Origin: a virus
DNA length: 64,000 nt
IMG/VR virus record: IMGVR_UViG_3300045256_000294
Span: 64,001-128,000 of that record
Strand: one strand, 5' to 3'
Positions 1-64,000 of the stretch are shown here, one piece after another. Numbering within the stretch: the stretch's first letter is position 1; the number at the start of each line of letters is the position of its first letter. A program made the translations under genes and the position numbers. The notes under the pieces are model-generated. The model saw nothing but the letters and a program-made list of their open reading frames with translations. It was not told where the DNA came from and did no database searches.

Positions 1-1024
1 CAATATCGCCTTCAAGCTTCCATTTCCGCCGGACCTTAGCGGAATCATAAGAAACATCGTAACCGAGAGCACGCAGGCCAATTTTACCGACACTACCAGT
101 ATAGCCTTCGCGGCGGTGTGTGCATATCACCCCACGCTTCTTACTCCTAATAACCATCTGTTTCGCCGGGCGAAGCGAGGTGGTGACCCCTAGCCCAACC
201 GCCGCAAAAGCCTGAACCAGGTCCGTCAATAATTGAATTGAGACGGTGAAGAACGATTTACGACTCCGGCAACTATCACCATCAAAATAGCCACGCAGGA
301 GCACCAGCAACTGGCGCTGAGACAGACTAGACCAAAATGCGGGTAACCGCTTCTTGTGCGATCTATTACCCATAAGATCTGAGAAGAGGTATGAGAAGCC
401 AGAAGAACAAACCCTGGTACGTACCCCCCTCCCACTAATAGCAACGTGTCTGATCTGCGGATTAAAACCGAATCCAGAGAAAAATCCTTTGAGACGATTG
501 AAAAGATGTGGCTCGTTCTCATGATGACCGAAAGTGAGACGATACCCGTCCGATGCCCCCTCGGATAGATACATGCCCATGGTCCAAAGCAGATCATCAG
601 ATAATTCCAAATGATCTGGAATTGGATTAATTGTCTTGCCACCGACTGGGAACACCAAACCATTACGAATTGCGAGACGCGACCCTCGCAAATAGTCTGA
701 AGCACGAATTGTTCGCAAATCATCACTTGGCAAAATGATGCGGCTCACGGCGATCTCAGCATTTGGGTCAAGTTGCTGGATTTCTCTAAACCCAACTACC
801 CCATCGGCGTTGTGCCTAGATAAAAGTTTGTGATTACCAGTACACTGAATGGCCTTACTACCAAGATATCCATAAATGGCCTCACCGTCCCGAACCCGGC
901 GTTTCCCGACTTGTATGACTTGCCGGAGCCGACCGCGATGAGTCCACACTAAATCACCAGGTCTCAATTCACAAAGTTTCTTAGATCCGGCGGCAGTCTG
1001 AACCGGCACTTCCGAATTCCAACA
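1..1024 (-). mobile_element. Intein 2 in DnaE (partial, runs off the window)
   Basis: Starts CWNSEVPVQTAAGSKKL directly after LVLAND. Contains LAGLIDADG-like blocks WTMGMYLSEG and LRGYFDGDS. Confidence 0.88.
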
Positions 1025-3064
1025 ATCGTTCGCTAGAACCAGTGGGATCTTGTAGTTGTCGGCGAGCATAACCAGAGTGCGGAACACCCAAGCGTCGTCC
1101 TCTACGCCCGGCATTTGCAATTCCATGTAGTAGTCATCGCCAAAGACCGCCTTGAACTTCTTGACCCAGGTGACCGCCTCGTCCAACCGGGTCTTACGAT
1201 CACGTTCTAGGATCAAGTTACCATCCCGGTCCCGAAGTTCCTTATATCGCAATTCATGACATACCGGCCCGTTGAGGCACCCAGACAGGACGATAAGTCC
1301 TTCCTTGAACTCGCACAACTTATCAAACCAAATGCGGTTGAACTGCTTCTGACTGACGCCGAACAGCCCGGTGCCGTAAGCTTGGGTGGTCAATTTGACC
1401 AAATTCTCGAAGCCAGTCTTGTTCTTGCACAGCACCGTAAGGTGGCGGTTACGGATAATACGGGCTGCGAGTTCTGGGTTCTGCCGCCGCCACTCAGGAG
1501 AGCGGACTTTGTGACCACGCCTCTCCAGGTCTTGGCGGACCGGCTCGAAGTCGTTGAAGTAGATCTCACAGTTGTGGACAGCAACTCCTGTGTAATACGA
1601 ATTGTCGCCCTCAACTTCCATGTTGTACACTGTACCTGAGTAACGATCTTTCTCTACTGCATACACCGGGAGATAAATGTACTCATCGTCATAATCATAG
1701 TGAAAATGACCACTCTCACGCCTGCGAATTGTGTATGAGCCCTGGCGACCATCGACCCCGGGCAGTTTAGTCACTGCGGAGTGTTGCGGAACGTCTAGCT
1801 TCGTCATTAGCAACCTGGCTTGCCAGACGAGGGTCCTACTAGACAGTTTCAGGTAACTGCTTCGTTCACCACATTTGACATCCCCATCGTACAGACCATT
1901 AAGCAGTGCCTTGGTCTGTTCACGATTCAGACGATGTAACCACACATCTGGGATCTTCTTTTCGCTGAAACCGGAACCGAACAGGTGCACGAACAATCGG
2001 CCGAAGAAATCGGAATAGACCTGGACATCCATGACCTGCTGTCGCCGCGATTCACCGTCCCCGTCCCGCATACTAAATGATGTCTTGATGTCAAACTGAG
2101 CGAAATAAGCCGCGATTCGCTCATAGAAATGATATTCATCAGCGGCGAGAGAAAAGTGCGGACCACCATTGGGTGCCGATCCTGCGGCAAGCCAAAGACC
2201 CATAATCCACAGCAGCTCATCGTCCATGTCTAGGAACATAGGAAGGTTGACATCGACAGTGGTCCGGTAGCCCTCTTTGGTGTAAGTCGCCGATACGATC
2301 TGGGCACGCCCCGAGTCGATTAGCGGTTCCACAGACATATCTGACGGGAAGATTTTATCGACAAGATCGATATCTGTATATTCACCGACAGGGAGACGAG
2401 GCACACACAGATAAAATCTATGCCGCCGTTTGTTAGAACGATCCTGACTCCGATTGCTAGCATATGTTCGGCAATACTTCTCCCTGAATAATTCATCAGC
2501 ACGCCGAAACCCACAAGTAATAATATCTTCCCATACACCTTTCTTGACTTCGGCCCTGGTTACCTCACGGACCAGAAGCGGGTGCTCAGGCGTACAAACC
2601 TGATCTTCTACACCCCATGCCTTAATCCGTATAATGTCGCCATTGTACTGTCGAGTCTGCAGGTTCAGAACGCGACAAACACGGGCCCTATGGGTGAGCA
2701 CCATATCGTCCGGCTGGACATCTACGAAAGGCTTCACACCACTCGTGGTATAGATTGGTTGCAATGGTAAGAAACAGCCGGGGATGTACTTGACCTTCGC
2801 TTTCTTGAAGGCGAGGTACATGTCTGGGACACTGGCCATGTGCCCGTGTTCGGTCGCACTCATGGCGGGATAGCCACGCTTCTTACACTGCTCGGCGTAC
2901 TGCTCCGGGGTGGCCACTCCATCCAAGGTAGAGAAGACGGTGTGGTTGTGGAGGTGGACGAAGGTGCTGGAGCCGGTGTAGTCTTCCGGCTTATACTTCT
3001 CCTCAACCACCTTCGGCGTTGGGGCCGGTTGTTGGGGAGCGAGTTGTGGGTTAACCTCGACCAT
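1..3064 (-). CDS. dnaE: DNA polymerase III alpha subunit, N-terminal PHP region with two inteins; 3' end lies outside the window
   Basis: Hand translation from ATG 3064: MVEVNPQL...FVHLHNHTVFSTLDG...MSATEHGHM...KYIPG|CEIY...RHLTVLCKNKTGFENLVKL...GLIVLSGCLNG...YYMELQ...PLVLAND. These are the canonical DnaE PHP motifs. The frame is open to the window edge, so the ORF track omits it. Confidence 0.95.
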   Translation of the reverse strand, partial: MVEVNPQLAPQQPAPTPKVVEEKYKPEDYTGSSTFVHLHNHTVFSTLDGVATPEQYAEQCKKRGYPAMSATEHGHMASVPDMYLAFKKAKVKYIPGCFLPLQPIYTTSGVKPFVDVQPDDMVLTHRARVCRVLNLQTRQYNGDIIRIKAWGVEDQVCTPEHPLLVREVTRAEVKKGVWEDIITCGFRRADELFREKYCRTYASNRSQDRSNKRRHRFYLCVPRLPVGEYTDIDLVDKIFPSDMSVEPLIDSGRAQIVSATYTKEGYRTTVDVNLPMFLDMDDELLWIMGLWLAAGSAPNGGPHFSLAADEYHFYERIAAYFAQFDIKTSFSMRDGDGESRRQQVMDVQVYSDFFGRLFVHLFGSGFSEKKIPDVWLHRLNREQTKALLNGLYDGDVKCGERSSYLKLSSRTLVWQARLLMTKLDVPQHSAVTKLPGVDGRQGSYTIRRRESGHFHYDYDDEYIYLPVYAVEKDRYSGTVYNMEVEGDNSYYTGVAVHNCEIYFNDFEPVRQDLERRGHKVRSPEWRRQNPELAARIIRNRHLTVLCKNKTGFENLVKLTTQAYGTGLFGVSQKQFNRIWFDKLCEFKEGLIVLSGCLNGPVCHELRYKELRDRDGNLILERDRKTRLDEAVTWVKKFKAVFGDDYYMELQMPGVEDDAWVFRTLVMLADNYKIPLVLANDCWNSEVPVQTAAGSKKLCELRPGDLVWTHRGRLRQVIQVGKRRVRDGEAIYGYLGSKAIQCTGNHKLLSRHNADGVVGFREIQQLDPNAEIAVSRIILPSDDLRTIRASDYLRGSRLAIRNGLVFPVGGKTINPIPDHLELSDDLLWTMGMYLSEGASDGYRLTFGHHENEPHLFNRLKGFFSGFGFNPQIRHVAISGRGVRTRVCSSGFSYLFSDLMGNRSHKKRLPAFWSSLSQRQLLVLLRGYFDGDSCRSRKSFFTVSIQLLTDLVQAFAAVGLGVTTSLRPAKQMVIRSKKRGVICTHRREGYTGSVGKIGLRALGYDVSYDSAKVRRKWKLEGDI
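1571..2776 (-). mobile_element. Intein 1 in DnaE (402 aa, LAGLIDADG homing endonuclease type)
   Basis: Starts CFLPLQPIYT and ends VYNMEVEGDNSYYTGVAVHN, followed by Cys (CEIY). Removing it restores the PHP motif IPGCEIY. Confidence 0.93.
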
Positions 3065-3761
3065 TGAGAATTTCTAGTCGCTGTTGGACATGTTCTGGTA
3101 CGCCCCGGTAGGCGGCGATCCCTCTATCCAGCACCACAGCCAATACAGCCTTGCACAATTCCGCGTCCAGATCATCGGTCTGAGGGAGCACAGGTTCCTG
3201 TGGTTCGCGGCCTAGCCGCTTGATGAACCTTTCGAACACGACGACAAGGCCCGGTCGATGTTTGGTAGCGAATTTCCACAGACGACACAGGTAGTTGTGA
3301 AAGCCATCATCGCCCAATTTAGCCCGAAGCTCATCGAACTTCTCGCGGACTTTAGCCGCCCAGACCGTCTCCAACTTCACAGGGTCTAGAGCTTCTATCC
3401 AGTAGTGCCGCCCATACTCACCCATCCGCTCCATCACCGCTTGCTTAGTAACCATGGCGGTGCGGAGTGCTACCGCCCTGAGATCGCCTGCTGAATAAGA
3501 CTTGGACAGACCAAGCTTAAATGCCGCTACAATATCCTTGAAGGACTGCAGGCTATAGCGTTGATGTGTCTTAGCCTGGAACCATGAATCCAGATTTGGT
3601 ATGAGTTGGGGCTTGAGGTCGCTGTCGAGGATACGAGGCACCGGCTCTAACTGCATGAACCAGAGGTCGAAATCGATGTTAAAGGCTACAAAGTTCCCCT
3701 CAACAGAATGCAACACTAGTTCCACCATGGTACTCTTATCAGGCAGAAGCCGTAGGACCAA
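3051..3761 (-). CDS. hypothetical protein
   Basis: 236-aa ORF whose stop overlaps the dnaE start region. Confidence 0.7.
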   Translation of the reverse strand: MVLRLLPDKSTMVELVLHSVEGNFVAFNIDFDLWFMQLEPVPRILDSDLKPQLIPNLDSWFQAKTHQRYSLQSFKDIVAAFKLGLSKSYSAGDLRAVALRTAMVTKQAVMERMGEYGRHYWIEALDPVKLETVWAAKVREKFDELRAKLGDDGFHNYLCRLWKFATKHRPGLVVVFERFIKRLGREPQEPVLPQTDDLDAELCKAVLAVVLDRGIAAYRGVPEHVQQRLEILNGRG

Positions 3762-4065
3762 GGCTCTGAGCGGCTAGGGGTTCATGGGTATATCTGGCAG
3801 TCCCGAAGACGAGCACGAAGCGGTAGGGAGCCTTTTTGGAATCCGGAGCCAGGGCTACATGGACATGATCGAGAGTCCAAGATTCATCTCCATACACCAC
3901 CATCACCTGTGGATGGTGGCCGCAGGAATCGAAAGGGTCAAGATCGGCGACCGCTTCCATGCTGCTCCAGACCGCCTTACCAGGGACAGGTCTCATTACC
4001 CCGTCAATCTCCTGCTCGGCGACGGTCAACGACGGCCGGACCACCTCATTTGCTATAACGTGCAC
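3739..4065 (-). CDS. hypothetical protein
   Basis: 108-aa ORF packed in the minus-strand gene run. Confidence 0.55.
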   Translation of the reverse strand: MHVIANEVVRPSLTVAEQEIDGVMRPVPGKAVWSSMEAVADLDPFDSCGHHPQVMVVYGDESWTLDHVHVALAPDSKKAPYRFVLVFGTARYTHEPLAAQSLGPTASA

Positions 4066-4069
4066 GTTC

Positions 4070-4477
4070 CTACTCCAGGAGTTTCTTGCCGTAGCGGGTA
4101 ACGATACCCTTCGTCTTATTTAGTGTCTTGGGGTCAAGAACCGTCGGAGTGATCATTAACGGAACATAGGGGTAGTAGAAATAGCCACCATCGAAGAAAC
4201 TGCTACCTTTATAGCCCACCGCGTCGAGCTTCTTACAGATGGCGAAACGGTCTTTGAAATAACAAACCCATTCATTTTTACCGATCTCGGCGAGGACGAT
4301 AAAGAAGTCCAAAACGTCCGGATCTTCAATATAGTCATCAACGGTGACGATCGGGTGCCTAAATAGTGTGTTCTCTTCTTCTGGGGCAGCCCGTTCTGAG
4401 ACGTAGCGGAAGATCGCATGAGGTTCTTCAACCTCATACGGCTCACTATAATCGATGACTTGATACTCGTATTGCAT
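4070..4477 (-). CDS. small protein ending in a gp23 major-capsid C-terminal-like segment
   Basis: C-terminus VGYKGSSFFDGGYFYYPYVPLMITPTVLDPKTLNKTKGIVTRYGKKLL matches the T4-like gp23 C-terminal pattern GYKG...G.FY.PYVPL...DP..F.P..G..TRYG. Confidence 0.8.
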   Translation of the reverse strand: MQYEYQVIDYSEPYEVEEPHAIFRYVSERAAPEEENTLFRHPIVTVDDYIEDPDVLDFFIVLAEIGKNEWVCYFKDRFAICKKLDAVGYKGSSFFDGGYFYYPYVPLMITPTVLDPKTLNKTKGIVTRYGKKLLE

Positions 4478-5001
4478 CAGAGTTGGGGATAGCGTTTCTT
4501 AACCAGTGGCATCGCGAACTTCCCGAACTTACGCATCACCGGCACGGCAACCACGAACTGCTCTCGGAAAAAGCAGATCCACTGGTTATCTTCGGTCCTC
4601 TTAAGTAGGACAAAAAAGTCACTAACATTAGGATCTTCAATATAGCCATCAACAAGGATCTCCTTACCGTGAGCCCTAGTCTTGATGACCCGATGAATAG
4701 CATGCGGTTCTTCGACCTCGCAATCCAGAATGCGGTATGATGATGGCGAACATCGACGACAACGGGAACATCCACTTCTCCGACGGCTTCATCGTCCCTG
4801 TCGATAAGATCCCGCGGAGCGACAACCGGATATACTGATGGTTCCCCCATTCGGCAAAATAGTCGAAGCATTTCGACAGACGTGGTACGAGATCTTGGGG
4901 CCAGCCCAGCCCGTCGGAAGATACGACGGCAGATCTGATACAGCGAGGGCCAGACTCTTGGTCCGGCCCCTGAAAAGACGCTTGATGAATTCTGGGATCA
5001 T
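4477..5001 (-). pseudogene. paralog of 4070-4477, interrupted by an in-frame TGA at 4789-4791 (or compensating frameshifts)
   Basis: Hand translation of about 4740 to 4477: SYRILDCEVEEPHAIHRVIKTRAHGKEILVDGYIEDPNVSDFFVLLKRTEDNQWICFFREQFVVAVPVMRKFGKFAMPLVKKRYPQL*. Its TGA overlaps the next ATG (TGATG). Same frame as ORF 4789-5001. Confidence 0.65.
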
Positions 5002-6086
5002 TAGAACATCTCAGCGGCCTTGAGCAACCCGTCAGCAACACAGTAGAGAGGCTGGTTCGACCGCTTGACCTCCCCCACACTGAACGGCAGGTCCGTCTCT
5101 TCGAGCTTCTTGATGACCCGTTGAGCGAAACCGCGGGGCGATGAGGTACCACCGGCCATGAAAATGTTCACGCCCTCTTCGATACGAGCCTCCGCCTCGT
5201 GTTCCTGGAACCCGGTGACGATCCCCTCAATCACCTTGCTGATGAGCACGTCGTAGTGCAGAACGATGTCCATACCCAGACGATCTTCCGGCTCCTTACC
5301 GGGGGTCAGATCAACCTCCATCTTGCGGCGGGAGACGGTTGTGGGCGTCTCCTTAGCCACCTTCTTGCGAGTCTTAGACAGTTCAGGATCATAACCGTGC
5401 CGCATAGCGACCTGAGTGTCAATCCAGTCGCCGGCCCCGACCCAACAGAAGGAGTAAACCTCCATGCCGTACTTGACGTAAGAGACGGTGACAGTACCAG
5501 CACCCCAAGAAATCCCGATACCAGTAGCGTCCTGACTCATATCCAGGACGATGGCATGCGATTCCTTGATGTTGTTGACTGTCTTCTTGGCCTTCGTCTC
5601 GTAGTTCTCAAGGATCATATTGACCACCCGCTGGTGGTAGTCAATGTTAGAGTCCTTGTTGATAGCCGGGGCGGTGGTGCAGTAACAGATCTTCACTTCC
5701 TCATCAAACTTGCCGAGATCATTCTCGGCCATATTGATGAGTCCGTGAATAATCGAGGATAGGACGGTCATCGCCTCCTCGTCTGGGCTGATACCGCCCT
5801 CGGCCATAGGCCGCAGGAGGGTGTCATTCTTGGCGTAGGCGAACTCCTCGGCGTCCCGGCCCAGGACGATGATACGGTTGTTCTCCAACTTGATCCAACG
5901 GGCTGGGCGTTCGGTGCCGTCGGACCGCTTCTTCTTGGGGTCGTTGAGCATGTTCTCCACAAACGGCGTAGCCCGCTCGAACGGCCAGTAACCGTTGATC
6001 TCGGAGATGAACCTGCTCTTGCCATCGTCACCCTTGAACGAGACGACGATGGTCTTGGTGCCGACGTCGAGGCCGAGATGTTTCAT
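5001..6086 (-). CDS. actin-like ATPase (MreB/ParM/FtsA superfamily)
   Basis: Likely start MKHLGLDVGTKT (phosphate-1 motif), then GISWGAGTV (phosphate-2), MAGGTSSPRGF (adenosine motif) and C-terminal VADGLLKAA. Confidence 0.85.
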   Translation of the reverse strand: MKHLGLDVGTKTIVVSFKGDDGKSRFISEINGYWPFERATPFVENMLNDPKKKRSDGTERPARWIKLENNRIIVLGRDAEEFAYAKNDTLLRPMAEGGISPDEEAMTVLSSIIHGLINMAENDLGKFDEEVKICYCTTAPAINKDSNIDYHQRVVNMILENYETKAKKTVNNIKESHAIVLDMSQDATGIGISWGAGTVTVSYVKYGMEVYSFCWVGAGDWIDTQVAMRHGYDPELSKTRKKVAKETPTTVSRRKMEVDLTPGKEPEDRLGMDIVLHYDVLISKVIEGIVTGFQEHEAEARIEEGVNIFMAGGTSSPRGFAQRVIKKLEETDLPFSVGEVKRSNQPLYCVADGLLKAAEMF

Positions 6087-6222
6087 GATGACTCTGATCC
6101 CTGTGTAGTCGTCGCCTAGCCTATATACCGTTGGGTGGTGCTCCTCCGCCGAAGAAGGGACGTCTGACAACCTTTCTAATCCCTGGGGCTGGGGGTCTAG
6201 GTGTGAGACGCCACTTTGGTCA

Positions 6223-6627
6223 TCAGACCTTACCGGGCGAGCAGGTTGAGGGTACGGTATCACCCTTTTCGTCGTCACCACCTTCTGGATCACTTGGTGG
6301 CTCTGGTTGTTTGTTTCCGTTACCTGGACCACCGAATCCGGCAGGCTTCGGGGCTCGCTTGAGAATGAGTTCCGGTGAGACGTCCGGGACACTGCTGGCT
6401 GTAGGGCGACGGATCTCTTGAGCCGCTTGGCTGACTTGGCCAGATGTGCCCTGAGTTGGGCTAGATGGCCAAAAGACGGGGGCGGGCTCCTTTCGTTGGC
6501 CATATAACTCTACCCATCTCTCTAATATCAACACCACTCTGTATCCTAAGTACAGCCAACCAAGACCCAGAACCCCCAGCAGGATGTGCCATAGCGGGTC
6601 GATCGTCAGCAGGATGGTGGAGGTCAT
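6223..6627 (-). CDS. N-terminally membrane-anchored, Pro-rich small protein
   Basis: Hydrophobic stretch LWHILLGVLGLGWLYLGYRVVLIL followed by a low-complexity tail. Its start overlaps the stop of the upstream gene. Confidence 0.6.
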   Translation of the reverse strand: MTSTILLTIDPLWHILLGVLGLGWLYLGYRVVLILERWVELYGQRKEPAPVFWPSSPTQGTSGQVSQAAQEIRRPTASSVPDVSPELILKRAPKPAGFGGPGNGNKQPEPPSDPEGGDDEKGDTVPSTCSPGKV

Positions 6628-8039
6628 GCGTGGCTCACCCTGAGTAAGGGAATACCAGCGGCGTGAGCCAACCGACCAAGTTGGTCCAGCCCGAACTCGT
6701 AGAAAGCGAACCGCCGCCGGGTGCTATCAGTATCAGGCCAGAGCCGCCCATCGTCGTAATGGTCTATCTTCGACGTATGGCTCTTACCACCGATGATCTT
6801 ATTATCGAACCCGAAGACCGTCACCGACGCCGGCTCCAAAAACAGAGCGAAGTGGATCGCCGCCAGAGCCAGCGAGTCGAAATTCGCCAGCGGCGGGTCC
6901 AAAGAAGACGACCCCGCCCCGCTCTGACCAAGCTCGAACTGCTGGGCCGTAGGCACCACCTCCGAAGCGGCCACGAACTTCCCGGCCGTCCGGTCCTGTA
7001 GGGCCACCGGCACCACAAACCGGTTGTCCTGGTACTTCCCCCGGAGTTCCGCCAGGACGTGAACAGCGTCCGTGAACACGAAATCGCAGTCGAACATCTT
7101 CGCCACATAATCGACGCCGATCACCACGTCATGACGAAGAATCATCGCTGGATTGATGACGTCCAGGGACGGCCCCGGAGCCACCACCGCCACACTCTTG
7201 CCCTTCGCCGACGCCTTCAGATCATAGATCCCGAATAGTTCCGGCTGCTTCATGCCCAGGAACCACTCGAACGGCCGCTTCTGCTTCTCGGCCAGCCGAG
7301 TCAGATTGGAGAGACGGCCCACGTTCAGGGCCTCAGGCTTCAGACCGCGGGCGGCATAGAAATAGCCGGCCTTCCCAGGGAACCACGCCTCGGCGATACG
7401 GGCGAGATTGCTCAAGGTCTGTTGGCCGTAATCGATCTCCAAGGCGACCGAGATGGTCGAGTCGTCGCAGACCCGGCACGACCCGCCCAGCAGCCACGAC
7501 CGCAACGAAATCTCGATGTCCTCGCCGGAGCCTAGTTGCATCCCCTGGTCGAAACCGCCCAGGTAGTTGAACCAGTCCTTGGCGACAGCGATACAGTAGG
7601 AGGAGACGGCCGGGGATTCGTCGCGGCCCGTGTAGGTGCGGTCGTAGAGGTTCAGATCCCACCGCCAACCGAACCGCCGCCACCTCGACGCCTCGGTCAT
7701 CCACAGACCCAAGTCCAGGGTGTGGACCACCGGGCTCACCAGCGACTGTGGCTCCTCCTGAAGGGCCTTCAACAACGGGAGCGTCCAGTCGTCGGAGACC
7801 TTGGTCTTGTCTTTGAGGAAGATGAGGGTCTTGCCTGTGGCCTGTTCGGCAGCGGCGTTCCACGCTTTAGCCCGGCCCACTTTGTCGGTGGTGAGAACGC
7901 GAACGCCGGTCCTGGTATAACCCAGGCCGGCGTCGTCACAAACGATTATTTCGTCGATGCTAGGGGTCCTGTCCAGGAGACCGTCGATGGTTTTGTCCAG
8001 GTACTTCAGATCGGTGGCGTAGATGATGGCGGTGATCAT
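6624..8039 (-). CDS. GT-A (GT2/ppGalNAc-T-like) glycosyltransferase fused to a DUF115/MAF-like domain
   Basis: Likely start MITAIIY. Motifs EIIVCDD, GRAKAWNAAA, LGGFDQGM..GSGEDIEISLRSWLLGG, and C-terminal KGKSVAVVAPGPSL...VIGVD...VFGFD. Confidence 0.8.
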   Translation of the reverse strand: MITAIIYATDLKYLDKTIDGLLDRTPSIDEIIVCDDAGLGYTRTGVRVLTTDKVGRAKAWNAAAEQATGKTLIFLKDKTKVSDDWTLPLLKALQEEPQSLVSPVVHTLDLGLWMTEASRWRRFGWRWDLNLYDRTYTGRDESPAVSSYCIAVAKDWFNYLGGFDQGMQLGSGEDIEISLRSWLLGGSCRVCDDSTISVALEIDYGQQTLSNLARIAEAWFPGKAGYFYAARGLKPEALNVGRLSNLTRLAEKQKRPFEWFLGMKQPELFGIYDLKASAKGKSVAVVAPGPSLDVINPAMILRHDVVIGVDYVAKMFDCDFVFTDAVHVLAELRGKYQDNRFVVPVALQDRTAGKFVAASEVVPTAQQFELGQSGAGSSSLDPPLANFDSLALAAIHFALFLEPASVTVFGFDNKIIGGKSHTSKIDHYDDGRLWPDTDSTRRRFAFYEFGLDQLGRLAHAAGIPLLRVSHA

Positions 8040-8046
8040 GCCATAG

Positions 8047-9474
8047 TTACGCCCGCACCTTCTTGTAGAGGCGGAAGGTCTTGTAGTCTTGGACAAGTTC
8101 GCACTTCTCCTCCACCATCTGCACCGCCTGCCGGGTCGTCTTCCAGTTAGTGTCGTCGAACCAGACGTGGCCACCCACCTTCACCCGCGACAGGTACATG
8201 TGGACGTCACGGCTGCTCACGGCCTCGGAGTGATTCCCGTCGATATGCAGAACGTCGATCGACTCGAAGGAGAAGGTTTCGACCACCGTCTCGGACGGGG
8301 CAGCGATCACCCGGCAATGATGCCACAGGCCCATGGCGGTGACCGCCGTCATGAACTTGCAGTAGTGGCCGCTAAGGTCAACCGTCTTCCACCACTTCTC
8401 GTCATCACAACCACCTTCCAGGGCAGCCTGAACTGTCCATGGATCGATGCCGTAGATGACGCCCTTGCCGTTATGTTTGAGGGCCAGGGCCTGGGGGACG
8501 TAAGACCGCCCACCAAACACCCCGATCTCCACCACCAATTGAGGCTTGACACGGAGGACCAGTGCGGCCATGGCTTCGGCTTTGTCCGGCGGGCACCAGC
8601 CCTCAAGAGTGTAGGTGAAGTGGAGCTGGGCGGCGAGGTCCGGCGGGAGCTGGTAGTAGCCGACACCGCCGGCCCCCTCGATACACTTGAGGGCTCGCTG
8701 GCGGTCGTGGATGACCGGCGAGTCCATCCCGTAGCGGCACTGGTCTGGGTCCATCTTGAACGGCAGTAGCCGGGTCGGGTAGTGCTTGAGGAGCACGTAG
8801 CAGAAGGCGAACATGTCAATCATGATGGGGTATGGCGGCGGGTAGTCCTTCCAGTAGTCGTGGATGGCCACCATGTGCTCACACATCCTATCGAGAACGG
8901 TCATGGCGGTGAGCCGGCTCGCTCCCCACACCCCACAATTGAGGGGGAAGGTTTCGCCGTGCTCGTCGATGATGAACTGCTTGTACTCTGGCGGCAGATA
9001 GGCGAGCTGGTGCCCGAACCAGGGGTTGTCGTTGTACTTGACCCACTCCTCGCCGACCAGCACCGCGTCCTCCGGTGGATGTAGCTGGGTCCACCACGCG
9101 AACGGGTCTACGGCGAAGGCGACGTCGGAAATGTCGATGAACCAGCACCGCTGGATGTTGCTGTGGAGGGTGAGGTAGTTGCGGAACGCGAAGAACCTCC
9201 CCTCATAGTTATTAGCGGTAGGTTGTACCGGCACTTTCTCGAACTTGAGGAATTCGGTCTGGAGTTTGTTGACCAGCTCGTCGGAGAGACAGTCGTGGAG
9301 GATGACGCCCCTCAGACCGATGTGCTTGTGGATGGTGCCGACGAAGGGGCGGATATACTCCGCTTGCTGATCGATGGTGAGGGCTTCGGTGTGGGCGGTG
9401 CCGCCGATTTTCTTGTGGGCCGAGTTCCAGGGGTCCTTACCACCAGAAATAACGGCCCCGAATACGACGTCCAT
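8047..9474 (-). CDS. glycosyltransferase-like N-terminal domain fused to a class I SAM methyltransferase (Methyltransf_24-like)
   Basis: FIDISDV and LNCGVWG in the N-half. VVEIGVFGGRS, YGIDPW, IDVLHIDGNHS and GGHVWFDD in the C-half. Confidence 0.8.
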   Translation of the reverse strand: MDVVFGAVISGGKDPWNSAHKKIGGTAHTEALTIDQQAEYIRPFVGTIHKHIGLRGVILHDCLSDELVNKLQTEFLKFEKVPVQPTANNYEGRFFAFRNYLTLHSNIQRCWFIDISDVAFAVDPFAWWTQLHPPEDAVLVGEEWVKYNDNPWFGHQLAYLPPEYKQFIIDEHGETFPLNCGVWGASRLTAMTVLDRMCEHMVAIHDYWKDYPPPYPIMIDMFAFCYVLLKHYPTRLLPFKMDPDQCRYGMDSPVIHDRQRALKCIEGAGGVGYYQLPPDLAAQLHFTYTLEGWCPPDKAEAMAALVLRVKPQLVVEIGVFGGRSYVPQALALKHNGKGVIYGIDPWTVQAALEGGCDDEKWWKTVDLSGHYCKFMTAVTAMGLWHHCRVIAAPSETVVETFSFESIDVLHIDGNHSEAVSSRDVHMYLSRVKVGGHVWFDDTNWKTTRQAVQMVEEKCELVQDYKTFRLYKKVRA

Positions 9475-9480
9475 GGAAGA

Positions 9481-18750: not shown

Positions 18751-19470
18751 GTGAAACGTACTGCCGTGTGTCTGTCGGGTCTGGTACGAACTTTCGAACA
18801 GACCCATCAGAACCTCCATGACCAGCTTCTTGTCGTTAACCCAGACTTCCAATTCGACTTCTTCCTGTCCACCTGGGCCAACGCCGACTCCCGCAAATCC
18901 ACGCAGAAGATCCGGCTGGAGCAGTGGGGCCATCCCGTCGAAGAACTCATCCCGATTAACCCAACTCCAGTAGACCGACTCAAATTCATCTACAAGCCGG
19001 TAGCGATCAACGTCGAGGAGAAAAGGACATGGGATGTCACAAAGTATACCAGTAATAAGGATAAATTGGCCAGTCCTGAGGCGTGGCTGGGGATGACTTA
19101 CAAAATCGCCGACTGTGATCGTCTCCGTCGTCAATACCAGGCACAGATGGGTTTCATATACGATGTTGTGATTCGCTGCCGTTTTGATATTCTCTTGCCT
19201 ATCCCGATCACCCTGGATCTCGATCCGGCCAAGTTGTACGTCCCCAAGATGTGGGCTCCATCCTACCGGGAGCAACCGTGAACCAATGACATGTTCGCCA
19301 TTGGTTCCGACAAGGTGATGGAGATTTACGCGGGGGCTCACGAGGCTACTGACGCTCTGTTCGACCGTGGGGTCATTTTTCAGCCTGAAATTCTGCTCCA
19401 TAACCATCTGGCCGAGCACGGCGTGCCGGTTGAGGTTATGGACTTCGATATGACGATTCTCCGCAATTAA
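18751..19470 (+). pseudogene. glycan-biosynthesis-associated protein with one in-frame TGA at 19279-19281
   Basis: AVCLSGLVR...YDVVIRCRFD...EQP*TNDMFAIGS...FQPEILLHNHL. The frame continues about 62 codons past the TGA to TAA 19470. Confidence 0.7.
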
Positions 19471-19512
19471 AGCAAGTCAGGGGTCTTGCCACACGTCGGT
19501 GATTCCCCCCAC

Positions 19513-19520
19513 GTATTAAA
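19513..19520 (+). promoter_or_regulatory. candidate phage promoter motif GTATT(A/T)AA
   Basis: Upstream of the helicase. Also at 26164 (sbcC), 36437 and 57996, with variants at 36323 and 38783. Confidence 0.45.
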
Positions 19521-19541
19521 CCGGGAACCACCGAGGAAGCT

Positions 19542-22439
19542 ATGTTCAATCTGGAAGCCATCGACGACCACTTCCCGAAGCGTGTGGATGGCCAAGCCTC
19601 CTATCGCGAGGGCCAAAAGAAGGCTATCGAGTTCGCCCTCAATGCCTTCAACAGCGGCAAGCGGGTCGTACTAATTGAGGGGCCGACCGGCTCCGGCAAG
19701 AGCGCCATCGGCATGACCCTGGCCGACATGGTGCCGCGGTCCTACTACTTGACCGGTAGCAAAATCCTGCAAGACCAGTTGGTCGGAGAATTCGGCGATC
19801 AGATCGTCGAACTCAAGGGCCGCAATGCCTACCCCTGCACCTTCTACCCCCGGTTCGGGCCGGAGATGGTCCGCCGCGGCATCTGGAAGCAGCAACAACT
19901 CGATACGCATCTCAAGAAGAACCACAACTGTGCAGACGGCTTCTGCAAGTCCAAGAGCGGCAGGCAGGGCAAGAAGCAGCAGTGCCTCAAGTGTTTCACT
20001 CCTGGTGGGCCGCACGGCACCGGTCGGCCCAGCGGCGACCTAGAAGTGCTACCCCTGGGAATGCGATACAGTGCCTGCCCGTACTACGAGCAGGTGTACA
20101 AGGCCCTCGCTGGCCGCAAAGTGACGATGAACTTCTCGTCGTTCCTGTTCCAGACGCAGATGACCAAGCGGTTCGACGAGCCTCGCGACCTGATGATCGT
20201 GGACGAGTGCTTCCACCCCCACACCCGAATCCAGACGGAGGCCGGTCTGATTCCCATCGGGAAGCTAGTCAACGAGCAGATGGTAATACGTGTGGTAAGC
20301 TTCAACTTCATGACCAAGGAAATTGAGTATAAGCCAATTGCCCGCTGGCTCCGTCGCGGCAAGCAACAGACTTATAAAGTATTAGTCGGCAATCGAACGA
20401 TGTATCCGACCGCCGACCACAAGATCTTTACGCCCTATGGCAAGAAGAAGCTCATCGACTTGAAAGTAGGCGATAAGGTATATGTCCGTCAGACAGAAAT
20501 CACCCCGGACCAACAGCAACTGGTATTGGGGTCGTTGCTAGGGGACGCGAGCCTGCAAGTGGTCGAGTCCAAGAAAATTGGGAAGAAGTATATCAACAAG
20601 GCCACCAGGGGGCGGGTGCGGTTCCGTCACGGTCCTAAGCAGTTTAATTACCTCATGTGGAAGCATAAAATTCTTGGTCCGCATGCCGGGACCGCTCCGA
20701 GTCTTAAGCCATCCGCCGGCTATACCAAGACGACAGCTTCGTTTAGCACTAGTTGTGATTTCTATGATGTCATCGAACCCACCATCATCAATGGCAAGAA
20801 ATCACCGAACCCGGTATGGCTGAGCAAAGTGGGAGCAATGGGTTTAGCAGTCTGGTACATGGATAATGGTGGAATCAGTAACCAAAGTGCCAGATTCAAC
20901 ACCCATGGTTTCGACCTCGCTGCGAACAATCTACTGGCCGGATGGCTACGTTCTACGTGGGGTTTAGAGTGCGAAGTAAAGCCAACCGTCAAGAACGATC
21001 AGACTCTCTACTACATCCAACTTGGGCGGGAGAGTACCAGGTTGTTGATGCGACTGATCTCTCGTTATATTCCGCCTTGTATGCGGCACAAGTTGATAAA
21101 GTACGTGCCGCACGAACCACAGACTGGCTATGCTTTGCGTAACCCACACCGTAAGTTAGACCTAGAACGCAGTAATACGCCTCTTCTAGATTTGCAGGTC
21201 GCAGTTCAAGAGACTGATTGGGAGGGTTACGATTCAACCGTCGAAACTCAAGTCTGCCGCGAAGTGTCTGAGAGCGTGATCCGATCGATTGAACCATACA
21301 AGGAAACCGTTACCTATGATTTGGAAGTAGAGGATAATCACAACTACTTCGCCGGCAATACACTAGTATCCAACTGTCACAACATCGAGTCGCAGCTGAT
21401 GGACTTCGTGTCCCTCTCCATCAGTGACGCCCACCTGCAGCAGCACGGAATTGTCCTGCCGAAATTGGAGACGCCGGAGGAGTATGCGGTGTTCTTCGAG
21501 GACTCGAAGCTACACGAGGCCCTGCTTAAGGTCTATAACGACGCCAACGAGCAGGACCAGATATGGCTGGCTGACGAAATCTCGCGGACGCTCAAAAAGT
21601 ACAAGATGTTCCTAGACCACATCCAGACCGAAGGGTCGGTGTGGGTGAGCGAGTACGAGTCGTCGCAGAGCGGCCACAACAAGGTGACCCTCAAGCCGGT
21701 CTACGTGCACAACATGGCCAGCGAGCTACTGTTCCAGTATGCCCATCGGGTGGTGTTGATGTCGGCCACCATCCTGGACGTGGACGTGATATGCAAGAGC
21801 CTAGGTATCCCGCGAGAAGAAGTGGCGGCGGTTCGGCTCAAGAACCGTTTCCCGGTCAAGAACCGTCCCATCCACATCCGGCCGGTTGCCAAGATGACCG
21901 GCGGAGCCGAGGGGATGAAGAAATGGGGTCCGGCTCTCGTCGAAGGCGTCAACCAAGTCGCCGACGAGTACCCGGATAAGCGTGGTATCATTCATACCCA
22001 CAACTTCTCTATCGCCAAGCTGCTGCGAGAGAACTGTGACCCCGGGGTGAAGCGGCGGTTCCTGTTCCAGGATGAGTTCAACAACGACAAGAAGGCGATG
22101 CTAGCCGCCCACGCCAAAAGCCCGGACTCGATCTTGGTGGCTCCGGCCATGCACGAGGGGATCGACCTGCATGGCGACCTGTCGCGGTTCCAGGTGATCT
22201 GCAAGGTCCCGTACGCCAACTTCTATGACAACCCACAGTTGGCGATGCGGGTAGAGGCCGACTGGAAATACTACATCTGGATCACAGCCCTCAAGCTCGT
22301 TCAAAGCTATGGTAGGAGTGTTAGGTCGGACACCGACTACGCCGACACTTATATTCTAGATGAATCTATCAATAAATTCATTCGGGACGCTAAGAACATG
22401 CTCCCGGATTGGTTTCTTGAAGCCATTAAGTATGAGTAA
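19542..22439 (+). CDS. DinG/XPD-family superfamily 2 helicase with an intein
   Basis: GPTGSGKS, ELKGRNAYPC, Cys cluster, VDE|CHN, MSATI, EGIDL, KVPY and QSYGRSVRS. Confidence 0.92.
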   Translation: MFNLEAIDDHFPKRVDGQASYREGQKKAIEFALNAFNSGKRVVLIEGPTGSGKSAIGMTLADMVPRSYYLTGSKILQDQLVGEFGDQIVELKGRNAYPCTFYPRFGPEMVRRGIWKQQQLDTHLKKNHNCADGFCKSKSGRQGKKQQCLKCFTPGGPHGTGRPSGDLEVLPLGMRYSACPYYEQVYKALAGRKVTMNFSSFLFQTQMTKRFDEPRDLMIVDECFHPHTRIQTEAGLIPIGKLVNEQMVIRVVSFNFMTKEIEYKPIARWLRRGKQQTYKVLVGNRTMYPTADHKIFTPYGKKKLIDLKVGDKVYVRQTEITPDQQQLVLGSLLGDASLQVVESKKIGKKYINKATRGRVRFRHGPKQFNYLMWKHKILGPHAGTAPSLKPSAGYTKTTASFSTSCDFYDVIEPTIINGKKSPNPVWLSKVGAMGLAVWYMDNGGISNQSARFNTHGFDLAANNLLAGWLRSTWGLECEVKPTVKNDQTLYYIQLGRESTRLLMRLISRYIPPCMRHKLIKYVPHEPQTGYALRNPHRKLDLERSNTPLLDLQVAVQETDWEGYDSTVETQVCREVSESVIRSIEPYKETVTYDLEVEDNHNYFAGNTLVSNCHNIESQLMDFVSLSISDAHLQQHGIVLPKLETPEEYAVFFEDSKLHEALLKVYNDANEQDQIWLADEISRTLKKYKMFLDHIQTEGSVWVSEYESSQSGHNKVTLKPVYVHNMASELLFQYAHRVVLMSATILDVDVICKSLGIPREEVAAVRLKNRFPVKNRPIHIRPVAKMTGGAEGMKKWGPALVEGVNQVADEYPDKRGIIHTHNFSIAKLLRENCDPGVKRRFLFQDEFNNDKKAMLAAHAKSPDSILVAPAMHEGIDLHGDLSRFQVICKVPYANFYDNPQLAMRVEADWKYYIWITALKLVQSYGRSVRSDTDYADTYILDESINKFIRDAKNMLPDWFLEAIKYE
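20208..21374 (+). mobile_element. intein (389 aa) in the helicase Walker B DECH motif
   Basis: CFHPHTRIQT...LGSLLGDAS...LAVWYMDNG...TYDLEVEDNHNYFAGNTLVSN|C. The penultimate residue is Ser rather than His. Confidence 0.93.
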
Positions 22440-23973
22440 GCGAATCAAATTCAATTGTGCACGCTGTAAAGCTGAAACATCAAAAACAGCTTCGAATTTC
22501 TACAAACAAAAGAAACGTATCGGTCAGTCACTATGTGCGACTTGCGCCAAACAGGTGGGGGTTAATAAAACCAGAGCCATAGCCGCGTTAAGACATCCGG
22601 TAACCAATGAAAGCCGGGTGACCGTCACATGCAGCTGTGGAGCAACGCGGGAAGTTTCATTTCGTCAGAGCAAGACAGCGAGCAAGTGCTTGTCATGTGC
22701 TAGCAAATCACGATATGCCTCTCATAGATCGACATATCTTCAAAATGCTGCTGAACGTTCCGGTGATCCAACATTTTCCGCAGTTGTATCGCGTGGGATG
22801 GCCACTATCCCGCCAGAAGCGAAGAGCCGAAATGGTGCAATAGCATCGGCTGCTCTGTGGAATGATCCAGGTCGCCGTGCGGCTGAATCTATGAGACGAC
22901 AGACAATAGCCTGGCGGGATAGATTGAGTCAGTCACTTAGGGGTGTTAATACACTAACCACTGACGAATTTGTGGCTAGAGCGGTTAAGGTGCATGGTGG
23001 TAAATATGATTATTCACTAACGAATTATACACACAGCAAGTCATCGATTATTATTATTTGCCCAACACATGGGCAATTTATTCAATGCGCTGCCGATCAT
23101 TTGTATCACGAGAATGGTTGTCCTAATTGCTATTCGCCAATATCCAGGCCACATAGTCAGATTAACGATTACTTGGAGTCACTTGGCCACTTCGTAAGTG
23201 TTAATGATCGTTCTCACGGGTTTGAGATTGATTCATTGGTAGGGAATTTTGGAATTGAGTATCATGGATTGTACTGGCATTCATATTCACGTTTAGAAGA
23301 CAAGAAAAGTCGTTATCGACACCATGATAAGGCAACCGTAGCAGCCGCCAAACACATTAGACTTTATCAAATTTTCGAACATGAATGGCGCGATCGACGT
23401 CCGATAGTCGAGTCAATGATTGCGAATGCTCTGGGTCATACTATACCAATACACGCTAGAGAATGTGTTGCAGTTGAATTAGATGATTCATCCGAATTCT
23501 TTGAATATAATCATTTACAGGGGTATCGTCCCGCTTTGTTTAGCTTTGGCTTATATCATGGCAACGAATTGATGATGGCCATTTCAGTATCGCGACATCA
23601 TCAATTCGAATTCGAATTGATTAGAGCGGCGACGATCAGAGGCTACCGAATTAGAGGTGGACTTAGTAAACTTCTGACCTTTTGTCAACGCAGAACTGGA
23701 ATGCGGTCATTGATGACTTATGCCGACAGACGTTTTTCAACAGGGAATTCGTATTTGCAATGCGGTTTCAAAATGCTATCTATAACTAAACCAAATTATT
23801 GGTATACGAAGAATGGTTTGGTTTTCAGCCGTCAGCAATTCCAAAAATCGAAACTTAGTTCTATTCTGGCAGCGTATGACGATAGTAGTTCAGAATCAGT
23901 GAATATGTTTAATAACGGTTATCGCCGATTTTGGGATGCAGGGCATTGTAAATTAGTTAAAACTTGGCCTTAA
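22432..23973 (+). mobile_element. free-standing homing-endonuclease-like gene (zinc fingers, DUF723-like repeat, PD-(D/E)XK-like domain)
   Basis: CxxC repeats, TTDEFVARAVKVHGGKYDYS, CPTHG, EIDSL..GIEYHGLYWHS, TYADRRFS and YRRFWDAG. Visibly more AT-rich than its flanks. Confidence 0.8.
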
Positions 23974-24100
23974 TGGACTGGTTCATAGAAGCCATCAGCG
24001 TCCGAGAACGAGTGCGAATGCATCGAGTTCGGCCCCGGTGTGGACAATTTCGTCGGCGGGTTAGACCCAATAGATCCGGTCTACATCGAGATCGCTGACC

Positions 24101-24835
24101 CTAACTAGTTTGATCGTCTGTTGGACCTACTTCGCCACCGAGGAGTGATTGCCGACGCCGCGGCTGACTCCCGAACTTCTGGACATAAGTCTGGTGAATG
24201 ATGTTCTTGGCGGCAATGTAGCCGTAGGTGACGTGAGGGATGCATGGTTGACCGCCCGGCATGATTGGCAATGCCGGCATACCCAGCTTCTCGCGGATAT
24301 GTGCCATAGCCGGGCACCGCACTTCTTCGGCAATTAAGATTGGCCCCTTTGGATCGGCCTCGTCTTTGTAGAACGCCGCCTGCAGCACCCGCAATTTATG
24401 GGTGTACTGGATAGTACACCGCACACCCTTACCGTTTGGCTCGAAGAATCCGGTTTCCATAAGCGTCTGGGTAGGGTTTGGGCCGAGGGCTTTAGTAAGT
24501 TCAGGCCCCATAGAGACGGTGATGTGAGCCTCGCCCACGTGGGTCATCTTCCGGCCTGGGTTAGGAATGATGCGGGCTTCTGGTGGGATACGTGATTTCT
24601 GAGCAGATGGGATGACCAGACCGCCTTGTCCTTCGACGAAATAGGCGATCTGGTCACGTGACAGGTAGCGAATCATCATCCTGACCCGGCCAAGCGGGAC
24701 AGGAATGTACAGGAAGTTGGGCCTTGATGGGTCACCGGTCCCGTAGTTGAGCGTTTCAGGCTCACCCGTTCCCAGCGAGTTCTGTAGGTTGCCCAGCCAC
24801 GCCGTTGTCGCTTCCGTGATTGATGACAATCTCAT
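24101..24835 (-). CDS. 2H phosphoesterase-like protein with an MRLSSITE N-terminus
   Basis: Two HxT motifs, AHITV and PHVTY, about 85 aa apart. ATG 24835 is the inferred start. Confidence 0.65.
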   Translation of the reverse strand: MRLSSITEATTAWLGNLQNSLGTGEPETLNYGTGDPSRPNFLYIPVPLGRVRMMIRYLSRDQIAYFVEGQGGLVIPSAQKSRIPPEARIIPNPGRKMTHVGEAHITVSMGPELTKALGPNPTQTLMETGFFEPNGKGVRCTIQYTHKLRVLQAAFYKDEADPKGPILIAEEVRCPAMAHIREKLGMPALPIMPGGQPCIPHVTYGYIAAKNIIHQTYVQKFGSQPRRRQSLLGGEVGPTDDQTS

Positions 24836-25124
24836 AGTCGCCCGGCTGCAAGTTGAGGGTGACGGGAGTGCCGTCCTTGAACTCACCCTGTATCTTTTCA
24901 CCCATCTGGGAACCGTAGGTGCACTCTATAGAGTACCTACCATCCCCGCCGGTGACCAGCAGGTTCGTCTGGAGAGCCATTACCACGGGCATGCCGATGT
25001 CAGGGGTGTCATCCGGAGCGTCGACCGGGCAGATGCTGGTAGTCACGTCCAATTTGAGCGACTCACCATCCCCTAACATCCAGGTCCATTTCTGACCTCC
25101 GGACCGCATTAACATGATACGCAT
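24762..25124 (-). CDS. hypothetical protein
   Basis: 120-aa ORF preceded by AGGAG. Confidence 0.55.
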   Translation of the reverse strand: MRIMLMRSGGQKWTWMLGDGESLKLDVTTSICPVDAPDDTPDIGMPVVMALQTNLLVTGGDGRYSIECTYGSQMGEKIQGEFKDGTPVTLNLQPGDYEIVINHGSDNGVAGQPTELAGNG

Positions 25125-25153
25125 CGGTGTCTCCTGTTGGATGGTTCTCTGTG

Positions 25154-26134
25154 TCAGCGGAGGACTCCGCCGTAAATGGTGTTGACTGTATCCAGGGGAG
25201 GGGGTAGTGGCGGTGCCTTGTATTGGAGTTTCTGGGCCTCTATGGTGTTGTGCAGGAGCATCGTCACCGTCATTGGACCAACCCCACCCGGAACCGGGCT
25301 GTAAGCGGCAACGATGTCGTAGACGTCACGCCGCACGTCGCCTACGATCTTACCGTCTACCCGGTTGATGCCGACGTCCACCAAGACGGTCTTGGTGTTC
25401 ACCATGTTGGGGGTGATAAAATCGGGCTTGCCAACTGCTACCACGATGATATCGGCGGACTGGCATACGTCCTGTAGTCGTTGCGGTGGTGTCCGGTCGT
25501 GGCAGATGGTGACCGTGGCGTTGGCTTCCTCTTTGTCCTGGATCAACAGAGCCTTAAGCGGCTTGCCAACCACGTCAGAGCGGTTGATGATGACGACCTT
25601 CTTCCCCTCGATCTCGACGCCCGATCGTGTCAGAAGTTCTTGTATCCCGTGTGGCGTGCAGGGGATGAATCGGGGGCGGCCCTGGAGCAGCAGGCCAGTA
25701 TTGACTGGGTTGAAGACGTCTACGTCTTTAAGAGGGTCGATGCGGTCGAAGATCTCGAAGTTGGTGATATTCAGTTCCTTTGGTAGTGGTAACTGCACTA
25801 AGATACCATGAACATTGGGGTCCAAGTTGAGGTAGTCGATAGTCCGGATCAGGTGTTCCCGCGGGTCCGACCAGTTCTGGATGCCGTTCTCGAAAGGGCG
25901 GAGTACGAAGCTGTTGATCCCCACTTCGGCACAGGCTTCGATTTTCTTCTTGACATAAACCTTGCTGGCCGGGTCGTCTGAGCATAGGACTACGGCTAGG
26001 GTTGGTGGTACCGATGGTGGCTTGGGCTTGTTGTGATTGTAAGGCGTCCAGGCCGACTTCCTCGCCGAGAGCATCACCTTCATTTCGTGGCGGATTTCAG
26101 CCGAGATGTGGTTGCCATTCAGGATCTGGGCCAT
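25154..26134 (-). CDS. folD: bifunctional methylenetetrahydrofolate dehydrogenase/cyclohydrolase
   Basis: ASKVYVKKK, HGILVQLPLP, KDVD, PCTPHG, RSDVVGKP, DVGINR and PVPGGVGPMTV. Confidence 0.97.
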   Translation of the reverse strand: MAQILNGNHISAEIRHEMKVMLSARKSAWTPYNHNKPKPPSVPPTLAVVLCSDDPASKVYVKKKIEACAEVGINSFVLRPFENGIQNWSDPREHLIRTIDYLNLDPNVHGILVQLPLPKELNITNFEIFDRIDPLKDVDVFNPVNTGLLLQGRPRFIPCTPHGIQELLTRSGVEIEGKKVVIINRSDVVGKPLKALLIQDKEEANATVTICHDRTPPQRLQDVCQSADIIVVAVGKPDFITPNMVNTKTVLVDVGINRVDGKIVGDVRRDVYDIVAAYSPVPGGVGPMTVTMLLHNTIEAQKLQYKAPPLPPPLDTVNTIYGGVLR

Positions 26135-26192
26135 TTTGACTCCTAACGGTGTTACGGGGGCTCGTATTTAATGCACAACACGGAGTCCCTCC

Positions 26193-28103
26193 ATGCTTGA
26201 GATCGAGAAAGTAGCCTGGAAGAACTTCCTCTCATATGGGGATTATACCACTACACTCGAAGTCTCAAAGCTTGGCCAGTGTCTCATCACTGGCGAAGTC
26301 GAGGACGAGGAAGAGAAGGAAGCCTATAACGAGGGCTTGGGTAGTACTATCCGCAAGTCCAACGGTGCCGGCAAGACTACCATCATCAGTGCGATGCAAT
26401 GGATCCTGTTTGGCCGTACCTCGCACTCCCACGCCCCCGGCGATCAGGTCGTCAACTACTTCATCGGTAAAGACTGCTGGGGCCAAATCACCTTCAAAAA
26501 CGGCGACTCCATCACCCGTACCCGCAACTATGAAGGACACAACGAACTCATCTATGTTCGGGACGGCGACGAAACCCGGCTGAACTGCGACACCCTTGGC
26601 ACGTCCAAGATTCAGCAGGGCCAACTAGCCAAAGCATTCGGCCTAGATTGGGAGATCTTCTGCGGGTCCGCCTTCTTCAGCCAGTACAGCAAGCCATGGA
26701 TGGAGATGGCGGATCAGGCTCGGAAGAAAGCCTTGGAACGGCTTCTGCACGTAGACCGCTTCGCCTACTACGCTGACGTCGCCAAGAAGAAGTCTGAGAA
26801 ACTCGACACCGCGGTCCAGCGGCTCAACGGGCAGAAGTCCAATCTTGAGCGAGAGATCGAGCGTCTGGAAGCCGAAATCGGCCGTCTTGAAGAAGCGTCA
26901 GCCACCTTTGGCACCAAACAGCAAGCCCGTAGCCAGCAGGCCCTAGAAGCCGCTGCTCACGAGGACGACAAGAAGGCCCAGATCAAACTCCCGGACCTCG
27001 ACAAGCTCAAGGCCAAATGGGAAGTCGTCGCCAAAATCGAAGCGAAGATCCGTGAGCAGCAGACCCAAGCCGCCACTTATCGCGATCAGGCCGATGACAT
27101 TAATGACGAGGCCAACCGGCTGGACGGGCAGATCTCACGGCACGAGTCCAACGCTGCCGCCATCGAGCAGAAAGTGAAACTGTGGCACGATCGCGGCGGA
27201 AAAGTCTGTACTTCTTGCGAACAACCGATCACCCACGAGCATATCGGCAACAAAATCGAACCTCTGGTTGCCCAGGCTACCAGTGAACGGGAGAAAGCGG
27301 AGACACTACGCAAGCAGCAAGAGGAAATCAGAGCACGGGCAGTGGTGGCTCGCGAAAAGTACAAGAAGGCTCTCGCAAATGTCAAGCAGGCCGAGGACCT
27401 CCTGGCCTCCAAGAAACCCACCATGACCCTACAGGACGCCGAGAGCATCTATGACCGATACAAACAACATGAACGAGAGGCCGGGCGGCTCCGCAAGCTT
27501 GCCGAAACGATCCTCACCGAGGAGAACCCCCACCAGACTAGCATCGCCATCGCCAAGGAACGGATCGAACAGTGCCACGCTGAGATCGCGTCCCTGGACG
27601 GTGACATTGCTCGCCAGGAACTCCTCAACAAGCACTTCTACTACATCTATAAGGCGTACAGCGACCGGGCCAAAATCAAGAGTTTCGTGTTTCGCGACCA
27701 TGTGCCGTTCATTAATGCTAGGCTACGCCACTACCTGGACGTGTTCGGGCTGGACATCAAGCTAGAACTGACCGAATCTCTGGGGATCAAGAGTAACCTA
27801 TGGGGTTACGAGTTTGAGAGCGGCGGCGAGAGGAAGCGGACCGACGTGGCCTTCATGTTGGCTACTTTCGACTTCCACGAGCACATGTTCGGCCGGCAGT
27901 GCAATGTACTGGTGATGGATGAAGTTGATGGGCGGTTGGATGATGACGGGATCGAATCGCTCATTAACATCATCAAGAACGACCTTGCCAACCGTGTCGA
28001 ATCTATACTCATTATCTCGCACCGGGAAAATATGAAAGATACGTTCCCGCGGGAGATCAAGGTCCGCCGCAAAAACCGATTCAGCCGGCTAGAGGTCATA
28101 TGA
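26193..28103 (+). CDS. sbcC: SbcC/Rad50 (T4 gp46-like) ATPase
   Basis: KNFLSYG, Walker A SNGAGKTT, coiled coils with a CTSC zinc hook, signature SGGERKR, Walker B LVMDEVDGRLD, and IISH. Confidence 0.93.
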   Translation: MLEIEKVAWKNFLSYGDYTTTLEVSKLGQCLITGEVEDEEEKEAYNEGLGSTIRKSNGAGKTTIISAMQWILFGRTSHSHAPGDQVVNYFIGKDCWGQITFKNGDSITRTRNYEGHNELIYVRDGDETRLNCDTLGTSKIQQGQLAKAFGLDWEIFCGSAFFSQYSKPWMEMADQARKKALERLLHVDRFAYYADVAKKKSEKLDTAVQRLNGQKSNLEREIERLEAEIGRLEEASATFGTKQQARSQQALEAAAHEDDKKAQIKLPDLDKLKAKWEVVAKIEAKIREQQTQAATYRDQADDINDEANRLDGQISRHESNAAAIEQKVKLWHDRGGKVCTSCEQPITHEHIGNKIEPLVAQATSEREKAETLRKQQEEIRARAVVAREKYKKALANVKQAEDLLASKKPTMTLQDAESIYDRYKQHEREAGRLRKLAETILTEENPHQTSIAIAKERIEQCHAEIASLDGDIARQELLNKHFYYIYKAYSDRAKIKSFVFRDHVPFINARLRHYLDVFGLDIKLELTESLGIKSNLWGYEFESGGERKRTDVAFMLATFDFHEHMFGRQCNVLVMDEVDGRLDDDGIESLINIIKNDLANRVESILIISHRENMKDTFPREIKVRRKNRFSRLEVI

Positions 28104-28645
28104 GCCAGATGCCGTACAACACTCGCGTGGAACCGGTCGAGGTCTACCTGGAGAATATTCCAGGGTTCAACTCGATTAAGTTCCACAAAGTACCCGGTCC
28201 GGTTTTCCTCGACCACGCCATCAAGAGCCACGCGGTTCGCACTCACCGTTACACCCTGACCGAGATGGAGGAGGCTCTGCGGAAGGCTACCGGTCGAGTC
28301 TACGTATACAAGTGCATGCGGACCTACGAAGATGTCCAAGAGGACAAGTACACACTGATGTGGTTGGCAGTAGAAGTGCCACCAGCCCAACTGTTCAGCC
28401 ATTTCGATATCGCAGCTGGGGTAGTTATTGACTCCGGCACCATGAAGCCTATGCTCAAGGCTGATTTCCTCCTGAATATCGAGGACTACAAGTCGCTGGC
28501 TAGCTCCTGGGGCATGGATGAGTTGGCCAAGCAGCTTGGCGAATTTATCATCAAAGCGATCGCCACCCGCGACTACGACGGGAAGCCAGAGCTACCCAAT
28601 GAGTGTCCTAATTCTGTCGATTCACATCCCACACCGGCACAGTGA
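28100..28645 (+). CDS. hypothetical protein
   Basis: 181-aa ORF with an ATGA overlap with sbcC. Confidence 0.7.
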   Translation: MSQMPYNTRVEPVEVYLENIPGFNSIKFHKVPGPVFLDHAIKSHAVRTHRYTLTEMEEALRKATGRVYVYKCMRTYEDVQEDKYTLMWLAVEVPPAQLFSHFDIAAGVVIDSGTMKPMLKADFLLNIEDYKSLASSWGMDELAKQLGEFIIKAIATRDYDGKPELPNECPNSVDSHPTPAQ

Positions 28646-29348
28646 CTACTGGCGGAAGCTTCAGCCCTTATTCGTGTCCGAGAGTGCCGGTGATTATGAG
28701 TACGGGGTTATCGTCAATGGTGGCGACCCCAAGCTCTATCCAAACTCTGTCTTGCATATTCCGACTAAGGTGTCGCACTCCCAGGGTGTTAAGCACGTCC
28801 TGGATATCTTCCGAGCTCATCGGCACCGGTTCACCCATTTCCTGCTGTTAGACAGTGATTGTTGGCCGGTCCGTCCGGATTGGATCGATGTGCTGAACAA
28901 CCTGATGGGTGACAAGTACCTGTACGCGGCCCCGATACGGGTAGAGAACTTCGACACCTTTCCACATCCATCCGCCTTTTATATGAAGGCCGAGTTCCTG
29001 GATCAGGTGAACTTCGGTTTCGACAGGACCGCGAATCTGCTTGGGGTAGGGGTGTCGGATGTGGCGGCGGCGATGCCGCAGTACCTGAACGACCAGCAGA
29101 TCTGGTATCCGCTCATTAAGACGAACTACTTGTCGCCTCATCCGCTCTACGCCACTGTCTACGGTGACCTATTCTATCACCATTGCGCGGGGTCGCGGGG
29201 GCTGGGCTTCCGTGCGAACAGCTTCGGTTTTTACGGGCACATCTTCACCAAGAAGACCCATCGAATTATTTATAACCAAGTAACAGCCCATCTACTCCAA
29301 AATCCGCGGGGCTTTGTGGATGATCTTCGCGGCATACGTCTCCGTTAA
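28599..29348 (+). CDS. GT-A fold glycosyltransferase-like protein
   Basis: DxD-type motif FLLLDSDCWP, plus PHPSAF and FYHHCAGS. Confidence 0.65.
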   Translation: MSVLILSIHIPHRHSDYWRKLQPLFVSESAGDYEYGVIVNGGDPKLYPNSVLHIPTKVSHSQGVKHVLDIFRAHRHRFTHFLLLDSDCWPVRPDWIDVLNNLMGDKYLYAAPIRVENFDTFPHPSAFYMKAEFLDQVNFGFDRTANLLGVGVSDVAAAMPQYLNDQQIWYPLIKTNYLSPHPLYATVYGDLFYHHCAGSRGLGFRANSFGFYGHIFTKKTHRIIYNQVTAHLLQNPRGFVDDLRGIRLR

Positions 29349-29370
29349 ATCTAGACAGGAGAACATCTAT

Positions 29371-29632
29371 ATGGTTGACAAAGTTTGTTCCGCGTGTCTG
29401 GTACCGAAGGCTCTAACCGAATCCCATCGCTTGTTGTGAAGCGTCTCAGTACGAATTTCTGTCGATAGACAATACCGATGGCGGGGGGTATGACCATCGT
29501 CGTAAGATCGGGGGCGGTGGGCGAATATACAGTTGGCTGATTTCGAACGATTTTCATAACGGCTTCAGAACACTGTGCCACAACTGTAATATGGCGTGCG
29601 GACTGTACGGTCACTGCCCGTATGATTCCTAA
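29371..29632 (+). pseudogene. decayed HNH homing endonuclease
   Basis: N-terminal MVDKVCSACLVPKALTE, then in another frame ACCEASQYEFLSIDNTDGGG...FRTLCHNCNMACGLYGHCP. The middle is missing and the expected His in IDH is Asn. Confidence 0.7.
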
Positions 29633-29670
29633 AGCCGATCAACCGGGCTGGCGACCTCTGGGGGTAAACC

Positions 29671-30270
29671 ATGCGGCCACCACGTAAGTCTAAGCTGGAT
29701 ACCTTCTTCAAGGGTCCCGCTATCGACTCCTACACGATCGACCGGATCAAGCACGTCTCGAACACCGAGGTCGTCCGGCGTCTGCTCATCAAGTATTTCA
29801 TGGACAAGGGGTTCACAGAGTCTTTCGACCGCCAGATGTACCCGGCTCTGATCCAAGACCTTCCGAACGTGATCCCGGTCCTGTCGCCAAAGCTGGAGAT
29901 TGTGCCGCACGCGAACGAAATCGACACATCACAGGGCCGGGCCGTCCTTGGCTGGAACCTGTTCGTGCTTGGCAACCAGCGGATGTACCTGGGCGAGACA
30001 TACCACAACTCTCTACATGATCTAGCTCGCCAGATCCGCACGGGTGTGATCCGCGTCCCTGAGTCTGGCTTCCACACGGCCCGTCGGCAGACGACGCCAC
30101 GGCGGGTCATCTCGTTCATCACGCGGGTACTCGGAACGCACGAGGCGGGCTACGTGGACCTGAACCCCGGCACGCGGCCTATCCGGGCTCCAGGCGAACC
30201 GTACGCTGCCAAGCAGACGCTGGCGGGTATGCCGCAGCAGTTCTTCAGCCGCAGCGGTTTTGGGACCTAG
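29671..30270 (+). CDS. hypothetical protein
   Basis: 199-aa ORF with phage-typical codon usage. Confidence 0.75.
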   Translation: MRPPRKSKLDTFFKGPAIDSYTIDRIKHVSNTEVVRRLLIKYFMDKGFTESFDRQMYPALIQDLPNVIPVLSPKLEIVPHANEIDTSQGRAVLGWNLFVLGNQRMYLGETYHNSLHDLARQIRTGVIRVPESGFHTARRQTTPRRVISFITRVLGTHEAGYVDLNPGTRPIRAPGEPYAAKQTLAGMPQQFFSRSGFGT

Positions 30271-30761
30271 AATTGGCAAGAGAATCATATCGTGCTGGTG
30301 AACCTCGCTAAAGGGAAGTTCTCAAACGACGAAATCCGGACCGTTCTGACGAGATTTGCCATCCACCATTGCTACGGAACGTAAGGGTGTTGTTGTGATA
30401 TGCAGACTAGAACGATCCTGGCGATCATCGCCAATGAACTCAGCGAACTTGGGTTTGATGTCGCTTCCAGATTAGACGGATATGGAGGGCGAGAGTTTTC
30501 GTGCTAGTTGGTAGTAATCCGTATTTTTACAAACGCCATATGTCAGATCCAGCTGGCCTAGATGAACTAATCAGACGCCTCTCGCTGCCGAGATGAACGT
30601 CATGGGCTAGCCATCCACCTGGAAAGAGCAAGATTTATAATGACCGACAGGCTCGCCACAGCAGGGGGTGATTACTGGACTTTTGAACTGGCCGACCTGG
30701 ATTGTATTGAGAAGGTCGTCGGTCTGTTCAAGAGGATGTTCCCCCTACCACAAGTGAGGAA

Positions 30762-31562
30762 ATGATGGCAACTACCCGGCTACTGTCGGCAGAGGACATT
30801 TACGACGTCTACGGTCTTGAATGGGTGCTCAAAGCCCGCCAGGGGCAGGACCTGGACGCGGAAGATCGCTCCATGATCTCGTTCCGTCTACAGGAAATCC
30901 GCAACATCTACGTTGCCGCCTGCAAGTCTCGTATCCGGGCTGAAGCACGGTTCCTGGGGATCGACCTGGAAGGCGACACCTTCTCGTTCGAGTACGTCCT
31001 CAAGGAAATCAAGAACAACATCGGCAAGGCGATGGAGCAGAACGCCGAGAAGATGATGCGGGGTGGCGGCTTCAACCTGATGGGCCACATCCTGAACGCC
31101 CACAAAGCGGCCGGTGCCGACCTGACCGGTATCGACACGGCCCGTTTCGGGGTGGGGGCGGCAACTGCCCCGCCGCCTAAGAAGGACGTGGACCCGAACT
31201 GGTTCATGGACACCAAGAAGCACGGCGGGCGGGTGTGGGAAGACCCGCGATGGGCGGAAATCGCCAAGGCGTTCGTGGCGATCGAGGAAGCCCACGGAGA
31301 CGACGAGATCATCCGGTCGATCGACCGCATCAACCAACTGCAACACAACTCCTTCCATGTCCTGATCGACCTGCAGACCGGACGGATGCTGACCGACTAC
31401 ACCAACCAGACCGACGACCGCGAGGCCCGAAAGCGTCTCCAGGAGGTCCTCAACATGAAACTGGAAGCCACCAGTGTCGAGGACTTCAAGGACCGCATGT
31501 CCGCCGATGTCCGGAAACTCCTGCGCAAGTACCGCGGCTCAACCACACGGGTGGCGAAGTGA
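30762..31562 (+). CDS. hypothetical protein
   Basis: 266-aa ORF after GAGG, with strong GC3 bias. Confidence 0.8.
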   Translation: MMATTRLLSAEDIYDVYGLEWVLKARQGQDLDAEDRSMISFRLQEIRNIYVAACKSRIRAEARFLGIDLEGDTFSFEYVLKEIKNNIGKAMEQNAEKMMRGGGFNLMGHILNAHKAAGADLTGIDTARFGVGAATAPPPKKDVDPNWFMDTKKHGGRVWEDPRWAEIAKAFVAIEEAHGDDEIIRSIDRINQLQHNSFHVLIDLQTGRMLTDYTNQTDDREARKRLQEVLNMKLEATSVEDFKDRMSADVRKLLRKYRGSTTRVAK

Positions 31563-31914
31563 CAGACGCAGTGAAAAAGGTTCTCGACAAGAACTACGCC
31601 AAGTGGAAAGTGTCACCTGGGGGTGTGGTAGTGGTCCTATCCCACCCCTGGTCGTACACCAACACCAGAATCCACGTCAATTGTGACGCTTTCGCAAGGT
31701 CCAGAGTGACGAGATTCTTCTGTTCCCACCAGATTATCCGGACGACCCTGAGTTGATTCGTATCAGCGATCTAGCTGACTCAAAGCTATACCACAAGGTC
31801 CTTGGTTATTTCAAGAAGCCACCAACATCTGTACTCACACTCCATTTAATATTCGTCAGGATCAAACATTTCAAGGTACTTAACGAGCACGCCCGCCATC
31901 AACAGGGGCTCAAC

Positions 31915-32274
31915 ATGCCTAATTGGAATCTCTCGGCGACAATCGCTTTCAGGAGTGGCCAGTGGACCTCGATTGAACTGGTCAAGGACGAACTTGGCTT
32001 CCGTTCGTCCGGCCCGGTTGGGATGCTCGCCCTGCCGGAATTCTGTGAAATGGTCGAGCAACTTGGCCTCAAGGCTCACGGCTACTTCTCTTCCAAGAAA
32101 GTGAAGATGGTCGTCTACCGGCTGAGTATCCAGGACGGGAAGGATGTGCTGATGGTATCTGGTGGAACCATGGGGCACAACAAGTTCGGGAAGCATCACC
32201 TTGGCAAGATCATGTTCCACGATGACGACTTCTGCGGTAGTCTACCAGTCGTGTGCGAAGCGGGATCGTCCTGA
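31915..32274 (+). CDS. hypothetical protein
   Basis: Likely start MPNWNLS after AGGGG, within ORF 31753-32274. Confidence 0.55.
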   Translation: MPNWNLSATIAFRSGQWTSIELVKDELGFRSSGPVGMLALPEFCEMVEQLGLKAHGYFSSKKVKMVVYRLSIQDGKDVLMVSGGTMGHNKFGKHHLGKIMFHDDDFCGSLPVVCEAGSS

Positions 32275-32507
32275 CGTGTCTTCTCAACAAGAGGAGACAA
32301 CCATGGGCTGTCTGGCGACGCCGATTTCCAAAGAATAGTTCGAGGAGCCACCGAAGTGTGCTGCCATCGGCGTGGTGGCGGAGGATGTAGCAGGAGTGTT
32401 CATTAGGCCACGACGTGTGGACCTTCTCGAAGTCCTAGAATCCTTCCACAAACAGGCCGATGGTAGTATTCGTAATGTGTATCCTCCGATAGAACAACAC
32501 CCGACCG

Positions 32508-32648
32508 TCACTTCTTCTTGTCGGCCACCTTCTTCACCGCGGGCTTCTTGGCTGGTGCTTTGGCCGCGGACTTCTTCGCGACTGGCTTCTTGGTAGGGGC
32601 CTTGGTGACCAGCTTCTTCGACACAGCCGGTTTCTTCGACGTAGCCAT
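32508..32648 (-). CDS. 46-aa Lys/Ala/Pro-rich histone-H1-like protein (below the ORF-track cutoff)
   Basis: MATSKKPAVSKKLVTKAPTKKPVAKKSAAKAPAKKPAVKKVADKKK*, preceded by GAGGA. Confidence 0.7.
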   Translation of the reverse strand: MATSKKPAVSKKLVTKAPTKKPVAKKSAAKAPAKKPAVKKVADKKK

Positions 32649-32767
32649 CAGTGCACATCCTCAACAGGGGACAAAGGGTTCAGGCGGGCAGTCAACAGCC
32701 CGCCTACGTACGCTTCGGAATCTCACAGACTGAAACATACGGTGCAGACATCAGCCGAGGGACCCCT

Positions 32768-33523
32768 ATGCGACTAACTGAGCTACACCGATTCCAGTCG
32801 CCGTTTCTTGACGGAATCATTGCCTTGTACCACACCGAAAGTGCGGTCAGCGAAGAAACTCGTCAACTATCATGGCCACAGGAATGGGCTGACGAAGTAA
32901 TACGGAGTCCTCGCTTCCAACGCTGGATGGAGTCCCTGGGGGTGACCGGACCGATCGGTAAACCCATGCAGGGCGGCGTTGGCCGAGCCTACCCTGTAGG
33001 CAAGAACCATATCGTCAAATTCACCACCGACCAGAAAGAAGCCCAGGCAGCGGCCATCCTCAAAGGTCACGACTCGCCGCACGCAGCCGACATCTACGGC
33101 GTCCACCGGATCAACAGTTTCGACCACAACGGCAGGCGGGTCAACCTGTTCGCTATTGTCATGCAGCGGCTGAACACGGGAGTGGGTGCGAGGATGAGAG
33201 CAGCCGGTAACGCCGTCTACCAGTATCTCGATGATAACAGTGGTTTCATCGAAGACGTGGATGCCGTCATCAACGTCGTGATGGCCAAGTATGTGGACCC
33301 GAAGCTGCGGGCTGATGACGGGATGAAGTTCGCAGTGACGAAGGTGGTGAACGCCCTACATGACGTGCAGAAGAGGACGGGTGTGCTGTCCCAGGATCCT
33401 CACGGCGGAAACGTGGCCTTCAAGGGTCGGGAGCCTGCCTTCTTCGACTTCGGGCGGTCCAGTGTGAACTATGACCACCCGAAGTCAAAGGGTGCCCGAA
33501 TCACGGCTCTCCCAGAGTCGTGA
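32768..33523 (+). CDS. protein-kinase-like protein with an MRLTELH N-terminus
   Basis: Gly loop QGGVGRAY, IVKFT Lys, IVMQRL, catalytic loop DPHGGNV and DFG. Confidence 0.8.
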   Translation: MRLTELHRFQSPFLDGIIALYHTESAVSEETRQLSWPQEWADEVIRSPRFQRWMESLGVTGPIGKPMQGGVGRAYPVGKNHIVKFTTDQKEAQAAAILKGHDSPHAADIYGVHRINSFDHNGRRVNLFAIVMQRLNTGVGARMRAAGNAVYQYLDDNSGFIEDVDAVINVVMAKYVDPKLRADDGMKFAVTKVVNALHDVQKRTGVLSQDPHGGNVAFKGREPAFFDFGRSSVNYDHPKSKGARITALPES

Positions 33524-33770
33524 TCTTGGCTTCTGGCAGTAGCAAGTCTTTGTCCTTCCAATAACGTTGGTCCACCCCAGCCGTCTGCATCAGGACTTTC
33601 CAGGCGGCTCGCTGATTCTTGGGGACCATGCCGTAGCTGTCCAAGGCAATCCCATATGGGGCCAGTTTTGGGTTCAGTTCAGCGGGGTTCTGGTGCTGGA
33701 CAATCACCCGATAGGAGGTCCCGGTGGGGACTCCAAGGTACAGGTCCAGCTTTTCGAGGTCGTGGGGCAT
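33501..33770 (-). CDS. hypothetical protein
   Basis: 89-aa ORF. Confidence 0.55.
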   Translation of the reverse strand: MPHDLEKLDLYLGVPTGTSYRVIVQHQNPAELNPKLAPYGIALDSYGMVPKNQRAAWKVLMQTAGVDQRYWKDKDLLLPEAKITTLGEP

Positions 33771-33787
33771 GATCGTTTCAATGCAGC

Positions 33788-33817
33788 ACCGCCCGCGGAG
33801 AGGTCACAGCGGGCGGT
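33788..33817 (-). terminator. GC-rich hairpin downstream of the sigma-like gene
   Basis: accgcccgc...gcgggcggt, a 9-bp inverted repeat with no clear U-tract. Confidence 0.4.
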
Positions 33818-33834
33818 AGCATTGTAGCAGGTTG

Positions 33835-35271
33835 TTAATTCGGCACGAAGTCGTTGTAGTGCATGTGGACGCTGATCGTCTTCTTGTGGACGTTCACCGC
33901 TCGCGTGGTGATGCCCAGGAATTCGGCGATGTGGTTGATCTTGGGCGGACCGTCGCCGTACTTAGTGGTGAACCGGACGGAGATTTCGCCCTGGCCGGAC
34001 AGGATGTCGAACACGTCTTTGCAGTGGCCGTCGGGGATGGCGTCCCGGATGGCACGCATCGCTTCCGAGTTGTCCACGATGTCCACGTGGTTATCCGGAT
34101 CCATACGCTCTCCTCCGATGGTTCGGTGGCTGATCTGGGAAATCGTGAAGTCGCTGCTGTCCTGCTCTTCGGTCGGGTTGGCGAAGTTGTCCATCACACT
34201 GACGTGTTCCGGACGGTAGACCTTCACCTGAAACTGCTGCAGGAGCTTGCCGCCCTTCGGCGGTTCTTGCATCTGAGCGATGATCCACTCGCTCTTGTTC
34301 TTACCCGCGGGCAACCACTCTTGATAGAGGGGCATCGGGGTAGCGTCGGGGTTGACCACTACTTCGATTGTCTGTTCGGTGGCCCGGATAAGTACGCCGT
34401 ACAATTCGCCTTTGGCCTTGAGTCTGGCGAATTCGGCGGTGAACTCCGGCGGGGTGGTCAGGCCGCAAATCTTGATGTTGTAGGCCCCGTTCTCCGGCTC
34501 GATCCGCTCGCAGTAGTTGTAGTCAACCTCCATTTGGTTGCACAAGCTCAGGATTTCCTGAGTGAGCAGCCAGTCGGTGTTGCCGACGATCCCCTGCGGC
34601 TCCTTGTTGTGTTCTTTCCGCTTATTTTCGTTGATCTGTTGGCGGAAGTAGTTCCACACGAACTCGCCGAAGAATTTCCGCAGTTGCTTGTCGTCATCGA
34701 CGATGGCTTGCGGGTTCTCGTACTTCTTGGCCCCGGCGATCGCGAAGATGGTGGACTTGTAGGTCGGGGCGGCGAAGCCGTCCGGCATGTCCGCGTAGCT
34801 GGCCTGGAAGTCCTCGATGGTGATGTACTTGTCGTTGTTCCGTACCCGTTGCTGCAGAGCCTCGATGTCGCCGGGGGAGTCGATTTCGACGCACCGGCAG
34901 TTCGGACAAGGGGTCTGGATGCGGTCGATGGCTTTGGGCTTGGCCCGCTTGGTCGTATAGGTGGCGGAGCCGCAGGCCCGGCACTCGAAGGTGTACTTGC
35001 GGTGGTAGAAAAGGTCCACGACACCCCGCCAGATGGCGACCCGCAGTTCTTGCTCGGCGATCTCCCGGTCATCGGCGTAGTCCGCCGCGATGGTGACCGA
35101 GAGTTCCTTCATGAACTTGATCTTGTGCCGCTGCATGTCCGGGTGGGCGGAGATCCTCCGCACGAGTCCCTCGATATGTTCCCGCTGGTCGGCGGTGAGA
35201 CCCTTCATGGTGATATTGGCGAGGGAGCCACGAAGGTACAGTTCGGGCATCTGTCGAACGTTAGCCATCAC
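33835..35271 (-). CDS. divergent sigma-70-like transcription factor with an inserted zinc ribbon
   Basis: Region-2-like DREIAEQELRVAIWRG and FVWNYFRQQINE; CRAC...CPNC; C-terminal HTH INHIAEFLGITTRAVNVHKKTI. Confidence 0.6.
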   Translation of the reverse strand: MMANVRQMPELYLRGSLANITMKGLTADQREHIEGLVRRISAHPDMQRHKIKFMKELSVTIAADYADDREIAEQELRVAIWRGVVDLFYHRKYTFECRACGSATYTTKRAKPKAIDRIQTPCPNCRCVEIDSPGDIEALQQRVRNNDKYITIEDFQASYADMPDGFAAPTYKSTIFAIAGAKKYENPQAIVDDDKQLRKFFGEFVWNYFRQQINENKRKEHNKEPQGIVGNTDWLLTQEILSLCNQMEVDYNYCERIEPENGAYNIKICGLTTPPEFTAEFARLKAKGELYGVLIRATEQTIEVVVNPDATPMPLYQEWLPAGKNKSEWIIAQMQEPPKGGKLLQQFQVKVYRPEHVSVMDNFANPTEEQDSSDFTISQISHRTIGGERMDPDNHVDIVDNSEAMRAIRDAIPDGHCKDVFDILSGQGEISVRFTTKYGDGPPKINHIAEFLGITTRAVNVHKKTISVHMHYNDFVPN

Positions 35272-35422
35272 TCAGAACTCCTGGTAGGTTGCGATTTATT
35301 AGCCACTTGAACGTTATACCGGTCTTAGGGATACCATGAACGTTTACGGGACATTCATTGTATTGGGTCCGGCTAGTGCGACCCACCCTATTCACCCCGA
35401 TATCTGTGGCAAGGGAACCGTC

Positions 35423-36208
35423 ATGGCTCAATATTGCGATTCCCAGAAGCTAGAGCGGAACTGGTTCCACTGGCTCCTGTCGTCGCGGGTGCCCACCCTC
35501 GAACACTATCGGAGTATCGGACTCCTCTGGACCAAGGTCATCGGAGTGGTCACCGACGATGAAGGTTCTCCACTCCATCGTCACGGGAAGGTCCTCCCCG
35601 ATCCCTCTTATCCAGTCCGGGCTCACTGCATCGCTCTCGCGACCCCCATCTACTTCAACAGTCACGACGGGCAAGTACAGTCAACCGGTACCGTGTTCCA
35701 GGATGGCAAGCCATTGCGTCAGGCTCTGCCGCCAACCGAGATCCTGAACCTCCTTTCTGACGACTCGTTGCACCGTCTAGGGGACCCCCTGGTGCAACTA
35801 ACCAAGGTCATCCCCAGCCTACAAAGCAAGGGGTACATCCGCGAGATGTCCACGAACACGACTTGGCACGCCATGCTGGAAGATGTTAACCGCATCTGCC
35901 ACGGCATCGCGATGAAATTCAAGCCGAGGAACGAGGACGAGCACGCGGAACTGACCAACGAAGCCGTCTACCAAGTGATGAAGAAGCTGGCTGAGTACAA
36001 GCTGGTGTACACTCCCGGCCGGGCACCGGTCTTCAACCTGCTGACAACCACCATCCACCGTGTTCTCTACTCCGTGATGAACAAGCGGAAGCACCAGCGG
36101 GAAGGGCTTGGCCGAATCCTGGCCGAAGCCGAGGCCGGCACCCTTCCGGAAACTCATCGCAGCTTGCGAGTGCAGAGCGGTCATCGCCGAACCATTAGAA
36201 CACGGTGA
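35423..36208 (+). CDS. T4 gp55-like late sigma factor
   Basis: MAQYCDSQKL...RICHGIAMKF...AELTNEAVYQVMKKL...YTPGRAPVFNLLTTTIHRVLYSVMNK parallels the gp55 pattern YV.N..L...KIA..L...DMI......FDP....PFAY.T. Confidence 0.6.
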   Translation: MAQYCDSQKLERNWFHWLLSSRVPTLEHYRSIGLLWTKVIGVVTDDEGSPLHRHGKVLPDPSYPVRAHCIALATPIYFNSHDGQVQSTGTVFQDGKPLRQALPPTEILNLLSDDSLHRLGDPLVQLTKVIPSLQSKGYIREMSTNTTWHAMLEDVNRICHGIAMKFKPRNEDEHAELTNEAVYQVMKKLAEYKLVYTPGRAPVFNLLTTTIHRVLYSVMNKRKHQREGLGRILAEAEAGTLPETHRSLRVQSGHRRTIRTR

Positions 36209-36504
36209 TTCTGGCCTGTCAAGGTCGGTAGCCACCACCGTTCAAACACTTTCGGCCAATCTTCGCCATGTCGGCATTCCTGGTGTGGTAGGATTAGCCA
36301 TATCAATAAAACACATCGGCACGTATTTGAAACACATTGTGTATATCGAAAGGTTCGCCGCCTAAGCTTGTTCAGGCTCTTATCAGGACGTCCCGATCAC
36401 CATGTCTTGAACGCCAATCGTCGTTTTAGTGTCAATGTATTAAAAGCTAACGGGTATCGGGAGTACCGTACCAGTGTCGTGCGACTCCACAACTGCAGGT
36501 AATC

Positions 36505-36780
36505 ATGACCACGTCCGACCCGCGTTTGCGGAAAGTCAGGACTCCTTTGGCCAGCCCGGAGGCCCGCAAGTTACTTAAAGACCACAAGGAAGCTATCGTC
36601 ATCACCGTCAATCCGGACATGAAGGGTGACGGCGAAGTTAACTTGGCGGTCTACACCAAGCTGGCCAACGAGGGGGGCGTGTTAGCCACCTACCTCGAAC
36701 AGGTTTTGAAGAACCTGATGCGGACACGAAATGACAAACAAGCACATCGTACGGGCAAAGCCGCCCCAACTGGTGCGTAA
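36505..36780 (+). CDS. hypothetical protein
   Basis: 91-aa ORF after AGGT, downstream of a GTATTAAA motif. Confidence 0.6.
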   Translation: MTTSDPRLRKVRTPLASPEARKLLKDHKEAIVITVNPDMKGDGEVNLAVYTKLANEGGVLATYLEQVLKNLMRTRNDKQAHRTGKAAPTGA

Positions 36781-38779
36781 GCGGATCCAAGTGGTCTTGC
36801 CGAAGAACGTCTCTGTCGTCATCAAACCCAGCCGAGCCCAGGTTGTCAACCTCAAAGACCTGAGGAAACAGGTCCCACAACCGGCGAAGCCTATACCACA
36901 GCCCAAAGTAGAACCGGCCCAACCACAGAATCTGGCAATGCCGGCGGCCGCGATCGCCCGACAAAAGCTCATCAAGAGTCGGCGATCGCAACAGGGACGT
37001 AAGAAAACCGAAGTCAAGTACGTCAGCCGGGACATCAACCCCGAATCTATCAACCGCATCGCATTGCTACGAAACGCGGGGAGGGGGAAGCTGTTGATAA
37101 TCGTGGGGAACGGCCCATCCATCCTCGAAGCAGACCTGGGCAGGCTCCGCAACAACCCCCGCATCCAGATTCTGACCGTCAACAAGCCCGATGCCCGGCT
37201 CTGGCCCACAGACTTCTGGGCCTTCTTCGACTCATCCCAATTCCGACGCCACGAAGAATTGTGGAACGGCTACAGTGGCCTCATCTTCAACAGCACCGCC
37301 ATCAAACGGCAGAAGTCCACCAGTATGCAGTTCAGGAATAAGGGTGGCAAAGGATGGAGTCGTGACCTACTATCTGGAATCCATATCGGCCGCTCGTCCG
37401 TCTACGCCAGCATGCAAATCGCCAGTTGGATGAACCACGAGCACGTCTACATCTTCGGGTGCCTGCCAGACGGAGAGAAGATTCTAACTGGCAGGGGTAT
37501 GGTCGCCATCGATGCCCTAGGGCCACTCGACCAAGTTTATACTACTCAAGGTTTCAAACAGTTGACAGGATACCAAAGACGCTGGTATGAAGGCACGCTG
37601 GTGTCGCTCACCACCAGGATGAATAATATTCCTCTAAATGTTACAGAAGAACATCCAATACTGGTTGAACGTCAAGGACAAGAGTCATTTGTGCGGGCTG
37701 GGGATATTGGCGTTGGTGATATAGCAATCTATCCGATTGACCAAAGTGTTGAAGAGGATCGACATAGCACAGACTTCTGGTGGTTAGTGGGTGTCTACGC
37801 TGCTCAAGGATATATTAGACCGGTTCGTGACAAGTACAAATACGCAGTGATGTGCTTGGGCCGTCACGAAGCTAGTTTCCAGCAAAAAGTCGCTAAGACT
37901 GCCGCCCTTTGTCTTGGATGCAGGACCACTGGAGACAAGCGCAATCGCTCGACCACCGAGCTTGTCATTAATAACGACTATTTCGGGCGATTCGTTGCCG
38001 AACATGTAGGCCGTGGTTCTACTACTAAATTTCTTAGCCCCACAGTGATGCGGCTTCCCCCCGACAAACAAGCCGCGTTTGTCGCAGGGTATTGTGAGGG
38101 TGATGGTTCTCTGTTCGTAAAAAATAAACTCGGCAAACATGAGTGCACATTCTCTACGGCATCGGAAAGTTTGGCCGAGTGTCTCCAGAAGCTTTTACTC
38201 AGATTCGGAGTTATATCGTCTCTGGTGAAATCTAAGCGCCCATCCGGATTTGATCGCTCCGGTTGTGGTCAATATGGGGTCCGTTATCATGTCCATGTTA
38301 TAGGGGCGGTTCTTGACAGCCTTGCCAGTCGTTGTGGATGGACAGTTACCACGAGCAAGAAAAGACCTTTATTTGATACTGAGATTTTGGATGGGCGGCT
38401 TCGCGTTCGGGTCAGGAGTGTGTCCCACACATCGTACGTTGGTTATGTCAACAACATCGAGGTGAAAGGGCCGCACACCTATAGTTCTCGTCTCCTCATG
38501 ACACACAACTGCGACATGAACCCCGACGGTATCAACGGAAAACTCCACTTCTACGGGCAGAACCCAGACGTCGATCAAGAACAGCGGAAGCAACGGTTCG
38601 CCAAGGAAGCAGTATTCTACGATCAGGCTGCTGACATCATGACCCCGGACGAGCGGCTGAAATTCACCTTCTGCTCGGCTTACAACAAATGGCCATTCGT
38701 CGAGAAGTATGGGCGTCTGGACCATCGCGAAGCAATTGACCACATCTTGAAACATGCTGAGCAGCTAAACAAATCCTGA
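36731..38779 (+). CDS. DUF115/MAF-like (GT42/MptE-like fold) protein with an intein
   Basis: LIIVGNGPSI, LTVN, FWAFFD, SSVYASMQIASWM...YIFG|CDM...HFY. Confidence 0.8.
   Translation: MTNKHIVRAKPPQLVRKRIQVVLPKNVSVVIKPSRAQVVNLKDLRKQVPQPAKPIPQPKVEPAQPQNLAMPAAAIARQKLIKSRRSQQGRKKTEVKYVSRDINPESINRIALLRNAGRGKLLIIVGNGPSILEADLGRLRNNPRIQILTVNKPDARLWPTDFWAFFDSSQFRRHEELWNGYSGLIFNSTAIKRQKSTSMQFRNKGGKGWSRDLLSGIHIGRSSVYASMQIASWMNHEHVYIFGCLPDGEKILTGRGMVAIDALGPLDQVYTTQGFKQLTGYQRRWYEGTLVSLTTRMNNIPLNVTEEHPILVERQGQESFVRAGDIGVGDIAIYPIDQSVEEDRHSTDFWWLVGVYAAQGYIRPVRDKYKYAVMCLGRHEASFQQKVAKTAALCLGCRTTGDKRNRSTTELVINNDYFGRFVAEHVGRGSTTKFLSPTVMRLPPDKQAAFVAGYCEGDGSLFVKNKLGKHECTFSTASESLAECLQKLLLRFGVISSLVKSKRPSGFDRSGCGQYGVRYHVHVIGAVLDSLASRCGWTVTTSKKRPLFDTEILDGRLRVRVRSVSHTSYVGYVNNIEVKGPHTYSSRLLMTHNCDMNPDGINGKLHFYGQNPDVDQEQRKQRFAKEAVFYDQAADIMTPDERLKFTFCSAYNKWPFVEKYGRLDHREAIDHILKHAEQLNKS
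37460..38509 (+). mobile_element. intein (350 aa, LAGLIDADG type)
   Basis: CLPDGEKILT...VTEEHPIL...LVGVYAAQG...FVAGYCEGDG...VNNIEVKGPHTY...MTHN|C. Confidence 0.92.
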
Positions 38780-38838
38780 TACGTATTGTAGAATCCGTAT
38801 CACAACGCGGGGGGCGGCCGGCAGGCCGTATTGTAGCT

Positions 38839-39222
38839 ATGTCGGCAGTCTATGTTGGGTCGAGCCTGCATAACGCCCAGCGAGTCCGAGAGGTCCAACA
38901 ACGGTTTCGTGATGTAGGGATCGACATCACTTACGACTGGACCACCCACGGTCAGATCTTCGACGAAGCCCTCCTAGCCGAAGTCGGGGAGCTAGAGGAG
39001 AAAGGCGTCCGAGACTGCGACGTCTTTTTCATGCTTCATCCCGCCAGAAATGGCACTCACTATGAGATGGGCCTCGCTAAGGGGCTCAATAAACTCATCG
39101 TGATGGTGGCAGAGCAAGAAGTTGAGAAGAAGACCTTCTACTACACCAGCGGCATCGTCAAGTTCACCAACCTCGATGAAGCTATCGAATTCGTCAAGCT
39201 AACCCTGAGAGAAAGACCATGA
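38839..39222 (+). CDS. nucleoside 2-deoxyribosyltransferase / dNMP N-glycosidase-like protein
   Basis: VYVGSS, ITYDW, GVRDCDVFFML and GTHYEMGLAKGLNK (catalytic Glu motif). Confidence 0.75.
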   Translation: MSAVYVGSSLHNAQRVREVQQRFRDVGIDITYDWTTHGQIFDEALLAEVGELEEKGVRDCDVFFMLHPARNGTHYEMGLAKGLNKLIVMVAEQEVEKKTFYYTSGIVKFTNLDEAIEFVKLTLRERP

Positions 39223-39965
39223 GTGGCATCTTCAACCGCCTCGAACTGGACGTGATGCAGGCCAACGAACTCAAGGAGAGCGTCGAGCTAGCCTTCAAGT
39301 ATAAGTTCCCCGCGATCGTCGTACATCCCGGCCTCGCCTCCGACGCTCTACGAGCCCGCGGTGCCGTCCGCGGCCAGTTCAAGATCATCACCCCGGTGGA
39401 TTGGCCCAAGGGCGATAACTTCGGCATCGTGAAATTCCGCGGCCTGTCTCTCGACGCAGTAGAGACCGACGGGTTCGAGATCATGCTCACCGGCGGAAAG
39501 TCGGAGGGCGACACCAGGAACGAGGCCAAGGCCCTCACCGAATTCGTCAAAAGGCAGATCTCCGACCAAACGGAGGTTCGGTTCGTGCTAGGCAGCTTCA
39601 TGCGGGACAACGACAACCTCGCTGCCCTGTGCCGGGGGCTCTTACACGTTCGTACTCCTACCCTAGTTCGCACCGACACCCAACTCAAGCTTCAGGTGTC
39701 CAAGGCGAACACCGAAGAGCATAACCGGGTGGTTAATCTCATCCGCAGCATCGTCCAGGTGCCGGTGAAGGTGGCCGGCAATATCGCCGGGGTGCGGTCG
39801 GTGACCGGCTGCCCCGACGCCGCCCGGTACGCGGTGAACCTATTGCAGGCCCGCACGATCATCAAAGAGTTCCAGCAACAGCCCGGTGGCTTGCGAACTC
39901 TCCTAAACAGCCCGCCGCCGGACAACCCGGCCGAAGTGGAGCAAGAGGATGATGCTACCGTGTGA
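39219..39965 (+). CDS. divergent DeoC-like aldolase-fold (TIM barrel) protein
   Basis: KYKFPAIVVHP, PVDWPKG (cf. GFPLG), LVRTDT (cf. FVKTST) and VKVAGNI (cf. VKASGGI). Confidence 0.6.
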   Translation: MSGIFNRLELDVMQANELKESVELAFKYKFPAIVVHPGLASDALRARGAVRGQFKIITPVDWPKGDNFGIVKFRGLSLDAVETDGFEIMLTGGKSEGDTRNEAKALTEFVKRQISDQTEVRFVLGSFMRDNDNLAALCRGLLHVRTPTLVRTDTQLKLQVSKANTEEHNRVVNLIRSIVQVPVKVAGNIAGVRSVTGCPDAARYAVNLLQARTIIKEFQQQPGGLRTLLNSPPPDNPAEVEQEDDATV

Positions 39966-40272
39966 TGCCTGCGGGAGCGAGCAAGAATTCGACGCGGGCA
40001 ATGATTATATCTTCTGCACCCGTTGCGGCCACTCGATCCCTGTAACCATGGAAACGGTACACATCGGTGAGAAGTTAGGGGAGGCCCTCCTGCTACCGCC
40101 GCCACAGGTATTAGAAGAAGGAACGGTCGTCATTATTGACCATGAGGATCACGTCTGGCACAATGAAATCGCCGTCATCTGTGGTGTTAAACACAAATTC
40201 TACCGCCTGGAATTCGGCGGTAGAAAAACCTGGGTCCCCTGCGAGTGGGTGAAAGAACATGAACCTCATTAG
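39949..40272 (+). CDS. small zinc-ribbon plus SH3-like protein
   Basis: CDAC...CTRC, followed by a beta-rich C-terminus. Confidence 0.6.
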   Translation: MMLPCDACGSEQEFDAGNDYIFCTRCGHSIPVTMETVHIGEKLGEALLLPPPQVLEEGTVVIIDHEDHVWHNEIAVICGVKHKFYRLEFGGRKTWVPCEWVKEHEPH

Positions 40273-40630
40273 CGAAATGGAGGAACTCGGCCAAGACGCC
40301 GACCTCCTGACCCGCAGCGACCCCTGGCTCGAACAGGAGCGGGTCCGCCTGTCCGAAGAGTTAGAGAAAGTTGCCACCCACCTACGGGCCGTGCACGTAG
40401 CCCAAAAGATCAAGCGGCAACTCCAGCAAAAAAACCTCGTCGCCGTCCAGCAACTCCTACGGGACGCCGACGGTGAGGTCAAGAACATCATCGTCCGGAT
40501 CATGAACCTACCGGACGCCCTGTCGATGCTCTCGACCTCAGACACCCTGGACGAACTGAACGTCGCCGCCCAACTCCACGGGTGGAAAGAGGACGGTTAC
40601 GATCTGGTGGCCAGCGCAGCCCTCCGATAA
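40259..40630 (+). CDS. hypothetical coiled-coil protein
   Basis: 123-aa ORF within the operon. Confidence 0.7.
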   Translation: MNLISEMEELGQDADLLTRSDPWLEQERVRLSEELEKVATHLRAVHVAQKIKRQLQQKNLVAVQQLLRDADGEVKNIIVRIMNLPDALSMLSTSDTLDELNVAAQLHGWKEDGYDLVASAALR

Positions 40631-40687
40631 GGTCTATACCCACCCACAGTCCAATCGGGCCAGCCGGAAGGCTGGCCCGGCCCATTT

Positions 40688-40963
40688 ATGGAGCCAATAG
40701 TCTATCGTGTCATCGAGGCTACACCCAACGATAAGGGCATTTCTCTGCTCCTTAGTCAGGATGGGATCGAAGACCCAGAGGCTGACATCGTATTGGTGTG
40801 GCGGGATGACCAAGACGTCGAATGGGCACACTGGAAAGAACAAGACCACAGAGTCGATGCTCTATCCTGGCGATTCCCGCTAGACTCGTCAGACGACGAA
40901 ACGCACGTGTTGGTCAGTAACAACAAACTCTGGAGCAACAATAATGCAACCGCGGAAATTTAA
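40688..40963 (+). CDS. hypothetical protein
   Basis: 91-aa acidic ORF overlapping the next start. Confidence 0.55.
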   Translation: MEPIVYRVIEATPNDKGISLLLSQDGIEDPEADIVLVWRDDQDVEWAHWKEQDHRVDALSWRFPLDSSDDETHVLVSNNKLWSNNNATAEI

Positions 40964-43900
40964 CATCGTGACGGACGGGGCCTGGGGCTCGTGCGGCAAG
41001 GGCCTCATCACCACCGCCCTCGCCTGGAAGCACCGGCCACAAATCATCAGCACCACCAACATGGCGAATGCCGGACACTGCCAGACGGCTGACACCTACG
41101 TTATTACCGATCGTGGGCTGGAGCGTCTAGGGTCTGTCGTCCTCAATAGGACCGCCTCCCAAACCGTGAACATGGACGGGAACTTTGAGATGGTGTCGCA
41201 TCACCACTATGATGGCGTACGGCACATCAACGAGATCGCCCTTCAAAACGGAGTGAAGCTCCGGTGCACCGATGCCCATCGCTATTACGTCTGGGACATC
41301 CAGAACGCGGCGTTCAGATGGGTGGCCAGTAACAACCTCAACGCCGACCACCACATCTTTCTCTTCCCCAAGGAGGTTGCCTTCCCGAACAACAAACTCC
41401 TACCAGACCGGTGGTCGATGGAGCCTCTTCCCAACCGCACCATCATCACCCTACCGCCGGACTCGACCAAGACGGACGTGCGATTCGCCGAATACTTAGG
41501 GCTGCTGGTGGGTGATGGGTATTACGCCGGTCTGCAGAAGATCTCAATCGCCTTCCACAGCGATCGACTCGACGTGGCTGAGACGGTGGCCGACCTGTAT
41601 CGCGACATGGGTATTACGGCTGTCGAACTGCGGCGAGTACCGGGGAAGAGATACTCTACCCTTACCACCCGCCAGACCTCCGGCTTGAATGAACTGTTCA
41701 AGATCGTGGGCCTTGATAGGGCCACCAAGTCTGCCAAGAGGACGCCATCTGGCGTCCTACGGTCCAACAAGTTGGTCATTGCCGCCTATCTCCGTGGTCT
41801 GTTCGATGCGGACGGCTCGGTTAAGAAGGACCGCGTGCAGCTCACCAATTGCTCACGGGTCGTTGTGGAAGACGCCCAGCAGATGCTCTATGTTCTTGGT
41901 ATCCATTCATGTCTGAGCGTCTATCACTGTGACCGCCCCATCAAATCAGGCGTCCGGCTCCCACAATTCATCCTGTCAGTCTCCGGAAAGGCAGACCTGA
42001 TGGCCTTTCACCGCACGGTCGGTTTCCTGTCACGGGTCAAGACGGAGCGTCTCCTGGGACTTGTCGGCCAGACTGAGGAGCAAGGTCTAGTCCTACCCCT
42101 GTCACTGCAGCTGCGGCAAAAACTGCGACAATCTGGGCTGGCGGGCCGAACCAACACCCGCACCGCTTCGGTGGTGGAAAAACTCGCTAACAGCACCGAT
42201 CCGGAAATTGTGCGTCTCGTTGATCTGTGCCGAGACTATCACCCCGTACGCATCAAGTCGATCCGCTTACACTGCGATCAAGCTGAGGTGTTCGACATTA
42301 CCGTTCCCGGTACTCACAGCTATTTGGCCAACGGGTGTGTGTCGCACAACACCGCCGTCTTCACCGACGGCCGGACGTTCGTGGCTAAGGCCCTCCCCTC
42401 CGCCACCATCCTCACCAAGTGGCTCACCGACTACCAGCCGCAGATCGTCGTCGGCCCCACCGCCGCCTTCGACCTCGACCAGATGATGAAAGAGATCCAT
42501 GAGTGCGGGGTTAACCACTCCCTGACCATCCACCCGCGGGCCGGCGTCATCACCGAAGCCCACAAGCTGGCCGAGAGCGGCAACGGCGAAGGCTCAACCA
42601 AGCACATCGCCTCCACGATGCAGGGCTGCGGCGCCTTCCTAGCCGACAAGATCCTCCGCAAGAAGGGACTCCGGCTCGCCCGCGATTACCCCGAACTGAA
42701 CAGCTTTATGGCGGACTACCTGCCGCGGAAGCTAACCATGCTGGGAGCCGAGGCCGCTGCCCTCGAAGGACTCAGCCTGCCGGAGATGCTCTACCGGCTA
42801 ATGACCCGGCACGGCTACACCATTCTGCACGAAGGGAGCCAGGGCTTCTCCCTCGACATCAATCACGGCTCCCACTACCCCCAATGTCACCACATCGATA
42901 CTCTGGTTCGCGTCCGTACCGGCGATGGTGTTGTGGAAACGATCCGGTTGCAAAATGTGGATGTCTCCAGACACACCGAGATCGAGGACATCGGTGGATG
43001 GGTGCGTTTGCACAAATCGTGGGAGAATCTCGACCCGGAGCCGATGCTTGCCATCGTCGCCGGACAGAATTTGCTTATGGTGACCGCCGGGCACCCGACC
43101 ATCATTGAGCGTGATGGGGTACGGGTGGAGATTAGGGCCGACGCGGTTCGCCCCGGTGATCGCGTCTATACACCCACCCCCAACCGTCCTGTCGCTAACA
43201 AAGCCCTTGGACGCTCGCTTGCGTACGCGGTTGGCTATTTTCTGGGTGACGGATGGATCAGCGGAGAAATGCGGCCGGCGGCTCACCGTCCTACAGCCGG
43301 CCAGAAGAAAACCACAGAACTCGCCCGCTACCGAGCACGCAAACAAGACATGGTCGTCGAAACGCCGACACACCGGATGGCAGCAGCCCGCAAGACTCAG
43401 ATGTTGGGTGTGATCTTCTCGTCGCAGGATTTTTACCGCCTACCTGGGCATCTTGACCGTCTCAGTCTGACGCATCACATGCGGGCGACCAAGAGCAAAG
43501 CGTTCCGGCTCAACGTCTGGTCATCCGATTTCGCACGTCAACTGGACTCGATGGGCATCAAATCCGAACTCGCCCCTAACAAACGGTTGATGCCCGACTA
43601 TCTGGACTACGACGACGTGACCTTAGCGATGATCTTGGCCGGTTATATTGACTCTGACGGGACCGTGACCAAGACCGGCCGCGTCGTCTTCGAGGTTACG
43701 TCGTTGTGCCTGTGCCAGCAGTGGCAGCGCTGGTTGCATTCGTTGGGCATTAAGTGCTCGATCCGTCCCCGAAAGAAGTATGGAACACACTATAGCACAC
43801 ACACCACGACCGACCACTGGTTGATGTCGATCGTTTTCCACAAGAACCAGACCGAACACCCGGTATACCAGACTCTGCTTGCCGAATCCGCCAAGGCCGC

Positions 43901-44582
43901 AATTCGCCTGCGGCCTCAGGCTCGCTGCTGGGATCGTGACGCAACCCATGTCCGTTCGGCTTTCTCCGGCGGTCTGTCGAAGGTTACGAGAATCGTCCGA
44001 CTCGGTTTGCGGCGGGCTTGGGACGTCACTACCGACACCGGAACTTTCCTGGCCGGCGGCATCTTAGCCCACAACTGTACCAGCCGTGGGACAACCGGCA
44101 TGCAGAACATGGCCGACATGGGGATCAGCCACTTCGAACTCGGCGACGTCTACCTCGTCATCCGCCCATACCCGATCCGGGTGGGCAACGTGATCGAGAA
44201 CGGCCAACAGGTCGGCTACTCCGGCGACTGCTACGACGGCCAGGAGGAGATTACCTGGGAGCAGGTCGCCAAGGAGTCTGGCATGCCGGATGACGTGGCA
44301 GCGAGCTTGCTCAAAAAGGAACTGACGACGGTGACCAAGCGACTCCGCCGGGTATTCACCTTCTCTGACCGGCAGCTTCGGGAAGCGGCCCTCATTAACG
44401 GGGCCACCAAGATCGCCCTCAACTTCGCCAACTACATCGACTACTCGGTCGCCGGCAAAAACCAGTACGATGAACTCACCCCCAAGGTGAAGGACTTCAT
44501 CGCCCGTGTTGAGGACGTGACCAAGCTGCCGGTCACCGTGGTGGGGACCGGGCCACAGGTGGACCACGTGGTACTCCTCTGA
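40944..44582 (+). CDS. purZ: PurZ-like adenylosuccinate synthetase homolog with two inteins (about 391 aa after splicing)
   Basis: DGAWGSCGKG (Ser where PurA has Asp), NAGH|T, IASTMQGCG, EGSQGFSL, YPQ|CTSR, RPYPIRVGN, ELTTVTKRLRRV and LNFANY (not TKLD). Confidence 0.8.
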   Translation: MQPRKFNIVTDGAWGSCGKGLITTALAWKHRPQIISTTNMANAGHCQTADTYVITDRGLERLGSVVLNRTASQTVNMDGNFEMVSHHHYDGVRHINEIALQNGVKLRCTDAHRYYVWDIQNAAFRWVASNNLNADHHIFLFPKEVAFPNNKLLPDRWSMEPLPNRTIITLPPDSTKTDVRFAEYLGLLVGDGYYAGLQKISIAFHSDRLDVAETVADLYRDMGITAVELRRVPGKRYSTLTTRQTSGLNELFKIVGLDRATKSAKRTPSGVLRSNKLVIAAYLRGLFDADGSVKKDRVQLTNCSRVVVEDAQQMLYVLGIHSCLSVYHCDRPIKSGVRLPQFILSVSGKADLMAFHRTVGFLSRVKTERLLGLVGQTEEQGLVLPLSLQLRQKLRQSGLAGRTNTRTASVVEKLANSTDPEIVRLVDLCRDYHPVRIKSIRLHCDQAEVFDITVPGTHSYLANGCVSHNTAVFTDGRTFVAKALPSATILTKWLTDYQPQIVVGPTAAFDLDQMMKEIHECGVNHSLTIHPRAGVITEAHKLAESGNGEGSTKHIASTMQGCGAFLADKILRKKGLRLARDYPELNSFMADYLPRKLTMLGAEAAALEGLSLPEMLYRLMTRHGYTILHEGSQGFSLDINHGSHYPQCHHIDTLVRVRTGDGVVETIRLQNVDVSRHTEIEDIGGWVRLHKSWENLDPEPMLAIVAGQNLLMVTAGHPTIIERDGVRVEIRADAVRPGDRVYTPTPNRPVANKALGRSLAYAVGYFLGDGWISGEMRPAAHRPTAGQKKTTELARYRARKQDMVVETPTHRMAAARKTQMLGVIFSSQDFYRLPGHLDRLSLTHHMRATKSKAFRLNVWSSDFARQLDSMGIKSELAPNKRLMPDYLDYDDVTLAMILAGYIDSDGTVTKTGRVVFEVTSLCLCQQWQRWLHSLGIKCSIRPRKKYGTHYSTHTTTDHWLMSIVFHKNQTEHPVYQTLLAESAKAAIRLRPQARCWDRDATHVRSAFSGGLSKVTRIVRLGLRRAWDVTTDTGTFLAGGILAHNCTSRGTTGMQNMADMGISHFELGDVYLVIRPYPIRVGNVIENGQQVGYSGDCYDGQEEITWEQVAKESGMPDDVAASLLKKELTTVTKRLRRVFTFSDRQLREAALINGATKIALNFANYIDYSVAGKNQYDELTPKVKDFIARVEDVTKLPVTVVGTGPQVDHVVLL
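41079..42350 (+). mobile_element. intein A (424 aa) in PurZ-like gene
   Basis: CQTADTYVIT...YLGLLVGDG...YLRGLFDADG...VFDITVPGTHSYLANGCVSHN|T. Confidence 0.94.
42885..44075 (+). mobile_element. intein B (397 aa) in PurZ-like gene
   Basis: CHHIDTLVRV...VGYFLGDG...LAGYIDSDG...AWDVTTDTGTFLAGGILAHN|C. Confidence 0.93.
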
Positions 44583-44806
44583 TGACCTTCTACAGCGACA
44601 ATGCAACCTTCGCTTCGAACGCAGCCCAGGCCCTGGTGAACCGGGGGCTGGGCTTCACCTTTTACAAATCTCCCGGCAATGGACACGGTGAATTCGCATT
44701 TCACGTTATGGATGATAAGGCCATAGACTTGATCCGCTATATGGGTGACCATTGGGCGGTGTCCCTCTACGAGGTCCATGATAAGGACCAGCCCAACAGG
44801 GACTGA
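44582..44806 (+). CDS. hypothetical protein
   Basis: 74-aa ORF with a TGATG overlap. Confidence 0.6.
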   Translation: MTFYSDNATFASNAAQALVNRGLGFTFYKSPGNGHGEFAFHVMDDKAIDLIRYMGDHWAVSLYEVHDKDQPNRD

Positions 44807-44836
44807 CTTCGGTAGCTATGGAAACCCGGAGCTACC

Positions 44837-45634
44837 ATGCTACTCGATAAACTGAAAATTGCAGCCTACCTGGATGAAGCCGGCGAGGATATCCTGTCCG
44901 CCTGCTCAGTTCTGGCGGAACACAAGTTCAATTACGTCGTCCTCCGCCACGCCTGGAGTGGCAATATCCTCGACGTCAACGATCAGACCTGTGCCAAACT
45001 CCGCAAGACTCTACAGGATCACAACCTGAGCGTGGTCGCTCTGGTGACTGACCTGGGTAAAGTTGAGACGCCACAACTGATGCGGACGCCCAAGGAGAAG
45101 ATCGAGCGTCTGTTCAATCTGGCCACCTACTTCCAGGCCAGTATGGTGCGGGTGCACTGTGGGGTCAAGTCGCGTAACCAGGACGAGAAGGCGATTGAGT
45201 CCTGGATGCAGATGATCACCGAGAAGTGTCTGATCTCGACGACAATTCCGCTATATGAAGTAGTGGATGAGAGCGTCTACCGCGAGCCGCCAGAGGTCGC
45301 CAAATTACTATCGGCGAACCGACGCTGGAAGCTGCTGTACGACCCCGTTCAGCTTATCATCAAGCAGAACCAAAACCCATTTTTGCGGTATTGGACGTTG
45401 TTGAAGGCGTTCATAGCCGCTGTGGATCTTCGTGATTTCAAAATTGGTCACGGCTACAAGCCGGTTGGTCTTGGCGATGCCCGGATGAAGCTAACGGTTG
45501 ACGAGGGGCTGGGCGGCACGTATAAGGGCTGGTATTTCTTCGAGCCCTCTCTTGGCCGTCGCTACGCTTCCGCGGTAACTAAGGCGGATACTTTCAAGCT
45601 CGCTCTAGGAGCACTTGAAAATATCATGGCTTGA
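44837..45634 (+). CDS. sugar-phosphate isomerase / AP-endonuclease-2-like TIM barrel (divergent)
   Basis: AAYLDEAGED, LRHAWSGNI, LLYDPV, VDLRD, PVGLGD and FFEPSL. Several usual metal-ligand His residues appear absent. Confidence 0.65.
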   Translation: MLLDKLKIAAYLDEAGEDILSACSVLAEHKFNYVVLRHAWSGNILDVNDQTCAKLRKTLQDHNLSVVALVTDLGKVETPQLMRTPKEKIERLFNLATYFQASMVRVHCGVKSRNQDEKAIESWMQMITEKCLISTTIPLYEVVDESVYREPPEVAKLLSANRRWKLLYDPVQLIIKQNQNPFLRYWTLLKAFIAAVDLRDFKIGHGYKPVGLGDARMKLTVDEGLGGTYKGWYFFEPSLGRRYASAVTKADTFKLALGALENIMA

Positions 45635-45672
45635 ACCCAGGGCAAAGTTTCGAGTAACACAAAGGCAAAACC

Positions 45673-45885
45673 ATGGTTGCGAACATCAACGAAGCGGTCG
45701 AAGCGATCAAGCGGGTGGGCGGGACGAACGCCCGCATTGTCCCTATGCCTGGGCAGGATGTGAACGGACGCCAACAGGTCGAAATCCGCGAGGGCACCTC
45801 ATGGTATCCTGTGGTGACCGGGGTCAGCAGGAAGATGGCCGAAGACATCATCGCACAGGCTGTCAACAAGGTGATTCTTGGGTAA
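45673..45885 (+). CDS. hypothetical protein
   Basis: 70-aa ORF with good codon bias. Confidence 0.65.
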   Translation: MVANINEAVEAIKRVGGTNARIVPMPGQDVNGRQQVEIREGTSWYPVVTGVSRKMAEDIIAQAVNKVILG

Positions 45886-46331
45886 TGATGCCTGAGCAGC
45901 GGAAGATAAAGAGTGTCACCGAACTCGCCAAATATCGCGTGGGCGATACGGTGTGGTGGGTTATTCTACGTCCGCTGCAGGCCGGCCTCACTCGTGGCCT
46001 GCCGGAACACGACGAGTGGATGAAAAAACACCACCCCAAAGTCCTCTATGAATGGGGGCCTGGGAAAATCGTGTGGGGAAAGGCACTACTGCCGAAACTA
46101 CAACACGTCGATTTCGGCAACATTGTACCGCTCCTCACCAGCAAAATCCTTGTTGACCAGTTCCCGATCTGCGACATTCTCCGCAGTCGTGACACCGGAG
46201 AGTTCTTCTACTCCAATGCCGATGACGAGTGGATGCCAGAATCGTACTTGCTAACCACCAAGATCGCCGCGGACCGTGAACGGACCCGCATCCTCCGGTT
46301 GTTTCAAAAGTGGATCGACAACAACAAATGA
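45885..46331 (+). CDS. hypothetical protein
   Basis: TAATG-coupled start; KYRVGDTVWWV motif. Confidence 0.65.
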   Translation: MMPEQRKIKSVTELAKYRVGDTVWWVILRPLQAGLTRGLPEHDEWMKKHHPKVLYEWGPGKIVWGKALLPKLQHVDFGNIVPLLTSKILVDQFPICDILRSRDTGEFFYSNADDEWMPESYLLTTKIAADRERTRILRLFQKWIDNNK

Positions 46332-46693
46332 TCTGGTCATCGGATCAAGGCGATCCACCATACTACACCCCTGTCGCCAACGGTGTAATCGAGCAATTGC
46401 TCGGAAACAACTACTTCGTATCTGCCTATTGGGACCAAACCAGGGCGGAGGGGATGCAGGTAGTAATCGACATCTCCTTACCACACGGCATCTTCTCAGA
46501 ATTCCCCGGAATGACCATTAGCCGCGTTGTCTGTGGTCCACCACCCACAGCCATTACCGCAATTGGTCGGCACCGGGAAGCTGGGCTATACCTTGATGCC
46601 GTCGACCCTGAATCGTTCCAGAAGTTGAATCGTTTTCTCAAAGCTGCTGGTCGTCACGATCCTTCTGGTTCCGCATCCAAGTCGCCTGCATGA
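46328..46693 (+). CDS. hypothetical protein, possibly of the repeated small family (LDAVDPESFQKL)
   Basis: ATGA overlap with the upstream gene. Confidence 0.55.
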   Translation: MIWSSDQGDPPYYTPVANGVIEQLLGNNYFVSAYWDQTRAEGMQVVIDISLPHGIFSEFPGMTISRVVCGPPPTAITAIGRHREAGLYLDAVDPESFQKLNRFLKAAGRHDPSGSASKSPA

Positions 46694-47465
46694 TCGGGGT
46701 ATCAACCCCAAGCCGACGAGCACCGATCATCATATTGGCGAGGTCCTTCGGCAGACACTTCCCGCCAAACCCGAACTTCCCGTCGTGCCCCGGCACCTGA
46801 GTGTGCGATTGGGTGATCCGACCGTCCGCCAGTATCGCCTCCCGGCAGTGCTCCCAATCGAGTTTACCGGCGTCGGCGATTTTGCGAAGTTCATTGAACA
46901 GACCCACCTTCACGGCCCAGATCACGTTCATCGACAGCTTCACGTACTCGGTTTCTGCTGCCGACATCACATACACCGGCACTCCGGCGAACCGCTCCTT
47001 GCACATCGCTTCGAAATCGCGAGCCGCGTTCATCGACTTCTGGTCCGGAGCCCAGCCGATGAGATTGCGGGACGGAGTGTACGAGTCGATGAGGCTGAGT
47101 CGTTCCGTGAGAAATTCAGGGTGGTGGATGATGGTCAGGTCTGGGTAGATTTTGGTCATCTCGCCGGTGAAGCCCATCGGAATGGTGGATTTGATGACCA
47201 CCACCCCACATTTGGGGAGTTCGGCGAGTTTCTTGAAGACGCTCTCTATGATGTCGGTGTCGCACTCATATGATCCCGGCCGGCGGTTGGTTGGTACTGC
47301 GATGAATACATAATCGCAGGCGGCGGTTTCTTCGAGGGAGTGCACGCTGCGGTTGGGGTCGGCGTCGTGAATCTTGATGTCGGCCACGTATTCAGACCAG
47401 ACCTTGGCGTGAGCTTTCCCTACTACTCCGTGGCCAATGACCCCGAACGTTGGTTTTTTGGTCAT
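46638..47465 (-). CDS. UDP-glucose/GDP-mannose dehydrogenase family protein (lacks the C-terminal domain)
   Basis: GVIGHGVVG, FIAVPT, VIKST, PEFLTE and GFGGKCLPKD. Confidence 0.92.
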   Translation of the reverse strand: MTKKPTFGVIGHGVVGKAHAKVWSEYVADIKIHDADPNRSVHSLEETAACDYVFIAVPTNRRPGSYECDTDIIESVFKKLAELPKCGVVVIKSTIPMGFTGEMTKIYPDLTIIHHPEFLTERLSLIDSYTPSRNLIGWAPDQKSMNAARDFEAMCKERFAGVPVYVMSAAETEYVKLSMNVIWAVKVGLFNELRKIADAGKLDWEHCREAILADGRITQSHTQVPGHDGKFGFGGKCLPKDLANMMIGARRLGVDTPIMQATWMRNQKDRDDQQL

Positions 47466-47500
47466 GATAGATACTCAATCTCGAACAGGAGTTCTGGGCG

Positions 47501-47962
47501 ATGGGAAAGAAGAGCCGCCAGAAGAAAGCCCGTCGGAACGAGCCACACCCAACGATCTTTGTCCTTGATGGAACCATCCAGCACTTCCCGGATGGTTCTA
47601 TGATGGAACTATATACTGGCGTGACACCGGATGAGTGGCAGGAGATCGTCATCAGCAGCGTCCAATTCAAGATCTTCCTGGACTGTCTCAAGGATGTAGC
47701 CTGCCCACTTCTGCACGAGGTCTGGACCAAGGAAGATGAATGGTATCGACTGATGCTGGAACACAACATCAGCCGGATGCGGAACCTCGATCCCATGATC
47801 TTCCTGCCGATCGACCAGGACGAGATCAAGCGGAAATTCGAAGACAAGATCCGCACACAGTCGATCGAAGTCGCCGCGGATATCAAGAAGTTCCGTGATC
47901 AGCACTACTCATTCCTGGGAGAGCGGTCCGACCACAGCAGCACCGACGTGTCGGAGCTATAA
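47501..47962 (+). CDS. hypothetical protein
   Basis: 153-aa ORF after AGGAG. Confidence 0.65.
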   Translation: MGKKSRQKKARRNEPHPTIFVLDGTIQHFPDGSMMELYTGVTPDEWQEIVISSVQFKIFLDCLKDVACPLLHEVWTKEDEWYRLMLEHNISRMRNLDPMIFLPIDQDEIKRKFEDKIRTQSIEVAADIKKFRDQHYSFLGERSDHSSTDVSEL

Positions 47963-47995
47963 CCCAAAACTAAAGTGGACTTCTTAGGGGTGCAT

Positions 47996-50900
47996 ATGTC
48001 CACTGACCCATTCAGCGATATCGCATTCCAGCAGGAGATCGGACAGCCGACCTTCGCTGAACTCATCTATACAAAAGTGCGAGAGGGCAAATCGTTCCCG
48101 CCCTCCACGGCAACCGTGGAAAACTCGGTCAACCGGCTCGCCTTCGGCAAGCCGGGGCCGTACCGCGATATCGATGCCCAGACCCCGCCGAAGATCGTCA
48201 CTACCCCACCGAACCCAACGCGGCGGCAATACAACTTGTCCGGGACTACTACGCCCCAGACGGCCCAAGCCCTCAAAGCCCAGAAGATCCAGGCTGACTT
48301 CCGCAAGTTAGTCACCAACCCCGGCACGGACGACCAGATTAAAAATCTGATCCGCAAGCAGTCGGGCGACCCGGTCCTCAACGCCCCATTTGACACCGTA
48401 TACGACATCGTCAACCTTGGTGCTCCAATCGGGCTGCCGGTCCCATACGCCGGTTTGGTCTTCTCCGCCAACGATCCCAACGTCATCTGGGCGGGCGGTA
48501 GCGGCAACAACCCCATCGCCGGTGGCCTGTATGCCGTGCCCGTGACACGCGGCTCGGACGGCCACATCACTGCTGTCGGGTCAGCTACCAGGATCATCGA
48601 CGCTCCCAACATTGATGGCGGTGTGGCTTACCACCCCTCTGGTGTTCTGTTTGTGTGTGGTTGGCCCAGCAACACCCTACACCAGTACAAGCCGGGATCG
48701 ACGGCACCAGACAAAACCACCAATTTGAGCTCTCTCGGTGTCCAGAGTTCGGTAGGCAGCATCGGCTTCGTACCAATCGGTTATCCCGGTGCCGGAAATT
48801 GTTACATCGTGACTTGGCCTGCGGGCGCGACCTACCGGCTCGATCTGACTCCCGACGGTAACGGATTGTTCAACGTGGGACCGGCTGCGGCGATGACGGA
48901 CCAGGTTCCTGGTGGCCCGGAAGGATTCGTCTACGTACCTTTGGGTTCGGCGCTGTTCCCGAACCCCAGCATGATGGTAACGGAATATTCAAGAGGGCAA
49001 GTGTCGGCTTATGAGCTTGGCACTGCCGGACAGCCAGACATCTCCACTCGGCGGATCTTTCTGACCGGTCTGGCTAACGCTGAAGGGGCGGCGGTTGACC
49101 CGCTCACCGGCGACTACGTGTTCTCGACATTCGGCGGTTCCAACCTATTCTTCCTGATCCGTGGTGGATTCGTCCCGCCGAACCCCGGCACACCGCCGGC
49201 ATGCAACAAAGTCGTGAACTCGACCTTCGATAATGATATCGCTAGCTGGACCCCAAGTTCTGGGGCAGTGTTCTGGGAATCTGTTAGAGGACGGCTACGG
49301 ATCAACGCTCAGAACGCCTACGCCACGCAGATCATCACCGGGCTGACACCGGGTGCACAGTACACCATCAACTTCAAGGCATTCTTCAGCGGTAACGGAG
49401 TCGGCACTGTCGGCTATTCGACGGTTGGTACCGGCCAGTATCTGTTCAGTGGGAATAACGGGGAACTGAAGAGCTTCACTATCGAAGGCGGCTTTGTGCC
49501 AGCCAATGGCCAAGTCCAGATCGATTTGGTCAACAACGGGTTGAACACCATCGATTTCGATGACGTGTTCCTTTGTCTCGTTGACCCCACCGGCGACGAC
49601 GGCACCACCAACCCGCCATGCAACAAGATCGCCAATGGCTTTTTCGACACTGGCGTCCAGGGTTGGACCGCTGCCGGACCCAGCGATACTTTCCTATGGG
49701 ACGGAGCAAATAGGCGGATGACCATCCTCAACGGACTTACTTACACCGCCATCACAGGACTGACTCCCGGCAAGAAGCTGAATATCTCGCTCAAGGTATA
49801 CTGGCTCAGAATCCCAAGTGCACCACCTGGTTTCAGTCTGCCTCCAGATACCGTTACCTGGGAAGTAGAAACGCAGGTGCGGGCTGATATCGTCAACGGC
49901 CCGCAATTGGCAGCCAAGACCGTCTCTGGCACGCAGAATAGCAATCAGAGTGTAGTCTATGACGTCCAGGTCACGGTGCCCCCAAGTGGTATCATCTACT
50001 TCTGGGTCTGGAACAAGAACTACAGCGAACAGGTCCCCAATAGCCCCAATGTCCAGATGTTCTTGTCCCCAATCCAGGTGGACAACATCATTATCTGCGA
50101 AGTTGAAGACACCGAGGGGGCTTGCACTGACCCGATCACCGGAGTACGGACCCTAGTCCAGTGGAACGGCATCCCCAGGCAGCCACTCAACGTCTTCAAC
50201 ATATTGTTGCGGTTGGTCTATCGGAACATTAACGATCCATTCTCCAAGATCACTAGTGAAGTTCTTGCCGTCGCCGATGGACGGCTAGGAACCGTCACGC
50301 CCGCAAGCTGCTCAACCGGCAACACTGCCGACTTCTGGAAGCAGGACGGCGATAACACCGGCCAGCCCCAATCGCTCATCACCGCACAAGGACTTCAGGG
50401 GATCACCTCCAGCATCACGGCCGGGCAGTTCGCCAGTGTAGCCGACCGCGAGAACTTCTTGTGGTCGATCCCCGGCAACACCGGCGGGACCCTGCAGGAT
50501 GCTCTGGTGTCGCTCTTCGACGACCCGACTCCGCCAGCTAATCACGTGCTGGAGTCGGTCGAGATCCTAGCTCTGATGCAGGTCCTGAACCAGACCGGCT
50601 TATCTGGTGTCTCGGAAATTCTGGATGTGACGGGATCTGCGGCTGTGCCCGGTGAGCAGTCACTGATCTCGGTGCCACTGATCCCCGGTGGATCGCCGCC
50701 AACCGGGGACCCGCAGCTAGACACCAATGGGTTTACCTCGTATTGGCGGTCATCGCCAACCCCAATCAGCATCCCAAGTCCACCGGGGCAGCATTACGTC
50801 ACGCTGGGAGCAATCGACCTACCACTGTCGTTGCCCACAACCCAGCCACCATATGCCAACTTCTCGGTGCCGGCTAGTAGCCTCTGGCTCCGGCACTATT

Positions 50901-53713
50901 ACGCCACTAATACCAATAACACTGCATTCCTGCAGGCGTCACTCTTCGTCAATGGCAACCTGATCGGCAGCAGCAATGTGCAACTACCTGCTGGTATCCC
51001 GCCAAACGATGAGAGCTTTGAGGCCACCAACGGCAATATCTTCGGTGCACTGCCGACTGTGGCCGCTCCGATCACCAGCATCGTGATGCGGTTCCGGGTC
51101 ATTGTGAGCATCTCAGACGAGTCGGGTGGCATCCCCAGAATTGATCTCGCTATCCGGCAACTGGCCCTGGTCAGCATTGGTAGTCTCACTGGTGACTCGA
51201 CCTGTCCCGGCCCATTCCAAATCAGCCCCGATCCCGGCTTTAGTCTGGATCTGGTGTTGCGGTACGTCAACAACAGCAATCAGGCCCGCGAATTCCGCAA
51301 AACCTTCTTGCTGACCGCACTACACCAAGTGAGTGTCGGGTTCCCGACCTCACCGAAGTGGGACGCCCAGACCGCAACTGGTGGCGGCATCTTGGGGTCT
51401 ATAGCCCGCTGGGAATCGGCCAAGTTCGTACTTGATGCCGTGGATGGCAGCGGGTTGGATCAGTGCACAACCCCGTTGGAGTTCGTGACGACCGGTACCG
51501 GCCGGTTCAATTTCAACAAGTTCAGGCTCCGGGGTCGCGGTTCGGCGATCGCCGCCTGCGATGCCAAGCTCGTGGTGACCGAAATCAACAAAGGCGTGGC
51601 CGTCAACGAAATCCAGTCAATCATTCTGCCCAATCCATCGGGTGGACACTGGGCCTTGACGTTCAATTTCGCTGGCACCACTGCAACCACCACCAACATC
51701 CCGTGGGATGCTACCGCAGTACAAGTCCGCAACAAGCTCGAAGCTCTGTCGAACATCGGTGCGGGGAATGTCGAGGTCACTGGCAAAGGCACACCGGACG
51801 TGCCGTTCAACATCAAGTTCATCGGCACCATGGGCGGTCGTGACCTCCGACCGCTCGTGGCTGATGGTAGCGGCCTGACAGGGGCTTCCACTGCCTTCGC
51901 TATTAAGGTGAGTACCGGTACCCGGAACGAACGGCAAACTATCACCAAGACCGCCGGGGTGAACTCGGGTCTGCTAGTAACCTTCAGCGGCATCCAATCT
52001 CAGCCAATCGCCTTCAACTCATCCCTGAACGAGATGCAGGCGATCTTAGAAGGGATCTCGACCATCGGGCCGGGCAACGTACTGGTCACCGGGGCCACAA
52101 CCAATCGGGACGCCGACTACCAAGGCCCCTGGTACGTTGATTTCGTTGGTGCACTGGCAGGCCAAAACGTCCCCACTTTCAACGTCCAGACGACCGGCTA
52201 CTCGGCTTCTACCAACTGGCAGGGCGGAACCGGTATCAACGACGTACAGAAGATCATCGTTTCGGCCGTGGCTGGCTCCTTCAAGCTGGTTGTAACCAAG
52301 CCTGGGGCGATCCCTGATGTGACTGGCTTCAACGCCCAGACCTCTAGCTTCGTCGGTGGAGTCAGGATCACTTGGACACCTAATCTTACTCCTGGTTTAA
52401 ACATCACGATCGATGATTCAGCGGATGGCGTTACCTGGAATCTCAACACCAGATCTGTAGGAGCCAGCGTCAGTGAGGTCAACTATACTGCCCTGCCAAC
52501 GGGTCAGCAGCGGCTCTTCAGGGCTCGGTTCACGGATGGCACGAATTTCTCGGCGAACTACGCCACCGATGACGCTATTGCTGGAGATGGTTCCACTCCG
52601 GCTCCTCCGCCGCCCGCTCCGCCGGCTCCTCCGCCGCCCGCTCCGCCGGCTGCCGGTAGCAGCACTACTGACCCGATCGACGTAAACGCCGAGGCTCAGC
52701 AGATCAAGCAGAAGATTCTGGCGGTAGCTGGTTGGTTGGATGGGAATGATCTGGTGGTGACCAGACTCCCAGATACCCCAGGTGCACCTGATCTCAACCA
52801 GTGGACCATCGAGTTCACTGGCGATTGGGCCAAGCAGAACATCCCACTGGTGGGCGTCCAAGATGTCAACCTGCGGGGTGCCAGTGTGATCGTCCGCGAA
52901 ACGTCCAAGGGTTCAGGCTCCGGCGAGCGGCAGAAGATCAATATGTTCAAGGCGGCGGGTGGCACCTACCGGCTCAAGGTGACCGTTAACGGCGTAACCG
53001 GAACCACCGTGCTCATACCGTGGGATGCGTCGGCTGAGAGCGTGCAGTTGGCTCTCCAGGCCCTACCGCTCTTCCCGTTGCCAGACGACATCAGCGTGAA
53101 GGACGCCGAGATCCGTGAGCCGGATGTTGTGAACTCCTTCATTGTGAGCTTCAACCGTCGTTTCGGTGACGTGCCACTCATCGAGACGGTCAACAATCTG
53201 CAGTGCAACCCACTGACTCTGTCGGCAGTTGGCCCACCACCATACGATTACAAGCTACCGGAATGTGACGAGGAGATCGAGAATCTCTTCTGCTCGCCTG
53301 GGGCACTGCTATGCCGCCCTGGGGAAGGTGACCCAGAGGTCCCGGAGGAGACCTGCTGCGATCCTATTACCATCCGTGATTCGGCCAATTACTACCGTGA
53401 GGTGGTACTGCAGCGTGATCTGTTCGATCCGAATTCGCACACGACATCAGGGAAAGCTCTGACCATCAAGGATATGGCGGTTCTCAAGGGTCTACGGCCG
53501 TCACAATATAACGCTTACCTGCGTGATTTCTATACTGGTATCCTGCGGCCGGTGGATATGACGACTGCTGTCGATACCAAGATGAGTGTACTCCTGGTCG
53601 GTGTGGACATCGACACCAAAGCTACTAGGGAGAGGTTGAGTCGCGAACTAAAGCGGCGGCCGGGCGTCCTGCCGTCGCGGATGGTCTGGTCCAATCCAGC
53701 ACTACAGGGGTAA
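47996..53713 (+). CDS. very large beta-rich virion / tail-fibre-like protein
   Basis: Propeller-like N-region, two CNK..N..FD.....W jelly-roll-like modules, four NE/DxQ...G...L.F...T..I..(D/N)A....Q..LE.L repeats, an FN3-like segment and a Pro-rich linker. Confidence 0.75.
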   Translation: MSTDPFSDIAFQQEIGQPTFAELIYTKVREGKSFPPSTATVENSVNRLAFGKPGPYRDIDAQTPPKIVTTPPNPTRRQYNLSGTTTPQTAQALKAQKIQADFRKLVTNPGTDDQIKNLIRKQSGDPVLNAPFDTVYDIVNLGAPIGLPVPYAGLVFSANDPNVIWAGGSGNNPIAGGLYAVPVTRGSDGHITAVGSATRIIDAPNIDGGVAYHPSGVLFVCGWPSNTLHQYKPGSTAPDKTTNLSSLGVQSSVGSIGFVPIGYPGAGNCYIVTWPAGATYRLDLTPDGNGLFNVGPAAAMTDQVPGGPEGFVYVPLGSALFPNPSMMVTEYSRGQVSAYELGTAGQPDISTRRIFLTGLANAEGAAVDPLTGDYVFSTFGGSNLFFLIRGGFVPPNPGTPPACNKVVNSTFDNDIASWTPSSGAVFWESVRGRLRINAQNAYATQIITGLTPGAQYTINFKAFFSGNGVGTVGYSTVGTGQYLFSGNNGELKSFTIEGGFVPANGQVQIDLVNNGLNTIDFDDVFLCLVDPTGDDGTTNPPCNKIANGFFDTGVQGWTAAGPSDTFLWDGANRRMTILNGLTYTAITGLTPGKKLNISLKVYWLRIPSAPPGFSLPPDTVTWEVETQVRADIVNGPQLAAKTVSGTQNSNQSVVYDVQVTVPPSGIIYFWVWNKNYSEQVPNSPNVQMFLSPIQVDNIIICEVEDTEGACTDPITGVRTLVQWNGIPRQPLNVFNILLRLVYRNINDPFSKITSEVLAVADGRLGTVTPASCSTGNTADFWKQDGDNTGQPQSLITAQGLQGITSSITAGQFASVADRENFLWSIPGNTGGTLQDALVSLFDDPTPPANHVLESVEILALMQVLNQTGLSGVSEILDVTGSAAVPGEQSLISVPLIPGGSPPTGDPQLDTNGFTSYWRSSPTPISIPSPPGQHYVTLGAIDLPLSLPTTQPPYANFSVPASSLWLRHYYATNTNNTAFLQASLFVNGNLIGSSNVQLPAGIPPNDESFEATNGNIFGALPTVAAPITSIVMRFRVIVSISDESGGIPRIDLAIRQLALVSIGSLTGDSTCPGPFQISPDPGFSLDLVLRYVNNSNQAREFRKTFLLTALHQVSVGFPTSPKWDAQTATGGGILGSIARWESAKFVLDAVDGSGLDQCTTPLEFVTTGTGRFNFNKFRLRGRGSAIAACDAKLVVTEINKGVAVNEIQSIILPNPSGGHWALTFNFAGTTATTTNIPWDATAVQVRNKLEALSNIGAGNVEVTGKGTPDVPFNIKFIGTMGGRDLRPLVADGSGLTGASTAFAIKVSTGTRNERQTITKTAGVNSGLLVTFSGIQSQPIAFNSSLNEMQAILEGISTIGPGNVLVTGATTNRDADYQGPWYVDFVGALAGQNVPTFNVQTTGYSASTNWQGGTGINDVQKIIVSAVAGSFKLVVTKPGAIPDVTGFNAQTSSFVGGVRITWTPNLTPGLNITIDDSADGVTWNLNTRSVGASVSEVNYTALPTGQQRLFRARFTDGTNFSANYATDDAIAGDGSTPAPPPPAPPAPPPPAPPAAGSSTTDPIDVNAEAQQIKQKILAVAGWLDGNDLVVTRLPDTPGAPDLNQWTIEFTGDWAKQNIPLVGVQDVNLRGASVIVRETSKGSGSGERQKINMFKAAGGTYRLKVTVNGVTGTTVLIPWDASAESVQLALQALPLFPLPDDISVKDAEIREPDVVNSFIVSFNRRFGDVPLIETVNNLQCNPLTLSAVGPPPYDYKLPECDEEIENLFCSPGALLCRPGEGDPEVPEETCCDPITIRDSANYYREVVLQRDLFDPNSHTTSGKALTIKDMAVLKGLRPSQYNAYLRDFYTGILRPVDMTTAVDTKMSVLLVGVDIDTKATRERLSRELKRRPGVLPSRMVWSNPALQG
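52598..52645 (+). repeat. exact 24-bp tandem duplication encoding a Pro-rich linker
   Basis: ccggctcctccgccgcccgctccg x2, encoding PAPPPPAP x2. Confidence 0.9.
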
Positions 53714-53793
53714 TACAGTGCGACCATAATGGTGTCTGGTATAACGATTCTGACCTCGTATCCTGAACAAAATCAGAAACCAGGGGTCTAAAA

Positions 53794-54084
53794 ATGTCAA
53801 TGTCTGATATCAGAATCCATCGGGACGTCCCTTCGATCGACGGCTTCTTGCAGGTGCCGCCGAATAAGGAGAGGAACAAGAACAAGGGTCAGCGGATCGA
53901 TAACACAATCAACCTCACACCGCCGCTGGGGACCATAGTGCGGCTGACCGGCGGTTCGGGCCGGCAACGTGGGTCCAAGACCGGGGCCCAGGAGTTCTTC
54001 CGGCTCGACGGCATCCGTCCGGACCAGTGGTACGGCACAGATGGTGTGGACCCGATGGATAGCCTGCGTACAGATGAAGATTAA
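53794..54084 (+). CDS. hypothetical protein
   Basis: 96-aa ORF followed by a hairpin. Confidence 0.6.
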   Translation: MSMSDIRIHRDVPSIDGFLQVPPNKERNKNKGQRIDNTINLTPPLGTIVRLTGGSGRQRGSKTGAQEFFRLDGIRPDQWYGTDGVDPMDSLRTDED

Positions 54085-54113
54085 GCCATATTGCGGCTAG
54101 ATGGTAGAAGCGA

Positions 54114-54143
54114 GTGACCGGCGGCTGCTGCCCCGCCGGTCAC
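54114..54143 (+). terminator. perfect 11-bp hairpin
   Basis: gtgaccggcgg...ccgccggtcac directly after the 53794-54084 gene. Confidence 0.5.
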
Positions 54144-54177
54144 CCTTATATAACCAACCTCGTGGAGGAGGAAGGTC

Positions 54178-54711
54178 ATGTCTGCTTGTAAGTACGGGGG
54201 CTGTTCTATCTGCTGATCGACGCACTTGCGATGAGTGCAAAACCGCAAGGCATTAAAACGTAGGAGCTATGCCCGACGCTCCGAGAAAATCCGTGAACAC
54301 AATCGCACCTACGAACGAGAAGACGGCCACCTATCGGCACAATCTCCGAACGTACTTTTGCTACGTCATCCAGAATGTCAAGGCGAAAAGAGACAAACAC
54401 CGCAATCCGAATCGATCGACGAAAGAGTTTGCTGTCGATATCATTTTGTGGTCGATTTGTGGCATCAACAACGTGGACGGTGTGCGATTACTGGAATGGA
54501 AATGCTCCATCGGCCGGACGATTTATGCAGTGCTAGCATTGACAGACGGGACAACTCGCGGGGCTATTTTCCGGACAACGTACATCTTGTGTGTCGGTGG
54601 GTTAATCTAGCTCGCGGTAAATTCACGTTAGACGAATTCACAAAGGTCTTGGATGGACTACGCCATCAATTCACCACTCGACCCGAACAAACCGTTCTGT
54701 CTCTATGCTAA
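54178..54711 (+). pseudogene. frameshifted His-Me finger homing endonuclease
   Basis: C-terminal GRCAITG...ASIDRRDNSRGYFPDNVHLVCRWVNLAR. The upstream protein-like segment (RTYFCYVIQNVKAKR...KEFAVD) is in another frame. Confidence 0.65.
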
Positions 54712-55318
54712 CTGCGAAGTTTTATATGAGGGCCGAGCATCTTCGACTCTTGAACGTGGCAATTACCTCGTCGTCTACAAGAATGACCGTAGTGTCTCCA
54801 TCCACGGAGCTACTATCGTCATGCCACGCAACTATATGAGGGCTGGCAGCAAACTCCGCGAAGTGGGCAACCAGATCCTTTTCCAAAGGAAGGGCGAGAC
54901 AGTCTGCATTAAGATCAACCACATTCACTTCCTAAACTACCTCGACGATTGGTCAGAATCGAAGATCGTGATTTGTCGTACAGAGAAGGAATTAGCCAAG
55001 AAGATCTTCGATAACTGGTCTGATCTGTTCGACGACAACTTCGAGATCGTCGAGATGGAGTTCGGCACCGATCTGGGGCCTATCGATCTAGCTGGTTTCA
55101 CTCCTACGGCTGACTATATTGTGGAAGTCAAACGGAAGAGGGCTAGTCTTAAGGACGTAACCCAACTACGTCGCTATGTCGAAGCCATGGAACACCGTGG
55201 CCGTCCGTGCCGTGCTTTCCTGGCCGCACCTGAGATTGCGAAGAATGCTATGAAGTATTTGGAGAAGCATAATCTACAGTTCCTTGAAGTGAATTTCGAC
55301 GGGCAGCGGGAGGGGTAA
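54653..55318 (+). CDS. nucS: endonuclease NucS/EndoMS
   Basis: ANCEVLYEGRASSTL...VYKNDRSVSIH...PRNY, then EKEL, GPIDL, VEVKR, VTQLRRY and LAAPEI. Confidence 0.9.
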   Translation: MDYAINSPLDPNKPFCLYANCEVLYEGRASSTLERGNYLVVYKNDRSVSIHGATIVMPRNYMRAGSKLREVGNQILFQRKGETVCIKINHIHFLNYLDDWSESKIVICRTEKELAKKIFDNWSDLFDDNFEIVEMEFGTDLGPIDLAGFTPTADYIVEVKRKRASLKDVTQLRRYVEAMEHRGRPCRAFLAAPEIAKNAMKYLEKHNLQFLEVNFDGQREG

Positions 55319-55346
55319 GCCCCTTCACACGTTCTTCTTGAAAGCT

Positions 55347-56606
55347 TCACGAGGTGCCTCCGCCAGTGGCCAGCTTCGGATTAAGAGCGTAGACGATTTG
55401 GAGGACTTTCTGTTGGGCTGCCTGGAGCTTAGTCGCCAGATCCGGTGGAGCTTTTCCGCTCTTAGAAATGGCCATCAGTTTCTTCCACGTCGCCAGGGAC
55501 GTTGCCATGTCCTGGTAGGTCAGTCCAGCCACCTGCAGACGGTTATTGATTTCAGAAGTGAGCCAGTCAGTCATGTACCGTACGGCAAGCTTGGCCGCAC
55601 GTTCGTTGTAGCTCTTCAACTCCGAATTCTGATTCTGCATCTGGGCGTGGCCTGGATTGGCGATCGCTGTACGCAGGTTGCTGAAAAAGTCCCTGAACCC
55701 TTCTTCCACCGGCCGCTGTTCGAAGCCACGGACGAACCTCTTGAGCCAGTTGACTTCCTGGACGGGGGTAGTGCTGGCGTAGCCCAGACGCCGCATCAGG
55801 TTCGAGGCGACGAACTTCAAGTTGGACTTGACATCTCCTTCGTTCAGGAGGGCCACGGCAAGGGCGTTGAAGACGTCTTCCGTGGCCGGGACCGGTGCTG
55901 GGGCGGTCCCGCCCTGCTTAGCCGCACGCTGGGCACGGAGAGCGTCTATCTTGCCCTGCAACTCACGGATGCGGGCCATCGACGCTTCGCGGGCGGCGGC
56001 GTTCCTGGTCAGCATGTCCTGGAGTTCGGCCTGATTCCTCTGGACGGCCTGCCCCTGGGACTGTGGTTGGGCCAGGAGAGCCGGGTCCATCTGTTGAGTA
56101 CCGGTAGCAGCACCTTGGGCCGGAGTTCCGGGGGCGGCTTGCTGTGCTTGTGCCGCGGGGCCCTGTCGCGTCTGTTGGTACGCCTGCTGCTGGCCGGGTG
56201 GTTGGCCCGCCCCCTGAACCGTTTTAGCCTGGATCTGCTGTTGGACGCTGGGGTCTTGCAGGTTGAAGATGGTGAACAATTCCTGCCACCAGTTCTGGTC
56301 CTGCTGGAGTGGAGTCTGGAGTTGCCCGGCCTTGGTGATAGACTCCTTGACTTTGGCGATACCACCCTTGTTGTTGGCGACGAACCAAAGCATTGTTTCA
56401 AGGTCGGTGGATGGTCCGGGCGTCATGAAGTTCTGTAGCCGGCCGATGGCCGCGTTGACCATACCGTTGAGTCGGTTGGCCCCAGCCTCAGACAACACGC
56501 CGCTGCCCACTACCGATTCAACGAATAGATAGGAGGCTGGCAAAGCCCCAAACCGGTGACGGCTCAAGGGATGCCCAGCGTCGTGTACAAGATTGCTGAG
56601 TTTCAT
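55347..56606 (-). CDS. Gln/Ala-rich protein with an MKLSNL N-terminus, putative internal virion protein
   Basis: 419-aa ORF with low-complexity QA tracts, an EEGFRDFFSNL motif and AAAGATA just upstream. Confidence 0.7.
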   Translation of the reverse strand: MKLSNLVHDAGHPLSRHRFGALPASYLFVESVVGSGVLSEAGANRLNGMVNAAIGRLQNFMTPGPSTDLETMLWFVANNKGGIAKVKESITKAGQLQTPLQQDQNWWQELFTIFNLQDPSVQQQIQAKTVQGAGQPPGQQQAYQQTRQGPAAQAQQAAPGTPAQGAATGTQQMDPALLAQPQSQGQAVQRNQAELQDMLTRNAAAREASMARIRELQGKIDALRAQRAAKQGGTAPAPVPATEDVFNALAVALLNEGDVKSNLKFVASNLMRRLGYASTTPVQEVNWLKRFVRGFEQRPVEEGFRDFFSNLRTAIANPGHAQMQNQNSELKSYNERAAKLAVRYMTDWLTSEINNRLQVAGLTYQDMATSLATWKKLMAISKSGKAPPDLATKLQAAQQKVLQIVYALNPKLATGGGTS

Positions 56607-56626
56607 ACTTCTATCTTTGCGAGATA

Positions 56627-57073
56627 GTGATGCAGATCCCGTTCCTCGTTCTGAGCTATGGAGACTTCGCTAAGTCCAAAAAGCTGTTCAGCTACGAACG
56701 GGACGGCGTACACACCCTACCCATCTTCACTGATGCTTCTCGTGCTATCAAATTTGCGGAATCGATGACACAGACTCTCCGCCGGCAATTCAAAGACAAG
56801 CGGACTTTGAGTACTCAACTCTGTAATGACCCAAAGCGGGCTCTGCAGATGTTCGAGACAATTACCGCCTACTGCCCAGATCTGATGCGGGTGATTATAG
56901 ATCCACATCCGCCGGTCCGAGACGATGAAGCTCTCACCGACCTGGAGAATCTCTCCTGGGTCGAGAATTTCCAGGATATCGATGACGTCCTGGAACAACT
57001 TCAGGATTGGGTGTCTGCCGACAAGGAGGCAGACTCTATCACAAAAGGCGAGCCGGAATCGAACGGCACGTAG
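56627..57073 (+). CDS. hypothetical protein
   Basis: 148-aa ORF containing LPIFTD. Confidence 0.65.
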   Translation: MMQIPFLVLSYGDFAKSKKLFSYERDGVHTLPIFTDASRAIKFAESMTQTLRRQFKDKRTLSTQLCNDPKRALQMFETITAYCPDLMRVIIDPHPPVRDDEALTDLENLSWVENFQDIDDVLEQLQDWVSADKEADSITKGEPESNGT

Positions 57074-57308
57074 CCTTCCGTCTCCTCGTAGTAAACCGGG
57101 GCTTTCTTTACCGGCTTGGCAGTCGGGGCTGGGGCCTCGTCTGTCGGGGGATCATCTAGTGGGATCTCTTCTTCCATTGGGAACCTCCTCGCATTATCTT
57201 TCGAGGGCGGTGGTGTGGGTTACCTAATGACTGCTCGTGGGATAAATAGCTACGGCGACTACCAGTCATACCTATTGGTCCGCCGCAAGCCCTCCACGCT
57301 ACGCTACT

Positions 57309-57710
57309 ATGTCGGAGAAGTTCATGCCTATTAACAACAAGGCGGTATCCTCCTGGGTCCGCCAAGCTCGCTACAGGGCCAAAAGGTATTCAATCCACAG
57401 CGACCTGGATGTCAGCGATGTGCAGGCGATCCTGAAAGCGTCCGACGGGGCTTGCCGATATTGTGGAAAGGAGGGCCAGACATTGGACTGCCCTTTTCCA
57501 CTGAAAACCGGTGGTCCGAACGTCCCCGCCAACGTGGTCCCCTGCTGCAAGAAGTGCAAGTCCGCAAAGAACAACAACGATGTAGTGTGGATGTTCTCGT
57601 CTGGCCTCCTGACCGAGGTCCAGTACATGGCCATACTACAGGAATTGTTTCAACGTCGTGGGGGTGATAAAATCAAGGAGCACGTCCGCCGGGCGACTGG
57701 CATGGAGTGA
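57309..57710 (+). CDS. HNH-like zinc-binding protein, probably catalytically degenerate
   Basis: CRYCG...TLDCPFPLKTGGPNVPANVVPCCKKCKSAK; the expected DH is DC. Confidence 0.75.
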   Translation: MSEKFMPINNKAVSSWVRQARYRAKRYSIHSDLDVSDVQAILKASDGACRYCGKEGQTLDCPFPLKTGGPNVPANVVPCCKKCKSAKNNNDVVWMFSSGLLTEVQYMAILQELFQRRGGDKIKEHVRRATGME

Positions 57711-57964
57711 TTATGGCGAAGGCCCCATACCCTGGATATAGTCCAACATTTCAGGCGGTGGACAAGACCGGCGGGTACGACCGCACCTGCATTGTAGTAG
57801 AATTGTTGTCGGACGGGCGGCTGGATGCCACCCAGCTTGCCTATGTCCAGGAGCAGTTAGAGGTGACTCTGGCTAGGGTACTCCCATCTGTCATCGAGAA
57901 GTCTCAAGTAATTACGCCCGACCGTTTCGACCCGATGCTCCGTGAAGGTCTGCGTGTTTCTTGA
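57707..57964 (+). CDS. hypothetical protein
   Basis: 85-aa ORF overlapping the upstream stop. Confidence 0.55.
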   Translation: MIMAKAPYPGYSPTFQAVDKTGGYDRTCIVVELLSDGRLDATQLAYVQEQLEVTLARVLPSVIEKSQVITPDRFDPMLREGLRVS

Positions 57965-58105
57965 GAAAGTGAGAGTGTTCGAGAGCTCTTCACAAGTATT
58001 TAAATGCTCGGCGGATTCCATTCTGGAGTTTACCGAAGCCTGTCGCTGTGCCACACAGGGGGTAGCATGACCGACGACGATCTTCCTGAAGGTGGAGACA
58101 ACGAC

Positions 58106-58942
58106 ATGTCAGACACAGCGACCATCGAAGCCAACTCCGGTGGGCGGGTGCGGTTCCAAATCGGAGCCGAGGTTCGGTACGTGCAGATTGACGGGACTAT
58201 CAGCCCGGACGTCTACCTCATCGACCAGGAGCGGAGCGACCGCAAGGGACACATCTCTCTGAAGGAGAAGCTGGCCGACGAAGGAGACAAGAGGACTCCC
58301 CGCGTCGTCCGCGTACATCACCGCCGTATTCTTCCACTCAACATGGACGGTAAGGCAGTGGTGATCGAGTCCCAGGGCAAGCACTGGTGCCTGTGCCCCG
58401 ACGACGGGATGGCCATCGAAGTGTCCCCCGGTAACACCGAGACGGTCTGCCCGAAGTGTTCGAAAACCTTTACCTTTCACTGGATCGGAGTACGACCGAT
58501 GGCTGACGCGACGAAGACCAAGGAACCCAAAGCCGAGAAGGAGCCGAAGGCGGAGAAGGCAGAGAAGGCCGCTCCCAAGCCCAAGGCGGAGCAAGCCCCC
58601 AAGGAGCCCAAGGCCGCGAAGGAGCCGGTGCTGGTGGACCTCACCGCCCTGGCCAAGCACAAGCACGTCGAACTGTGGACCAAGAGGAACGTCAAGTTCG
58701 ACCACGAGCGGATCGACGTTCAAGCCCACGTCCTGCTGTTCACCGGCGACAACCCCCGAAAGCTCTGCTTCAACACCTACAACGGTGCCTTGGGGAAAAA
58801 GGCCCCCGAACTGCCGGTCGAGGCGTTCCTGGCGAACGAGACCCTCAAGGGGGCCAAGAAGGACACCCCGTGGTTCCCCATCCCGGACCTGGAGAAGGCC
58901 CGGACCAAGCTCAGCAAGGACGGGTACGAGCAACACAAGTGA
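58106..58942 (+). CDS. hypothetical protein with a zinc ribbon and a KEPKAE low-complexity tract
   Basis: ATG 58106 after GGAG; CPDD...CPKC; KEPKAEKEPKAEKAEK. Confidence 0.7.
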   Translation: MSDTATIEANSGGRVRFQIGAEVRYVQIDGTISPDVYLIDQERSDRKGHISLKEKLADEGDKRTPRVVRVHHRRILPLNMDGKAVVIESQGKHWCLCPDDGMAIEVSPGNTETVCPKCSKTFTFHWIGVRPMADATKTKEPKAEKEPKAEKAEKAAPKPKAEQAPKEPKAAKEPVLVDLTALAKHKHVELWTKRNVKFDHERIDVQAHVLLFTGDNPRKLCFNTYNGALGKKAPELPVEAFLANETLKGAKKDTPWFPIPDLEKARTKLSKDGYEQHK

Positions 58943-59046
58943 CCGCCGGGTTGAAGCCGCTGGCCGCGGTAAACCGCCTCACCGGGGGGTAGTTCGCCGC
59001 GGCCAGAGACTACATAACTAAACCGCACCCTTGCAATAGAGTGCAC

Positions 59047-59247
59047 ATGCTAGTCCTATCTCGCAAGAAAAACGAATCAATCGTCGTCGGTGGCAACATC
59101 AAAATCACCGTCATCGAAATCGCCCCCGGCAAGGTCCGGTTAGGCGTCGAGGCTCCCAGGGACGTACCCGTACATAGGCTAGAAGTCTACGAGGCCATCC
59201 ATGGAAAGCCCAAGCCCCCAGAAACTACCCGTCCCGAAGGAAGTTGA
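59047..59247 (+). CDS. csrA: carbon storage regulator CsrA
   Basis: MLVLSRKKNESIVVG...KVRLGVEAPRDVPVHRLEVYEAI. Confidence 0.95.
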   Translation: MLVLSRKKNESIVVGGNIKITVIEIAPGKVRLGVEAPRDVPVHRLEVYEAIHGKPKPPETTRPEGS

Positions 59248-59485
59248 GCAACTCACCTACGAGTTGTTCGTCCTCCGGCGAATGCTACAGCAACTTCCTG
59301 GTAAAACCGGGGAGTTGATGCTTATCCAGTACGACAAAGTAATCGCCGCCATGAACGAACGCGACCGCGTATTCCGAGAGAAAGTCACCGGGCTCGTCGA
59401 TGACGCCATCCTGGAAGTGAAACTCCAGGAGTTCGACCTCGAAGCCACCCGTCGAGAACGTGACGAACTAAGAGACCAGTCCTGA
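59201..59485 (+). CDS. hypothetical coiled-coil protein
   Basis: 94-aa ORF containing FDLEATRRERD. Confidence 0.6.
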   Translation: MESPSPQKLPVPKEVEQLTYELFVLRRMLQQLPGKTGELMLIQYDKVIAAMNERDRVFREKVTGLVDDAILEVKLQEFDLEATRRERDELRDQS

Positions 59486-59617
59486 GCCCCCGTAGGCCCG
59501 TCCTTGGCCTCCCGCCACTTCATCCGACCTCGCGGCCATCTCGCCCGATAAACCCAAAGGAAGGCAGAAGAAAGCTCTACGTAGATATTCCGACACTCCA
59601 CCCGGAGTCTCGGAATT

Positions 59618-59971
59618 ATGGATCTGACCAAGAAGTGCATCCTCGTCGCCGGAGGCAGCGGATTCCTAGGCCAGCACGTCATGGTTGGCCTCACTGAACG
59701 TGGACTTATCAATACCCCACTCGGTCGCATGAATGGAGACGCCGACCCCAACCAACCCGGCCAGCCCAAAGGCACCGCCGTCACCTTCCGCAGCAAGCTG
59801 TGTAAGTTCACAGGGAAGATCAACTGGAACTCAGCTTACCCCGACAGCCAACCACGCCGCTACCTCGACACCCAGCGGGGCAAAAACGAGTTCGGCTTCC
59901 AGGCCACCCCCAGTTTGGAAGAGGGTCCGGCGGCGACCATCGAATGGGATAAGAAAAAGAGGACATCATGA
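59618..59971 (+). pseudogene. fcl: GDP-L-fucose synthase remnant with a large internal deletion
   Basis: N-terminal ILVAGGSGFLGQHV joined almost directly to C-terminal FTGKINWNSAYPDSQPRRYLDTQR..NEFGFQATPSLEEG. Only 117 aa, with the catalytic core missing. Confidence 0.75.
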
Positions 59972-60375
59972 TCGTCAAGGCCCCGGTCAGTCTCGGCGAG
60001 CTAATAGACAAAATCAGCATCCTGAAAATCAAGCAAGCTCGGATCAAGGACCCAACCAAGCTCGCCAACGTGAATTTCGAGCATGACGCCCTCTACGCCC
60101 TGTTCAACGACATCTACGAGAAGCTTCCAGCCGGCCAGCAACCAGCCCTAATTGATCTATCGGTCAAGCTCAAGAACATCAACGAGAAAATCTGGGATAT
60201 CGAGGACGGCATCCGCGAGTGTGAAAAGAACAAGGACTTCGGTCCTAACTTCATCGTGTTTGCCCGCGGTGTCTACCACAACAACGATGAACGGGCCGCC
60301 CTCAAGCGAAAGATCAACGACCTAGTTGGTTCCCAAATCGTCGAAGAGAAATCCTACACGGACTACAAAGGATGA
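59968..60375 (+). CDS. DUF6165-like protein
   Basis: PVSLGELIDKISILKIK...INEKIWDIEDGIR...ARGVYHNNDERAALKRKIN...EEKSY. Confidence 0.8.
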   Translation: MIVKAPVSLGELIDKISILKIKQARIKDPTKLANVNFEHDALYALFNDIYEKLPAGQQPALIDLSVKLKNINEKIWDIEDGIRECEKNKDFGPNFIVFARGVYHNNDERAALKRKINDLVGSQIVEEKSYTDYKG

Positions 60376-61091
60376 AGAAACTCGTGGTTATGGTGTCGGT
60401 GTATAATGCCGGGGATTTCATCGAGAATCGACTCGATAATCTCCAAAAAAGCACTATGGCCAAAGACACCGAAGTCTGGGTTGTCAACGCCAACAGCCCA
60501 GACCCACGCGACCACGCCATCCCACACAAGTTCGACGTCAAGTACGTGAAACTCCCTGAGAGGGTAGGGGTATACGCGGCTTGGAACTACATTATCAAGA
60601 ATTCAAAGAGCGTCTACCTCACCAACGCCAACGCCGACGACCTCATCGCTCCCAACGGCTACGAGACACTAACCAGGAACCTCGATCAAGTCAAGGCTTG
60701 CGACTTCAGTTACCCATCTTGGTTCACAACTGACACCCCCAACCTCACCTGGGAAGATGTGAGAAAAGGGAAAGCAGCTGCTTGTGACAAGTCCGGCAAA
60801 CCCGGCCAGTATAAAGGGAACCTGGATGACGGCGGTGTCGGCCATTTCCCCATATGGCGGCGAGCACTCCACGACAAGTTGGGGCTGTTTGATGAAGAGT
60901 TCAAAGCTCTGGGCGATGCCGATTGGTGGGCACGCTGCTGGTGGGTCGGCAAAGCCGATTTCCACTGGCATAAAGAGTACCTAGCCTGCTACCTATTCCG
61001 CAACGGCGAAAACCTCTGGCATCGTGAGGTCAACGAAGTCGAATGGCAACGCTACCACACAAAGGTCGCCAGCTACCGAAAGCCGGTCTAA
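60372..61091 (+). CDS. GT2 glycosyltransferase
   Basis: VSVYNA, GVYAAWN, NANADD and GLFDEEFKALGDADWW. Confidence 0.88.
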   Translation: MKKLVVMVSVYNAGDFIENRLDNLQKSTMAKDTEVWVVNANSPDPRDHAIPHKFDVKYVKLPERVGVYAAWNYIIKNSKSVYLTNANADDLIAPNGYETLTRNLDQVKACDFSYPSWFTTDTPNLTWEDVRKGKAAACDKSGKPGQYKGNLDDGGVGHFPIWRRALHDKLGLFDEEFKALGDADWWARCWWVGKADFHWHKEYLACYLFRNGENLWHREVNEVEWQRYHTKVASYRKPV

Positions 61092-61165
61092 ACATCAAGA
61101 AGCCAATCGTCCAGCAACAGCGAATAACCAACCCCTGCCGGCCCCATACGTCCGGCGGAGCACAA

Positions 61166-62077
61166 GTGACTATCCCACATTACAACGGCGACGAAGACTA
61201 CACCAAAATCGCCCTGATCCAGCCAGCATCCTGGGGCGACAACATCAACAGCACCTTGATGTTCAAACCGCTCAAAGACCACTATGGCTCCATGGTCCTC
61301 GACGTCTACACCGCCGAAAGCTACGCCTCCGCCTTCTTCAACAACCCCTACATCAACCGACTCATCGAGTTCCCGGCCCCCACCAAAGAGAAAGCCCTCG
61401 ATCTCCTCAACGTAATCCCACCCCTGGTCCAGGGAAGAGGCTACGACAAAATCTTCTGTCCACACCCCATGATTAACGGGGACAAATGGACCAGTATCCG
61501 CCACGGCGAGCTAGGCACCAACCTCATCAACGCCTGGGTACGGGCACTTGAAGAGACAGACATCGCGTTCGCCCTACCGCTAGAGACGATTTTAGTTCTG
61601 ACCCCGAACGAAGTGGCGAACGTCGACAACTTCTGCTCGCGGGTGAACATGAACTCCCGCAACATTCTCATGGAAGTCGAGGGACTTTCGGGGCAGACCT
61701 ACTGGAACCACCACTGGACTGAACGAGTAGGAAAATACCTCCTACGTGGCGATACCAACCTGTTCCTGTCGCGTCGAGCATCAGGTTCGGACGTGGCTGC
61801 TCTGGAACGGCACGCCCCCGGCCGCATCCACTTCGTGGGCGGGCTCAGTATTCGGGAATGTGCTGAACTGTTTAACCGCTGCGACATCTTCTTCAGCGTC
61901 TCGTCCGGCCTGTCAAACGCTTGCAACACCAACTGGTGCAAGAAGGACGGCAAGTGGATCGAGACGGTCAATTCAGACGCCGTGTCCAGTGCTCCAATTC
62001 GGCGAGAGGGCAAGATCTTCTGGACCGATAACAACCTCGACCACTTCATGGATATGCTGGCGGAGCACGGGATCTGA
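61166..62077 (+). CDS. GT9 (heptosyltransferase)-like GT-B protein
   Basis: QPASWGDNINST, NNPYINRL, LSIRECAELFNRCDIFFSVSSG. Confidence 0.75.
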   Translation: MTIPHYNGDEDYTKIALIQPASWGDNINSTLMFKPLKDHYGSMVLDVYTAESYASAFFNNPYINRLIEFPAPTKEKALDLLNVIPPLVQGRGYDKIFCPHPMINGDKWTSIRHGELGTNLINAWVRALEETDIAFALPLETILVLTPNEVANVDNFCSRVNMNSRNILMEVEGLSGQTYWNHHWTERVGKYLLRGDTNLFLSRRASGSDVAALERHAPGRIHFVGGLSIRECAELFNRCDIFFSVSSGLSNACNTNWCKKDGKWIETVNSDAVSSAPIRREGKIFWTDNNLDHFMDMLAEHGI

Positions 62078-62883
62078 TGTTGATACACCACCTAGACCAA
62101 ACCATCAAAGTCATCCCGCGGTTCGGGCTGGGTAACCGCCTTATGGCTATAGGCTCCGCTCTCCGACTGCAGAAATTGGGCTACTTCAGAACAGTCCGCG
62201 TTCAGTGGGAAGCCAGTGGTGATCTAAATGCTAACTTCTCAGACTTACTGGAAATCGACAATATCGTCCAGTCTTCCAAAGACCCGGACGACATCTACGT
62301 CGGCTTCCCCAATAAGCACAGAATCCCAAACCACGACCGGGTAACAGTCGAGGCGTGCGACATCTTCACAGTTGAGGATGACCCAACCGACCCGAACATC
62401 ATCAACAAGGAAATCGCCGCTGTCTTCAACCAAATTCGCTTCAAGCCATATCTCTACGCACTCGCTGACAAGTATGATGTAGCTGGAAGAACTGGACTTC
62501 ACTGTCGCCGCAGCGACTACCCATTCTCGCGTCCACCGATCAACACAGGTATCATCCCAAAATATCATGAGGTGCTAGACCACGGGTTCGCCGCCAACAT
62601 TAAAACCACATACCCAGGCCCCTACTTCCTGGCCAGTGATTCAGCCAAGACTGACGCTTATTTCATCGAACAGTTTCCTGGGATCATAACAGTCCCTAAG
62701 AAGCACTATCCAGAATGGTCAGTAAGGCCGCTAGAGACAGTGATCGAGGGCGTGGTCGATATGATTCTGTTGTCACGCTGCCGGATCTTGGTTGGAGACA
62801 GCCCAAGCACCTTCAGCACCGTTGCAGCCTGGCTGGGCGGTATCGAAAAAATGATCTGGCAACGGCCATGGATAACACTATGA
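62077..62883 (+). CDS. fucosyltransferase-like (NodZ / O-FucT type) GT-B protein
   Basis: GLGNRL, GLHCRRSD, FLASDS, DMILLSRC and STFS. Confidence 0.78.
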   Translation: MLIHHLDQTIKVIPRFGLGNRLMAIGSALRLQKLGYFRTVRVQWEASGDLNANFSDLLEIDNIVQSSKDPDDIYVGFPNKHRIPNHDRVTVEACDIFTVEDDPTDPNIINKEIAAVFNQIRFKPYLYALADKYDVAGRTGLHCRRSDYPFSRPPINTGIIPKYHEVLDHGFAANIKTTYPGPYFLASDSAKTDAYFIEQFPGIITVPKKHYPEWSVRPLETVIEGVVDMILLSRCRILVGDSPSTFSTVAAWLGGIEKMIWQRPWITL

Positions 62884-63821
62884 TCCATTTCGTATACGCC
62901 GGTGACCCAGACAGCGGAGCCATTCACGCCCCGCTGTGTATTACCAACCGCCTCTACTACTACCTCAAGGCCCGTACAGAAGTCAAGTTCTGGAGATGGG
63001 ACGCGACCGACGACATCCCACTCGGACCCAGCGACATCTTGCTGGGACACCCTAACCATAACCCAGACACGGTAATCCAGAAAGCATTCAGAAAGCACTG
63101 CCGGGCCAAGTGTCTAATTTTCCCGCTCCACACTCGCCGAACCACAGATAATCTCCCATTCGACCCACTGGTGAGGCGGGCTGATAAAGTCTTCTCTATC
63201 TGTGGGCCGTACTGGTACGACACACTCCCTGGCACCCCTTTCGCCCATTGGCAACCCAAGATCACTCGCCTGGATATGGCTATCGATCCGATTGCTTATC
63301 CTTACGTGAAGGGTGAATTCACTACCCATCGGCAATTGTTATATCTGGGCTCCGCTACCCCAAACAAGAATCTGCCATTTTTAGTGGCGATCATGAAGGC
63401 GATGCCCGACATCACCCTGCACTGGTACGGCGGAGAAGGCCGGCATCAGTTAGCCAGACTCAGGAATGTCCGGACCACTGGCTGGGTGTCTCTCGATAGG
63501 GCACGAGCCGAGGAGATCACTCGGAACTGTGACATCATGGTATCAACCAGCGACTCTGACGCTAACCCAACCACGCTCCTTGAGGCGATTGCTTGGGGGC
63601 TGGTTACGGCCTGCACTAAAGAATCTGGTTATTACAACGATCCCTTGTTCACGGAGTTGCCACTCAACAATGTGCCCTTAGCCGTCAAAGTTTTGCGTGG
63701 GTTGCTGGCCATACCGGACCTAAAGGAGCGGAGCTTGGCTAGTCGCCGCGAGATCGAAACCAAGTATACCTGGGACATCTTTTGTGAGAAAGTGTGGGAC
63801 GGTATCAAGGGGTATCTGTGA
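62880..63821 (+). CDS. GT4-like glycosyltransferase
   Basis: LYLGSATPNKN, GWVS and CDIMVSTSDSDANPTTLLEAIAWG, with YTWD near the end. Confidence 0.8.
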   Translation: MIHFVYAGDPDSGAIHAPLCITNRLYYYLKARTEVKFWRWDATDDIPLGPSDILLGHPNHNPDTVIQKAFRKHCRAKCLIFPLHTRRTTDNLPFDPLVRRADKVFSICGPYWYDTLPGTPFAHWQPKITRLDMAIDPIAYPYVKGEFTTHRQLLYLGSATPNKNLPFLVAIMKAMPDITLHWYGGEGRHQLARLRNVRTTGWVSLDRARAEEITRNCDIMVSTSDSDANPTTLLEAIAWGLVTACTKESGYYNDPLFTELPLNNVPLAVKVLRGLLAIPDLKERSLASRREIETKYTWDIFCEKVWDGIKGYL

Positions 63822-64000
63822 TGAACGAGACAACCTGGGTTGGTGCTCCTGACGACGTACGCACTGGCAACGACGCCCTCGACGCCATCCGCCAAGAGAA
63901 CGACGCCCACTACTACGATCCAACCTATGGTGTTGTACGGGTACCTCTAGACCGCTGGCGGAAAGCCCAAGGCTACGAGTCACGGGGCTGGCTGCACTGC

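Follow-up and report, generated by a model that had tools for sequence, protein, structure and literature searches.

Why would a phage carry two small adjacent genes that begin with the same domain and end in different pieces resembling its major capsid protein? The question is raised by a locus on the minus strand of a 64,000-nucleotide stretch of a virus record from IMG/VR, which we call the window. Two adjacent frames here overlap at TGATG, the ATG of the downstream frame lying at 4477-4475 and the TGA of the upstream frame at 4479-4477. Their N-terminal domain of about 80 aa, which we call X, is identical at 31 of 76 positions (41%; BLASTP E 2e-19), and an X-domain profile matched exactly two places in the entire 136,952-base record, namely these two frames. 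The E-values of the two window copies against that profile (7.6e-53, and 3.7e-32 for the body of the upstream gene) are significant by construction, because both copies are part of it. The translational coupling and common domain that a first-pass annotation had seen here are well founded. We refer to the upstream gene as N-type and to the downstream gene as C-type, after the capsid pieces that they carry; all features are placed in Table 1.

Table 1. Positions of the features discussed, numbered from the first nucleotide of the window.
Feature	Position	Strand	Description or basis
108-aa ORF, last cassette gene	3739..4065	-	No significant family match (Pfam, PHROG, PADLOC, NCBIfam); absent from related loci
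Accessory cassette of small translationally coupled genes	3762..5000	-	Between conserved volactin-like gene and orf236 homologue
Former 3' end of C-type gene	4046..4072	-	TAG (4070-4072) where P0002 has Q; translation comparison
C-type gene, 135 aa	4070..4477	-	X plus capsid P-domain strand/P-loop piece; ORF, Pfam Gp23, homologues
Capsid-derived tail of C-type gene	4073..4258	-	Residues 74-135; identity to G001 capsid protein
X domain of C-type gene	4226..4477	-	Residues 1-84, predicted acidic six-strand beta domain; AlphaFold2
N-type gene body	4477..4719	-	From EVEEPHAI to the stop codon, cut from its start; translation, X profile
N-type 16-aa tail	4480..4527	-	From capsid N-arm/Gol-equivalent segment; alignments, shuffles, capsid HMM
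196-bp inverted segment	4720..4915	.	In silico re-inversion; P0012 junction
33-aa ORF	4737..4838	+	Un-inverted: just upstream of N-type gene, TGATG-coupled
First 26 codons of N-type gene, now on opposite strand	4838..4915	+	Match N-termini of P0017 and P0018
Start of first cassette ORF	4916..5001	-	TAATG-coupled to volactin-like gene

The downstream frame had been read as ending in a piece of the gp23 C-terminus, a reading that Pfam PF07068 (Gp23; E 4.8e-12), PHROG 138 (major head protein; E 2.8e-10) and BLAST all bore out. In the BLAST alignment, 37 of 63 tail positions (59%; E 2e-22) are identical to the capsid protein of G001, the closest complete relative, over its residues 471-531. As the Pfam score of 46.4 bits exceeds the curated cut-off of 24.4, the tail counts as a genuine Gp23 fragment; residues 86-130 of the C-type protein fall on model positions 304-347 of 376, and with just these positions matched, the 135 aa do not make up a complete HK97-type capsid protein. 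Aligned to T4 gp23, the tail covers about 424-483, of which about 445-483 correspond to a P-domain beta-strand, the P loop and the next strand. The capsid family was also the sole significant PHROG match of the X genes, and it lay on the tail. One close C-type homologue, P0002, is 85% identical and has an open frame like the window gene. A nonsense codon has removed the last codons of the window gene, which is otherwise open: the former ending (...RARYSK, stop) can still be read in frame past the TAG. Low-depth contigs of a strain 95-99% identical show, in this gene, 7 non-synonymous changes, 5 synonymous ones and a 6-bp in-frame insertion.

The upstream frame has no in-frame start codon and ends in ...FAMPLVKKRYPQL. 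Its body is 62% identical to the intact N-type protein P0003 over the X domain and 66% over the whole aligned length. This ending had been likened to the start of the Gol region of T4 gp23, and it does match a capsid protein. The last 16 aa agree with residues 111-126 of the G001 capsid protein at 9 positions, or 14 counting similar residues (E 3e-5); their ungapped BLOSUM62 score of 57 was reached by none of 20,000 shuffles (maximum 39) and by none of the C-terminal 16-mers of 1,761 other window frames (maximum 31). When 1,788 window frames were searched with a 74-sequence capsid HMM, this tail was the sole match besides the C-type gene (E 0.18 alone), spanning only 16-19 residues. Via the relative's capsid protein, the tail aligns to T4 gp23 91-106, a mapping that is approximate because it comes from a weak second alignment domain (i-E 0.069). 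These residues would be just the first part of the 29-residue Gol region, the limits of which we take to be residues 93-122; in another family member, P0016, the tail runs through the whole Gol-equivalent region.

The upstream copy had also been called interrupted, which it is, by a 196-bp inversion and not by a frameshift. Its first 26 codons now lie on the plus strand, and re-inverting 4720-4915 in silico restored an intact 106-aa N-type ORF that is TGATG-coupled at both sides. The start of P0012, the N-type copy of a close relative, is identical to these 26 codons, and P0012 has the un-inverted junction. A 70-aa ORF at 4789-5001 (orf70) is a chimera created by the inversion, without a match in Pfam, PHROG, PADLOC or NCBIfam. 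Both inversion junctions are spanned, with 0 differences, by contigs from another sequencing run (records 8 and 9). Split by the inversion, the N-type gene of this phage is dead. P0012 is itself frameshifted, such that the N-type gene is broken differently in two close relatives.

A clean inversion that parts exactly the first 26 codons from the rest, with the other orientation present in a relative, is what a programmed switch turning the N-type gene on and off would produce. We nonetheless consider such a switch highly improbable: no inverted repeat longer than 8 nt flanks 4720 or 4915, as would be looked for in a Gin/Cin-type or shufflon system, no recombinase domain was found among the window ORFs scanned, and the contigs examined hold a single orientation, although contigs cannot reveal minor forms. 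The inversion ends share only 7-8 nt of microhomology, which instead favors a reading in which the module has no present function in this phage and is the decaying remnant of a recombination-acquired module, the chimera of X gene and capsid genes being a by-product of illegitimate recombination. The frameshift in P0012, the nonsense codon in the C-type gene, and the ratio of 7 non-synonymous to 5 synonymous differences in the strain variant point the same way. The evidence from the wider family, given below, weighs against this explanation.

We looked for the origin of the X domain by sequence and by predicted structure. In the AlphaFold2 model of the 135-aa C-type protein, pLDDT is about 90 across residues 1-84, except for a loop at 31-40, and falls below 50 over most of residues 87-135. 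The intact N-type protein P0003 behaves alike, with X folded (residues 1-80) and a tail of low pLDDT (82-100); the models thus predict a folded X, an acidic six-strand beta-barrel, and a disordered tail. BLAST extensions into residues 45-85 had suggested that X is a diverged capsid piece, a candidate ruled out by hhalign, which gave a probability below 1% against capsid proteins (with 4, then 74 capsid sequences). Atlas feature matches linked X to capsid clusters with a score of 0.84, under the tool's bar. By these sequence comparisons, X is not capsid-derived. An intein or split intein was set aside from reading the sequence: X is about 80 aa long, the ORFs begin with its own Met, and in the N-type genes it stands before the capsid piece.

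No structure in PDB or BFVD matched X in Foldseek at E<=0.001, and with VIA the top Z of 4.0 was to unrelated proteins. Against NCBIfam, the two X genes, P0003, orf70 and orf236 were without match, and far sub-threshold matches arose only for orf108 (E 0.13) and P0016 (E 0.21). As far as these sequence and structure comparisons reach, X is without known fold or family. It is strongly charged, the X of the C-type gene having a net charge of -12 and a pI of 4.3. Throughout the family, X is acidic in all 16 proteins (pI 4.1-5.4), and the tail is basic in 12 of them.

The genomic setting of the pair is that of an accessory cassette. Only 3 bases in the relative L005, and about 85 in L006, separate the volactin-like gene from the orf236 homologue that comes after it, and the six cassette queries had no match in any of seven related loci. 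These comparisons place the cassette as a lineage-specific accessory insertion in a giant phage of ~355 kb, from which the relatives are free; the site is a variable spot among them, as a decaying recombinational acquisition might also lead one to expect. Its neighborhood is a non-structural operon with replication genes (the volactin-like gene and PolIII alpha), which, together with the translational coupling, suggests expression apart from the head genes. That the module adjoins capsid genes was rejected, as no X domain was found in 80 capsid-gene loci.

To see how the design recurs, we searched 1,835,955,588 protein representatives with the X profile. There were 14 matches at E<=1e-3, of which 12 read as members, one (P0012) is the broken copy and one (P0011) is spurious; another search added 2 further members. 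The family numbers about 17 genes in all, and outside this phage its design recurs in a few other uncultured phages. Independent members scored between E 1.4e-20 and 9.1e-4. It had been proposed to look, with a profile of the common N-terminal domain, for further members with capsid tails, and each member joins X to one of two capsid pieces: an N-arm piece (N-type), or a piece comprising P-domain strand and P loop (C-type). The modular reading of a shared carrier bearing different capsid pieces is thereby upheld across homologues. Searches elsewhere added no members: IMG/VR yielded none by protein and none among 29 stretches matched by motif, GenBank phages none with X alone or P0003 as queries, JGI metagenomes none confirmed among 118 matched stretches, and five related phage records and a "longer" protein search no further X members. 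In GTDB genomes, one locus matched query residues 26-48 only and was taken as spurious. Judged from these searches, the X family is rare and previously undescribed.

On the capsid HMM, the four N-type tails occupy positions 54/57-74, one reaching 103, and the eight full C-type tails occupy positions 396/424-462/473. At E<=10, this HMM matched 13 of 16 family proteins, 8 of them below 1e-12 and 5 weakly (E 0.0017-0.3); P0008, P0012 and P0014 had no match. Pfam Gp23 matched 8 of 15 aligned members at E<=0.01. None of the 14 inner branches of an X-domain tree was well supported. N-type and C-type genes stand together in the window, and P0012 and P0002 come from 95,756-base contigs; P0018 and P0015 are likewise on equal-sized contigs (31,545 bases), as are P0005 and P0007 (5,184 bases). 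Judged from these equal sizes, genes of the two types seem to come in pairs.

The tails might have been random, unconserved recombination debris. They are not: in all 28 pairs of C-type proteins, the 37-aa tail core is more conserved than X (means 63% versus 42%). A decaying remnant does find support in members whose tails are short or degenerate (P0005, P0008, P0009, P0010 and P0014). Against it stand the tail as the best-conserved part of the protein family-wide, junctions at the same capsid positions although the X domains are 23-52% identical, the same end residue in three of four N-type tails, and a C-type frame that is open both in the window and in P0002. With both sets of observations in view, we regard a functionless remnant as quite unlikely. 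Resident capsid genes may, through recurrent gene conversion, account for some of the tail conservation.

Which capsid segments are copied is informative about what the proteins may do. Excerpts of a study of T4 place the P-domain strand and P loop, the segment found in C-type tails, in inter-capsomer contacts (PMC9546572). The same excerpts report that the A455V change, at a residue in the P-domain sheet, removes the need for the gp31 co-chaperonin, that T457A, R460C and G461S, in P loops meeting at quasi-threefold axes, alter head length, and that the N-arm, disordered in the unexpanded head, docks when the head expands (PMC9546572). Our first guess, which we hold tentatively and as a little less than probable, is that X proteins are peptide mimics of capsid contact peptides that act on capsid assembly. 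X would be a soluble carrier, with the tail taking the place of the corresponding capsid segment at its normal binding site. Capsid subunits would be the most likely targets, at the quasi-threefold P-loop contacts and at the N-arm docking site; the proteins would restrain, modulate or poison the assembly of capsids, for instance those of a related phage infecting the same cell.

Several points count against such mimicry. If the proteins mimic contacts of the phage's own capsid, they should poison its assembly as well; the 38-aa core of the C-type tail is only 68% identical to the capsid protein of relatives, which could reflect escape from self-targeting or simply drift. The module looks relaxed in this lineage, with the N-type gene broken in different ways in two close relatives and the nonsense codon in the C-type gene. 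The strain variant adds its 7 versus 5 changes. The family is also very rare, and its X domain was not found beside any of the 80 capsid genes.

Small, acidic, accessory genes outside the structural module are typical of counter-defence, and the cassette gene answers to this description. Our second guess, a doubtful one and the main idea of the first-pass annotation, is an immune decoy or inhibitor, in which the tails would show the most conserved capsid epitopes to host capsid sensors (a Lit-like protease via EF-Tu, or CapRel-like and other capsid-triggered systems) that are occupied without being activated. Tails that are conserved and predicted to be disordered, like binding peptides, would suit this role. 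So would the N-type tail as the Gol-equivalent segment: excerpts of PMC3014915 describe Gol as a 29-residue region, the most conserved part of gp23, which binds EF-Tu domains II and III, and as a short capsid-derived peptide that activates Lit and is active alone. Excerpts of PMC13728456 name major capsid proteins as the trigger of several defence systems. A peptide that looks like the trigger ought, however, to switch a sensor on and not to block it, Gol itself being the activator of Lit, and the Gol-type gene is dead here and apparently also in the close relative. For the C-type segment, we know of no sensor. PADLOC gave zero matches for five window frames and two family proteins, its library consisting of defence genes and not counter-defence genes, and a full-text literature search found no precedent for a trigger-derived decoy. 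Since the C-type piece lies on an inter-capsomer contact segment, interference with assembly, the second option of the first-pass annotation, is at least as likely as a decoy. We consider unlikely a more specific proposal, of a two-gene counter-defence module of trigger mimics that would be the first natural ones, whose Gol/N-arm and P-loop-strand peptides, the two most conserved of the capsid, on an inert acidic carrier would saturate capsid sensors or Lit-sensitised EF-Tu before capsid appears, and so blind the sensor.

Host factors offer another potential target. The tails may be segments recognized by a folding or translation factor of host or phage, such as GroEL with a gp31-like co-chaperonin (C-type) and EF-Tu (N-type), and the proteins would then tune or hijack the factor by titration. 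The effect of T4 A455V, in the copied strand, on the gp31 requirement (PMC9546572) and the binding of Gol to EF-Tu (PMC3014915) both lend themselves to this idea, as does the fold of X, which weakly resembles beta-barrel domains found in translational GTPases (VIA Z 3.0-3.4). However, the tool itself notes that such Z values are at chance level, and they fall below the best Z, which was to unrelated proteins; the copied segments would be chaperonin-binding sites only by hypothesis, and no link to a co-chaperonin or to EF-Tu was seen within the cassette. We give titration little credence.

The proposed contact-peptide mimicry by X proteins can be set beside known systems. The tails are homologous to two segments of the capsid family of T4-type Gp23 (PF07068) and its vertex paralogue gp24. 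Gp24 is a full-length paralogue, whereas an X-family protein bears an excerpt the size of a peptide on a carrier of other origin: just 44 of the 376 model positions are present, the HK97 fold is lacking, and X is unrelated to capsid proteins. P4 Sid, SaPI CpmA/CpmB and PLE TcaP are small satellite-encoded accessory proteins that redirect the capsid assembly of another element, and in this they resemble the putative action of X proteins. They are external or internal scaffolds not known to be made from capsid-protein pieces, and no sequence or fold link between them and X was found (Foldseek PDB/BFVD, VIA). Gol lies inside the capsid gene and triggers defence, whereas the N-type tail belongs to a separate gene and would have to benefit the phage. 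DSAD1, a counter-defence protein, is not known to be derived from the tail tube trigger. It counteracts DSR2, a sensor of a structural protein, according to excerpts of PMC11087589; the likeness is to trigger-competing counter-defence, and a trigger-derived decoy would be a novelty.

With about 17 genes found and decayed copies in the window, the family is of limited general importance. Bacterial immunity is now known to be commonly triggered by capsid proteins, whose contact peptides also control how heads assemble and how large they become. If our reading is true, a conserved family that moves exactly these peptides onto a separate soluble carrier would be a natural case of phage peptide mimicry. 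Its target may be a competitor's capsid, the regulation of the phage's own assembly or a host sensor; each would be a mechanism not yet described, and each is testable with a handful of small genes. The X family would then mark the capsid segments that are functionally exposed before assembly.

Two adjacent, TGATG-coupled frames on the minus strand share an N-terminal domain, here called X, as the first-pass annotation had proposed (about 76 residues, 41% identity, E 2e-19), and a profile of X run over the whole record found only these two places. The downstream gene encodes a 135-aa protein whose C-terminus proved to be a fragment of Gp23, again as suggested: the Pfam match (E 4.8e-12, above the curated cut-off) pairs residues 86-130 with model positions 304-347 of 376, and the tail also matches PHROG 138 (major head protein) at E 2.8e-10. 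With this protein as query, tblastn gave matches in 616 phage records, none reaching 80% query coverage; among those listed, nearly all annotated matches fell under capsid genes. The capsid proteins of two related phages, G001 (the closest complete relative) and G002, are 545 and 539 aa long. Residues 74-135 align with 471-531 of the G001 capsid (37/63 identical, E 2e-22), and over the 38-aa core of the tail, identity to the G001 and G002 capsid proteins is only 68%. Via solved T4 structures, the tail corresponds to T4 gp23 residues ~424-483 and its core to 445-478.

Features of the window
Feature	Position	Strand	Remarks
PolIII alpha PHP	2-3064	-	intein + LAGLIDADG or homing-endonuclease domains
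C-type gene, 135 aa	4070-4477	-	ATG overlaps TGA of upstream frame as TGATG
26-residue N-type start	4838-4915	+	same stretch as P0017/P0018/P0012 N-termini
Volactin-like protein, 500 aa	5001-6503	-	Pfam Volactin (actin-like ATPase), E 2e-40, residues 143-497
Helicase	19542-22439	+	intein + LAGLIDADG or homing-endonuclease domains
537-aa ORF	22360-23973	+	no Pfam match; sole low-GC stretch of window
FolD-type tetrahydrofolate dehydrogenase/cyclohydrolase	25154-26134	-	phage-encoded
682-aa protein without name	36731-38779	+	intein + LAGLIDADG or homing-endonuclease domains
Adenylosuccinate synthetase	40944-44582	+	intein/LAGLIDADG or homing-endonuclease domains; apparently two insertions
1,912-aa ORF	47975-53713	+	Pfam: nothing at E<=0.001
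NucS endonuclease	54653-55318	+	phage-encoded

The upstream frame lacks a start codon and ends in ...FAMPLVKKRYPQL. Its tail likewise resembles capsid, the last 16 residues matching G001 capsid positions 111-126 (9/16 identical, 14/16 similar, E 3e-5). No shuffle out of 20,000 scored as high as the ungapped BLOSUM62 value of 57 for this match (maximum 39), nor did the C-terminal 16-mer of any of 1,761 other frames in the window (maximum 31); this short match is therefore non-random. When all 1,788 window frames were scanned with a capsid HMM built from 74 sequences, only the downstream (C-type) and upstream (N-type) genes matched, at E 1.7e-21 and 0.18, respectively, the latter marginal by itself. 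As to the earlier likening of the N-type tail to the start of the Gol peptide region, the tail maps approximately to T4 gp23 91-106, in the Gol/N-arm region, through a weak alignment domain (i-E 0.069).

The upstream copy had been described as interrupted, and we found it split by a 196-bp inversion (4720-4915), since re-inversion in silico yields an intact 106-aa N-type ORF, TGATG-coupled upstream to a 33-aa ORF and downstream to the 135-aa gene. The 26 residues that begin this ORF are the same stretch that opens the family proteins P0017, P0018 and P0012. Contigs assembled from a different run and sample cross both junctions with no difference, so the inversion is not one assembly's error. 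That the segment is an invertible, programmed switch is highly improbable, the last-ranked of our readings, because no inverted repeats >8 nt flank its ends and a Pfam scan of window ORFs found no recombinase nearby. In P0012, a broken copy on a close relative's contig, the junction is intact and the frame shifts past ...ILVD; the N-type gene was thus apparently lost on two occasions. In the 135-aa gene itself, a TAG stop stands at a Q position of its close homologue P0002, with the former last codons still readable beyond; low-depth contigs of a strain variant (95-99% DNA identity) differ in this gene by 7 non-synonymous and 5 synonymous changes, plus an in-frame 6-bp insertion. The copies in the window are partly decayed, and decay without function in this phage, ranked third, is an unlikely but not negligible account of them.

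AlphaFold2 with the family alignment predicted X as a confident six-strand beta domain (pLDDT ~90 over residues 1-84, except one loop) and gave the tail beyond residue 84 a pLDDT <50; the predicted structure of the intact N-type P0003 gave the same picture, with X folded and the tail at low confidence. X is strongly acidic (pI 4.1-5.4 in 16/16 members), and the tails are basic in 12/16. That X is itself a diverged capsid piece was ruled out (hhalign probability <1% against both 4 and 74 capsid sequences). Foldseek of X against PDB and BFVD returned no match at E<=0.001, and the top score in an exhaustive structural scan was Z 4.0, classed as chance level. Significant Pfam and PHROG matches were confined to the capsid tail; PADLOC and NCBIfam gave no significant match.

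At E<=1e-3, a profile built from three X sequences matched 14 of 1,835,955,588 representative proteins. We read 12 of these as members, P0012 as the broken copy described above, and P0011 as spurious, since it is a repeat protein of 434 aa whose end is trypsin-like. P0017 and P0018 came from a further, word-indexed search that used the family alignment, bringing the family to 17 genes including P0002 and the window's two. Four are N-type, three of whose tails stop at the identical residue (...YPQL) while that of P0016 runs 34 residues beyond it; eight are full C-type, three are short C-type ending shortly past the GY.Y.PYVP motif, and two have degenerate tails. Tail entry points on the capsid HMM are fixed, at 54/57 (N-type) and 396-424 (C-type). 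Equal sizes of the source contigs suggest that the genes travel in pairs (P0002 with P0012, C-type P0015 with N-type P0018, and P0005 with P0007). The first half of X in the C-type P0017 is almost identical to that of P0003 and P0018, both N-type, and beyond it the sequences diverge, a pattern that suggests recombination or gene conversion between paralogue types. No member was found in IMG/VR outside the window's own record, in 50,697 GenBank phage records, in JGI metagenome contigs or five related phage records, or adjoining 80 capsid genes. The ESM Atlas also lists clusters of short Gp23-domain proteins (one of 359 members at 119 aa, another of 55 members at 132 aa). They may represent capsid genes cut off at contig ends or additional small proteins with capsid fragments; their similarity score of 0.84 is only a lead.

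Random, unconserved tails, the alternative raised at the outset, are contradicted by the 8 full C-type members: in 28/28 pairs, conservation is higher in the 37-aa core of the tail than in X (mean 63% vs 42%). Every tail resembles capsid proteins (best identity 53-73%) more than it does other tails (38-58%, a range that leaves out the near-identical window/P0002 pair). On these identities, the tails drift from a slowly evolving capsid consensus with the invariant residues kept. Some of this conservation may also stem from gene conversion, with resident capsid genes as donors.

The window covers bases 64,001-128,000 of its parent record (136,952 bases, IMG/VR virus, completeness rated 38%), which appears to derive from a very large phage, judging by its Pfam-annotated genes for an intein-laden PolIII alpha, helicase, SMC-like ATPase, NucS, a volactin-like actin homologue and glycosyltransferases; G001 has 354,091 bases. 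Sequencing runs containing all sampled words of the window carry hot springs or microbial mat metagenome labels, and this DNA may come from them. Beyond the 135-aa gene, Gp23 matched nowhere else in the record, so the capsid gene of this phage presumably falls outside the contig; the G001 capsid gene is ~107 kb away from the volactin-like gene. Behind the latter gene, the small genes of the cassette follow one another with stop and start codons overlapping, within a long leftward block of non-structural genes. In G001 (L005) and G002 (L006), the orf236 homologue comes after the volactin-like gene within 3 and ~85 bases, and six cassette queries matched none of 7 related loci. The cassette is accessory. 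Content between the volactin-like and PolIII alpha genes varies among relatives, and this interval behaves as an accessory-gene hot spot; window positions 3762-5000 and the regions downstream of the volactin-like gene in L005-L010 hold distinct small genes in each relative. Six contigs of related large phages encode the volactin-like protein at 56-68% identity, and an actin homologue conserved in a giant phage lineage may be of separate interest. Elsewhere in the window, the 537-aa ORF, where GC is 0.453 vs 0.51-0.60 in the rest, may be a recent acquisition.

In T4, the gp23 change A455V makes the gp31 co-chaperonin dispensable, residue 455 being part of the P-domain sheet, whereas T457A, R460C and G461S alter head length and affect residues of the P loops, which meet between capsomers at quasi-threefold axes. 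The segment near Met98 in the N-terminal region, disordered in the unexpanded head, becomes an ordered N-arm upon expansion, Met98 and the neighbouring subunit's Met444 alternating at one site (PMC9546572). The tail would be the putative active part, working through mimicry. Action on capsid subunits or capsid assembly ranks first, as a tentative proposal, because the C-type segment is both an inter-capsomer contact and a folding determinant, and competitive interface peptides offer a straightforward mechanism. Gol, a 29-residue region, is the most conserved part of gp23 and binds EF-Tu domains II and III, making Lit able to cleave EF-Tu (PMC3014915). An immune decoy, as the first-pass annotation had envisaged, ranks second and is doubtful, in that a trigger-like peptide would be expected to activate a sensor rather than block it; titration of chaperonin or EF-Tu, ranked fourth, appears improbable.

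Together, the members form a rare, conserved, modular family in which one of two functionally critical capsid peptides is placed on an unrelated acidic beta domain, carried as a basic tail that the models predict to be flexible. The family seems to occur as N-type and C-type pairs borne as accessory genes. Since X has no family or fold match, and neither a carrier-plus-capsid-fragment protein nor a capsid-derived decoy is described in the full-text literature searched, which lies largely outside subscription journals, we consider this family a novel type of protein architecture.
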